From Octopus sinensis (lineage: Eukaryota): 64,000 nucleotides of DNA. This document shows positions 1 through 64,000 of this stretch, piece by piece. Under the pieces are notes generated by a model. That model worked only from the letters and a program-made list of their open reading frames with translations, did not search any database and was not told where the DNA came from. Position 1 is the first letter of the stretch, and each line of letters starts with the position of its first letter. The position numbers and the translations under genes are program-made. The stretch covers positions 81,158,001 to 81,222,000 of the forward strand of contig NC_042998.1 in the NCBI RefSeq assembly GCF_006345805.1, read 5' to 3'.

Positions 1-6
1 GCGCCT

Positions 7-57
<51 letters not shown>

Positions 58-81
58 TACATACATACATACATACATACA

Positions 82-117
<36 letters not shown>

Positions 118-120
118 TAC
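7..120. repeat. (CA)n/(TACA)n microsatellite, representative of dozens of AC, TA, GA, TACA, TCTA and TAA tracts across the window
   Basis: Visible directly. These tracts explain the YIYI/CVCV/HTHT/LSLS low-complexity ORFs. Confidence 0.95.
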
Positions 121-1522
121 ATAGATAGATTGATATATTCACATGGTATATATCTTCGTCTTAAGGAGTGTATGTGATTGTATTTGAATATAGTAAAAGT
201 GGAAACAAATACTTATTCACGTATGACCAATGTAGATATCCCAATGTTTATGAGTAGCGATGTATGGATCCATGTGTATATTACTGAGATGGCAACAATG
301 TCCAGGCGACTAACTAGTTGGATCTGAGATAATTTAGAACCTGGAAAAAGGAAACCATGTTGCTCCTACGGAGAGCATTCTCTGTCAGTTACCTGGACTA
401 CTGCTCCCAATCATGATCGCCAGGAAGAGTCAAATTAACGATGGAACTCTGGTCAATCTAACTCTAAATATACAGAGAAGCTTTCCTCAGTGCAACATAG
501 ATTGCTGGAAGAGGCTAAAAGAACTATTGCGTTTGGACATCGCGGAGAGAATAGACCGGCATTTTTACAGTACGGAAGATAAGCGCAGTGCTGCTGTGAT
601 GTGCACGCCCACGACAGCAGCGCCTAACCGATTCTTGATACCGGGTTGTCAAAGATGAAAGCGATAGGATCATATATTCAACAGTTTCCGCAAGAGCATC
701 AAGGCTGTCTTGGGTTCCCAACGAAATATATTTCTTAAATATATTAAGCTTGGACGAATGTCCTATTTCTTTGATATAGGTGTATATCGCGTTTTTTGGT
801 GTTTGTTATTTTTGTCTCTTCGATATCATCTCTTTATAACTCTGTGTCAGTTGCCTTGCTCTCCCTACTATTTACCTAATTCAGTATGTATGTATACACG
901 CACACACACACAAACACACACAGACACACACAGACACACACAGACACACACACACACACCACACGCGCGCATATCTATGTTTCCGTCGTTTTACATGTAT
1001 CGTAATATATTATCAAATTAATATAAATAGTAAATAATATTCATTATTTAGATAAACACATCATAAACGTATAATAACCATACATATGCTTGCAAACTTT
1101 GTTTAATATTCTCAATTTCAACGCAATGTATTCACAAATACAAATACGTTAATATACTTACAGACGCAGGGAATGAGACACAGTACACAAATATAACCAA
1201 ACACGATATATGTTCGCGTGTGAATATCACACATAAATATATTATTCACATATTTAACCAGGCATAAATGAATTATTCCCATGTGCATATGCTTGCATAC
1301 ACACACACACACACGGTCAAATACATATACATATACATATGCATATATATATATATATATATATTCATTAAATATAATCATTAAAAATATGTAGTTTTAT
1401 GCAAAAATATATTTTTCCGCATGCCACAGGAGTAACACATCCAATTATGCATACATAAATATATACACACATACATACAAAAATAAATGCATACAAATAT
1501 TTATGCATATATGTATATACAT

Positions 1523-1583
<61 letters not shown>

Positions 1584-1730
1584 CATATATAAATACATAC
1601 ACATACTTGCAAGCATATATATGCATGTATACGCAAGTATGTATGTGCGCATGTGTTATTGCAGTAGAAGCCCGCGTGAGTTAACTTAAGCCTGTTAATC
1701 TGTATATATACGTTTAGTAATTATTGACGA

Positions 1731-1770
<40 letters not shown>

Positions 1771-1771
1771 T

Positions 1772-1815
<44 letters not shown>

Positions 1816-2475
1816 ATATATATATATGTATATATATATACATATATATATATATACACATGCATACACATATATGTGTGCGTGTGTGTATGTACATATG
1901 TATTTAGATTTAAAAATTTTTAAATGTAGAAAACATTATCTAATCAAGTTTTCGTCACACACTTATATAAACACATTATATGCGTATACGTAACCAGGCG
2001 TGAAGTAATTACGCTACAAAAAAATTTTTCTTAAAACAGTGATTTGTATATATTACCCACCAACAGACTCATACATAGATGCATATAAATGTATGCAACT
2101 ATATAAACGTGGGAATTCGTGTGCGCTCATGCGAAATAAATTCATAAGAAAACTTCCGTATCGATGGATATCGCTTTCATTTCATACACGTATGCACAAA
2201 CAGAAATGTAACTTTCAAATTGTCAGACGTTCGTGATAGTTAAGCTGATTGTATTTAAAGGGGTGTGGGGCAGGAAGAGAAGGAGGAAAAAGGAAGAGTA
2301 GGGGACAAAAAGTGGGTGGACCCATGATAGTGGAGTTTTTTTAAAATATCTATCACCATTACCGTAGGGTTCGTTTAGAGTACGATATCAAAGCGTACGG
2401 TAATAGGGGGCGCTTTCCTTGGGCATAGTACAGAATGTAGCGTGTTTCCGTTGATCAAGATATTCTTCGAGACAT

Positions 2476-2652
2476 AGGCGCCAGCATGGCTGTGCAGTAA
2501 CAAGTTTGTTAACCAACCACATCGTTCCAGGTTCAGTCCTTCTGCGTGGCACCTTGGGAAGTCTCTTGCACAATAACTTCGGCCCAACCAATGACTTGTA
2601 AGTGAATTTGGCAAACGAAAATTGGACGAAGCCCATCGTATATGTTTATATA

Positions 2653-2700
<48 letters not shown>

Positions 2701-2995
2701 AGTGTGTGTGTGTGCGTGTGTGTGTGCGTGTGTGTGCGTGTGTGTGTGCGTGTGTGTGTGTGCGTATGTTTGTGTCTGTGTTTGTACTACATCATCGTTT
2801 GGCAACCGGTGTTGGTATGTTTATGACACTATAATTTAGTAGATTCACAAAGGAAACCGACAGAATAAGTACTAAACTTAAAAAAGACAAAAAAGGCATA
2901 AATAAGTACTAGGGTCAATTCGTTCGACTAAAATTTCTCAGGGCGGTGCCCCATCATGGCCGAATTTGAATGACAGAAACTCGTAAAAGATACGT
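2476..2995 (+). mobile_element. tRNA-derived SINE family A (bipartite, internal microsatellite), decayed copy
   Basis: Head ATAGGCGC..GGCTGTG..GGTTCAGTCC..GCGTGGCACCTTGGG, a (GT)n middle, and a tail ending ATGGCCG..AATGACAGAAAC. It matches other copies in the window (14288, 22400, 52830). Confidence 0.8.
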
Positions 2996-3179
2996 AGCTA
3001 GCTACATGGATAGATAGATACTTAGAGGGAGAGTGTGAGAGACAGAGAAAGGAGGAGGGAGAAAAAGAGAATGAGAGAGGGAGAGAAAAAGAGCGAGTGG
3101 GAGAGGGAGACTGAAAGAAAGAGTGAGACTGAGGGGTTTGAATAGGAGAAAGAGAGAGCGAGGGAAAGAGAGAGAGTGA

Positions 3180-3228
<49 letters not shown>

Positions 3229-3344
3229 CAGACAGAGACAGAGAGAGAGAGAAATGGAGTTAGACACAGAGAGTCACTTCCTGAAATACCTACACCCAAC
3301 CTGACAGAATCATATGGACAGAATCACAGTATTCTGTAACCTGA

Positions 3345-3560
3345 AGGCGGCGATCTGGAAGAAACGTTAGCACGGCCGGACGGAATGTTTAGCAGCATTT
3401 CATCTTCCTTTATGTTCTGAGTTCAAATTTCGCCGAGGTTGACTTTGCCTTTCATCCTTTCGGAATCGATAAATTAAGCACCAGTTGCGTACTGGGGGCG
3501 ATCTAATCGACTGGCACCCCCACTCAAAATTTCGGGCCTTGTGTCTAGAGTAGAAGAGAA
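3345..3560 (+). mobile_element. SINE family B (GGCGGCGAGCTGGCAGAAACGTTAGCACG head)
   Basis: Shares GAGTTCAAATT(C)CGCCGAGGT..GACTTTGCCTTTCATCCTTTCGG with copies at 17398, 37905 and 58200. Confidence 0.8.
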
Positions 3561-4416
3561 TATTCTGCATCCTGACCAGACCCAGACATATCTGTTGATT
3601 TCATTTGTTAGCTTTAAAGACATGATTCATTCCTGAATGTATTGTCGTACTTCTATACTCCCGCGCCGATTTCAATTTATTTTATTGGCTGATATTTTTG
3701 CATTTGTTTAGCTTCTTTGCTGTTCTTAGATTTTGAATTCTCCAACAAGATACGTCTGTCTTCTAGTTGTGACCAGTTCACGACGCATTGCGTTACATAT
3801 ATCAGATTTAACGCACACAATTACAACTGCACGAACATGTTTGTATGTATGTATGTATGTATGTATGTATGTATGTATGTATGTATCTATCTGTCTGTCT
3901 GTCTGTCTGTCTGTGCGCGTGTCTTTACGCGTGCGTTTCTACGTGTGCGTGTGTGTATGCGTGTGTTCGTGTGTGTGCGTGTGTGTGTGTTCGCGTGTAT
4001 TCGGTCGTGTCCAAAATGCAAATCTAGTGAGACTTCTCACTTATGGTGTCCAATCATTCCTCACTTCCTAACCTGGAGAATATTTTCTCTATAAACTTAT
4101 GTATTCGGTACTAAACCGACAGCCATCAAACTGCGCATGCTATCTCAATGGCTGCAAATAGTTTACGTGTTTGCGTGTGATACATATTACAATAAGAGAA
4201 GATTCCTCTGATAACAAGATTTCACTAAAGAGCTGACTGTATGGTCGTGTTTGTTCCAGTTTATTTATGATGAGTTTTGACACGAGACGTTACCACCTGT
4301 GAGTTGGGGAATTACATTATAACAATCAACAGATATGTGCACTTGACCTCAGATTTAAGTGCATTTTCTGGTCACACAGATCTTCGCCAAATGTACTTAT
4401 CTACCACATAAGCATA

Positions 4417-4488
<72 letters not shown>

Positions 4489-4651
4489 GATCTATCTATC
4501 TATTTATCTATCTATTTATCCACCTACCTATCTATCTAGCTCTCTCTCTATATATATACATAAATGTATATACATTTATATGCATATATGGATATACACA
4601 GACATATATATATACACTATATATATACATACATATATATACACATATATG

Positions 4652-4685
<34 letters not shown>

Positions 4686-4734
4686 TATGTATATATATAC
4701 ACATATATATATGTATATATATATGTATATAGAC

Positions 4735-5085
4735 ACATCCGGGATCCGGGACCCCCTTCGGTCACGACACTGACCATGGGATTGCACCTAGAAAGTTACC
4801 CTCCTAGTTACAAGTCTGAGCATGGTTGTTTATGGAAGACCAGCAGTCGCCCATGCATACCGGCCTCCCCACTCCACGCCACCAGTGTTATCCAAGGGAA
4901 AGGCAAAGGCCGATACAGCTTGGCACTCGTGACGTCGCAACTCATTTCTACTGGTGAGTGAACTGGAGCAACGTGAAATAAAGTGTCTTGCTCAAGAACA
5001 CAACACGCAGCCCGGTCCGGGATTCGAGCTCACAACCTCACGATCGTAAGCTCGACGCTCTAACCACTGAGCCATGCGCCTTCAT
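4735..5085 (-). mobile_element. SINE family C with tRNA-Arg(ACG)-like head
   Basis: Minus strand reads GGCGCATGGCTCAGTGGTTAGAGCG (A box), CTTACGATC (ACG anticodon-like loop) and GCTCGAATCC (B-box-like). Confidence 0.85.
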
Positions 5086-5369
5086 ATAGACACATATATA
5101 TGTATATATATATATATACATACATATATATATATATATATATACATATATACATACGCATATATATGTACATATATATAAATATATATATGCATATATG
5201 TATACATATACATATACACATATATTATATATATATATATATTATATCTATACAATAATATGTTACATTACTCGATAGTCAAGATAAAACTCTGAGTTTC
5301 AGATGCCGAAGTGGAAATCCACAACACCATCTCTTCGGTTATCTGGCTATTTGAAAACGCTATGAAAAA

Positions 5370-5752
5370 ATATATGAAGCTACCGTAAACTCTATAACCA
5401 CTAAAGACACCGTTTCGACGAAGAAATACGTGGGCCTTACAGAGGGTAACTTCAAGGCCAGGTTCAATAACCACACTTTGAGCTTTAGGCACTGGAACAA
5501 TAGAAAAGCGACACAATTATCTAATCATATTTGGTCTTTAAGAGATAAAGGTGTCGATTATAACATACATTGGAAGATTTTGGCCAGATGTAAGCCCTAT
5601 ACCAACGGCAGCGGAAGATGCGGTCTATGCGACATGGAGAGATGGCTTATCTGGAAAAGCAGCTTAGACCCTACTACATGTCTAAACACAAGGACAGAAC
5701 TTTTCGGATCATGCCCACATGTGACTAAATTTCTGTTACGTTTTTGGTCCCC
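5370..5752 (+). pseudogene. GIY-YIG endonuclease C-terminal fragment of a Penelope-like (Neptune-type) retroelement
   Basis: IYEATV...YVGLTEGNFKARFNNH...LSNHIW...W.IL....PY......C.LC..E.......LN.R.EL...CPH, typical of PLE endonucleases. Confidence 0.85.
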
Positions 5753-5945
5753 TAAAGAAAACGATATAGAACATGCTCTCTATGTTATGTTCCAAGAAGA
5801 TTTTATATATTTTTATATATTTTTTATATATTTTTTATGTATTTTTATATAATTTTTATGACGAAAAATGCGAGCGATGTATAAGTACGCAGGCAAGCAG
5901 AGTTATAACACAGTAGGTATTTTTTCATAGCGTTTTCAAATAGCC

Positions 5946-6008
5946 AGATAACCGAAGAGATGGTTTTGTGGATTTCCACTTCGGCATCTGAAACTCAGAG
6001 TTTTATCT
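5946..6008 (+). ncRNA. Variant type I hammerhead-like motif (mirror copy on minus strand at 5282-5344)
   Basis: AGATAA/TTATCT helix I, core CCGAAGA, GATG/CATC helix II followed by an extra T, GAAA, helix III ACTC-A-GAGT, site GUU. Confidence 0.5.
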
Positions 6009-6644
6009 TGACTATCGAGTAATGTAACATATTATTGTATAGATAAATTTCCTCTATTTACATAATATTGAGGTTTCTTTCTTTCTTTTGTTATCTTACC
6101 GTTTTACCAATATATATATTATATATATATATATACACACACACATAAACATACAAATACATAATACATATATATGTGTGTACATATTCTTGCACATACC
6201 CACACACGCACACACACTCACATAATCTCACATATAAGCGTATATAACTTTTATCTTTTGCTTGTTTCATTCAATAGATTGCGGTCATGCTGATGCACTA
6301 ACTTGAAAGTGCTTATTAATTTTAGATTTACTACTTATTTTATCGTTCTTATGCCGAACTATGGCTCCTCACACAGACACACGTACCCTTATTTGTTTCT
6401 GTGTTTAGAAAAGAAACAAAATCGTCCCTCATTGTATATTAAGTAGATCTACATTTATTTGAAAATAATACTGTAACAAAATTTTAATTTTTTTAGTCTT
6501 TAGTCAGTAAATGTTATTTCCTCTTTTCTTCTATCTAGATATCAAAGGAAATAACTATTACTCCCTAGAAAGTTTACTTTTGTGACCTAGACATCAATAT
6601 TTTGAAACTGACCTGTTTTCCATTACATTTCAGACAGATTCAGC

Positions 6645-6830
6645 GCTGCGTTGCTGAAGCAGAAATATCTACTCCTTACAACAGATTTGCTTGTCAGTTG
6701 CTTGAGCTTAACACCTTGAGCGTGTCCCTTGGTGGCTGACAATATGTGCATCTGTGATCATGAGCAGGGGTAGTGGGGGAGCATGATAGCCGTGTTTTGA
6801 GTGGAATTCTTTGGGATTTGAATAAATATC
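6645..6830 (+). repeat. Partial copy of the unclassified interspersed repeat also present at 58318-58822
   Basis: Shared CCCTT.GTGGCTGAC.ATAT.TGCATCT.TGAT.A.GAGCAG...TAGTG.GGGAGCAT segment. Confidence 0.7.
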
Positions 6831-7429
6831 TTAACAAATTCAAAGTTTGACGGAAATATCAGCAATTTTCCATACTTTCTAGTAAGCAAATAACAGTTGC
6901 TACCCAAGGATAAGAGTCGTGTTACACAGTGTACTCAATGTTTCACTCTATTTTTACTGGCGAGGGATATAAGTGGTATAATATGGTGAAACATGGCATG
7001 CATTTTGCCTGTTGAAAGGTAGATTCTAAATCTGATTAGATGGACCGAACTTTTGTTGATTTACAGTTGCGAAGGCTCAAGTTATTCGGACTACTGTTGT
7101 ATAAAGGAGATAATCCAGTGCAAATCCATCACCGCCAAGGGCGATAGCAAAGTGGGGATTACTGAAAAGTTTTAAAACTAATGCTTATAGATTTATTGCA
7201 GGTGACAATTTTAAGGAAAGACATCTTGAGAAAAAATTAAACGAGATGGGAACAGATTAAGACACACAGTAAGGTCAACCCTGGTCGTCTCGAGGTTATA
7301 GTTGAAGAGAGTTGCCTAAAGCACCACGCGATAGGACTGAACCACGAACTATGTATTTGCGAAGCCAGCTTCTTACCACATAGCCACGCCCGCCATGCAC
7401 CATTTTAACTCTGTTTTGACAACTTATTC

Positions 7430-7606
7430 TTTTATTTTTTTACTTGTTTCAGTCATTTGACTGTGTTGGAGCACCGCCACGTTGGAGCACCGCCATTATT
7501 TGAATAAATCGACACCAGTACTTATTCTATCAGTCTCTTTTGCCGAACTGCTAAGATACGGAGTCGTAAACACACCAGCATCAGTTGTTAAGCGATGGTG
7601 CGGAAC

Positions 7607-7682
<76 letters not shown>

Positions 7683-7835
7683 CAGGCTTCTTTCAGTTTC
7701 CCTCTACCAACTCCACTCACAAGACCCGAGGCTATAATAGAAGATACTTGCTCAATGTGTCACGCAATGGGACTAAAACCAGAACCATGTGGTTGGGAAG
7801 CAATCTTCTTACCGCACAACCACTCCTACACCTAT
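7430..7835 (-). mobile_element. SINE family A
   Basis: Reverse complement of the family A tail, microsatellite and head. Confidence 0.85.
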
Positions 7836-9316
7836 TATCCGCTATTTTGTAGGAAACCACACTTAGCAACGCATTATTCTTTGGAAATATATCTAAGATT
7901 TTTATGTTTATTTATGGTTTACGAATATTTTCGAAACGCAGAATGCTCATGTACAGTTTTCGAGAGTTATACATTGGAAGTTGTGAGAATGTTGTATGGT
8001 AAAATGATTGTCGTAACACTCTGACCAGTAATTGCCTCTCTAACCGGCAACGACCTTACAGTCTGTAAATCTATAAATTATGATGAAATGAAAAACAATG
8101 AGATCCAACTGCCCTGTGGGCATTAATACATTCCATTATTCACAGTCGTAGAAATTATATATGAATGTAAGAGCTTACTGTGGACAAAGCTGCGTGGCGT
8201 TCGATTATAAATAAATAAAAATTACAAATTAAGTACATCACCAACGAGTGAAAAATACGTAATCCCACGAGAGATAAGTATAGGACAAAATACCAAAACG
8301 TACACAATGGGTGCAGGACATCACCAATGAGTGAAAAAGTGTATGTATGAGCATTCAGCTTCTACCAAACGATCTGCGCATCACGATATGATGAAATGTT
8401 TGTGCCGCATATCAATTTACTCTCTCTCCCCATCAAATCAACGTCATCTGAACAAGTGCATAGTGTACAACGTGTTAGGTGTCGAAATGATCGCGGAGCG
8501 ACGTCAGATGAAGTGTTTTGCTCATGAATACAACGCATCACTCGATCTAGAAATTGAAATCAGGATCGCGAGATCGTGAGTGCAATACTCTAACCACTAC
8601 GTCATGCGCCCTCTCTATCTCCCACACATACACACACACATATAAATGTATGTGTATTTTTCAATGTGTACGAATAAGACGAGAAAAATGAATAAATAGT
8701 TACCAGGGTAGCAGAAGTTTACATAAGTATCAAGGATGTTACAGCCTACTTATAAAGGTAGAAATTCTAGGGTTTAGTGAAATGTTTTTGTATTTCATAG
8801 ATAAATATAGAAATCTAACGAAGAACTGTATTTCATCCTGTTCTCAGAGAATGCTCTTGTAAACATATTTAAAGAACGCGTTTATCGTCGCAAACATTGG
8901 CAAAAACATACTTTTAATTTCTATAAATAATTTCGACCTTTAACTGTCTTCTTACATTTCTTTTCCACAATCTATTTCCACGCCTTTAAGGTTTATTCCT
9001 ATTTGCCTATATTTCCCATTTTTTATTTTTCTGCTAATTTCTTTTTTTCCCTATTTCTATAAATTGCCTTTGACGTTAAATCTATTAACGGTCATTAAAA
9101 GAAAATAACATACCAGCGTTCTCTTCATCATATATGCAGTAATCATATTCGGTTAAAATGGCTTATTAAAGTATTTTGTTTCTCTTTTTTTCCCTGATGA
9201 GAAGATCGCATTGTCTTACATTATTTTATTCCCTCTGGAACAATACCAATGTTTTCTTCGAAATATATGGTGGAAGTATAAAGATTTGAATAACACCTGC
9301 GTCTAACTCCATTTCT

Positions 9317-9389
<73 letters not shown>

Positions 9390-9394
<5 letters not shown>

Positions 9395-10090
9395 CAGAAT
9401 GAGATTAAAAAAAAAACAAGGCTTTGAATACTTTTCAGAACATTTATAAAGAGGTCTTACAGCTGTTTCCGGGATATTTTATATATCCCTTCATCAGAGA
9501 CGGTATGAGGAAATGTTTAAGTAATAATTATTGTAGAGAAGATATGAAATACAGAGGGAAGTGAAGGAATGAAAATAGAATTGAGATACGTAAGGATATT
9601 TTATTTGCAGTTCCATTATTTAAGTTTCCTGTACCTTGTGTGTGATTTCCAATGCTGTTCATATTTGGTCATTCCAAGCATAGAATATTGTAAACAGTGT
9701 TATTTGATCGAGGGTTTTTTTTGAGTGACTTAAAAATTGGGAATTTGTTTGTAAGGTCAAATCAGACAGGAAAAGACAAAAAAGAAGAAAAGGGGGAAGA
9801 GAGACAATAAAAAGAGAAAAAAGAGGTGTTTTAGCTAGTGGTCAGGATAAAATGATAGAAAGTAGGGGGAGGTGAGGGAGGGAGAGAGAGAGAGAGAGAG
9901 AGAGGGTAAAGAGTGAAAGAGTGTGAGGTATATTAGCAGGAGTGTTGTGACATAGCTGCATTAAGGGATGGGTAAAGAAAGTGCAGAGAGAAAGTAAGGG
10001 TCGGATGATGTGTAAGTGGGAATTAGTTTTGGTAATAAACTTCAGGTGGAATATATAGTGAAGTTCCTAGAATAGACTGGTTAGTAGAGA
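9390..10090 (-). mobile_element. Penelope-type non-autonomous repeat containing a hammerhead motif; boundaries approximate
   Basis: HHR at 9454-9501 next to (CT)n(TA)n. The right boundary is uncertain. Confidence 0.5.
9454..9501 (-). ncRNA. Minimal type I hammerhead ribozyme, canonical core
   Basis: Minus strand: GTCT-CTGATGA-A-GGGATAT ataaa ATATCCC-G-GAAA-CAGCTG-T-A-AGAC. Helix III is the palindrome ACAGCTGT and the site is GUA. Confidence 0.75.
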
Positions 10091-10362
10091 AGAAATAAAG
10101 AATTTATATTTGTGAAAATGAATACACACATACACGTATCCACACATGTATATAGACATATACATGCATCAACATATATATATACGCATACAAACTCTGA
10201 TATGTTCACACGCATTCACGCCTATAGACACTCATTCGTATCTATTTTGTATATATAAATTCTTGTAAATAAAAAAAATGCATGGAGACTCATACTCGCG
10301 CATAAATGTATGTAAGTGTATATATACACGTACATACCCACCCAGGCGGGTATGTGCACACA

Positions 10363-10420
<58 letters not shown>

Positions 10421-10713
10421 CTACACATACTCATATACAAATCCACGCTTATATAAAATATCTATACCTATACTCGTATATGCTCACCTGTACCCGCTTG
10501 CATGCTCATATATGCATACATACACACGTATATACACACATACATTTATACATGTACATATATACACACGCATATATACACACACATATATAACGCATAC
10601 ATACACATACACCTATATACACAAACCCATACATACGTGTATCCATATGTATTATCATATCTGTATGTATATGTACATACACCACGCATACATACATACG
10701 TACACACACACAC

Positions 10714-10764
<51 letters not shown>

Positions 10765-10790
10765 TATATATATATATATTATATATATAT

Positions 10791-10821
<31 letters not shown>

Positions 10822-10828
10822 TTGTATA

Positions 10829-12210
10829 TATTTGTCGACCTCACAAAAGCATTTGAAACAGTAAGCAGCACAGGACTATGGCTCATCCTGGAACGACCTG
10901 GCTGTCCCACTAATTTTCTACAGATGGTGATCCAGCTACACGAGAACCAGCGTGGCCAGATCAGACTCCACGGTGACCTGTCGGAGCCCGTCCCCATCTC
11001 TAACGGCGTGAAGCAGGGTTGTGTCCTGGCACCGACTCTCTTCAGCATCTTTTTCAGCATGATTCTCAAGCATGCAACTGAAGATCTGGAGGTTGGGGAT
11101 GAGGTGTATGTCAGGTAGCGTCTGGATGGCAGTCTCTTCAATCTACGGCGCATCGAAGCCCACACCAAGACCCAGGAGAAGCTGATCTGAGACCTTCTTT
11201 TCGCGGACGAAGTTGCTCTCGTCGCCCACACAGAGCGACCTCTGCAGTGCATCACGTCCTGCTTTGTGGACGCCACGCGACTCTTTGGTATGGAGGTCAA
11301 CCTCAAGAAGACGGAGGTACTTCACCAGCCTGCACCCAAAGCAGTATACCTTCTACCCCAGATTACCATCTGAGGTACCGAACTGAAATCAACACAGCAG
11401 TTCTCATACCCGGGATGCATCATCTCATTCGATGCAAGGTTCGACAAGGAAATTGACAATAGACTCTCTAAGGCAAATAGCTCCTTTGGCAGATTGTACG
11501 AACATGTTTAGCACAAGAATAACTTGAAGAACAAGACAAGGATCATCGTCTACAGGGCCGTGTTTCTCACCACTCTCCTTTACGGCTCGGAGGCCTGGGT
11601 CACCTGTCGCAGTCACATTCGTCTCCTCGAGCGCTTCCACCAGCGATGTCTCCGCACCACCCCCAACATTCACTGGAGTGACTTCGTCACAAACATTGAA
11701 GTTTTGGAGCAGACCGAGATCTCCAGCATTGAAGCCATGCTACTGAAGTACCACCTCTGATGGGCAGGGCTTGTTTCCAAAATGGAGAACCATCGCCTTC
11801 CTAAGATTGCCCTGTTTGGCGAACCCTCCATCGGCCGCTGTGAGAGTGGAACCCCAGGGAAAGGCTACAAAGACTGCCTCAAAAAGTCTTTCACCGCATG
11901 TCATGTTGACCACCAATGCTGGGCAGACCTGGCTGCGGACCGTGATGCTTAGCGCCACACGATCTTCAACGCGGTCAACGAGTTTGAAGAACACAAAAGA
12001 GACGCACATAAAGACAAGAGACGTAGGAGGAAGGCCCAAGCCGCCTCTGACACCACACCGGATGGACACTGCTGTGGACTCTGCTCACGGACCTGCCTTT
12101 CCCGCTCGGACTTGTCAGTCATGAGCGTGCCTGCAGACGATGTGGACAACCTTCCTAATTTTCGTTCACGAAGCCAAGCCATGATGATGACAATGATGAT
12201 GATGATGATG
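10829..12210 (+). mobile_element. 5'-truncated RTE-clade LINE: RT domain to 3' end with (GAT)n tail, several stops
   Basis: FVDLTKAFETV, GVKQGCVLAPTLFSIFF, LLFADE, LLYGSEAW, LERFHQRCLR, then an ATGATG tail. Confidence 0.92.
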
Positions 12211-12277
<67 letters not shown>

Positions 12278-12419
12278 ATATATATATAGTTATATAATTA
12301 AATGATTGTGATCCTAAAGTAAGAAAAGAGGAGTTAGATAAGGATTAGAAATTAAAATGGATATTTATAAGGTTGTTAGGGATTACCTATGGAGTATTGT
12401 GGAAATTATATATATATAA

Positions 12420-12620
12420 TTTTTAGTTTGGGCACAAGACCTGTAATTATGGAGGATGAAGCTACTCGATTATCTCGACCCCTCTACTCAACTGATATTT
12501 ATTTTATCGATCATCGAAGAATGAAAGCCAATGTTGATCTCGGCGGCATTTGAACGCAAAGCTTAAAATTAGACGAAATGCCGTTAAACGCTTCGTCCGG
12601 GGTGATAACGATTCTGCCAA
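12420..12620 (-). mobile_element. SINE family B, decayed
   Basis: GATCTCGGCGGCATTTGAAC, with the rest similar to the reverse complement of family B. Confidence 0.65.
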
Positions 12621-12773
12621 TGTCACTTCTTTTCGCTATCCCTAGGACTTCAGTTTACACACACACACACACATGCACATCACAGCTGTATGTGTGTGTT
12701 TGTGTGTTCGCTTGTGTTCGTGTGCTCGTTTGTGTTTGCTGCTGTTATGTGTGCGTGTGTGTGTCTGCGCGCG

Positions 12774-12819
<46 letters not shown>

Positions 12820-13433
12820 TGTGTGTGTGTGTGCGTGCGTGCGTGCTGTGTGTGTAATTTATTGCTGATTTATTTATTTATTTTTCTTTTGCCTTCGTAG
12901 AAAATAAAACAATTTTTCTAAGAAACATTCGTTCACTGAAGCAGAAAGAAAATACTTCTCGTCGATATTCGATGGCTTTTACCACAAACTGTTTTCTGAA
13001 CCACGCCGAAATAATAGTCCATCCATTTACACATGTGCAACATAATAATTACAGAAAAGGGTAAACAGGAGAATTGTGTTGTTGTGTGCTGTTCATGCTT
13101 CACTTTATCTTTGAAGAATGGAAACCGAATGTTAAATATCGATTCTGACATCAGAATGAAGGAATTATTCAGAGCTAAGGAATCGGAACGAAACGAATAC
13201 TATTCTACGGCGCCAAGCTAAAATGTGATGTTTATTGTGAAATTGTCACGTGTTTTGGGATTGCATTAAGTTATATATTAAACCTGTTTGTTACAGAAAG
13301 TCGATAGAAATCACTGCGTAAAAACAGAAATATAACTGAGGTTAAATATGGGTCTACGTGAAATGAAACTAATTGAAAGAGGTAGATGTAATTGATACGA
13401 AACAAAATATTATAATGATCGTTACATGATGTG

Positions 13434-13471
<38 letters not shown>

Positions 13472-13729
13472 TTACAGCTATGAAGTTATTGATGCGAAAT
13501 GTTTTCATTGGTGTGTATATTGTGGATTCAATTTATAGCATCTGGAACTTGTCAACACCGCTATATTATTGCACTTGCTTGACAGAAATGATGTTGGAGA
13601 GGGAATTTTCGAAAGATAAATTGCCTCAAATATTGACTGCTGCTTCTTTTATCAACATTGAAACGAGACACGGTACACTGTTCTAATGATTCATTCGTCT
13701 TTTTAATAACGATATTGATTTAAAATTTT

Positions 13730-14070
13730 GACATAAGGCCAGCAAGTTCTGGGGAGAGAGTAAGTTGATTATATAGGCTCCAGTGCGGCGCTCAGTTTGA
13801 GCTCAGAGTTTAAAGGCGGACGAAGTGAAGTTAAGCATTTTGCTTGGCGTGCTTACGATTCTACCAGCTCGTCGCCTTCTCGCCTTTCCATCGTAATAAT
13901 ATTAGTATTAATAATAATAAACCTTTCTATTATAGGCACAAGGCCTGATATTTGGGATTACATTGACTGGTACTTATTTTATCAATCCAGAAAGTCGACC
14001 ACGGTGAAATTTGAGCTCAGAACGAAATGACGATAGGTATTTTGCCCGTCGCACATACGATTGTAGCTGT
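13730..14070 (-). mobile_element. Two adjacent decayed SINE family B pieces
   Basis: ..TACCAGCTCGTCGCC head remnant and AAAGTCGACCACGGTGAAATTTGAGCTCAGAAC. Confidence 0.6.
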
Positions 14071-14079
14071 TAGCCGGCT

Positions 14080-14140
<61 letters not shown>

Positions 14141-14287
14141 GGTGAGGATGATGAGGAATATGAGGATAATGATATCTTTTATTTGCCAATGGGGCATCTT
14201 ATGAGAGACATTATGGTAGTTTATAATTTCTTTGAAAGCTTGCATAAAGTATGAAGGATGTAAGTTAAAGGAGTAAAAAGTATACAT

Positions 14288-14650
14288 TAGTCGTAGGAGT
14301 GGCTGTGTGGTAAGTAGCTTGCTTACGAACCACATGGTTCCAGGTTCAGTCCTACTGCGTGGCACCTTGGGCAAGTGTTTTCTACTATAGTCTCGGGCCG
14401 ACCAAAGCCTTGTGAATGGATTTGGTAGACGGAAACTGAAAGAAGCCCGTCGTATATATGTATATATATATGTGTATGTTTGTGTGTTGTGTTTATCCCC
14501 CAAGATCGCTTGACAATCGATGCTGGTGTGTTTACGTCCCCGTAACTTAGCGGTTCGGCAAAAAAGACCGGTAGAATAAGTACTAGGCTTACAAAGAATA
14601 AGTCCTGGGGTCGATTTGCTCGACTAAAGGCGGTGCTCCAGCATGGAGCA
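14288..14650 (+). mobile_element. SINE family A, well-preserved copy
   Basis: GTAGGAGTGGCTGTGTGGTAAGTAGCTTGCTTAC...GGCGGTGCTCCAGCATGG. Confidence 0.9.
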
Positions 14651-15600
14651 GTCAGACATAAGCAGACACTAACCTCAATACACCATCTTCGTTGCTCTTC
14701 TGGTCCAGCACGGCGAACTTACTATCTGAATCCACCTATCTGTTTTGGAGAAGGAAGCTAGCTACAATTATTTTGAGAAATACTTACCACTTACGCCACT
14801 GGAGTAACAATACTGAAAAATATTTCTTGATTTACGTCACAAACAAATGGAAATATATAATATAACAACAATAATATAAAGATCACATAATGAATTTACT
14901 TGATTACTACATGCTATCGAATCATGAATAAAATAACGGAAAGAACTGTAAGCATATCATATGTCTTAACAAGATAACATCTAATAATGACAACAATCTT
15001 GTCTATTTTTTCTATATCTTTCAATGAAATCTATTCGAGCCATGATCTTTTAAAAAAGCGTACTCGTTATAAAAATGAAGGCCACAAGGAAGAGGTATTT
15101 TTTCTCTCAATAAATACTATGACAAAACGTGATGTACCGATGTATATGTACTTGTAGTTCAGAATGTGGCATTTTGAATTGTATAAATAGAATTAAGAAC
15201 TTTTGTGCAGTTACCCGAAGCAAAATAGATTTTTCTCCAATAATGGAATTTGTTGTTATTTTAACAAAATTTAACTACATGTTAAAGAAGCCGTGCATGC
15301 GAAGAAAGCAGACTTAATGTTTAGAAGAGCGAAAAGATGATGTTGTTTCCACTGAAATCTCATTAAATTCAAACAAAAAATAATTTCAAAAACTATCGAT
15401 TGTAGAAGCGGTTATATTTGTAGATAATTACCGACGAAAATACGTAAACTAACGGGAACGGAACGTGCTGTTCTTCTTTCTTTGTTTTTTTACAGGAAAC
15501 GTAATGCTTCATACTTTATACATTATATCAGAGATTCTCCAGCATGATATGTGCGTGTGTATGCGTGTGTGTGTGTTGGAAAGAAAGAAAGAAAAGAGAC

Positions 15601-15703
<103 letters not shown>

Positions 15704-17396
15704 GTGAGAGAATTCGTTTCATTAAAAAGAAGCAAAATGGGAACAATATGAAGAAAAATAGTAAACTATTTTCCAAATCTCAATGTGAACAGGACGGAAT
15801 TGTGTATTGGTGAAATATTTTGATGCAAACCGCTAATCATCGTACATATAATTGAGAGTAAAATTGCCATGCCATTTGAGAATCTGGTGGGCAAAGTTTG
15901 TTTTTGCATAATTAAGAATATCGTGAATCTAATAAAATAAAGAAAAATCTTGGATATTCCAATGTCCTCTCCAGTTCCATTTTCCGTTTCGGGAATTGTG
16001 GGAGAGCGTGCTGCTTCAAGAATGCTCAGAACAACCGATATTTACAATAACATAAATTAAACGATAAAAAAAAAACGTGTAAGGAATGAACTTACCAACA
16101 ACGTATATTACATTATCTTTAACACAAGCTGAAAATCTCATTCTCGGTGTAGGCATTGGTGTTCTTTTTCTCCACGTGCCATCTTTAGGATTATAACTGT
16201 ATCATATAATAAATAACAGATTTATGTTAATATTTTACAGTCAAAGTTAAATGTTTATACTTAGGACATTTCAAGTATTACTTTTAGCAATATATCCTTT
16301 CAGTACATCACTTGTTATCAATATAAACATATTGCACATGCATCTGTCTGTATGCAGCAGTTGTATGGCGGCAGTGAGGTGACAAACACACTCGCGTGCA
16401 CACACACAAGCACACACTGACACACACACACACACGCGCACGCACACACACATTTGCCATCTATCAAATTCACTCGAAAGGCTCTGGTCAGCACGGGACT
16501 CTAGAAGAAGACACTTGTCGAAGGAGCTGTGGAGTGAGACTGAACTTGATACTATGTGATAGGAAAGTGATCTTCTTTACTACACAACCATACCTGTGCC
16601 CTCGGGATTGGGTGTTTACCGGCAATTGATAATGTATTTCCTATGCGAGAACCCAAACCTTCATTATTGAGAAAATGAAAAGAAATATTTTGCATATCCG
16701 CGTATATTAGATAACGACAAATTAGTTTATGCATACGTGTGTGCATGTGCGGGCGCGTGTGTGTGTGTGCGTGTGTGAGTGTGTGTGTGTTGGTGAATGT
16801 TTCAGTGTGAGTGTGTGTGGTGTTTTGCGTTGCAGCAAGGAGATTATTTATGACTGCATAGAAGTATCTAAGTTCGATTAGCTACTAATGTCTAATGAAG
16901 CGCATCTAGGCGTGTCGGTGACGTATGTATCTTGTTACTCGTACTGTGATAATCACTGCATAACCACTGCATATATATCTCAATAAGATGTGTTATTTCC
17001 TACGCTTCTGGAATAGGTGGCTATAAAACAACTGTTTTTTCATGGAGGTGGAGTCGTTGGCAGAGAAGGTAAATCGACGGGTGATTATACAAAGTTAGAA
17101 ATCCATGAAAAGCATCAGAGTTTCTGCTGACGATACAAAAAGCATTTAAGATATTCAAGATAAAGTCAAGTCATTAAGCCATGATTTTGTGGGATTAGGT
17201 TTCACTTGAGACATCAATATGCGCACACAGATTTGTATGCCCCGTAAATACTGACCGCTTAGAGGCCTTGTTGATACTAAAATCTCATATATCCGAAGAG
17301 TTCTCATATGTCTAGGTGCACTTAGTAACAAGAGGCTGTGATACATTCGTTAAGCCGATTCAATTCAAATATGCTGTCAATATGTTTTTGTCAAAA

Positions 17397-17970
17397 AGGC
17401 GGCGAGCTGGCAGAAACGTTAGCACGCCGGGCGAAATGCGTAGCTGTATTTCGTCTGCCGATACGCTCTGAGTTCAAATTCCGCCGAGGTCAACTTTGCC
17501 TTTCATCCTTTCGGGGTCGATAAATTAAGTACCAGTTACGCACTGGGTCGATATAATCGACTTAATCCGTTTGTCTGTCCTTGTTTGTTCTCTCTGTGTT
17601 TGGCCCGTTGTGGGTAGTAAAGAAATAGGTATTTTGTCTGTCTTTACGTTCTGAGTCCAAACTCCACCGAGGTCGACTTTGCTCTTCATCCTTTCGGGGT
17701 TAAGCACCATTTGCGTACTGGGGTCTATCTAATCGACTGGGCTCATCCCCCAAAATTTCAGTCCTTGTGCCTAGAGTAGAAAAGAAACGTTAGTAAACCA
17801 GACAAAATACTAGTCGGTATTTTGAATCCTTACTTTCTGAGTTCAAATTCCGCTTAGGTCGACTTTGTCTTTCTTCCTTTCGGAAATAAGCACTAGTTGA
17901 ACAGTGGGGACAAGGTAATCGAGTATTACTTCCCGACAAATTTCAGGAATTGTGCCTAGAAATGAAAAGG
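17397..17970 (+). mobile_element. Head-to-tail chain of three SINE family B units
   Basis: The CTGAGT(T/C)CAAA..CCGC..AGGTCGACTTTG core recurs at about 17468, 17651 and 17838. Confidence 0.8.
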
Positions 17971-17974
17971 GGTG

Positions 17975-18390
17975 CTACATCATTTCTGTTATGTGGAAAA
18001 TATTCCATCAATATTGCACAAATGATGTTGGCATCAATTTTAAAATCCATTCAAGACTTGGTCCCTGTGCTGTCCGCCTGCTACAAAAATCGAACTCAGT
18101 ACATACAGCAACATTATATCACAATTACTTTATCTCAACTGGTCCATACCAAAATACCTCAAAACGGAAACGGATCGCATAAAATTCAAATGTTCACTGG
18201 ACAAATTTCTCCAAAACATCCCTGACTAACCTCCTACACCCGGTTATGTCTCCAACAATAATAACTCTTTGCTGGAGTTGGCTATGGTGCCCTATATATG
18301 ACTGAAAGACTTCCCCAAGTGGTGCTATTCAGTTAGACATCGCCTGGGCCTATACTGGCTAAAACCTATCAAAGTTATCAAAGTTATTTA
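17975..18390 (+). mobile_element. CR1-like LINE 3' end with (ATCAAAGTT)n tail
   Basis: Frameshifted YIISVMWKIF...HSRLGP...GP...KFKCSLDKFLQNIPD*P C-terminus followed by a short tandem tail. Confidence 0.75.
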
Positions 18391-19263
18391 TGGTATTGAT
18401 GGCAAAATGCCCAAAACAGTAAAAAATATTTTAACATGTAAAAATATGCATGAAAATCCGAAAGTTATTTATGCTAAATTATATACAACAATATCGTATT
18501 TGGAAATCTGGTGAATGCCTAATGCGAAATACTTTATTATCCAATATTATTAATTCATTATTTGAACATTTCAATTTCAGGACACAATTTCATTTTGAAA
18601 ATTTACTTGCATGGTTGTGTCAGATTATCAGAGCTGACAAAGAATAATTGTAGTATAATTTGTTTAAGGTTTAAGTTGTTAAAAGGTAAATAATAATTCA
18701 ATTATCGTCTAACAGTTTTCACTAATATTTTTGATTAAGATGACAGTATTTCATTCCCTGAAAATGTTGTAAAACACGTAACAAAATAAATATTTAATAT
18801 TGATTAAAAGTTTGACGTCACGATATCATGGGATTTTTGTGTGGAACGAAATTACTTGGAAGGCTTGTAAATTTTAAATCTATTCATCCATCAAGCTGTT
18901 ATATGCAATGATAAGAGTGGAGTTGAAATAGAAAGCAGATCAACGGGGAATTATAACGGTTTACAAATCTTGCAGTTGCAGCAGATTTGACAGGGGAGCA
19001 TGCATAATGCAGATTAGCGTTTGAAGTAGAAACTGGCAGAAAGAGAAAGTAAAAATTCATATCGCGGTAGGGAATCGTGATCTTGCGATAATGAACACGT
19101 CAAATAATGATATAGTTCGTTTACCTGCTAACACCCTTGATGATACCATAGTTAACTATACATGGGGTATAATATTTGAAAACTAAAAGAAGAAAAGACC
19201 CACAGAAGTATAAAACAATGCTGAATACAAAGATGAGTCATTAATTATCTACAATGCACTTAC

Positions 19264-19560
19264 GTGGAGGCGTAATGACCCAGTCCAATAACCCAGCAGA
19301 CTCGCGATCGTAGGATCGCGGTTTCGATTCCCAGTCCGGGCGTTGTGTTTATTGAGCGACCTAAAGCTCTACGAGGCTCCGGCAGGGGTGGTGGTGAACC
19401 CTGCTGTCCTCTTTCAAAACAACTTTCTCTTACTCTTTCTTCCTGTTTTTGTTCTACCTGTATTTCAAAGGGTACACGTGTCTGTGGAGTGCTCAGCCAC
19501 TTGCACGTTAATTTCACGAGCAGGTTGTTCCGTTGATCGGATCAACTGGAACCAACGTCA
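19264..19560 (+). mobile_element. SINE family C
   Basis: tRNA-like head (GGTTTCGATTCC) and core TGGAGTGCTCAGCCACTTGCACGTTAATTTCACGAGC. Confidence 0.8.
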
Positions 19561-19960
19561 TCGTAACCGAAGGAGCTCCACGACATTGCACTTACAAAGT
19601 TTAGTTTTCTCTGATGGTGATAAAATAAATCGCACTCATCCATTTAAGTGATCTCCCTCTAATCCCTGCGGTACATGTTTGAACTTGAACCGTCAGTTTT
19701 GCTGAGGATTTTATGGCTAAGATTGTTGTAGATGATTTTGTAAGCATAACCATAGCTAACTTTGCATATGTTTTACCAGTTTTAGATAGTTTGTTGTCTG
19801 TTCAACTAATTCATACCAGCCACTCGTTAAATGTTGCTATCAAGACTGGATTTTTCACTTTGTTTTCTGTTTTCAATCCATTCGTAAGCACTCACTGTTA
19901 GATATTTAGCTGGACGCCATTGATGAATTTCAGCGCTCGATATACCCTCTTGCCACATAA
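19560..19960 (-). mobile_element. Heavily decayed mariner transposase N-terminal relic between two SINEs
   Basis: Minus-strand fragments LMWQEGISSAEIHQ...AYEWIE and GYAYKIIYNNL resemble the mariner HTH region. Confidence 0.5.
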
Positions 19961-19964
19961 GGGC

Positions 19965-20278
19965 ACTCCATCGGTTACGATGACAAGGGTCGCGGTTGTA
20001 CCGATCTATGGAATATCCTACTCGTGAAATTAACGTGCAAGTGGCCGAGCACTCCACAGACACGCGTTCCATTAACGTAGTTCTCAGTGAGTTTCCGCGT
20101 AACAGAGTATGTGACAAGGCTGGCCTTTTGAAATACAGGTAGTACGCATTCGTGCCAATAGAGTGGACTGGAGCAAAGTGAAATGAAGTGCCTTACTCAA
20201 GGGCAGAACTTGCCGCTGGGAATCGACCCTACGATCGTGAGCCGGATATCCTAACCACTAACCCACGCGTCTTCACTT
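19965..20278 (-). mobile_element. SINE family C
   Basis: Core CTCGTGAAATTAACGTGCAAGTGGC and head remnant CTAACCACT. Confidence 0.8.
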
Positions 20279-20383
20279 GACCATGCACGCACACACACAC
20301 ACACACACTCACAGACGCATGCGTAAACACACAGAGAGGAATAGAGAGGGAGAGAGGGAGAGAGAGAGGGAGAGAGGGGGAGA

Positions 20384-20425
<42 letters not shown>

Positions 20426-21054
20426 AGTACCACTATACTCCGCTTTTCTTTGGAATAAACAGAAAATAGATCGGCCATGATTGAGACGCTATAACAACGG
20501 CAATTTCATGTTTAAACATGTAGCGTAGCGATTAATGGAAAATTACGCCGTCATGTGAGCACAACTAATTTTCCCTACAGAAGTATAATGAATAATTGTA
20601 AAATTGTCGTGGATAATTAATAATTCATGAATGAAGTTTCAGAAACCCCCAGACTGTCGTGCTTAATGAATGTTTTCATATACGAACAAAGGGCTTTTAT
20701 TTCGTTCTTTATATCATGTGCTCCACGGCGCTCTTTATGAAAACTGTTAGTTCTCGTAGAGTCCAATTTGTCTCACTGCAAATGTGTACTGTAAGCGATA
20801 CAACTCATTACTGTTAGCTAAGCGGAGATGCTCTCAACTGCGAAATATTAATTCAAGGCAAATTTATTTAAAACGGACTGTCATGAGGGTGGAATTATAG
20901 GCCCTCCATTTTCCTTTTAACAGTTGCATCAATCTTTTATTGTCTTGACTGATCTAGTTGCTTACACATTATATCATTACACATTGTCCAGGGATATGTC
21001 ACTTAAACTTTTACTGATCCGATCAACTTGGCTGCGAAAATATAATAATTATAA

Positions 21055-21365
21055 GGAGCACTCCGTCGGTTACAACGACGAGGGTCCCAGCTGATGCAAT
21101 CACCGGAACAGCTTGCTCGTGAAATTAACGTGCATGTGGCTGAGCACTCCACAGTCACGTGTACCTCTAACGTAGTTCTCGGAGAGATTCAGCGTGACAC
21201 AGAGTGTAACAAGGCTGGCCCTTTGAAATACATTACTACTCCTTTTTGCCAGCTGAGTGGACTGGAACAATGTGGAATAAAGTGTCTTGCTCAAGGAGAC
21301 AACGTGTCGCCGGGAATTGAACTCACGACCTTAAGATCGTGAGCCGAATGCCCTGACCACTAAGT
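21055..21365 (-). mobile_element. SINE family C
   Basis: Same core, plus GAATTGAACTCACGACC..GATCGTGAG tRNA-like head on the minus strand. Confidence 0.85.
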
Positions 21366-21434
21366 CACACCATAGTAATTATAGCTTGTGTAAAATCTGT
21401 GCAATAGGTGTCTATTGTACCGTTATGCAGAACT

Positions 21435-21612
21435 GAGTTAGTACACATTATTTACATTATTTACATTGGGCGGATATGTGACCGCATCTTGTTTGTTGTT
21501 ATCACAACTCTCCAGCCTTCATCAGGTGTCCTGGTAGAATTTTGAACCCAGTCATGGCTTCTCATTCTTAAAGTATTTTTGTTATACTATTATTATTATT
21601 ATTATTATTATG

Positions 21613-21675
<63 letters not shown>

Positions 21676-21773
21676 TTTATTTTTATTATTATTATTATTA
21701 CTATTATTACTATCATTATTATCATTATTATTATTATTATTACCATTATTATTATTATTATATTATTATTATA

Positions 21774-21823
<50 letters not shown>

Positions 21824-21880
21824 TATTATTATTATTACTATTATTACTATCATTATTATCATTATTATTATTATTATTAC

Positions 21881-21938
<58 letters not shown>

Positions 21939-22075
21939 TCTAGGCATTGAACTCGCAAACTGAGTGTTAGTAGCCCGCACTCTTAACCATTACGCTTGTT
22001 TGTTGCATTAACAATAAACAAGATCAGGACACTGTAAATAATGTAAATGATATAAATAATGTACAGAATTCCTCA
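21435..22075. repeat. Long (ATT)n tract flanked by inverted pieces of a Penelope-type repeat with a half-deleted HHR
   Basis: TACATTATTTACATTATTTAC at about 21440 and its reverse complement at about 22035-22065. The minus strand at 21505-21530 keeps ACACCTGATGAAGGCTGG but lacks the GAAA half. Confidence 0.55.
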
Positions 22076-22351
22076 AATAAATAAACTTAAATATTCGGAG
22101 GCGTTATTTTTAACAAAACATAATATCTTAGTCAGTGGTATCATCACAATATCAATAAATGTATAACCGTTAGAAGAATAATTACTTTTAAGAATCCAGT
22201 AAATTCTAGTGTAATGGAACATAAATTGAAGTCAAGTCTAATTAGATTTTTCCGAAGATAAAAGTTTAATATAAGACATAGTAATAAAATTTGTACTTGT
22301 AACATTTTTGTTCCTACTGAATTGCTATATCTGGTTATCCTGCACTAAATC

Positions 22352-23065
22352 TATAGGCGTGGTTATAGGCGCAGGAGTGGCCATAGGCGCTAGGGTGGCT
22401 ATAGGCGCAGGAGTGGCTGTGTGGTAAGAAGCTTGCTTTCCAACTACATGGTTCCGGGTTCAGTTCCACAACGCGGCACCTTAGGCAAGTGTCTTCTACT
22501 ATAGCTTCAGGCTGACAAGGCCTTGTGAGTGGATTTTGTAAACGGAAACAGAAAGAAGCCCGTCATGTATATATATATATATACACACACACACACATAC
22601 ACACACACGCATATATATATATATAAATAAAGTTAATCCAAACATGAAAACACAAAGAGAAAACACAACAACGCGAGGACGTGGAACAAGTATAGTATTA
22701 TTGGACGCCCAGGAAAGAAGGACAGAAGGAGGGTTTCACATTTCGAGCGGAGCTCTTCGTCAGAAACATAGGAAAAGGAAAGATCCAAAGAAGGGAAGAC
22801 TGAGGAAAAAAAATCGCCAACGGTACACACGCAGTATATATATATGTATATGTATATATTTGTGTGTGTCTCTGTGTTTGTTCCCTTCACCATCGCTTGA
22901 CAACCTATGTTGGTGTGTCTCCGTCTCCGTAACTTAGCGCTTCGGCAAAAAAGACCGATAGAATATGTACTAGGCTTGCAAAAATAAGTCCTGGAATCGA
23001 TTTGTTTGATAAAATGACGGTACTACAGCATGGCCGCAGTCAAATGACTGAAATAAGCAAGGGAG
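22352..23065 (+). mobile_element. SINE family A with reiterated 5' end and a nested Penelope-type repeat (about 22633-22830, minus strand)
   Basis: The head is preceded by 18-bp repeats, and the internal microsatellite is interrupted by a foreign 200-bp segment. Confidence 0.85.
22733..22767 (-). ncRNA. Decayed minimal hammerhead motif
   Basis: GTTT-CTGACGA-A-GAGC tcc GCTC-GAAA-TG-T-G-AAAC. Helix III is mutated and position 17 is G, so it is predicted inactive. Confidence 0.55.
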
Positions 23066-23171
23066 CAAAAAAAAAAAAACAGATACACAATGTCCCAGTA
23101 TTCACCGCGTGGCTAAAATACATATTTTGCTTTAAAGTCAGTAATGTTCGTGAGTAAAATTTTCTGGCAGG

Positions 23172-23358
23172 TTTTAAAGTTTGATATTTAACATCATTAT
23201 AATGGAAGTTTCCGTCGCAAAATACGTGCTAAACCAAACAGGAAAGTTTTGAGAATGGCACAAGCTCTCGTGAAATATGTTTCCGTGACAGTCTTGACTT
23301 CCTTGAAGCTATCATTAACATAATTGTTGGGAAAATATTTCCAATCATTAATCTAGAA
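23172..23358 (+). repeat. About 190-bp direct repeat, second copy at 25880-26062
   Basis: TTTTAAAGTTTGATATTTAA...CCAATCATTAATCTAGAA present twice with scattered substitutions and a 4-bp indel. Confidence 0.9.
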
Positions 23359-25328
23359 TCATATGAAGAAGCTGCTTCGTTAAATCGTAAATACAATGAA
23401 TTTCACAATATATACAAATACGTTTGTTGGGTTTGTTGCTTTTCTGAGGGTTTATCTTAATATTAATATGCTCATAATATGTTCTTGTGATTGCAGAAAC
23501 CCAAGTACGTTTAGAATATATCACAACATTAATGGCAATCGTCAGTAAAATCGTGAAAATGTTTAATAATAACTCCTTTCATATTGGTTCAAGTTTAAAT
23601 AAGCTGAAGTTAATTACAGGAAATGAGTGTAATAATTTTAATTATTGTGGTCATTTTCTATTCAAATATTACAGTTAGTAATTAATGGATGTTTAATTGA
23701 ATAGTTTAACAGGGGAGAGAAGGTGGCAAATCAACAATCGCACCTATCTGTGAACAAAAAGAGAACTGAAAACCTAAAAAATATATGAATAAATAAATAA
23801 AAACAGAGGTTTTATTTCAGAGTAAATATTCGAGCTGTTTTCTGATATTTTCTTTGCATTATAGAAAATATGGAACTCACCGAAACGTAGTAAGGAAAGC
23901 ATTTTCAGTTTTACAACGCTTTTGCTCATTACGTCAATACATATATACTTTCCTATTGCACCTATCTGGAGCTTGAAGGGAAGGGTAAGTGTGAAATACT
24001 TGTGGTAGAGTTCATGTATTGTCATACGCAATGCTGATTGTCCCGCCGATGGTCTAATACTACTTCTCATCTAAAAGGTCGCCGTAATGGTGGGAATCGA
24101 TCTTTTAGGCAACATTTTACGTTTATTAAGGATTTTTGTGTTTTAGAATTCACCCAATTAACATATTCTGAATAGAAATCCAATATTACAGTAAACAAAT
24201 TGCTACTGCTTTAGAAGTGAGGCACTTTCTTGGAAGATAAGAATATAATTGATGTATTGGACTATATTATATTATTGATAGGTATATTTTCTATATAATA
24301 AACATGATTCGCAAACCGATATCATGAGAGGACAACTGTCATTTCACTTTCTTTAGGCAGAGTGTTTGAGGAAAGAAAAGGTAGATTTTGTGCTGGATTT
24401 GATTTAACATAGTTTTATTGGCATAAATAAATGAAACATCTGAGAGTAAATGAGACTATTTTGTTTCCAAACGCAATGGCCGTTATCTACCTCTTCTTTA
24501 ACTTATGTAGAGAGTGTAATAATCATAACGGAATAATACTGTTAATTATTAACATTTATGACTGTTTATATTATCAATCCAGTTTAACGATGAAGTCAGG
24601 ATGTGCATTAAAACAACGGAAGCTAGGAATTCTCTGTAGAATAATCTGAACTTTTGTATGAAAGTATAAATGGTGCATAATGTTTTAGCTGTCTCTAAGA
24701 TCAGCCCAGTGTTACGGTTTTGAAAAGCCAGGCTTTTGTAATTTAGCACTGTTCATAAGAAGAATAGTTTTTATACATATACAGGGAAGTAATGATTTCT
24801 GTAGCTTGAAGCGTTCATTGTCCATGAATAAATGCAATGCAATTTTGGTTTTAGATATTGAAAAATGAAAAACAAAATATATAAACCCAATACAGGATGT
24901 GCTGGAAATATGCCTGTAAAGAAATGTAACGGGTGTAGTGACAGGCATTCGGTGAACGACCCCAGCAAAAGGTGAATTGATTTTCTGTGTGAGATGATTC
25001 TGACAACAAGTTAGCATTGAACATGCTACTTCTCTAAAGAGGTATGAATAGTTGAAGAGTGAACATGAAGGCATATTGTAATACGTTTGAAAGATAGAGA
25101 AGAAAGGTCCACTAATATAAGTTGTGACTGAAAGACCTCACGAAATTTGTTTTAAAATAGCTGAATCCAAAGGCGAATTTGAAAATATTCCTAACAAAAA
25201 TTTACGAAGTCAAATGATTGTTTGTGATGTATCAAAGATGGGGAATATGAGAGTTATCAATGGACAACTAGTGGGGGGTCTATCTTTCTCTTTTCTATAT
25301 TTCTCTTTCAATCTATCTGTCTGTCTGT

Positions 25329-25405
<77 letters not shown>

Positions 25406-26580
25406 CATATAAAGAATTACATAATGAGAATGTATGATACATTATCTGGCAGAAAATTTAATTTGGAAAAAGAGTAAGCACATTGCAGAAAACGAGCGAA
25501 ACATGATCTGCTTATTTGGAAAGATCATATTGGCTTATAAGTGAATGAAACAGTCCTGAACTAACCCGGTCTCACTATATTTAAAATCATCCTTTATGTT
25601 CATTTGTTGAAGTTAATCATAAACCGCGCACTTCAGTAAGGAAGGAAGATATTTGACAAAAATATAGAAGTCACAACCTCCATTATTAAAACAAATAAAC
25701 GTGAACATATGAATAGAGTGGTGAATTTAGAGTTGATATTGGATCGTAAATAAGCGTCTTGATTTAGAGTAAGTGATCTAACGCTATAAAAGTCTCATGT
25801 TGCATAAAAAGATGTCATAAAAACGATAGTACTTTGACCTATGAAGACAAAAAAAAAGAAGATAAATGTTACTGAAATATTTTAAAGTTTGATATTTAAT
25901 GTCATTATAATGGAAGTTTCCGTCGCAAAATACTAAACCAAACAGGCAAGTTTTGAGAATGGCACAAGCTCTCGTAGAATATGTTTCCGTGACAGTCTTG
26001 ACTTCATTGAAGATACCATTAAGACAATTGTAGGGAAAAACATTTCCAATCATTAATCTAGAAACCTAATTGCTAGTTTGATTTGCCGAGGAATTACAAC
26101 GTGAGGAGCTCATTACATTCTGCTTTGGTTATTAAACGTTGTAACAAGACCATCACGAAATTCTCCCATTTTTCAATACTTCTCCCCCACCTGAAATACA
26201 CATATCTTTTTATCGTTTACTTGTTTTAGCCATTTGGACTACAGCCATGCTACAGCACTGGAGTAGATTTAGTCAGGCTAATATACCCCGGTACTTCAAA
26301 CCAAATAACTAATACTTATTCTATCACCTCTTTCTTTTTTTGTGAAGAACCGCTTACTAGTACATAAATAAACCAACAACCGTAGTCACGCATTTGCGGT
26401 GGGGGGATCAACACAGACACAACGATGCGCATTCATAGATGCACCACATACTAATACATACGCACACACGCACGCACGCACACGCACGCACACGCACGCA
26501 CGCACACGCACACACATATTCGTAAACGTGTATATAAATATATATACGTGTATGCAAACACACACACATATACACACGTT

Positions 26581-27950
26581 TTCACATGTCTTTAAGAGAA
26601 CAGCCGAGAGTCCAGCTGGGTTCGTTGCTGAGTTTGAACTCAACTCATCAATGGCCGATATTACATCCTCTTCCGTTATGTTGATGTAATCGACGGTTGC
26701 CGCTTTTCCGAATAGATTCGTTACATCGAGAACTTCCTCAGGATTGTTTATTTATTGTTTATTTAGTGCTTCACTTATCTTCCCTGGGTCTGCAGTTAGT
26801 GATCCGTTCTTACCAAATAGTAGCCCTATCTTATAGCATACTGAGGCAGACTGCTTTACCAACGCGTAGAAGGTTTTAGGATTTCTTTTTATATTTTCGA
26901 CACCCCAACAATCTCTTTCTTCTCTTTCTTTTTCATGGGAGATTTTGAGTTTATTTTCAATCTCGAAGAGTTTCTCTGTTAGGTAGAATTTCACACAGTC
27001 ATTGACGTGTTTGTTTAAACAATTCGAAAACTTTATTCTCCGCAGCATGAGTATTCTCCTGTCTCGAGGAATGATGTTTTTGTGTGTACTGGCTCCCTTC
27101 TCTGGGACATATTTAATGCATATGGCTCGTATTATTGACATGAATTTATTGAATTTCATATCTATGTCTTGCATAGTGAGGCTTTTAGGCCAGTCCTGCT
27201 AGAGTATCTGTTTTTCAAGTGACTTCCAGTCAGACTTAGAGAAATTTATGTTGGAGAGGGTTTGAGTGCCATTTGTGCGGAGTTTATCTTTAGTTAATTT
27301 CGGGGCAAACATTGCCAGTTCTATCATGTTATGGTCTGAGAATATTGTTGGTGATATATTTAGTTTATGGATACTTTCCACATTGTTTGCAAAACAGAGG
27401 TCCAGGATATTTTTGTGCCTGGTTGGAGATCTTCTCTACTAAGACCAAGTAGGGATTCTGCTTGATATCGCTCTTTGTCAGTCATTCTTGGGGATATGTT
27501 ACCCTCAGGCCACCTGACGTTGGGGAAGTTGAAGTTACCCGTCAAGAATATAGCTGTATATAAGTTGATCCAATTGTGTTAGTACTTCCTTTATTGCAGC
27601 GAAGATTTCCTTAAATTTTGCGTCATGATTTGAGGCATCAAGTGGGCGATACAATGTGCACATCACTATATCAAGTTGCTTTAGATGTACTATGAGTGTG
27701 TCACACATCGAGTTCGAGTTCGATAACAGGGTTGATGGTGTGTCATCTTCACGGGTGTACACTGCAACTCCACCGTGACTTCTTTTTCTTCTGTCCGTAC
27801 AGAAGACAGAATACATTGATATGTGTTTCTCCGCATCATTTATGTCTGCAGACAGATGTGTTTATGTAAGTGCAATCTATATAGCTTGACTGCATGTAGA
27901 AAGATTCTTCAGGAGCGCAATTTCGCATTTGCTGTTGTTCTGTAGCAGGC
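26581..27950 (-). mobile_element. CR1-clade LINE fragment: AP endonuclease and linker, RT absent
   Basis: GGVAVY, LYRP, DG(D)FNFPNV.W, SDHNMI, IKRNPKTFY and ...A.NPAG.SA.LLK.C in broken frames. Confidence 0.85.
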
Positions 27951-27959
27951 CTCTTATAT

Positions 27960-28115
27960 ATTTTCTCTCTCTGCTTATTTTTGTTTCCCTTCCTGTTGAA
28001 GAGCGTAGACTCGAAACGTAAAAGACTTTGTCAGTCCCCGAGCGTTAAACCAGTACATCTGTTTGTTGTTTACACACCCGTCTTCGTCTTTCTTTTGTAA
28101 ATTCCAACCATATAT
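27960..28115 (+). repeat. Penelope-type short repeat with degenerate HHR-like core (27993-28020)
   Basis: CTGTTGA-A-GAG cgtaga CTC-GAAA-CG-T-A. Invariant A6 is changed and helix I is poor. Confidence 0.4.
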
Positions 28116-28116
28116 T

Positions 28117-28173
<57 letters not shown>

Positions 28174-28200
28174 TACATATATATATATACTATATATATA

Positions 28201-28260
<60 letters not shown>

Positions 28261-28279
28261 TATAGCATCATGCTGACTA

Positions 28280-28505
28280 AAGCCTGTCGTATATATGTGT
28301 ATATTTGTGTGTGCGTCTGTGTTTGTATCCCCACCATCGCTTGACAACCTATGTTGCTGTGTTTGCATCCCCGTAACTTAGCGGTTCGGCAAAAGACACC
28401 GATTGAGTAAGTACTAGACTTACAAAGAATAAATCTTGAGATCAGTTTGTTCGACTAAAGGTGCTGCACTAGCATGGCCATAGTCACATGATTGTAACAA
28501 ATAAA
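28280..28505 (+). mobile_element. SINE family A 3' half
   Basis: CTTGACAACC..GTAACTTAGCGGTTCGGCAAAAG..CAGCATGGCC. Confidence 0.8.
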
Positions 28506-28780
28506 AACAATAAAAATGTATGCCATTTGAATCCCGAGCAAATCCTAATATGCCCCGTCATTAGACTATTTTCCTTAGCCATTGCACAGTGACTAAGATA
28601 TAAGCTTATATAAAAATGCCATTATTATTATTTACAGGATTATAAAATACGGCACCATATAACAAAACCATTCGCACCGAAAGCATTCGTTGTTCGAAAA
28701 AAGTTCGTTTTCTATGCTTTTGTTTTTGTTTTCCCTTCTCGTTGTTTTCAACGTTTTTTATGTCTTGTACCCATATATGC

Positions 28781-28811
<31 letters not shown>

Positions 28812-29263
28812 TGTAGGTATGTACATACATGTATGTATAGATATACATGTATGTATGTATGTATGTATGTATGTATGTATGTATACAACATGTGCTCATA
28901 CTTATATTCATACATGCAGACAGTTACAGAGGACTCTATACTCAATTTTATTTATGAAGATCAACTGTCATATTTGTGAGAATTATGAGGACTAAACCTT
29001 CTTATACTCCCTATTAGAGCAACAATATATCTAAATATTCCAGTAACAATAATATATCTAAATATTCCATAACAATAATATATCTAAATATTCCAGATAG
29101 ATTCTTTACGAAAATTGTAACGAGTTTAAATTTATCATAACTTCATACAAATTTCCTTTCGTATTTTATTCATTCCATTAGTAAAACACCAAACAGAGGA
29201 AATGAGATTTTTTTCTTTTTCGTTTTTCTTTTTTATTTTTCTGAATGTCAGAAAGAAATTTAC

Positions 29264-29495
29264 CATAACAGCCGACCTGTACATATTGCAGCGTTTTTTC
29301 GGTATCCTCCAATGATATACAGCACATTGTTAACAACAGCAATTTCGAAGTTGACGACATTAGAAGTTTGTTCCCAGCGCACTGTGTTGAGTGGTTTATA
29401 GGCGATTTGATCAATATCGTTATTCAGGGTCATGTAATGGACGTCTCCCGATCCTGATTTATCGAAAAGATATAAAATGTCTTCCTCTTTGGTGT
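29264..29495 (-). CDS. Internal coding exon of a Kelch-repeat protein
   Basis: Open frame (D)TKEEDILYLFD...FEIAVVNNVLYIIGGYRKNAAICTGRLL, with a Kelch hydrophobic-GG-Y motif. Acceptor TTTCAG, donor GTAAAT, 232 bp, phase 1 to 2. Confidence 0.8.
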
Positions 29496-29586
29496 CTGAA
29501 AGCATAAAAATATATTACATAGAAATATTATATGTATGATATAGATTTTCAAAACGAAATCATGTGATTGCACACACACGCACGCG

Positions 29587-29666
<80 letters not shown>

Positions 29667-29689
29667 TACATAATGTACCCTGCACTTGC

Positions 29690-29872
29690 TTACACTGGTA
29701 CTCCGTCGGTTACGACGATGAGTGTTCCAGTTGAGCCGTTCAGCCGAACAACCTGCTCGTGAAATTAACATGCAAGTGGCTGAGCACTCCACAGACACAG
29801 CACGCCGACGGGAATCGAACTCATGACCTTATGATCGTAAACCGAATATACCTAATCAGTAAGCTACGCACC
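29690..29872 (-). mobile_element. SINE family C, internally deleted
   Basis: Core joined directly to the GGGAATCGAACTCATGACC head. Confidence 0.75.
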
Positions 29873-29966
29873 CTGGCTTTTATACACGCAGACACGGGGA
29901 CCGACACTAACACATACGACACTAACACAAACGAATAAGCTTCTTACTACACAGCCACGCCTGCGC

Positions 29967-30005
<39 letters not shown>

Positions 30006-30171
30006 ATAGTTATCGCCATACTAATATGGCATTCTTATAAAAATAAGAAAAAAGCTGTCCGCTTATTAGCTCCATGAGGCCATCGCCTTAAGTTAGCTAT
30101 TTGATACACAAACTGTATCCATATAACCTTCGAACAAGGGAGGTCAGTCGCTCCACACTACTTGACCGGCA

Positions 30172-30213
30172 GCTACAGACGCGTTTCGGAGTATTGCCCC
30201 TTTTCAATGCAGC
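30172..30213 (-). ncRNA. Variant minimal hammerhead ribozyme (U3-A8 core)
   Basis: Minus strand: GCTGCA-TTGAAAA-GGGG caata CTCC-GAAA-CGCG-T-C-TGTAGC. Confidence 0.8.
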
Positions 30214-30574
30214 GTAGCCAGCCAGTAGGTGTCGCTTCCGACAATCTCTGTTCGATGGTTTTATTTACCTAGTTTCGGTGGAATACATCCACTTGTTTTC
30301 AATAATAGAAATATTAAAATAACTAAGTCTCTCTAAAAGAGAACAGCGGCAGCGTTCCCGGAAAATAATAGTTTTATTTACCTAGTTTCGGTGGAATACA
30401 TCCAGTATGGCGATAACTATTATTTTCCGGGAACGCTGCCGCTGTTCTCTTTTAGAGAGACTTAGTTATTTTAATATTTCTATTATTGAAAACAAGTGGA
30501 TGTATTCCACCAAAACTAGGTAAATAAAACCATCGAACAGAGATTGTCGGAAGCGACACCTACTGGCTGGCTAC

Positions 30575-30616
30575 GCTGCATTGAAAAGGGGCAATAATCC
30601 GAAACGCGTCTGTAGC
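30575..30616 (+). ncRNA. Variant minimal hammerhead ribozyme; predicted cleavage after 30610
   Basis: Same motif. C>A at 30597 weakens the outer pair of helix II. Confidence 0.75.
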
Positions 30617-31144
30617 TGCCGGTCAAGTAGTGTGGAGCGACTGACCTCCCTTGTTCGAAGGTTATATGGATACAGTTTGTGTATCAAATAGCTAACTTAA
30701 GGCGATGGCCTCATGGAGCTAATAAGCGGACAGCTTTTTTCTTATTTTTATAAGAATGCCATATTAGTATGGCGATAACTATTATTTTCCGGGAACGCTG
30801 CCGCTGTTCTCTTTTAGAGAGACTTAGTTATTTTAATATTTCTATTATTGAAAACAAGTGGATGTATTCCACCGAAACTAGGTAAATAAAACCATCGAAC
30901 AGAGATTGTCGGAAGCGACACCTACTGATTTTTCCTTGGATTACGTCGGATTATTTTACGCTGTAAGCTGTTATGTTAGTTCGTTCTGTTCTGGATTTAC
31001 ACGTACAATTTTTGGAGTATTAACTTGTGAAACAAAGTAATTTTCGCCCTTCGGGGTAGAAAATTTCTTTTTATATATGAACTTTAATTCAGTGTGGATT
31101 TGATTTTTATCTTGTCTCTTGTGACAAGTCACTTGCATTTTATT

Positions 31145-32620
31145 ATGGATCTTGACTTAACGTCAAATTCTGATTTTCCCGAGATGGGAGAAGTTATAAA
31201 GCAAAAGGATACAAAGGAGAAACAAAGTTTTTCGGAAGCCGTTGGAGGCAATGTTATAGAACTGGAAGTAACAATGGAGGATCTCTTCAAGTTCAGAAAG
31301 TTCATACAAAGGAATGGAGAAGAAACGAGAATAATACCGCCCCCTGACACCTTACAAGCAATCCGTGAGAAGACGTTAATTATAAGGTATATAATATTAA
31401 GGAAAAAAAGATTGCAGATGTAAGAAATGAATTGGTAGAACGGTGCATGGCACCAATTTGGAACAAGGTTCGCTATGTTGGCCGAGGAGTGAGAAGCGCT
31501 ACTATTGAAGCGCATTTCGAGTCGGCTAGCATAGCGAAGGAATTTCAACTCAAACGTTGAAGAGTGCAGACATCCTGTTGCTGCCCACGTACTTAGGGCG
31601 CAGAACAGCTAAGATAACAATAGAGGATATACCAACAGGTTACGATGTAATGTGTGCAGCAACAGCGGTCGTATTCGACGTAGAAGAGAAATTAAACATT
31701 TTAAACATGAGGATGAAAGAGGCAAAATTTTGGAAAGGTCAGCAGCTTGAAATGATCGTTCAAGCTGACAATGCAACGCTGGAGAGTTTGCCAGACAGGG
31801 TCTTCGTGGGGGATGGACACACTGCGCGGGTATCGGTGGAGGGACGTAGGCCCAGATGTTTCAAATGTGGGCAGAAGGGTCACGTCCGCTCAGAGTGCAA
31901 AAAGAAAAAACCCGTTAATGCCCCCATTCAAACCGCTGTGGAGAACAAAGCAGACATCACAGCAACAACAAAAGAGAATACCCGGAAAAAGCAAAATGAA
32001 AGTCAAAAGGAGGAAAAGAAAATGAATGGAAAACAAAGCGAAAACGAAAACGAGGTGAAAATATTTTATCAAATGGAAAAGAACTGGAAGTAATGGAATA
32101 TACGACTGTAACCAACAAAAGGAAGAAATCCAATACCCCGGACTCCCCACCCCAAACAAAAAGAAAAACAAACGCAGAACAACACAAAAAAATTATCCAA
32201 TCCCACCCCGCTGGCACTACTTTTGTAGGCCAGCATTTCATTAAACCCCAGTCCCCAACTTTAAAAGGATTCAAAAAAACCGATAGGTGCATTGCTTATA
32301 ACACAAAAAACGAGAGAGTAGTTTGGTACATAAAGGCGAAACCAAACATAAAATGTTTCAAATCATCGGAAAAAAACCCGGATTGGAGGTATGCGAAGGT
32401 TGGAGAGGAGGAATGGAAGGAGAGACTCTTCCAACTACACGTGAGGGACAACCTGATTAAAGATGTCACACAAGAGGTGATAGCTGGAAAATTGAATATT
32501 AGCCCGGCAGCCACTCCATCCCAGAGCCCGGTGGCAACGCCGGTTAAATGCCCAGCAACAACGGAGAGTGTGGGGGAAGCAGGCAGACAAAAGCTGCCAT
32601 GCTCCCTCTCACAACCGTAA
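31145..32620 (+). pseudogene. Tx1 ORF1 (gag-like, CX2CX4HX4C zinc knuckle), split by three frameshifts
   Basis: MDLDLTSNS...LLLPTYLGRR...RPRCFKCGQKGHVRSEC. The fragments join by single-base restorations at about 31387, 31545 and 32077. Confidence 0.85.
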
Positions 32621-32644
32621 GTAACAAACTTTCTTCATTCATCG

Positions 32645-35600
32645 ATGATTAAGTTGGGCTGTATAAATGTGCGTGGAATGGGGTCGAAATGGAAACAGGC
32701 TTGCTTGCTGGACGACCTCAGGACACACAGAATAGATGTAGCCATTGTCACCGAGTCCAAGATGAGAGGAACCCAAGCGTTCTCGCATCTTCTCAATGGT
32801 TACGAGAAATTTATTTCTCCTAGCCGAGGAGGAAGTGCAGGCGTGGCAGTCCTTATCAGGAAGAACTTGGACTTACAGGTAAGTACTGTCTTTATGGACC
32901 CAGAAGGTAGGCTGGTTGTCCTCGATGTAACTCACGTAAGTAAGCAGTCCTTCAGGTTGGTAGCTGTTTATGCTCCTAATGAGGGTAGGCAGACTGGTTT
33001 TTATCGGAACTTGGAGCACTTTCTAGTGACGTCTAAAACGGTAGTATTGGTAGGGGATTTCAACACTATCATCGATGCGCGGATAGATAGTGTGGGCTCG
33101 TCTGATAGAAGGGGGAATCCTTGCCTTAAGGGTCTACTGACGAGCTTTAATCTAGTAGATCGGTTTCGAATGGATGAGCCGAGCATTCCACAGTGGACGT
33201 GGAGTAACAATGACGGCTCACGCAGATCGTATATAGATAGGGTATTTGTTAAAGAACGAGATAGGAATAGCATTAGCTGTCCACAATTTTGTATTGTGCC
33301 TTACACGGATCACAAATTAGTGACGTGTGAGGTACATGTAGATAAATGCCATAGACAGGGACCCGGATACTGGAAAATGAACAAGTCTATTTTGGCTTGT
33401 GAAGCTTTCCGTAACCGGATTATGGAATTAGTCCAGAGGGCATTATGTGGAACCATCATTAATAATAGATGGTGGATCGCCCTCAAAAGAGCCATCCGTT
33501 TGGAGTCCATTAGATTTAGCAACCAGCTAAGTTTAGATAGGACTAGAATAGAGGGCGATTTAGTTAAGAACTTAGACGAGGCAATGGGATCTGGCTGTGC
33601 ACCTAGAGTGTTAGCAGAGAGAACGATCTTGTACCGTCACCTCAATGCCAAGCATGAAGGATGTAGAGTCAGAGCTAAGCTACGTGCAGTGAAACGAGAA
33701 GGTATTAATGTTGCCGGATGGGCACGTCGTGTGGAGAGTCAGAAGGGCAAAAAGTCCTCTATTAAGTCTTTAACTGACGAACAGGGACGCAAAATCTATG
33801 GACAGGAGGAGATACAGAAGGTCTTTCAAAAGCATTTCGCTCGGTTGTTTGGGGAGGGCGATCCACTCGAGCGAGGGGAGGACTTACAGAACTTCCTAGC
33901 TGGTGGGCCTCGGCTCTCGCCAAGCAGAGCGGAACGCTGTGAAGGACCGATTACTCCCGCGGAGGTAAGAGGGGTTTTGGCTGAATGCGCCCGGGAAAAG
34001 TCGCCGGGACTGGATGGTCTGCCCTATGAGTTTTATTGTTGTATGCCGGACTTGTTCGGGGACATACTGGCAAGCGTCTACGCAAACTGGCAACAGAATG
34101 GGAGGATTCCCAGTTCTGTGAGCCGGGGAGTTGTGACGCTGATCCAGAAAGACCCGAGCAAGGGGGATAATATTAGTAATTATAGGCCCATAACTCTACT
34201 TAATGTAGAGTTAAAGATTTTGGCCTAGGTGTTAGCAGAAAGGTTGAAGGTCGTCATGGAAAAACTTGTCGGAAAGGCACAGACATGTGCAATCCCAGGC
34301 AGGTCGATCGAAGATAATCTTCACCTTCTACGCTACACTATAGACAGGGTTGGGCAATTAGCCGGCAAAGGAGGGGCATTGGTCCATTTAGACCAAAGTA
34401 AAGCATTTGATAGGGTAGATCATCAGTACCTGGCGACGGTTCTCGAAGCGGCTGGGCTAGGTCCTGACTTTCGCGGGTGGATATCAGCTATGTACAGCGG
34501 TATCAAGTCCACAGTCCAGATAAACGGTTACTTAACGGAACCGTTTTCGATTAAGCGTTCAGTTCGTCAAGGATGTCCCTTGTCCCCTCTCCTGTACGTT
34601 TTGGCTCTTGAGCCATTGCTGCGGAAGTTGGAGACGGTGAGATGCAATCCTAATGAAATCGGATGCGGTAAGTCTGTTTCTGCGTATGCGGATGACGTCA
34701 CCTTCATCGTGTCCAACGAAGCACAACTAACTCGTGTAGAAGGTGCTCTCCGAAGATACGAAGCGGTGGCTGGGGCAAAAGTTAACAAGGACAAGTCCAC
34801 TGGTTTGCGCCTCGGCACCTGGAGGAACAAGCCGATATCGTCCAGTGTTGTTGGACACTGGACAGATGGTCCTGTTAAATTGCTTGGAGTTTGGTTTGGT
34901 TCAGACTCCCAGACGGAGAAAAATTGGAGCGAGGTAGTGACCAAGGTAGAAGCCATAGTTCGGGAGTGGTCCGGAAGGCATCTTTCCTTGAAAGGGAGGG
35001 CGGAGGTGGTACAGGTGTTATAGCATCTGTAATCACCTATCGCCTGACTGTCGTGCCTTGCCCCGATTTGTGGCTAAGCAAGTTGGATCGACTCCTTTTC
35101 CGCTTTTTGTGGAAGGGAGGAAAGCCACTTGTAAGGCGCTCCGTGTGTTGCCAGGAACCACTAAAGGGTGGGCTGGGGATGCCTTGGTTAATGATGCGCA
35201 GGCATGCGCTGAGACTGAGACATCTCTGGTTTCACCTGGAAGGTGATAAGGTGTGGAGTCCGCTGGCAGATAATTTCTTCCCGCAACCGGACTCTATGGA
35301 GAGATTTAAACCCGGTTTCATTAAAAGACGGAACCTGACTTTATGGCAGAAAGAGTGCCGACAGGCACTCTGGCTGATCCACAAGATAGGCAAAGCCGGC
35401 TGCGGGAATACCACCTCGACATTTTATAGAAGGATGGTAGAGGCAAAAAATGACGACGTCCTAAGAGGGGCTCTGGGGTTCGATGAGGATCAACTATCCG
35501 ACCTGTTTAAGAAGACTTTCAAGCCGGGGTATTTGGACAATTACCAAAAATCCCTGACTTGGCAGTGCTATAGGAATGCTCTACCTGTTCGCGATAAGTT

Positions 35601-36020
35601 ATATAGGCATGGAATGTCAGTGCCACCGACATGTCCAAGATGTGGGTTGGACGATGAAACCGTCCAGCACGCTTTTGTACATTGTCAGGAGCTGTCAGGC
35701 TTAATAAGTTACGTAGAACACGTGTTGCCGCATCTGGGACGAGTACAGCTATCGGCTGGTTCTATAATAAAGATGATACCGCCAGCTGGACTCTCAAAGG
35801 AAGGTGAGGCTTGTTTTCACTGTACGGTGGCAGTACTGAAAGAGTGTGTGTGGAGAACTAGATTGGAAGGTTTGGTGTCAGGATCATTGTCTCTGGATAT
35901 GGTATGTTAAAATACTTCAGATACCATCTAAAGAGCAAGATGGATTTAGAGAAGAGGAACCTGACACAGAAAAAGTATGTGAATCGATGGAAGGATGTGA
36001 TAAAAAAAGGCGGGTGTGAG
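32645..36020 (+). pseudogene. Tx1 ORF2: AP endonuclease, reverse transcriptase and C-terminal CCHC
   Basis: INVRG, LVGDFN, SYIDRVF, TDHK, KSPGLDG, YRPITLLN, DQSKAFDRV, VRQGCPLSPLLY, YADD, CPRC..DETVQHAFVHC. In-frame TAG at 34226-34228 and frameshifts near 35018 and 35890. Confidence 0.93.
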
Positions 36021-36277
36021 TAACCCTGCTTGGTCATCATGAAGGGAGAAAATAGTCTCTGGGCTCTTAGGCTGTCGGGTAAGAATCCTGACTGTGATAT
36101 ACCTAGCTGGCCAAAATCATTTTTAATTTTAAAAAAAAGGAGAAAAGTAAAGTCTAGTATCATAATCAATAATCAACATATGTAAATATCAAACGAACAA
36201 CGTAAACTTTTTGTAATTATGTTTTGTATTGTAATGTACTATCTCTGTAAGATTTTTATAATCATAATAAAGATTTA

Positions 36278-36577
36278 GGAAGCGACACCTACTGGCTGGC
36301 TACGCTGCATTGAAAAGGGGCAATACTCCGAAACGCGTCTGTAGCTGCCGGCCAAGTAGTGTGGAGCGACTGACCTCCCTTGTTCGAAGGTTATATGGAT
36401 ACAGTTTGTGTATCAAATAGCTAACTTAAGGCGATGGCCTCATGGAGCTAATAAGCGGACAGCTTTTTTCTTATTTTTATAAGAATGCCATATTAGTATG
36501 GCGATAACTATTATTTTCCGGGAACGCTGCCGCTGTTCTCTTTTAGAGAGACTTAGTTATTTTAATATTTCTATTAT
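36278..36577 (+). repeat. Continuation of the 362-bp HHR tandem array after the Tx1 insertion, ending in (TA)n
   Basis: The sequence resumes in register with the unit. Confidence 0.95.
36304..36345 (+). ncRNA. Variant minimal hammerhead ribozyme; predicted cleavage after 36339
   Basis: GCTGCA-TTGAAAA-GGGG caata CTCC-GAAA-CGCG-TC-TGTAGC with an extended helix I. Confidence 0.8.
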
Positions 36578-36590
36578 ATATTATATATAT

Positions 36591-36621
<31 letters not shown>

Positions 36622-37234
36622 GTATGTATGTGTATGCATGTATGTGTATGTATGTATGTGTGTGTATAGACGTACATACATACTTAGATACATATACATA
36701 TATATTGGTGAGAGTGAGTCTACGCGCATCTGATGTGCGCAAATGTGACTGTGTGACGTATATACGCACATCTGTTCATACTTATTTAATTGTTAATTAA
36801 ACCATTTGTTTCAATGGATCCGAAGATAGACGAACAAGATACGTTCACGATAATAAATGTCGACACTAAAACGGTACACGATTTTACTATAAAACTGATG
36901 TCGGTGTGTTGCGGGAAAATATCCGACATTTTTTTTTGTGACGCAAATCTTTCGTAATATGCCGGATTTTCTTGTCAACCAAATCGTTCATTTGGAGACA
37001 AATGTCTTGCGCTCAAAGACGTCACAACTAGTATATGTCTAATACAATAACAGAACCAATATAATTCGTATGACTAAAATTTACATGATTTTTTTGTGCC
37101 ATTCTAATTTCCTTTCTGAGATTTGCTTTAAAACGAAAGCTAATGTAATATCCTAACACTGTCTTTATCACCAACTCCCCCCAAAAGAAAAAGAACAAAC
37201 ATAATAGTTTTAAGAACATTAGTGAAATTATGTG

Positions 37235-37510
37235 GAGGCAAATGGCGTAGTGGTTAGAATATCCGGTTCCTGAGCGTAGGGTTGTGAGTTCAATATCCGC
37301 TGGGGTTTTCTTGAGCAAGACACTTTATTTCAAGAATAAGTTGTGTCTGTAATTTACAGGCCCAGCCTTGTTACATTCTTTGTCACGCTTAATCGCCTTG
37401 GAAACTATGTTAATTGCATGCGTGCCTATGGTGTGCTCAGCCATTTGCTGGTTAATTACACGAGCGGGGTTTCTGTTGATCCAGTCAGCTGAAACAATCG
37501 TCGTCGTCGC
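37235..37510 (+). mobile_element. SINE family C, decayed
   Basis: GGCGTAGTGGTTAGAA...GTGAGTTCAAT...TTCTTGAGCAAGACACTTTATTTCA. Confidence 0.75.
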
Positions 37511-37904
37511 CGACGGTATGCCCAGTCGACCAGTGTGTAGATTTAGTATTCACTATTTAATTTCGCATTCCGTTATAGTTGAGTGTTTGTGAAAACTTAG
37601 CTGAATGGACAGTTGCCGTACGAGCATTGTGGCTAGAGAGAAATTGTATTTTAGGTTGCAGATACAAAGGTAATGCGATATGTATGTTTTGCAGTTTGCT
37701 TTGCAGATAAAAGCCAGAGACTGCTGGAAGCATAAACATTTATGGCATTTTAATCTGGTCAAATTGTTTATAATGTCTCTTAAAATAATATTGACAGGTA
37801 ATGAAATACATTTTACACATGCAGAATTTAAATGGTTGGTGTCATCTGTAAAGCATGATCCGTTTGAAGCATTTTCTGTTTCAAACGTAGAATAGTGTAA
37901 TTTT

Positions 37905-38090
37905 AAGGTGGCGAGCTGGTAGAAACGTTAGCACGCCGGGCAAAATCTTTAGCGGTTTTCCGTCTGTCTTTATGTTCTGAGTTCGAATTCCGCCGAGATC
38001 GACTTTCCCATTCATCCTTGTACTGGGGTTGATCTAATCGACAGGCCACCTCCCCCAAAATATCGGGCTTTGTGCTCCGAGTAGAAAGAG
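37905..38090 (+). mobile_element. SINE family B
   Basis: GGTGGCGAGCTGGTAGAAACGTTAGCACGCCGGGC head. Confidence 0.85.
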
Positions 38091-38798
38091 ATTGTAATTT
38101 TACCCTTCTTGCTATCACAGTCATTTTCAAATTTTGAGGTGTCATATTTAACTATAGACTATGAATGTAAGGTTAAGGAATTGTACTAATAACTACTGAT
38201 TATTCATTAGTACAGTCAGTGTACACATTTTATACCAAGTGTTGTAAATTTTATACTGTATTGTATGACATTTGATATGTCGTGACTTCATTCGTGTTGT
38301 CACTCTAATCACTTCATTTGGCTATCAGCATGTGAACGACATTTATACATTTATTTTCATCAATCACTGGCCCCTTTACTGGCTCCTATCAAATGTCAAC
38401 CGTTAAAACTTATTCACATATTCGCTATTTTCAGACACCATGGAATTTGGTAGTGTTTTTAACGTTGCTATAAATACATAACACATTGACACGCTTAGAA
38501 ATGGCTTTTTTTTATTCGTAATATTTTTAAAGAATATTTGTCTGGATACAATTAGCAGAAACAGCAGCATCTACTGTGCGAGATGGCTGACATTATTTTA
38601 TTCTTTTATATGTTTCAGTCATTTAACTGCGGCCATGCTTGAGCACCGCCTTTAATCGAACAAATCGACCCCAGGATTTATACTTTATAAGACTAGTACT
38701 TATTCTATCGGTCTCTTTTGCCGAACGACAATGTTACGAGGACGTAAACATACCAACATCGGCTGTCATCTTTGGTGGGGACAAACACAGACACACAC

Positions 38799-38841
<43 letters not shown>

Positions 38842-39127
38842 CGACGGGCTTCTTTCAATTTCCGTTTACCAAATCCACTCACAAGGCTTTGGTCGGCCTG
38901 AGGCTATAGTAGAAGACACTTGACCAAGGTGCCACGCAGTGGAACTGAACCCGGAACCATGTGGTTGGTGAGCAAGCTACTTCATTTCAAAAAATTTTGC
39001 CATAAAGGCATGATACAGAGTAGCTTTCTGGCTGGACAGAAACACTGATGAGATGAATGATGAAATAAAATGATATTAATGGGAGAAGACAAAAAACACC
39101 CGCCGATTTTTTGCTTCGTTAAAGCAG

Positions 39128-39403
39128 TATTTTTTACACAAAAACAAACCGAGGTATTTGACCTCTTACTTCTGTTTTACAATTATTGGACTTAATAGTC
39201 CATGTACAAATTGAAACATTATTAATTTTAACACAAAAAATAGGCCGACGTACTGAACCTCTTACCCCCGTTTTTACAGTTATTGGGCTCAGTAGTCCAT
39301 TTACAAGTTAAAACATTATTTTTACACAAAAAACAAAACGAGGTATTGAACCTCTTACTTCCGTTTTAATAATTTTTGGACTTAATAGTCCATTTACAAA
39401 TTA
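39128..39403. repeat. Three diverged tandem repeats of about 95 bp in the 3' region of the half-Tx1
   Basis: TTTTACACAAAAA..GAGGTA.T.ACCTCTTAC..TGG(A/G)CT..TAGTCCAT.TACAA three times. Confidence 0.85.
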
Positions 39404-39470
39404 AGGCGCTGAGCATCTTACACACTTAAACATTATAACACTGAAGCTTTGTCAATTTTCCTCCCCAACA

Positions 39471-40495
39471 TCACTTGTGCCCGCATATACCGCCATTATC
39501 CACTCGTATCACGGGCAATGTTATGGCCTCCACAGCTATCTGCAGAGGCCATTCGGGTTCCCGTGTGAAAGTTAAAGGTATTCCCTTATAGTGTTTTTCT
39601 ACCACCTTTCCTACCTCTCCACCTCTATAGAAGAAAATCAATAATTTGTCTTCCTCCGGGGTTGAGGTAACCAATTCTACCATTGGCGGTACAATTCACG
39701 CCAACGGTGTCTCTCCCTCTGCCGGTGGCAAAACAGACGAGGTTACAGCTTCCTCTGTCGGTGCCACGATTCCCACCGAAGAGGCCTCGGGACATGCCGG
39801 CAGTACACTGCATACCTCCAGCACTGTTTTCTTTTCCTTCCGGAGGAGAAGGGGGAGGGGGTTCTTCCGCAACTAACTGTTCCAGGACGCTGCTCTGGTC
39901 CTTGGGACAGTTCCTCTTAATGTGGCCAGGCTCCAGGCACTGATGACACTTGGGGGTGGTGGCTCCATCAAGAATCACCGGATACCTGGACCCGGCCATC
40001 CTCAAAAAGTCTATGAACACCAGATCATTGGCTGACTGGGTCCACAGGGTCAAAACTGCTTTTGACTCCACCCAATCAGCCGCATGGCATCATTTTAACA
40101 TTCAAGATCTTAGCTACGCTGCCACCCAGACACCAGCGGATAGTGTCCTCTCTCCACTCGGGTTCTATTCCGGGTGGCAGTCCACGCACCCAAACTCTTG
40201 TCAATTTCCTCCCACGATATGTGGGCAGAAACAGAATTTTCTCCCCTTCCAGGGCCTGGCTCGATATAAAATGCGAGCCTCCTTAAGGGTATCAAATAGC
40301 AACCACACTGTTGCATATTTGAACCCTTGCAATAAACTTGATGTTTGGCAGGTATTCCGCCAACTCCTTCTCAATATCTACTTGAGAGAACACAGTGATG
40401 GTGTCGAGGGACTTGGAATATTTCCTCAACACCACCGTTCTCTCATTAAGGTCCTTTATCCACTGATGGGGTGGGGGGGGGGCACATTTTCCCAC
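39471..40495 (-). pseudogene. Tx1-type ORF1 with zinc knuckle, frameshifted
   Basis: PPPHQWIKDLNERTVVLRKY (cf. PPPDTLQAIREKTLIIRY), LFLPTYRGRK (cf. LLLPTYLGRR), PKCHQCLEPGHIKRNCP. Confidence 0.8.
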
Positions 40496-41499
40496 TCAAT
40501 GACTGTTCTTATTTTTTGCCATGCTTTGCAAAAAAGAAACAGGAAAATGTTCAAAAAAGTTCAAAATGTTCAAATAAAAGTCCAAAGAAACACAAAGAAA
40601 GAACAGAAAGACAGAGCAGAGAAAAGAACGAAGGAAAACACTTCCAGCACGGCAACACAATTCCGCCACTTAGGTAATCAGGGTTCACATGTAATCCGCA
40701 AGTAATTCACAAGTAATCCTCCAGAATATTGCTTCACACAGGTACTCCAGTTCACCGTAATTACAAAAAGTTTCTCCACGAATGGATCGAATTTTGGTAG
40801 CGAGACACGCCCACCAAAACAAAACAAAACAATTCTCACCACTAAGTGAGGTACTCAGCGCGACTGCAGCAGACAAATGTTCAAGACCCAGTGGGAATTC
40901 CTTATATGAAAAAAGGAAAAACAATGTCATACAACAAATTTCCCCCTAAGTCCCTTAAGAAAAACAAGTGCCTACCTTGCAGTCGCGCCTCTTCAACAGT
41001 TCTTCGATTCAAGACGGCCACCAACGCACGTCTTGACAGTGTTCAATCCGATAAGCAACTAACAAACACACATGCGCATAAGCAAGCTACTTACCACACA
41101 GCCACGCCTGTGCCTGGAAATTTCTAATTAAGAAATTCAGCACAAATTTGGGCTAGCATGATGAACTAAAAAATATCTCGTTTATGGATTCGATGTGCGC
41201 TCTATATTGACAAATAAATCCTTGCCTTATATGTAGAAGAATACGAAAGATAATCTGAAGACCATGTGGGGGTGTTGCGGAATGCCAGGAGCCAAAACTT
41301 ATATTTTAGAAACAAGCTGTAATAACAGGACATATCGTTTTCCGTAAATAGGGAGTGGCTGGCGCAGTGATATCATAAAATCGTCAAAATGAAAATAGAC
41401 ATAAAAATGAAAATAGGCATAAACTACATCAAACAGCTTCGTATGACGTAATCAAAATCTATGAAAATATATGCACACCCCTGTATGTTTGTATAGTGG

Positions 41500-41945
41500 A
41501 GGTGCAATGGCCCAGTGGTTAGAGTAGCGGACTCGCTCTTGTAGGACCGCGGCTTCGATTCCCAGACCGGGTGTCGGGAGTGTTTATTGAGCGAAAACAT
41601 TTGAAGCTCCGCGAGCCTCCGGCAGGGGGTGTTGGTGAAACTGCTGTACTCTTTCACCACAACATTCTCGCACTCTTTCTTTCTGTATTTCTTTCTACCT
41701 GTATTTCAAAGGGCTAGCCTTGTCTCCACTCTGTGTGTGTGAATAGGTTTGTGTGTGTGCGCATGTGTACGTGTGTGACTGATGTGTTGGCCAGCCTTGT
41801 CACACTCTGTGTCACGCTGAATCTCCCTGAGGACTACGTTAAGGGTACACGTGTCTGCGGAGTGCTCAACCACTTGCACGTTAATTTCACGAGCTGGTTG
41901 TTCCGTTGATCGGATCAACTGGAACCCACGTCGTCGCAACCGATG
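41500..41945 (+). mobile_element. SINE family C with internal microsatellite
   Basis: GGCCCAGTGGTTAGAG..GGCTTCGATTCC head and GAGTGCTCAACCACTTGCACGTTAATTTCACGAGC core. Confidence 0.85.
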
Positions 41946-42504
41946 GGGTTTCACGATGTTTGCATATCTGTGCATTCGTGTGTTTGTGTGTGCGTGCTTG
42001 TATGTGCTAGTGTACGTGTGTGTGCTTGTGTATGTGTGTTTGTGTGCGTGTATGTTTGTATGTGTGTGTGTTTGTGTATGTATGTGCGAATGTGTTTGTG
42101 TGACGTGGGCTGGTGTATGTGTGTGACTGATGTGTTTGGTAAGTTATCGCTTTGCTAACAAATATGGAACACTTTCCTTGAAGTTACGTGTGAAATATTT
42201 GACTTTTTTTTAAAACTGTAATAAATGATGCTTTTTCACTCTACTATAAAAAACAAAACAGAAAAAAGATAACAGAAAAAAGGAAATTAATTTCCACATT
42301 TTCAATTTGCTTAACTTCACGCAACAAATTGCTAATTACTTAGCATAGTCGTTAACTTACTTTAATTTCATTAAATTATCATTATTTTTCCCCCTTTTTA
42401 CTTCTAGAAGCAAAATGTCTACATTTACATAAAAACCTCTCATAAGGAAAAATTATGTTGTATCCGAGCATGAAACACGTACCCTTTTCATGCACACGCA
42501 CGCA

Positions 42505-42569
<65 letters not shown>

Positions 42570-42915
42570 TCTCTGTCTCACTATTACGCAATAGCCGTCG
42601 TCGTCATCATTACTTTCAACATCACCAGCCTCACCACCATGACCATGACTACGATCTTCACCAAAATCATCATCAGCATCATCATATTTATCCTCCACCT
42701 CCTCTTCCTCCTCCTCCTCATCATCGCCAACGTTTCGTCATCACTGTCATCGTCAACATCATCATCAACACCAATGTCATCACCGATGTCGTCGTCATCG
42801 TCGTCATCAGATTCTATTAGAGTCACCAATACATTCATTACTCTTTTATCATTATTGTTTGTAGACATTAATAATGTTATAGACATCAAGGGAATTAATT
42901 TCATAGATAATACAA

Positions 42916-42977
<62 letters not shown>

Positions 42978-44023
42978 TAATAATAATAATAATAATAAGG
43001 AGAAATAATTCATTTTATAAATAAAAATGGAGAAAATATTTCTTTCCTTTAGTTCTTCAATACATCACCGTGTCTTAAAAATGACGTTAAATACTTTGTC
43101 TCTGCTTTTTTACACAACTGGGAAAATAGTTACGTTTTTATCTATCCTGAATGTCCACATCAGCCATTATAGTTATATCTGTTACACTTTATTATATTTT
43201 CAATAAATTTTTTCATCCGGGGATTATATTTATTTTAAGCTCGTTATCTCATAAGAAAAAAAAGATTCGTATTCTGGGAGTTTTTCAATATTAGTTTCAA
43301 CTACTCTCAAGCCATATAAACAATATTAGATTTGTATTTGTATTTCCATGTCTGACGGATTATATGTATGTACGTGTGTGTGCGTGTGAGCTTGGGAATG
43401 TTTCCTTTTATGCAATGCCGTATATTTGTGAATAATAAGGATGTACATTCGTGAAAATACGTAACTGTTCCATTACGTATTATGTATCGTTTTTATTTTC
43501 TATTTATTCAATGTTTGTTAACGTATTGCAACGATTTTAATACATGTACATATACAGTTCTGTGTATTTCACTATGCGCTCATATATATATGATTAGATG
43601 TCTCCAATATTACAGTTTAGTTTATTGAGCTGTCTGCTTATGAAAATATTTAAACTTGTACTATATACTTAGGATTATATAATTTGAATGTTTTGTTTCT
43701 CTTGATGATAATTTCTGTATATCTATGTGTCTTGCTTCTACATCTCTATTATGGAACTGCTCTCTGCATATTTGTGTAAATATTATCTTCAGCGTATATA
43801 GATTTGTGTGTGTGTGCGTCTATCTACAATTATGAGTTTGCGTATTGTCCTTTCTATGTAATGGTTATTCTTCTTTATGCAGTTTGTATGTACATATCTA
43901 ATCTCAGGAGTGTTTCCTTTTCTAAGAGCTTGTGATTCTTAGTTTCTCAAGTAAATTAAAGTACGTCTTTATTAATATAAATGTTAGGAGACAGGTAGAC
44001 AGGGATAAAAGAGAAAAACACAA

Positions 44024-44081
<58 letters not shown>

Positions 44082-44082
<1 letters not shown>

Positions 44083-44439
44083 GGGAAGATAAAGTGTTAT
44101 AGACTCCATGTCTAAGAAAAGGTTTGTCAAGATGCAAAACTAAAAAAGAAAAAGCGAAAACAATAATAAATCTAGGAGTATTCATCTAAACAACACTATT
44201 GCATTAGCTGAGGGTGTAATAAAATAACATTTTCTAGAGTATAAGAGAAATAACAACGTTTTCCGATGAAGCACAAATATGGAGAAAGACATTAATGGCC
44301 TATACAAAAGGCTTTACTTGATTTCGTTTGAATAGTCGCGTATGCAACCTTTTCAGAACTATGTTATCGCCTATTGATTCTACTGGAGTTACATCACAGC
44401 TGCTTATGTTATTGTGACGTAAGATAGAAACAGAAGTGG

Positions 44440-44471
<32 letters not shown>

Positions 44472-44830
44472 GGGAAGATAAAGTGTTATAGACTCCATGT
44501 CTAAGAAAAGGTTGTCAAGATGCAAAACTAAAAAAGAAAAAGCGAAAACAATAATAAATCTAGGAGTATTCATCTAAACAACACTATTGCATTAGCTGAG
44601 GGTGTAATAAAATAACATTTTCTAGAGTATAAGAGAAATAACAACGTTTTCCGATGAAGCACAAATATGGAGAAAGACATTAATGGCCTATACAAAAGGC
44701 TTTACTTGATTTCGTTTGAATAGTCGCGTATGCAACCTTTTCAGAACTATGTTATCGCCTATTGATTCTACTGGAGTTACATCACAGCTGCTTATGTTAT
44801 TGTGACGTAAGATAGAAACAGAAAGTGGGA
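44082..44830 (+). repeat. Near-perfect 389-bp tandem duplication bounded by (GA)n
   Basis: GGGGAAGATAAAGTG at 44082 and 44471. The copies differ only in homopolymer lengths. Confidence 0.95.
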
Positions 44831-44833
44831 GAG

Positions 44834-44888
<55 letters not shown>

Positions 44889-46674
44889 AGAGAGAGAGAG
44901 AGGATGAGAGAGAGAGAGAGAGAGAGTAGAAGGAGAGTGTATGCATGTGCGTGAATTACTCAACACAATGCCTTTTGACGCTTAGTTACATACACTATCG
45001 AAAAGACATTCTCTAGATTCAAGACATTATGTAAGGCAATCCAGGAAATATATCGCAGTAAGTTAAAAGAACTTCAACAAAACCCGTGTTGTTGTTGCTA
45101 TTGTTAGGTAGCCTTATATCAACTCTGATAAAGCAGATCTAAGGTAAATGACATAGAACAGCTGTTCTCATCTTGTCGCAGTTTTATAAATATCTAGGGT
45201 TACATTTTCTAAAGTTTTCTTCAAAATTGATTGAGATAGTACAATGTTAAGAAAGATTGACTGCTTAGGGAAGTTTGATTGCTATTTCCAGCAGGTCAAG
45301 CAATCGTGTGGCTGGTAACTGGTTGCTGTGTTTTGCCCCCAATTATTTAGTCGACTTCCCAAAGCGAAATATTAATTATTTAAAAAATACATAGAGCTCA
45401 TAACACTTCAGGCCCACTGAAAAGTAAATTTTCCCACTAAGGGCAGGAGACACGAGCTCCAATGAAGGAGATCGTTTTACCACCTCAAAATAGCTACCAC
45501 AAATCTAACAAAATCGCATCTGTTGTTATAAAAATGGAAATACACGTTAAATAATATATGTACCATACGAAAAGGGATGATATTAAGTTTGGAACACCTC
45601 TGATATACAAAACTAATAAAACAACGAAAACCAGATTGAGTCCATAACAAAAGAAAAAATGTTTAAATCAGAAATGATGAAAACCTGAGGCGATTATAGC
45701 ATTCGAAAATACATTATGGACGTAATGTAATGAAATTAAAACAAGGATGGAAATGGAGTAACTATACTGACTTAAAGAACACGTTTCATTTTTTATTTTT
45801 CTATGTGGCAAAAGTAATAAAGCAGTTTATCGAAATGTGATAAGCATTTTTGCAGCAGAAATGTTCTTTGCGTTGTCAATATTTGGGTAGAACATCTGAG
45901 AGAATATGTTCGCAAATATTTAGCACGGAGGGGTGTCTTTTGCAATAAGTCAGATTAGCTGTGTTTATACTTGTCGAGTAATTTCCTTGATTTATATGCA
46001 ATTCTCAACAGAGTTAGGGACTCGTAACTATTTCAAGGAACAATTTATGAGGTTACTTTACGCTGTTGCTGTAACGTTGGATACAATTCCTGGCGGCATT
46101 TTTTCTCACACTCTGCACTTTAAGCTCAAATGCCGCGTAGGTTAACTTTTCATTTGAACATTATAAAATAAACAAAAATACGAAAGCAAAAGGTTGATTG
46201 GAGGAAGTGTTGCAGATTCGTGCGGGGTACATTGCAGTATTTGATTGAGCTCTTTGGGTTCTGAGTGCAACGGCTGTGACGAACTGACGGCAGCCGTTCT
46301 CTTAAAATTGTTTCGGTTGTGGAGGAAACTTGCATTCGTGAACACCTGGCAGGCTTCTTCAAAGAAATCTTATCTAGGCCTGCACACGCATATGTGGATA
46401 TATGGACGAATGCCTTTGTGTTCATTTACAAGTCTTCACAATGGTTCATTACTATAAGAAGATTAGAGCAAGTTAACTGAGTCCTCGTTCTGATGGAATA
46501 ACAGACTTCCATTGTAAATTTTGCTAGTGTTCAGAGTTAACGGATCATACAAACGATCAAAGCAAGACAATACTGCAATCGTTTTAAGAACGTTTGTTCT
46601 TTCACGGATGTAAGGCGATTACATAGGAGCTCATTCAATGATGTGTATTCAACTTTTTTCTGTAGTTCAAGAAG

Positions 46675-46945
46675 GCGTAGTGGTTAGGGATATTCGGTTC
46701 AGAATCATAAAGTCATAGGCACGACACTCGGCTGCACGTTGTGTCTTAGAGCGAGACACTTTATTTCATGTTGCCCCAGTCCATTCAGCTGTCGAAAATA
46801 AGTCGTACCTATGATACAAAGGGTCAGCCTGTTCCCGTTCTGTGTCACGCTGAATTACTCCGAGAACTACGTAAATGGTACGAGTCTCTTTCGCGAGCAG
46901 GCTGTTTCGTTGATAGGATTAGCTGAAACCGTCGTCGTCATAACT
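46675..46945 (+). mobile_element. SINE family C, decayed
   Basis: GGCGTAGTGGTTAGGG...GACACTTTATTTCATGTTGCCCCAGTCCATTCAGCTG. Confidence 0.7.
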
Positions 46946-47699
46946 TATAGAGTGCAAGATGCAACAATACTGAAAACAACTAAGTGTTATCGAGTATGTT
47001 CCATGGTTTATCACAGCAATATGAAAGATATAACTCACAAGGCCGTGGCATACATAACGAATAAAAGTAGACACATATTTAGAGTAGATGTGAACAATAA
47101 CTCTGCTACTCAACATTTAACACCGACACACACACACAGGTCACGTTAATAACCCTGACATTCACCTATTTAGCTCGGTGACTTATTATTAAAGCCTTCA
47201 AAGCAATGAATGAATGAATGGATAAGAACGGAAAATGTTTTCTAATAAATGAAGCTAGACATCAAAATAGGATGACATCAAAACAGTTATGAAAACAAAC
47301 AGAAATCGTTTTTGGACAACTCAGCCTTAATTTACTTTTTCTAATCATTATTACAATTAGTTGAGTTATGACATTATGACAAATGAGATACACAAATATT
47401 GGCTAAATATCACAGACGTCACCAAAAGGACAGTTCATCTGCGTTATTCCCAAAGCAGTACGACGCATACACACTCCGACCATATGCATATGTATGTTTG
47501 AATGTCTGTGGTTCTGTGTGTGCGTGCGTCGGACTGCGCATGTGTACAAACACATGTGTGTGTGAGTGTGTGTATGTATGCGTGTCAATACAAGTTACAA
47601 GGATAAACTCACTCATACACACACTAATATATTCTTATATATATATATATATATATATATAAATATATATGTATGTATGTATACATAGATACATACATG

Positions 47700-47733
<34 letters not shown>

Positions 47734-47734
47734 G

Positions 47735-47855
47735 AGACCGATAGAATAAGTACTGGGCTTACAAAGAATAAGTCCCGGGGTCGATTTGCTCGACTAAAGG
47801 CGGTGCTCCAGCATGGCCGCAGTCAAATGACTGAAACAAGTAAAAGAGAGTAAAA
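47735..47855 (+). mobile_element. SINE family A 3' end (a similar piece lies at 49690-49845)
   Basis: GACCGATAGAATAAGTACT..GGCGGTGCTCCAGCATGGCCGCAGTCAAATGACTGAAACAAGTAAAAG. Confidence 0.85.
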
Positions 47856-48641
47856 GAAAAAAGAGAGTATATATATGTATGTATTTGTATATATATATGT
47901 ATATATCCTTCCACAAACACACGTGCACACGCATGCGGACACATGTATATAGCTGGCACTGGTACGCTTGAAAACATATGTATATCCCCGTTGGCTGAAT
48001 GAAATTGGTCGTAAATAACAAGATTGCCTAATTGTTCAGACTCTTTCCTTTATTAGCGACCATCAGTATAGTTTCTGTGGAAATAGTTCCACTAGAAATT
48101 TGCCCTCTTGCTCTTTGTTCAAATAATTTGGAATTAGGGAACTCTAACTTGAGGCTATGCTGTTATTTACATAAATAACGTTTGACACAGACACTTAAGC
48201 TTACGTACCCTGGCAATGGGCACTATGATACCACAAGCAGTGGTCTGAGAGACAGGAGCGACTGAATAGAGGCTTCCCATACAGACCGGTTGAGAATTTT
48301 AGCGTAGATGGGTTTAAAACGACCGTAATGAATTCAGAGATATTTGCAACATTTCTAATTACAAAATGTGATATATCCAGATGCGCCGATTCATTTACGG
48401 TCACAAATATACACATACAAACAAAAAACACACATACCGCGCACTCATATCTGCTTCTCTTTATGTATGGATGTATGAATTTATATATGTATGTATATAT
48501 GTGTGTGTGTCTGTCAGTATGTATGTTTGTATATGAATATATGTACATGTATATATGTTTATCTATTCATCTCTCTTTATCTGTCTATGTATCTATGTAT
48601 CTATGTATCTATGTATGTATGTATGTATGTATGTATGTATG

Positions 48642-48682
<41 letters not shown>

Positions 48683-48699
48683 GTCTGTCTGTCTGTCTT

Positions 48700-48743
<44 letters not shown>

Positions 48744-48970
48744 TCTACCTATCTATTTGTCTATCTATCTTTCTATCTATCTATCTCCTCTTGCGTTTCA
48801 ATTATATATATATATATACAACACACATATATAAATAGATTATAGATATGTGCTACATATATATAACACGTATCTATATATACCTACAAATACACATACA
48901 CACACACTCACACACATACACACAAACATATATACGTATATATATATAATATATATATATACATATATAA

Positions 48971-49004
<34 letters not shown>

Positions 49005-49069
49005 GCCTATACATACAGCTACTTATGTGTAGGAGAAAATCATGAGTCCAAGTTATATAATTTACTTAC

Positions 49070-49138
49070 CTTCTGCTTCGTTTTTCATCATCTTCTCAAG
49101 TTCGGTCGACCTGACTGTTACGGAATGCCTTCAGTTGG
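49070..49138 (-). CDS. Probable start-codon exon (69 bp; coding part 49070-49091, MMKNEAE+G) of the Kelch-repeat gene
   Basis: Acceptor TTTAATTTATTCAG and donor GAAG|GTAAGT. All frames are closed before the ATG, and the phase-1 G completes the GAC codon of the 29495 exon. Confidence 0.5.
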
Positions 49139-49324
49139 CTGAATAAATTAAAATATGAATGATTGTCATTTATGACAGTCATTCAAAACACATATCTATT
49201 GACATAACAGCATATAATTTTATGAGGTAAAAGGATATTAAGTGTAAAGTGATTAACATAGATCATGACGACTTCTTATCGGAATTACAACGAAATTTGT
49301 CACATGTCCCAGCTCTCTCTCTTG

Positions 49325-49424
<100 letters not shown>

Positions 49425-49433
49425 CACACACAC

Positions 49434-49476
<43 letters not shown>

Positions 49477-49568
49477 ATATATATGTATATATATAAAATA
49501 TATATATATATATATATAATATATAAATAATATATATATGCATATATAATACGTATATATATATATAT

Positions 49569-49647
<79 letters not shown>

Positions 49648-49885
49648 GTATTTGCGTGCCTGTGTTTATCAACTCACCCTCGCTTGTTAGTGTTTATGTC
49701 CCTGTAACTTAACGTTTCGGCAAAAAGGAACCGATAGTATAAATAATTGGCTTACAAAGAATAAGTCGTGTGCTCAGTTTGTTAGACTCATGGTGGTGCT
49801 CCAGCATGGCTACAGTCAAATGATTGAAACAAGTAAAAGAATGAAAGAATTTCATATTTATATATGTATACTTATATGCATACGT

Positions 49886-49924
<39 letters not shown>

Positions 49925-50115
49925 CGTCAGTGTGTACGCATATTTCAGCATACTAATTTACTAGTATATATATATGTATAACCATCTACATACCCATACG
50001 TACATATATGTTTATATGTATACATAGTTTTAAACTTACCCATATATTCAAATATACATATATCATACATATATCATTTGCGTTTATACACACACACACA
50101 CCCACACACCCACAC

Positions 50116-50209
<94 letters not shown>

Positions 50210-52504
50210 AGGTATATATATAAATATGTATGAGTGTGTATATATGCAATCATACATATATATATACACACGTACATACACACGTACATATATGTACGCA
50301 CACAAAAAGATTGTGTGTGGTAGCTATGAGTGTACCACTTGAATTGTTGACTTCCCGACGACCGTTACTGGGCAACTAACAAAAGCTTTGCACTCGTTGC
50401 TCATGTGTCGCTTTAATATAGGAACAAAACGTATAGTTACATTTTTATTCGTTCAACAAAAGTCTATAACCATAATAAAATAATAAATATAATTACCACT
50501 ATAATAAATACTTTCGCTAATGTACTTTATGAAGATCTGTAACTGTGTAACACCGTAAACTGCTTAATGCGAAGCGCCACCCTAAGTGCACGGGGTCTTA
50601 TGTAATTGAATAATCGAAATACTTCATTCCAGTGACAACCATATTAAAAAGCAATGATCATTTGACGATCGGGTCATTCACGTCGTACTGTACGCTCGTA
50701 AATCGCATGAATCATGTAAAAAATAGTTATATCTTCCTTTCGTTTTTGTTTATTTCATTTACACTAAAAACTGTGTTTGATCACTATATTCGTGTTCACC
50801 CAGAAAAGCTATGGCATTGAATCGTGATTCTTCGCCAGGTTCGATCTTTTGTGATAACACATTAATCATGTTGGACCATAATCTGTTTTGCTTGATTCGC
50901 GATCGAGCTTCGACACCGAACTCAAGCATCACTTCCACAAATTCAACGCTCTGACTTCATGTCATGAATGTTTTCAGGCCACCTGGAGACGTGACCAAAA
51001 TTTGGTAAAAAAATTTGGTTTGTACTTACGTACAACATTTCAATATCTGGCCGCTTGTTTTCCCCACATCATAATATTTCATGTTATATGTTGCTCTATT
51101 ATTATTACTGCCATTCATGTATCTGATACAAGGACTTTATTATTTGTCACGTAAAAGTCGATTTCAATTTAGAAAAGGTGGGAATTCTCTTTGAAACAAA
51201 TAAGGACGGTATCTATAGATAAACAAGATTTCTCTTCCAAAGTCTTCATTGTTCAATATATGATTGAAATACATAGTCAATTGTTGTGCTGATTGTCTGT
51301 ACTCAAGCATTTGATTAGGGTTGATAAGTCACACAATTCCACTGTCCTAAACACCATTTAATTCACAGTTAACAAACTGTGCATGATTGCCAGAAACAAT
51401 CCTTTTCTAAATACCACTCCATGATGTGCGAAACCAGCAGCTGACACAGTTATTAATTCTTGTATCAAAGTTGTGAGGAATATCTAAGATCGACACTACG
51501 ATTCAGCATGTGCAAGTATATGGTGCTAAGTTTTTGCTGGGTGGCGAACTTTTTAAATTTCTATGATTTTCTCTCAGATATTTGTCAATGCAAATATCAT
51601 TAAGAGATCCATCGACACCAAGAGTTCAAATGGCATGCACAAGAAAAAATAACCATGTAAAATATAAGAAAAATTCTCAATATAAATTTTGTCTACTTTG
51701 ACCATGCCGTATTTTATTTGTTCATTCCTCTACAATAATATTTGAGTTTTATATAAAACGCTTTGAATGAGACCTGATTTTTCTGTAAGCATTTCTTTGC
51801 AAATAAGTTTTTGCGCTAATTTTTTTCCCATTTACCTGCTAAATCTCATTTTCGTCAATATTATTGTACGTCCTGAAATTTGTCTTTGCAAGTCAAATAA
51901 TGTAGTGATGGTGTGAAATGTTTGTCTAAAAAAACCAAAAGAACTAAAAATAGATGTCACAGATTCTTTACACATAGAAGTCTTACATAAATGTTAACGC
52001 AATTTTATCGAATAGTTAACTTTGATATATAACCCTAAGTAGCCGGTCACTGCTCTTGTTTCGTGTGTTATAGTATGTATGGAAATCGTGTGAAGTAGAT
52101 AACGCTACTACATGAATACCAATGCTTAATATAGCCTATGAATCAAAAGCATTTTAAAAGCTTTATAGTGGGCGGTTATATATCATGAAACTAAAACAAT
52201 TATACCCTGTAACACTAATTAAGCTCCCTATACCTTCATTGTGAATATATAGATCCATCAAAATATAAATTGTTCACAATTAAGATAACACATCTGTTTA
52301 TTGAGTTTATTGCAAAATGTGCTGTGACATATCATTCTTAGTATACTGTTTCAAAATATTGAATTTAATGGGAAAGCTGACTACGACGACGACTGGCTTT
52401 ATCGCTGCCGGATGATTTACTTTGATTTCAAATTTAATTTTAAATGGATCTGTAACACATTTTTCTTTTTCAAAAGATGTTTAGCTTTTGCTTTCGTCTT
52501 CATT

Positions 52505-52655
52505 AGTAGGCATGGCTGTGTAGTTAAGAGACTTCATTGCAACGTCCTACTGCGTGCAATCTTAGGCAAGTGTCTTCTACTGCAGCCCCAGGCTTGTTAC
52601 TGCCTTGTTAGTGTATTTGGTAGAGGGAGGTGGAAAAAAGCCTGTGGTATGTATG

Positions 52656-52689
<34 letters not shown>

Positions 52690-53037
52690 TGTATGTATGT
52701 ATGTATGTATGTATGTATCTACATGTGTGTCTTTATGTCGGTGTTGGTGCTGGGAACTTTCCTTCTGTTACAACTGAAGACGTGGCGTAATACTATAAAG
52801 CTTATTAATTTAAAAATAACCTTTATATTTATTCTTTTACTTGTTTCAGTCACTTGACTGCGGCCATGCTGGAGCACCGCCTTTAGTCGAGCATATCGAC
52901 CCCAAGATTTACTTTTTGTAAGCCTAGTACTTATTCTATCGGTCTCTTTTGCCGAACCGCTAAGTTACGGGGACGTAAACACACCAGCATCGGTTGTCAA
53001 GCGATGTTGGGTACACACATACCTACATACATACATG

Positions 53038-53101
<64 letters not shown>

Positions 53102-53265
53102 AAGATATATATATATATATACGTACATATATACGACGGGCTTTAATCAGTTTCCGTCAACCAAGTCCACTCACAAGGCATTGGTCAAGGTGCCACGCAA
53201 TGGGACTGAACCCGTAACCATGTGGCTAGTAAGTAAGCTACTTACCACACAGTCACTACTGCGCC
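52505..53265. mobile_element. Two opposed SINE family A copies (52505-52630 plus-strand head; 52830-53265 minus strand, full)
   Basis: Sequence match to family A. Confidence 0.85.
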
Positions 53266-56104
53266 TGTTTAGAAAAATCTTTATCGTCTAATTGTTTCAG
53301 TCTTTGGACTTCAATCTTGCTGGGGAACAGTCTTCGAGGATTTACGCGAAGAAATCGATCTTATTGTAGATTCTAAAGTCATACCAACATCTTAGCTTGA
53401 AATCAAAAATAAAATACTTAACTACCATTTATTCATTCAGCAATATATCCGGCTTTTTTTCAATCGCGGTCTACAGTTAGAGTGTAAGGTTTTTGTTTTT
53501 TCGTTAAGATCATTTAAAGTAAATTTATGAAATTTGCATTTTCAGATATCTCCTTTGTCTATTTGGTGAATATAAAACCTGTCAAGTTCTTCAAGAATTT
53601 TAGCAGTGAACATCATACATCTGATGCACATACAGGTGCAATACCTCCACTCGTAAATTGAAAATATCACATACAAGGATATGCCACCTTTTACTTCAGG
53701 ACTCTACGAAGAAAGTTTCTCCGCGTCATCTTTACAGATGCATCATAAGTTGCCTAGTCTATGAGACATTTTAAGCAGAGCGCCCTATATTTTTCAACTG
53801 AAATATAAGGGGAAAAAAGCTATGAAATTTTAAATGCTTTAGGTATTACGTATAACTGGTTTCTAAAACAGTTAAAATCTAGTCATACGACTACTAAAAT
53901 ATTTATTAGAACATGTATAATTATGTTTTTATTGATAAAGAAATTAACGAAGGCTATAATTAGAAACATTGTGTGAGTGTGTATGTGTGTGTATATGTGT
54001 GCGTGCATGTGAGTGTACGTGATTGTGTGTAGATGAACAAGTTATTGTGTATTCTTCGATTTTCGTGTTCTCGGCTTGAACCTAAACTCTCAAGATGGCG
54101 TAAAACTCATAACTAGCACTATGCATAAAATAGAATAAAATTACAGATGTTTGTTTGCGATACCTATTGAATTTTAAGTTAATTTTGAATTGTTTTCCAA
54201 TTTCTTAGCATAGGAATGTAGCTTTCCCATAAAAAGAATTCCCTCTTCCTTTGATTCAATAAAATATTCCATATATTAACCGAATATTTAGTATAATTTC
54301 GTGTTCGCTTCAAACTTTACCCACTTAATCATTATAGACAGAAACTTTGCGGTATGATTATGATTCATCAGTAAAACCTAATTAAAAGTAAATCATTTGC
54401 ATTTCATTTGGTAAAAAATCGAAAGAGTATACTGAAAATGGATAGGTTTAGAAATATTTCACAAAAATATTTGATAAAAACTAATCTGGTTTTAGTTTTT
54501 TTCAGATCAGGTGTAGAGGAAGATAAATTTATATTGACATATAGATTCTCAGATAAAAATATTCCAATAATTTTTTTACTGATTCTCGTAGCAAGCCAGT
54601 TTTCATTAGTGCTGAATTTCATAGAGAAAATTTTCATTATAATCATTTTGCGCTCGCGTGCGTATGAAAAAAAACGCCTGTGCTCTTCTATGTTGGAGTT
54701 TCTAGACGAGAATCTCGATCTCTCACGATAGCGTAAAATTCATAACCACTGCAGTGTATTAAATAAAGAATTTCTTTTGTTCGATTTCCTTCTGAGGGAG
54801 ATAATTATAATTTAAAACAAAGTCAATCTAAATTTAATAAATATTATATTAGTGAATCCAAATGAAAACTGACACCTAGGAATCTCAAGTCGCGAAATTG
54901 TATCAAAAGAGCATTATGATCCAGAATTATTTCCATCTGCACGACAAGCTCTTACAAACATATTCAAATATTTCGACATAATGTTCGCCTTTATAATGTA
55001 TTAAAAACAGAACAAATAATGCCTAAAGAGAGCAAATAATTTCAATATCTCTTATTAATCATGTATTAACAAAATTCATCAAAATTAAAAAAGTTTTGGA
55101 CAACATTTTCGAAACAGTAAATTTAGTAAATTTGGCAGTTACCAAATTCAGCAATTTAGCGGGTATAATTTTCGATTGTCTCCCCCAAGATCATAAAAAG
55201 CCTTGAACTCAGTTTTGAAAGTCATGAAAGCGCTTAACCGTAATCTCTTTGTTAGAGTTATTAGAAAAATAATCATAGTACCTGTTCATGGCCAGATAGA
55301 TTAGACGAGTTAGTTATCTTAGCTGCAACAGTACAATTACTATAACAGACAACTATTTTCCGGCCGCTGGACTTTCCCACCAATGGTGTCAAAATGACAC
55401 CATCGTAGAATCGAATGCATTGCTATTTGTCATTGGTGTTTCTACTTGTCTTTGTATCAGGTTTAACTACGATACGGTTTTAAATAAAATGTAGCTATGT
55501 ACTGTGAGCCAACTTACTGTTTTCGCAGTGTGCTTAGGACTAATGCCTGACTATAGTTAAACTCACTATTACAAGCAAATATAACTTTCCCTTTCGTTCC
55601 TACTTGCTGCAGTGAAATACAGCACCAATTTACATTTAGGTCAACCAAATGACAATTGTCTTGGTTACAGTGTGATATATTTAATTGGATACAAAAAAAA
55701 AAAAAAGGAACAACAAAAAGCGATAAATCAGAATCATTCACCACGCTAGCTGCAGCTCTGGTCCAGAGAAGCTGACCGATAAATCAACAGTATTTGTATA
55801 TTTTATAAACCCATTTATATTGACATCTATTGTAATTTATGAAAGCATGAATGCATTGGTGAAGCTAAATGTTTATTAGAAATTTTCATTTTCATTGAAG
55901 TACCTACATCATAACAATTACACGAGCCTCCTCTTGTCAGCTTTCCTTTCAGCATAAAGTCCGATCGTATCCTACGCCCGCCTGCAGACACACACATACT
56001 CATACCACAAACACACACACGCACGTACATACATGTATACCTACAGATGTAAATGAATACGTGTATATACAGATCTATCTATCTATGCATCCACTTGTCT
56101 CTAG

Positions 56105-56149
<45 letters not shown>

Positions 56150-56189
56150 ATATATGTGATGTGTATTTGTGTGTGTGTTTTCCTCTGTG

Positions 56190-56236
<47 letters not shown>

Positions 56237-56679
56237 GTGTGTGTGTGTGTGTGTGTATACATATACACATACTCACGCACAAACGCACGAACCCACCGAG
56301 ACACACACACATGCAGTTGCGCGTGCACACCACAAAAACTGATATATTAACCTACATTATCATCATCCTGGATCAGAATTTCAGAATCACCAGTTGTCTC
56401 GATGTGTTCTATTATATATTATTTACCACTCCCCTGTTAGTCGACATTAATGAGATATTGATTATTATGATGCCCGTTATTGTTCTGGCCATGTATTATT
56501 ACGAACTCCATCATGCACAAACAGCAACCCCCAACCTATTCCCTTAATCTCATTATCACCTTAATCTTTTTATCGTATCATATGACCTATTCATGAGAGA
56601 TGTTTGACTTCAAAGATAATGTGCAGTAGTATCAGCTTGGTTCGTTCAGCCAAGTCGATATCTGTCATCTTTTATCTAT

Positions 56680-57410
56680 TACTTGTTTTAGTAACCGGAT
56701 TGAAAACATGCTGGAGCACGGTTTTAGAAGAAGGAAACGACTTCACTACTTATTTTTATATCTGGTACTGACTCTATCAATCTCTATCAATCTACCAGGC
56801 TCTTATGTGAAGCTGTTAAGTTACAGGACCTAAACAAGTCAACACTGGTCATCAGGTGATGGGGTGCGCAATAAACACAAACAAAATGGTGCACATACAT
56901 ACATACATACATACATACCTACATACATACATACATACATACATACATGCATACATACATACATACATACATACATGCATACATACATACATACATACAT
57001 ACATACATACATACATACATACATACATACATACCTACATACATACATACATACATACATACATGCATACATACATACATACATACATACATACACACAC
57101 ACATATATACAAATACACACACACATATGTCTGTATGCACATACACAGAAACACACACAGACACACAGACACACACAGACACAGACACACACAGACACAC
57201 ACACAGACACACACACACACACGCACACACACATACACACACACATACAACGGACTTCTTTCAGTTTCCGTCTACCAAATGTATTCACAAGGTTTTACTC
57301 GGTCCCAGGCTATGGTATAAAACACTTACCGAGTGGGACTGAACCTGGAACCTTGTGGTGATTGGGAAGTAAAGTAAGCTTCTTGCTACACAACCACGCC
57401 TGCACCTATA
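56680..57410 (-). mobile_element. SINE family A with expanded (TACA)n/(CA)n middle
   Basis: Tail remnant CATGCTGGAGCAC and head remnant CTACACAACCACGCCTGCACCTAT. Confidence 0.75.
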
Positions 57411-57439
57411 CACCTATGAAAATGTGATTCTAAAATGCT

Positions 57440-57830
57440 GTAGGATGTAATGGTTCAGTGTGGCCATCAAATCAAGCATCAAAAGCATGATGTTGTTGTG
57501 AACAAAAAGAAAAAAAAAACTTGCATGGTAATCGACATATCATGTCCCAGTGACAATAGCATCAAAGAGAAAGGAAAGAATTTGAACAACTATGACAATT
57601 TGAAGTGGGAAATACACAGATTGCGGGCAATGAAGAGAATGGAAGTGATATTAAAAATCATTGGCACGCTTGTCAGTATCTTTCCTTAATTACCAACATG
57701 GCTCAAAAATATTGGTGCAAACGTAAAGTAAGAACACCTACAAAAATCATCATTGCTTGGAACGAACTGCAAGAGTTCTCCGCGGGGTTTTTGATGCATG
57801 ATCAGTAAACATGTCTCACTTTAGTCTGTT
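57440..57830 (+). mobile_element. Old Dong/R4-like LINE 3' relic (restriction-like endonuclease region)
   Basis: QCGHQIKH.K.D.VV...KTCMVIDISCPSD...Y.NLKWEI.R...MKR.EVI..IIG.L. Confidence 0.7.
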
Positions 57831-57904
57831 GGATAGCTGACACTTGCCCCTCCCTAACCAGCAAAATAAGTTGAGAGTTTTCATCAAAATAGGGATAATC
57901 CTTT

Positions 57905-58280
57905 CTACTATTGTCACAAGGCCTGTAATTTGTTGTGATGGGCTAAGTCGATTACATCGATCCCAATGCGTAAATAGTACTTATCTAATAGATTCCGAAA
58001 GGATGAAGCATAAAGCTGACCTCGGCGGAATTTGAACTCAAAACATAGCGACGGGTGAAATACCTATTACTTTATTATCCACGAGGGGCTAAACATAGAG
58101 GAGACAAACAAGGACAGACATAGGTATTAAGTCGATTAGATCGACCCCAGTGCGTAACTGGTACTTAATTTATCGACCCCGAAAGGATGAAAGGCAAAGT
58201 CGACCTCGGCGGAATTTGAACTCACAACGTAACGGCAGACGAAATACTGCTAAGCATTTCGCCCGGCGTGCTAACGTTTC
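57905..58280 (-). mobile_element. SINE family B dimer
   Basis: GACCTCGGCGGAATTTGAACTCA occurs twice, and the head CGTTTCTGCCAGCTCACCGC is at the right end. Confidence 0.88.
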
Positions 58281-58317
58281 TGCCAGCTCACCGCTTTAAT
58301 AATAACAACTACAATAA

Positions 58318-58822
58318 TATGGCTTCTGATCTTAACTGATTGGAAGTGTTATCATGTACATTGTTTTGTCTTGGTATAAAAGATGGGCTACAGCAAATAT
58401 TCTGCTCAATTCCACAAATTTGTTTGTCAGTTGTTTAACCAGTTGTGCATTCCCTTAGTGGCTGACGATATATACATCTCTGATGACGAGCAGAACTAGT
58501 GAGGGAGCATCATAGCCATGTGTTCAGAGGGATTCTTTGGGGTTTTGATAATTCAACTCTGGAAACATGGGTGTTTCGTTCAACATCCTTAAAGAACCCT
58601 TATTCAGGGACCTTTTGAGTGGGATGGGTTACTCGACTATAAGAAAATTCTAACTGGGCCCCACCTTCAAGGTCATGTGCTGTTTATCTTGATATGAGAT
58701 CACTATGTCGCGCACATATGGTTGTGATGCATGTGCCTAGTATACCCTAATCAGACGGCTATACTGGCTTCGTATATTTTACCCCAGTGTCACTTTGATG
58801 GCATGTACTGCTCTATCACTCA
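58318..58822. repeat. About 500-bp interspersed repeat of unknown class bounded by (AAT)n
   Basis: A partial second copy lies at 6645-6830. No ORF. Confidence 0.65.
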
Positions 58823-58864
58823 ATAACAACAACAATAATAATAATAATAATGATGATAATAATA

Positions 58865-58900
<36 letters not shown>

Positions 58901-58906
58901 TAATAA

Positions 58907-61230
58907 GAACTGGGCAAAAATAAAATAGAAGTCACTGCAGCACCAAAAGAAATATGGTCGGCGAACGAACAGCCAAAAAAAAGGAGTATGAAAATAACAA
59001 ACTCGGCATCTGAACAACTTTGGACCCCCATAACAACTGAAGAGGTCACCCAGGCACTGCAAAAACTAAGCAACTGGAAGGCACCTGGGCATGACAAGAT
59101 CCCCAACTTCTGGTTGAAATATCTAACAGGAATGCACAAAAAGCTGGCTGAAAACTTTAACAGCATACTAGCAGAGCCAGAGACAATGCCTGAATGGCTC
59201 ACGAAGGGGAAAACCATCTTAATTCCCAAATCAAATGAAACAACAAAACCAGAAAACTACAGACCAATAACCTGCCTCCCTACTATGTTCAAGGCATTTA
59301 CTGCAGTGATATCGCAAAGGCTGAACAAGCACCTGGACGAAAACAAACTGTTCCCAGAAGAGCAGAAAGGATGCCGCAAGGGCTCATATGGCTGTAAAGA
59401 TCAACTAATGATTAATAAAGCCATAACTGAAGACAGCCACAGAAAGAAGAAAGGCCTCAGTATGGCCTGGATTGACTACAAAAAGGCGTTTGATAGCATC
59501 CCCCACACATGGATTCTCGAAACACTAGCCATTAACAAAGTAGCACCAACAATCATAAAATTCATAGAGCACTCTATGAATAAATGGCAAACAGTCCTAC
59601 ACCTCCAAACAAAAGAGGGACTCATGAAAACCAAAGACATCCCCATTAGAAGAGGAATATTCCAGGGAGACACGCTCTCTCCACTCCTTTTCTGCTTGGC
59701 ACTGTCACCTCTATCTGATATGCTAAATAGAACTGAATGCGGATATAAATGTTACGGCAAAACGATCAGCCACCTTTTATATATGGATGACCTAAAACTA
59801 TACGCTGCAAATGACAAACAGCTGGAAACACTATTAAAGACAGTTCATGGATTTACCAAAGAAATAGATATGAAATTTGGATTAGAAAAATGCGCCAAAG
59901 TAACCATGAAAAGAGGAAAACTAGTTAAGAGTAACAACATCACACTAGATAAAACCAATGAAATAAAAGAATTAGACCAAAGCCAAACTTACAAATACTT
60001 AGGAATCCATGAACTAGATAAGACACAACACACACAAATGAAAGAGAAAATAAAAAAAGAATATTATAGACGAGTTAGATCAATACTAAAAACAGAGCTC
60101 AATGCTAAAAACAAGATAATAGGTAACAACACTTTAGCTGTCCCAGTTATAAGTTACAGCTACAATATCCTTAACTGGACACGAAATGAACTGTTCAAAA
60201 TAGATAGGAAAACAAGAAAAATACTGACAGGATCTAGGATGCATCACCCAAAATCTGACATAGAAAGACTATATATACAACGTATAGAAGGTGGTAGAGG
60301 CCTTATACAGCTGGAAAACTACTATAAAATAACCACCATAGGACTGCAAAAATACCTACTTCAGAAGGAAGGAAAACTGATCCAGATAGCAGCAAAACAC
60401 GAGCAAAACAAAAAACTGTTCTCAGTATTTAAGGAAGCTGACAAATACAAACAAGAAATCATACCACCTAATAAACACAAAGAAGAAGAAGAAGAAGATG
60501 ATGAAGAAACACAAAAGCTATAAAACAAATGAAATCCAAACTAAAAATAGAACAGCAACGAGCCATGATAAAACGATGGCAAGAAAAGCCCCTTCATGGT
60601 AAATACTGCACTAAACTAAACGCAAAAGAAATAGACAAAGAAAAATCCCAGCAATGGTTGAGAAGCTCAGGACTCAAAGCAGAAACAGAGGGATTTTTAA
60701 TTGCAGCACAAGACCAAAACCTCCCCACCAGAAATTACCAAAAACATGTAATGAAAAGAAATATTACAAGTAACTGCAGAATATGTGGAGATGGACAAGA
60801 AACAATAAATCATATTATCTCTAGCTGCCCAGTCCTGGCTAAGAAGGAATATATTCACAGACATGACAGAGTTGGAACCTACATACATTGGAAGCTATGC
60901 CAACATTATGGAATAACAACAGAAAAAAGATGGTATAGGCACACACCAGAAAAGGTCACAGAAAACGAGAAAGCAACCATACTCTGGGATATGCCGATAC
61001 ACACAGATAGAGAATTAAGGCCAACAGACCAGATATAGTTGTCAGAGATCATGAAGAAAAAAAATGCTTTCTAATTGATGTATCAATACCGGCAGATGAC
61101 AACGTGTCTCTAAAAGAAATGGAGAAACTCTCAAAATACAAAGACCTGGAAATAGAGGTAACTAGAATGTGGAACCTGAAAACAGAAACAATTCCTATCA
61201 TAGTAGGTGCATTAGGCATGATAAAAACTA

Positions 61231-61233
<3 letters not shown>
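58907..61233 (+). mobile_element. 5'-truncated Dong/R4-clade LINE (RT, CCHC, restriction-like endonuclease) in (TAA)n
   Basis: NWKAPGHD, NYRPITCL, WIDYKKAFDSIPH, GIFQGDTLSPLLF, YMDDLK, CRIC...ETINHIISSC, RPDIV..LIDVSIP. Frameshifts near 60520 and 61015. Confidence 0.93.
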
Positions 61234-61273
<40 letters not shown>

Positions 61274-61308
61274 TAATAATAATATGATAATAATATAATA
61301 ATAATAAC

Positions 61309-61368
<60 letters not shown>

Positions 61369-61414
61369 CATAATAATAATAATAATACTGTGTTTATTCC
61401 GCACCCCATCACCT

Positions 61415-61825
61415 GAAGCTCAGGATTCAAAGCAGAGACAGAAGGATTTTTAATTGCAGCACAAGACCAAAGCCTCCCGGCAGATGACAACGTGTCTCTA
61501 AAAGAAATGGAGAAACTCTCAAAATACAAAGACCTGGAAATAGAGGTAACCAGAATGTGGAATCTAAAAACAGAAACAATTCCTTTCATAATAGGTGCAT
61601 TAGGCATGATAAAAAAATATTCAGACAAATACATAACAAAAACACCAGGACTTACAAACACATATAACATACAGAAAATTGCACTACTAGGCACTGCACA
61701 CATCCTACGCAGAACACTTTCCATACAATAATCATCAGAGCATCACAACAAATCACAGCACATACCCAAGGCACACAGAGCTGCGCTCGGTAGTGAAGTG
61801 AAAGCACGATATTAAAAATATACTA

Positions 61826-61828
<3 letters not shown>
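61415..61828 (+). mobile_element. Second, short Dong/R4 copy with internal deletion and intact 3' end
   Basis: Matches 60662-60726 then jumps to the 61089 equivalent. It ends CTACTG(AAT)n. Confidence 0.9.
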
Positions 61829-61911
<83 letters not shown>

Positions 61912-62685
61912 TTATCGTGATTTTGTAACACGAGGATTTAACCAAGCAACTAATTCCATGAATAAATTTTCTAATACCTTTTCTATCTGCTAAAGTTACT
62001 TCCACGTCAGCCAATACCATTCCATATCTTTACCTTTCCCTTGTGAATCTGTTATCGCAAGTAATTCAGAAAATATTCATTTTTCTAATAAACATGATTC
62101 CAATTCTGTTTTTCATAGGTAGCTTTTCCCACCAGCGGAATTCAACGCAGCACAGGAGCAATTAAATTCTCGTATATTTTAAAATGCTAATGTCATATTA
62201 CAATGATTAGGCTACCGAGCTGTATCAATATATATTTACCGTGGCACATAAGATGCACTTTTTTGCAAAAGCATCGTCTCTAGAAATCCATCTTGGTCCC
62301 ACATGCAACGTTTGACCTATATTAGATGCTTTAACGCATCAAAAACACTTTCTTCCTGAATATGCGCTGCTTTTATGTTTCTTTTATGACGTCTCATACG
62401 ATAGATGTTTCGGGCATTTTCACATTATGATATAACACAGCGTTGTGATTATTTCATAGATATATCACAGGTAATATCTATTACTAGAGATAAATCCAAA
62501 GGAACTACTGCTCTAGCGCTCTGCAAAAAGTGCAGCGTCTCCCTATTCATTTTCACATCGATCAGTATCTACGGCCCTACAAGCCAACAAAGGAACTGCT
62601 ATTGTTTCACTCGCTCTGCTACTGTTAGCAACTAAATATTCCTCAAATTATATCGTATTAATGTAAAACTAGAAAAGACATAATA

Positions 62686-64000
62686 CGAGGGGTGTAGGAA
62701 AAGTTTTGAGACTAACTAGGAACGGGGCTGCTAGGTAACTGAAACATTTTTTTCAGGTACGTACAGTCTTTTCGGAGTATTCTTGCTCATTTTCATGATT
62801 CTGATATTTTAATTTTTTTTTTGTTACAGATTTTTGAATAAACAAGTGTCGAGGTTACAAGGAAAATGGAGAAAGCTGAGTATCGCGCTGTCATAAAGTA
62901 CCTTCATTTGAAAGGCATGACTCCATCAGAAATCCATGAAGATATGGTGAGAACCTTAGCAGACAATGCTCCTACATATGCAACATTCAAAAGCTGGGCA
63001 AATGAATTCCAGCGTGGCAGGGAGAGTGTGGAAGTTAATCCCACACCAGGGAGCCTCTAACTGCAACCACCAAGGACAACATTGATCTTGCTCTTGGTAT
63101 GATAATGCAAGATCATCGAATATCATGTCGCCAGAGAGCTGAGAGACTGGGCATCTCAAATGAATGAGCAGACAACATTGTGACAAAAGAACTTGGGTTC
63201 TCAAAGGTTTCAGCAAGGTGCGTCCCTCGCCTTTTGACTACTGAACAGAAACGTACCAAGTGCACTTTGTCCACGAGCAAACTGGAACTGTTTGAAGAGA
63301 ATTTCTTGCTCATTTCATTACTATTTGAAGAGAATTTTCTTGCTCGTTTCATTACTATGGACGAAAGATGGGTTCATCATTACCAGCCTTAAACCAGAGA
63401 ACAATCAAAGTAGTGGAAGCACACACATCTTCTCCTACTCCAAAGAAGGCCAGGTCATTACTTCAGCTGGCAAGGTCATGGCGTCAGTGTTTTGGGATTC
63501 TCAAGGTGTCTTGCTGATCGATTACCTTGAAAAGGGTCACACCGTGGGCAGGGCTGTATTATTCTTAGCTACTGTAATGCCTCCAGGAAGCAATCAAGAA
63601 AAAAAAGCCCGGAATGCTCACTAGAGGAGTCCTTTTTCATTACGACAATGCTCCAGGCCACACCTCAGTGGATGTCATGGTAACAATTCGTGATTGTGGA
63701 TACCAACTTGTTCGCCATCTGCCTTATTCACCAGACCTAGCCCCCTCTGACTTTCATATATTCCACAAAACGAAAAAAATCCCTGGCTGGTTGCCATTTT
63801 GCCACTGACAATGACGTCATAGGCACTGTAGGAAGTTTCTTAGAGTCTCAGACAAAAGAGTTCCGCTACGCCGGGATAATGGCACTTCAGCAACGCTGGA
63901 GAAAGTGTTCAGCCATCGAAGAGGAATATGTTGAAAAATAAATCATCAGAAGTCTTGTACTATTTTTTTTTTTGAGGCTCAAGGCTTTTCAGACACTCCT
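62686..64000 (+). mobile_element. Near full-length mariner (DD34D, Himar1/irritans-like), degenerate transposase 62866-63940
   Basis: TA-flanked TIR CGAGGGGTGTAGGAAAAGTTTTGAG with an imperfect inverted copy at the window end. MEKAEYRAVIKY, CVPRLL, TMDERW, SAGKVMASVFWD, HYDNAP, YSPDLAPSD. Confidence 0.92.

What the first reader, a model, noticed from the sequence alone, without database searches (positions are those of the whole stretch)
30575..36345. Tx1 LINE inserted into a hammerhead-ribozyme array and bracketed by two same-strand ribozymes
Seen: a 5350-bp Tx1-clade LINE with a perfect 17-bp TSD (GGAAGCGACACCTACTG) sits inside a 362-bp HHR repeat. The TSD overlaps the distal 5' arm of HHR helix I, so the duplication rebuilds a complete ribozyme right after the LINE, with cleavage predicted 62 nt past its 3' end (36339). 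Another ribozyme lies 317 nt before its 5' end (30610), and both are on the LINE sense strand. 36339-30610 = 5729 = 362+5350+17. Known: Tx1-clade elements are often target-specific for multicopy sequences (U2 snRNA, tRNA arrays, other transposons), and R2 uses its own HDV-like ribozyme to release itself from co-transcripts. Inference: this family may target ribozyme repeats and use the host array's transcription and cleavage to release a unit-length RNA of about 5.7 kb. The lack of a poly(A) tail (it ends AATAAAGATTTA) would fit. I know of no description of a ribozyme-array-targeting Tx1, but could not search.
Basis: partly seen in the sequence, partly recalled or inferred. Interest (0 to 1): 0.9.

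Follow-up and report, generated by a model that had tools for sequence, protein, structure and literature searches.

The report
LINE nested in a hammerhead retrozyme
A broken L1/Tx1-type jumping gene has landed inside a small ribozyme-carrying repeat element (a "retrozyme") in a cephalopod genome. The two ribozymes on either side of it follow automatically from landing in a tandem repeat, and nothing found here shows that the LINE aims at them or uses them.

Summary
A 5,350-bp LINE (30928-36277; ORF1 with a CCHC knuckle; ORF2 with APE, RT and zf-RVT) is flanked by a perfect 17-bp TSD and splits one unit of a 362-bp repeat. Removing it restores an exact 362-bp unit.

The repeat carries a hammerhead-shaped motif at three sites. 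It has helix I of 6 bp, helix II of 4 bp and a palindromic helix III (ACGCGU). Its core is U3-A8 instead of C3-G8, so Rfam does not detect it. That variant is documented in Penelope-like-element (PLE) hammerheads. A 77%-identical copy in Octopus sinensis keeps the core and shows compensatory changes.

The "array" is only about 1.2 kb: 2.2 direct units plus one inverted arm, set in a (TA)n microsatellite. That is the layout of a PLE-type non-LTR retrozyme insertion.

The functional inference (the LINE targets ribozyme repeats and uses their cleavage) has no support here. Only one copy could be reached. The LINE has one nonsense codon and three frameshifts, and it carries its own conserved AATAAA 3' end. 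The ribozymes are of the dimer-dependent type, and the insertion moved the two same-strand copies 5.7 kb apart. The genome is very repeat-rich, so a chance nested insertion is the likeliest reading. The decisive test is a genome-wide tabulation of junctions, which I could not run.

The parts
29966..30001 (.). (TA)n microsatellite, left flank of the whole composite insertion
   Evidence: sequence read directly
30002..30373 (-). Inverted arm of the retrozyme. It covers unit positions 12-362 then 1-21 in minus orientation and ends against (TA)n.
   Evidence: inverted repeat I1: 372 nt, 99% complementary to 30415-30786; (2 mismatches to unit A)
30172..30213 (-). Hammerhead-like motif (U3-A8 core) of the inverted arm
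30368..30404 (-). 37-nt fragment (reverse complement of unit 94-130) at the head-to-head junction. It resembles the 30-40-bp 'tail' described for PLE insertions.
   Evidence: (D4, I5, I6); PMC8557442 read
30404..30765 (+). Complete 362-bp retrozyme unit A
   Evidence: (D3, spacing 362)
30575..30616 (+). Hammerhead-like motif of unit A, with predicted cleavage after 30610. Helix II is weakened by a C-to-A change at 30597.
30766..30927 (+). Unit B, left part (unit 1-162), ending in the left TSD copy (30911-30927)
30928..36277 (+). L1/Tx1-type non-LTR retrotransposon, 5,350 bp, full length but degenerate. There is no poly(A) tail; it ends ...AATAAAGATTTA.
31145..32620 (+). LINE ORF1 (CCHC zinc knuckle), interrupted by two frameshifts (about 31420-31530 and about 32000-32090, near A-runs)
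32645..35910 (+). LINE ORF2 (APE, RT, zf-RVT), with a TAG nonsense codon at 34226-34228 and a frameshift at about 34880-35020
36266..36271 (+). AATAAA signal within the family-conserved 3' end motif AATAAAGA
36278..36494 (+). Unit B, right part (unit 146-362), starting with the right TSD copy (36278-36294)
36304..36345 (+). Hammerhead-like motif downstream of the LINE, with predicted cleavage after 36339
36495..36577 (+). Partial unit C (unit 1-83), ending against (TA)n
36578..36625 (.). (TA)n microsatellite, right flank of the composite insertion; it continues as (TATG)n

Best explanation
There were two successive, independent retrotransposition events.

(1) A small non-autonomous element of the 'non-LTR retrozyme' / Penelope-like-element (PLE) kind inserted into a (TA)n microsatellite. 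Its unit is 362 bp, 41% GC, and carries a type-I hammerhead with a U3-A8 core and a palindromic helix III that needs two copies to pair. It inserted as a typical PLE-style block of about 1.2 kb: one inverted arm head-to-head with 2.2 direct units.

(2) Soon afterwards a 5,350-bp L1/Tx1-type LINE inserted into unit positions 146-162 of the second direct unit. This was ordinary target-primed reverse transcription with nicks staggered by 17 bp, which duplicated GGAAGCGACACCTACTG.

Because the target was a tandem repeat, a ribozyme motif necessarily lies on the same strand one unit-remainder upstream (317 nt) and downstream (62 nt). That geometry is a by-product of the insertion.

Shown: the boundaries, the TSD, the empty-site reconstruction, the motif architecture and its conservation in O. 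sinensis, and the broken ORFs.

Inferred: the order of events, PLE-type mobilisation of the repeat, that the hammerhead is active, and that the LINE landed there opportunistically in a genome that is about two-thirds repeats.
For: - TSD and exact 362-bp empty-site reconstruction.
- LINE domains: zf-CCHC, Exo_endo_phos, RVT_1, zf-RVT. The best solved-structure match is human L1 ORF2p, E=3e-27 across APE and RT.
- Repeat layout: a 372-nt inverted arm at 99%, a direct spacing of 362, (TA)n on both sides, and a 37-nt junction piece. [quoted passage not shown]
- Unit size and GC fit metazoan non-LTR retrozymes: 150-450 bp, 350-390 bp in mussel, under 45% GC (PMC7229834).
- The hammerhead architecture equals the 'canonical metazoan' one: helix I 6 bp, helix II 4 bp, helix III 1-2 bp with a palindromic 2-4-nt loop. 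The U3-A8 covariation is a described natural variant (PMC4209133).
- Descriptor scan: 3 hits in the window against 0 in 100 random sequences.
- The O. sinensis copy (L003 13650-14210, 77% identical, also head-to-head and in microsatellite) keeps U3, A8, GAAA and GUC. It changes G-U to G-C in helix II and changes loop 3 from GC to UA, which keeps the palindrome.
- The circular unit RNA folds at -118.9 kcal/mol, z=-6.6. Two motifs co-fold with an intermolecular ACGCGU helix.
- The window holds other LINE remnants outside any ribozyme repeat. O. vulgaris is about 66% repeats, with 421 recent L1-Tx1 insertions averaging about 5.4 kb (PMC13282606).
Against: - Only one copy of this LINE family could be examined, so chance cannot be formally separated from target preference.
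- The bottom-strand nick site (5'-GCTTCC/GACAAT-3') is not the A/T-rich L1 consensus, and the element has no poly(A) tail. Both are more typical of sequence-specific or 'stringent' LINEs.
- Self-cleavage of the U3-A8 motif is untested, and Rfam models do not recognise it.
- No autonomous PLE sharing sequence with the 362-bp unit was found, and none was searched for genome-wide.
Confidence: 0.75

Rival explanations
1. The LINE family is target-specific for this retrozyme. Its endonuclease recognises the sequence around unit 146-162, as other Tx1-clade elements recognise U2, 5S or tRNA genes, microsatellites or other transposons. It makes no use of the ribozymes.
For: - The nick site is not L1-like, the 17-bp TSD is clean, and there is no poly(A) tail.
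- In the Argonauta hians locus, two LINE relatives that are only 67-70% identical to each other are each followed by (TCTA)n and the same 158-bp sequence at 98.7% identity. That hints at non-random placement among relatives.
Against: - Only a single junction is available.
- Three other identical 17-mers occur in the window. Two are independent intact target sites in the same locus (30223-30239 on the minus strand, 30549-30565), and both are unoccupied.
- The nearest relative (O. sinensis, 78.7% nt) is a fragment that is not adjacent to unit 146-162. The retrozyme copy 3.3 kb away lacks that site.
- Another ORF1-like remnant in the window (about 39.6-40.3 kb) is not in a ribozyme repeat.
- The retrozyme occupies about 2% of this window, so chance hits are expected genome-wide.
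Confidence: 0.12
2. One reading: the LINE both targets the ribozyme repeat and depends on the flanking hammerheads and the repeat's transcription to produce a unit-length RNA of about 5.7 kb. This would be analogous to R2 and its HDV-like ribozyme.
For: - Both flanking motifs are on the LINE sense strand, and the downstream one is intact with its distal helix I restored by the TSD.
- There is no poly(A) tail.
- A 62-nt 3' extension homologous to the target could in principle anneal to the nicked target, as read-through sequence does for some site-specific LINEs (inference from established knowledge).
Against: - Same-strand flanking follows automatically from inserting into a direct repeat.
- Helix III is 2 bp plus a 2-nt palindromic loop. 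That type of hammerhead is inactive or weak as a monomer and works as a dimer of neighbouring copies (PMC4209133). The insertion moved the partners from 362 nt to 5.7 kb apart, and the upstream motif carries a helix II mismatch.
- The MFE fold of the monomer does not form helix III.
- The LINE has its own AATAAA at 36266-36271, inside a 3' motif conserved in relatives from three other assemblies. Normal 3' processing would therefore occur before the ribozyme core.
- No ribozyme is detected inside the LINE.
- This copy has one nonsense codon and three frameshifts.
- No paper in the library links Tx1 with hammerheads or retrozymes.
Confidence: 0.04
3. The hammerhead-like motif is a catalytically dead relic or a look-alike. 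On this reading the 362-bp repeat is simply a short PLE-derived or SINE-like repeat with no ribozyme function.
For: - Rfam hammerhead models give no hit even at E<=10.
- C3 and G8 are both replaced.
- PLE-type minimal hammerheads showed only low activity in vitro (PMC4209133).
- Only two lineages (this window and O. sinensis) are available for covariation.
Against: - All other core positions and all three helices are in exact register, with 0 chance hits in 6.4 Mb of random sequence.
- U3-A8 is a compensated pair, reported as a natural covariation with about 1,300 hits in S. mansoni.
- Between the window and O. sinensis, the five differences from U3 to C17 all avoid conserved core positions. 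They include a G-U to G-C change and a palindrome-preserving GC-to-UA change.
Confidence: 0.2

Closest known systems
Metazoan non-LTR retrozymes (Cervera & de la Pena 2020, PMC7229834; Li et al. 2026 preprint 10.64898/2026.07.22.740005)
   Same: A short tandem unit of a few hundred bp (362 bp here; 350-390 bp in mussel) with low GC (41%). One type-I hammerhead per unit, with a short palindromic helix III. The unit RNA is predicted to be highly structured.
   Different: The core is U3-A8 rather than C3-G8. There are only about 3 units, with a head-to-head inverted arm. The host is a cephalopod. Expression as circRNA is not shown.
Hammerheads in the pseudo-LTRs of Penelope-like elements, including the U3-A8 variant of Schistosoma mansoni Cercyon (Cervera & de la Pena 2014, PMC4209133), and the PLE insertion architecture (Craig et al. 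2021, PMC8557442)
   Same: U3-A8 covariation and a dimer-type palindromic helix III. Partial tandem plus an inverted 5'-truncated copy, a 30-40-bp extra piece, and insertion into a (TA)n microsatellite.
   Different: No PLE reverse transcriptase or GIY-YIG ORF is attached, and no PLE with a homologous pLTR was identified. Helices I and II here are of the 'canonical' rather than the 'minimal' form.
Target-specific Tx1-clade LINEs (Tx1L in Tx1D of Xenopus; Keno, Kibi, Koshi, Dewa, Mutsu; named from established knowledge, not re-read here)
   Same: L1-like ORF2 (APE, RT, C-terminal zinc-binding domain) and ORF1 with a CCHC knuckle. The element sits inside another repetitive element, with a long clean TSD and no poly(A).
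   Different: Target specificity is defined by recurrence of the same junction, and here there is a single junction. Clade placement by RT phylogeny was not done.
R2 and other LINEs that are processed from co-transcripts by an HDV-like ribozyme
   Same: The idea that a LINE RNA could be cut out of a longer transcript by a self-cleaving ribozyme.
   Different: In R2 the ribozyme is part of the element and cuts at its 5' junction. Here the ribozymes belong to the surrounding repeat, lie 317 nt upstream and 62 nt downstream, are hammerheads of the dimer-dependent type, and no ribozyme is detected within the LINE.

Membership tests
Hammerhead ribozyme, type I (metazoan canonical form) | Three helices around the core in the correct order and spacing: helix I about 6 bp, helix II about 4 bp closed by G10.1-C11.1, and a short helix III | tested here: met
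   GCUGCA/UGUAGC, GGGG/CUCC and AC-GC-GU. The descriptor gives 3 hits against 0 in 100 random 64-kb sequences. Helices I and II appear in the MFE fold.
Hammerhead ribozyme, type I (metazoan canonical form) | Conserved core C3 U4 G5 A6 N7 G8 A9 ... G12 A13 A14 ... A15.1-U16.1 H17 | tested here: inconclusive
   All positions are present except C3 and G8, which are U and A (UUGAAAA). This is a compensated pair reported as a natural variant (PMC4209133), but it is not the strict consensus.
Hammerhead ribozyme, type I (metazoan canonical form) | Match to the Rfam hammerhead covariance models | tested here: not met
   No hammerhead hit at gathering score or at E<=10 on 29500-37000.
Hammerhead ribozyme, type I (metazoan canonical form) | Conservation and compensatory change in relatives | tested here: met
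   The O. sinensis copy keeps the core. Helix II changes G-U to G-C, and loop 3 changes GC to UA, keeping ACNNGU palindromic. Only two lineages are available, so support is modest.
Hammerhead ribozyme, type I (metazoan canonical form) | Site-specific self-cleavage | not testable with these tools
   Needs in vitro transcription of dimeric constructs or RNA end mapping.
Non-LTR retrozyme / non-autonomous PLE derivative | Tandem unit of 150-450 bp with one type-I hammerhead per unit and GC below 45% | tested here: met
   362-bp spacing, one motif per unit, GC 0.41.
Non-LTR retrozyme / non-autonomous PLE derivative | PLE-style insertion: partial tandem, adjacent inverted 5'-truncated copy, microsatellite target | tested here: met
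   for the window. The same head-to-head layout within microsatellite occurs in O. sinensis. The description was read.
Non-LTR retrozyme / non-autonomous PLE derivative | Sequence homology of the unit to the pLTR of an autonomous PLE | not tested
Non-LTR retrozyme / non-autonomous PLE derivative | Expression as unit-length linear and circular RNA | not testable with these tools
   Only a prediction is available: the circular unit folds at -118.9 kcal/mol, z=-6.6.
Tx1 clade of L1-like non-LTR retrotransposons | APE endonuclease, RT and a C-terminal zinc-binding domain in ORF2; ORF1 with CCHC knuckle(s) | tested here: met
   Pfam Exo_endo_phos, RVT_1, zf-RVT and zf-CCHC. Human L1 ORF2p is the best PDB match. 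These features are shared with L1 proper.
Tx1 clade of L1-like non-LTR retrotransposons | RT phylogeny placing the element with Tx1 rather than L1 | not testable with these tools
Indirect support: L1-Tx1 is the only L1-like superfamily listed among recently active elements in O. vulgaris, with a mean insertion of about 5.4 kb.
Target-specific LINE | The same target sequence and junction recur in independent copies | not testable with these tools
   There is no second copy in the window. The best relatives are 57-79% identical at protein level and are fragments or short contigs. Metagenome and viral scans for the 3' end and for the ribozyme found nothing.
Ribozyme-processed LINE (R2-like) | A self-cleaving ribozyme encoded by the element at its own 5' end | tested here: not met
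   No ribozyme family is matched within 30928-36277 at E<=10. My descriptor finds motifs only in the flanking repeat.

The most novel reading that the evidence does not exclude
This L1/Tx1 family is site-specific for the distal helix-I arm of a cephalopod hammerhead retrozyme. It relies on the retrozyme's transcription and on the flanking hammerheads to define the ends of its RNA, with the retained target-derived tails guiding re-insertion into other retrozyme copies. In short, an autonomous LINE would be parasitising a ribozyme-bearing non-autonomous element.
Probability: 0.04. Interest if true: 0.85.

Novelty: new member of a known kind. Interest (0 to 1): 0.3.

Why it matters
As it stands this is an ordinary nested transposon insertion, and its main use is descriptive. 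It documents a cephalopod non-LTR retrozyme whose otherwise canonical type-I hammerhead carries the rare U3-A8 core. That core makes it invisible to Rfam-based annotation. It also shows the PLE-style tandem/inverted insertion into (TA)n in two octopod genomes. This supports the view that animal retrozymes are PLE-mobilised, and it suggests that ribozyme censuses based on CUGANGA descriptors under-count them.

If the genome-wide test did show recurrent junctions, this would be the first LINE known to target a ribozyme repeat. It would also be a tractable case of one retroelement exploiting the RNA processing of another.

Tried and rejected
- Rfam at gathering score and at E<=10 gave no hammerhead or other ribozyme. 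The only hits were microRNA-like matches to the (TA/TG)n microsatellite at 36.6 kb, which are artefacts.
- I looked for other copies of the LINE or the repeat unit in the window by blastn and tblastn. There were none of the same family.
- Two protein searches with ORF2 pieces were run to reach other copies. The best hits were 57% identical (APE/RT) and 79% identical (a 150-aa O. sinensis fragment). The source genome itself is evidently not in the collection.
- Six loci were fetched: Argonauta hians, an unnamed NCBI assembly, O. sinensis, two ENA assemblies and Acanthosepion pharaonis. Only O. sinensis holds the repeat unit, and none gives a same-family junction.
- Exact-pattern scans of metagenome contigs (twice) and viral contigs for the ribozyme consensus and for the LINE 3' end returned nothing.
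- I attempted to reach the orthologous (empty) site through a neighbouring Kelch-like exon. There was a single unplaced 80-aa hit and no locus.
- Cluster look-up for names that could settle Tx1 versus L1 returned no names.
- I first folded 30249-30610 as 'one unit'. That stretch spans the head-to-head junction and simply gave the giant hairpin, so I redid it on a properly permuted unit.
- An extra U3-A8 descriptor hit without helix I at L003 17362-17403 lies in AT-rich sequence with no repeat homology and was rejected as chance.
- A young 352-member LINE family in an ENA assembly (about 40% identical) was considered as a proxy test of target specificity. I dropped it as too distant to bear on this family. 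The one locus read shows LINE-in-LINE nesting.
Full report

Yes. The 17-mer GGAAGCGACACCTACTG occurs four times in the window, against 0 expected. Two of these copies, at 30911-30927 and 36278-36294, directly bracket a 5,350-bp insert at 30928-36277.

Aligning the 362-bp repeat unit (30404-30765) to the window shows that the left flank runs to unit position 162 and the right flank restarts at 146. Seventeen bases are therefore duplicated. Joining the flanks in a script gives a unit of exactly 362 bp that differs from its neighbour at 3 positions.

The insert is a non-LTR retrotransposon. ORF1 has a CCHC knuckle. ORF2 has Exo_endo_phos, RVT_1 and zf-RVT domains. Its best solved-structure match is human L1 ORF2p, E=3e-27 across APE and RT.

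**2. Is the repeat a hammerhead repeat?**

Rfam says no. There is no hit at gathering score on the whole window and none at E<=10 on 29500-37000.

Read by hand, the motif is GCUGCA / UUGAAAA / GGGG-CAAUA-CUCC / GAA / AC-GC-GU / C^ / UGUAGC. Every element of a type-I hammerhead is in exact register, except that C3 and G8 are U and A.

A descriptor I wrote allows either core. It finds exactly three sites, all with the U3-A8 core: 30575-30616 (+), 36304-36345 (+) and 30172-30213 (-). It finds none in 100 random 64-kb sequences.

Cervera & de la Pena (PMC4209133) describe the canonical metazoan hammerhead as helix I 6 bp, helix II 4 bp, and helix III 1-2 bp capped by a small palindromic loop, acting as a dimer. 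They report a natural U3-A8 covariation with about 1,300 hits in Schistosoma mansoni. The motif here matches that description point by point: ACGCGU is self-complementary, and two motifs co-fold through it.

It does not form helix III in the monomer.

The minimal motif (unit 172-213) lies entirely 3' of the insertion site. The TSD therefore restores only the distal stem.

**3. Evidence from a relative**

A protein fragment from Octopus sinensis, 79% identical to the RT, led to locus L003. That locus also holds a copy of the 362-bp unit at 77% identity, at 13650-14210.

The copy consists of two head-to-head 5'-truncated arms flanked by microsatellites. Its hammerhead reads UUGAUAA-GGGG-CUAAUA-CCCC-GAAAC-UA-GUC:
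- U3, A8, GAAA and GUC are kept.
- Position 7, which is variable, changes.
- A G-U pair of helix II becomes G-C.
- Loop 3 changes from GC to UA, so ACNNGU stays palindromic.

With only two lineages this is modest support. Even so, it is the pattern expected of a constrained, dimer-forming hammerhead.

In both species the inverted arm ends at about the same unit position (about 17-21) against the microsatellite.

**4. What the 'array' is**

It is not a long host array. The layout is as follows:

| Coordinates | Feature |
|---|---|
| 29966-30001 | (TA)n |
| 30002-30373 | inverted arm |
| 30368-30404 | 37-nt piece (reverse complement of unit 94-130) |
| 30404-30765 | unit A |
| 30766-30927 | unit B, left part |
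| 30928-36277 | LINE |
| 36278-36494 | unit B, right part |
| 36495-36577 | unit C, first 83 bp |
| 36578 onward | (TA)n |

Without the LINE this is 1,209 bp. There are no other copies in 64 kb.

The layout combines a partial tandem, an adjacent inverted copy, a 30-40-bp extra piece and a microsatellite target. That is how Craig et al. describe PLE insertions (PMC8557442).

A unit of 362 bp at 41% GC, with one type-I hammerhead, fits the non-LTR retrozymes (PMC7229834). A 2026 preprint argues that these are non-autonomous PLE derivatives.

The circularly permuted unit RNA folds at -118.9 kcal/mol (z=-6.6).

The three arms differ at only 3 positions in about 1.2 kb. If they arose from one multimeric template, the retrozyme insertion is very young, and the LINE insertion is younger still.

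**5. State of the LINE**

ORF2 starts at ATG 32645; the alignment to L1 ORF2p begins at residue 6.

This copy carries four disabling lesions:
- a TAG codon at 34226-34228, inside the conserved RT segment read as LA*VLA;
- a frameshift at about 34880-35020;
- two frameshifts in ORF1, near A-runs.

Relatives L002 and L005 read straight through the ORF2 positions.

This is four lesions in an element that should have accumulated only about a dozen changes since insertion. I infer that it was copied from an already defective template, or that some of the lesions are assembly errors.

The 3' end (...ATAATAAAGATTTA) shares the motif AATAAAGA with the 3' ends of relatives in A. hians (two copies) and in an ENA assembly. 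This supports the 3' boundary. It also shows that the family carries its own polyadenylation-type signal, at 36266-36271. That signal would direct 3' processing within or just after the TSD, before the ribozyme core.

**6. The functional inference**

I could not test recurrence. The source genome is not in the searchable collections: the best ORF2 relatives are 57% identical. Exact-pattern scans of metagenome and viral contigs found nothing.

What evidence exists leans against targeting or hijacking:
- (a) Bracketing by same-strand ribozymes is automatic for any insertion into a direct repeat.
- (b) The hammerheads are of the dimer-dependent type. The insertion moved the two same-strand copies from 362 nt to 5.7 kb apart. 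The upstream one has a helix II mismatch, and the third is on the other strand.
- (c) The two other intact target sites in this locus are unoccupied.
- (d) The O. sinensis relative is a 1.1-kb fragment that does not abut unit 146-162.
- (e) Other LINE remnants in the window lie outside any ribozyme repeat.
- (f) Octopus genomes are about two-thirds repeats, with hundreds of recent L1-Tx1 insertions of about 5.4 kb (PMC13282606). The retrozyme occupies about 2% of this window, so dozens of such nestings are expected by chance.

Three points favour some specificity:
- the nick site (5'-GCTTCC/GACAAT-3' on the bottom strand) is not the L1 consensus;
- there is no poly(A) tail;
- two diverged relatives in A. 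hians share the same downstream sequence.

My estimates are about 0.12 for target specificity and about 0.04 for the full hijack model.

**7. Comparison with what is known, and verdict**

The repeat is a new member of the non-LTR retrozyme / PLE-hammerhead kind, notable for combining the canonical architecture with the U3-A8 core.

The LINE is an L1/Tx1-type element. Tx1 placement is plausible but untested.

No paper in the library links Tx1 with hammerheads or retrozymes.

The most likely explanation is an ordinary nested insertion.

Noticed in passing
window 30002-30786: The inverted and direct retrozyme arms form a 372-nt, 99%-complementary hairpin with a 41-nt loop. The part that was folded gave -227 kcal/mol. 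Any read-through transcript would be a long perfect dsRNA, a plausible substrate for RNA editing or small-RNA pathways.
   Followed up: partly
window 29262-29499 (minus strand): An open frame preceded by a good splice-acceptor sequence (tttatgctttcag) and ending in a stop codon. It encodes 78 aa with a borderline Kelch motif. An 80-aa database protein is 97% identical. If it is a real terminal exon, the retrozyme and LINE lie just upstream of it on the gene's strand (possibly intronic), and the LINE is antisense to the gene.
   Followed up: partly
window 58988-61038 (+): A second LINE ORF2 remnant (RVT_1 at 2.6e-33, then zf-RVT), only about 30% identical to the first LINE in the RT domain. It is not associated with any hammerhead motif.
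   Followed up: partly
window 10726-11118 (+) and 39625-40276 (-): Further retroelement relics: an RVT_1 fragment, and an ORF1-like piece with a CCHC knuckle that is 39% identical to the LINE's ORF1 over 38 aa. A mariner-type Transposase_1 hit also exists among the ORFs of at least 110 aa, but I did not locate it. The window is transposon-rich.
   Followed up: partly
L001 (Argonauta hians) 12787-12965 and 18859-19074: Two LINE relatives that are only 67-70% identical to each other each end in ...GGCTAATAAAGAAA. Each is followed by a (TCTA)n run and the same 158-bp sequence at 98.7% identity, after which the flanks diverge. This could be a shared target, a small element that inserts into the LINE tails, or gene conversion. 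It is unexplained.
   Followed up: partly
L003 (Octopus sinensis) 13650-14210: A retrozyme copy made of two head-to-head 5'-truncated arms, both broken within or next to the hammerhead. It is flanked by (TA)n/(CA)n on the left and (TG)n/(TA)n on the right. Its inverted arm ends at the same unit position as the one in the window.
   Followed up: yes
window 36583-36779: The Rfam 'evalue' hits to mir-297, mir-466, mir-1277 and similar families fall on both strands of a (TA)n/(TATG)n microsatellite, all far below gathering scores. They are low-complexity artefacts.
   Followed up: yes
L004 (ENA ERZ21867824) 9479-12077 and 12245-16879: This locus shows a 3'-truncated LINE copy immediately followed by a full-length copy that is 97.7% identical to it, which is LINE-in-LINE nesting. 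Ten relatives from ENA contigs, about 40% identical to the window LINE, form one young family (89-99% identical to one another; one 90%-identity cluster has 352 members). I did not check whether they come from the same assembly or the same family as L004.
   Followed up: partly
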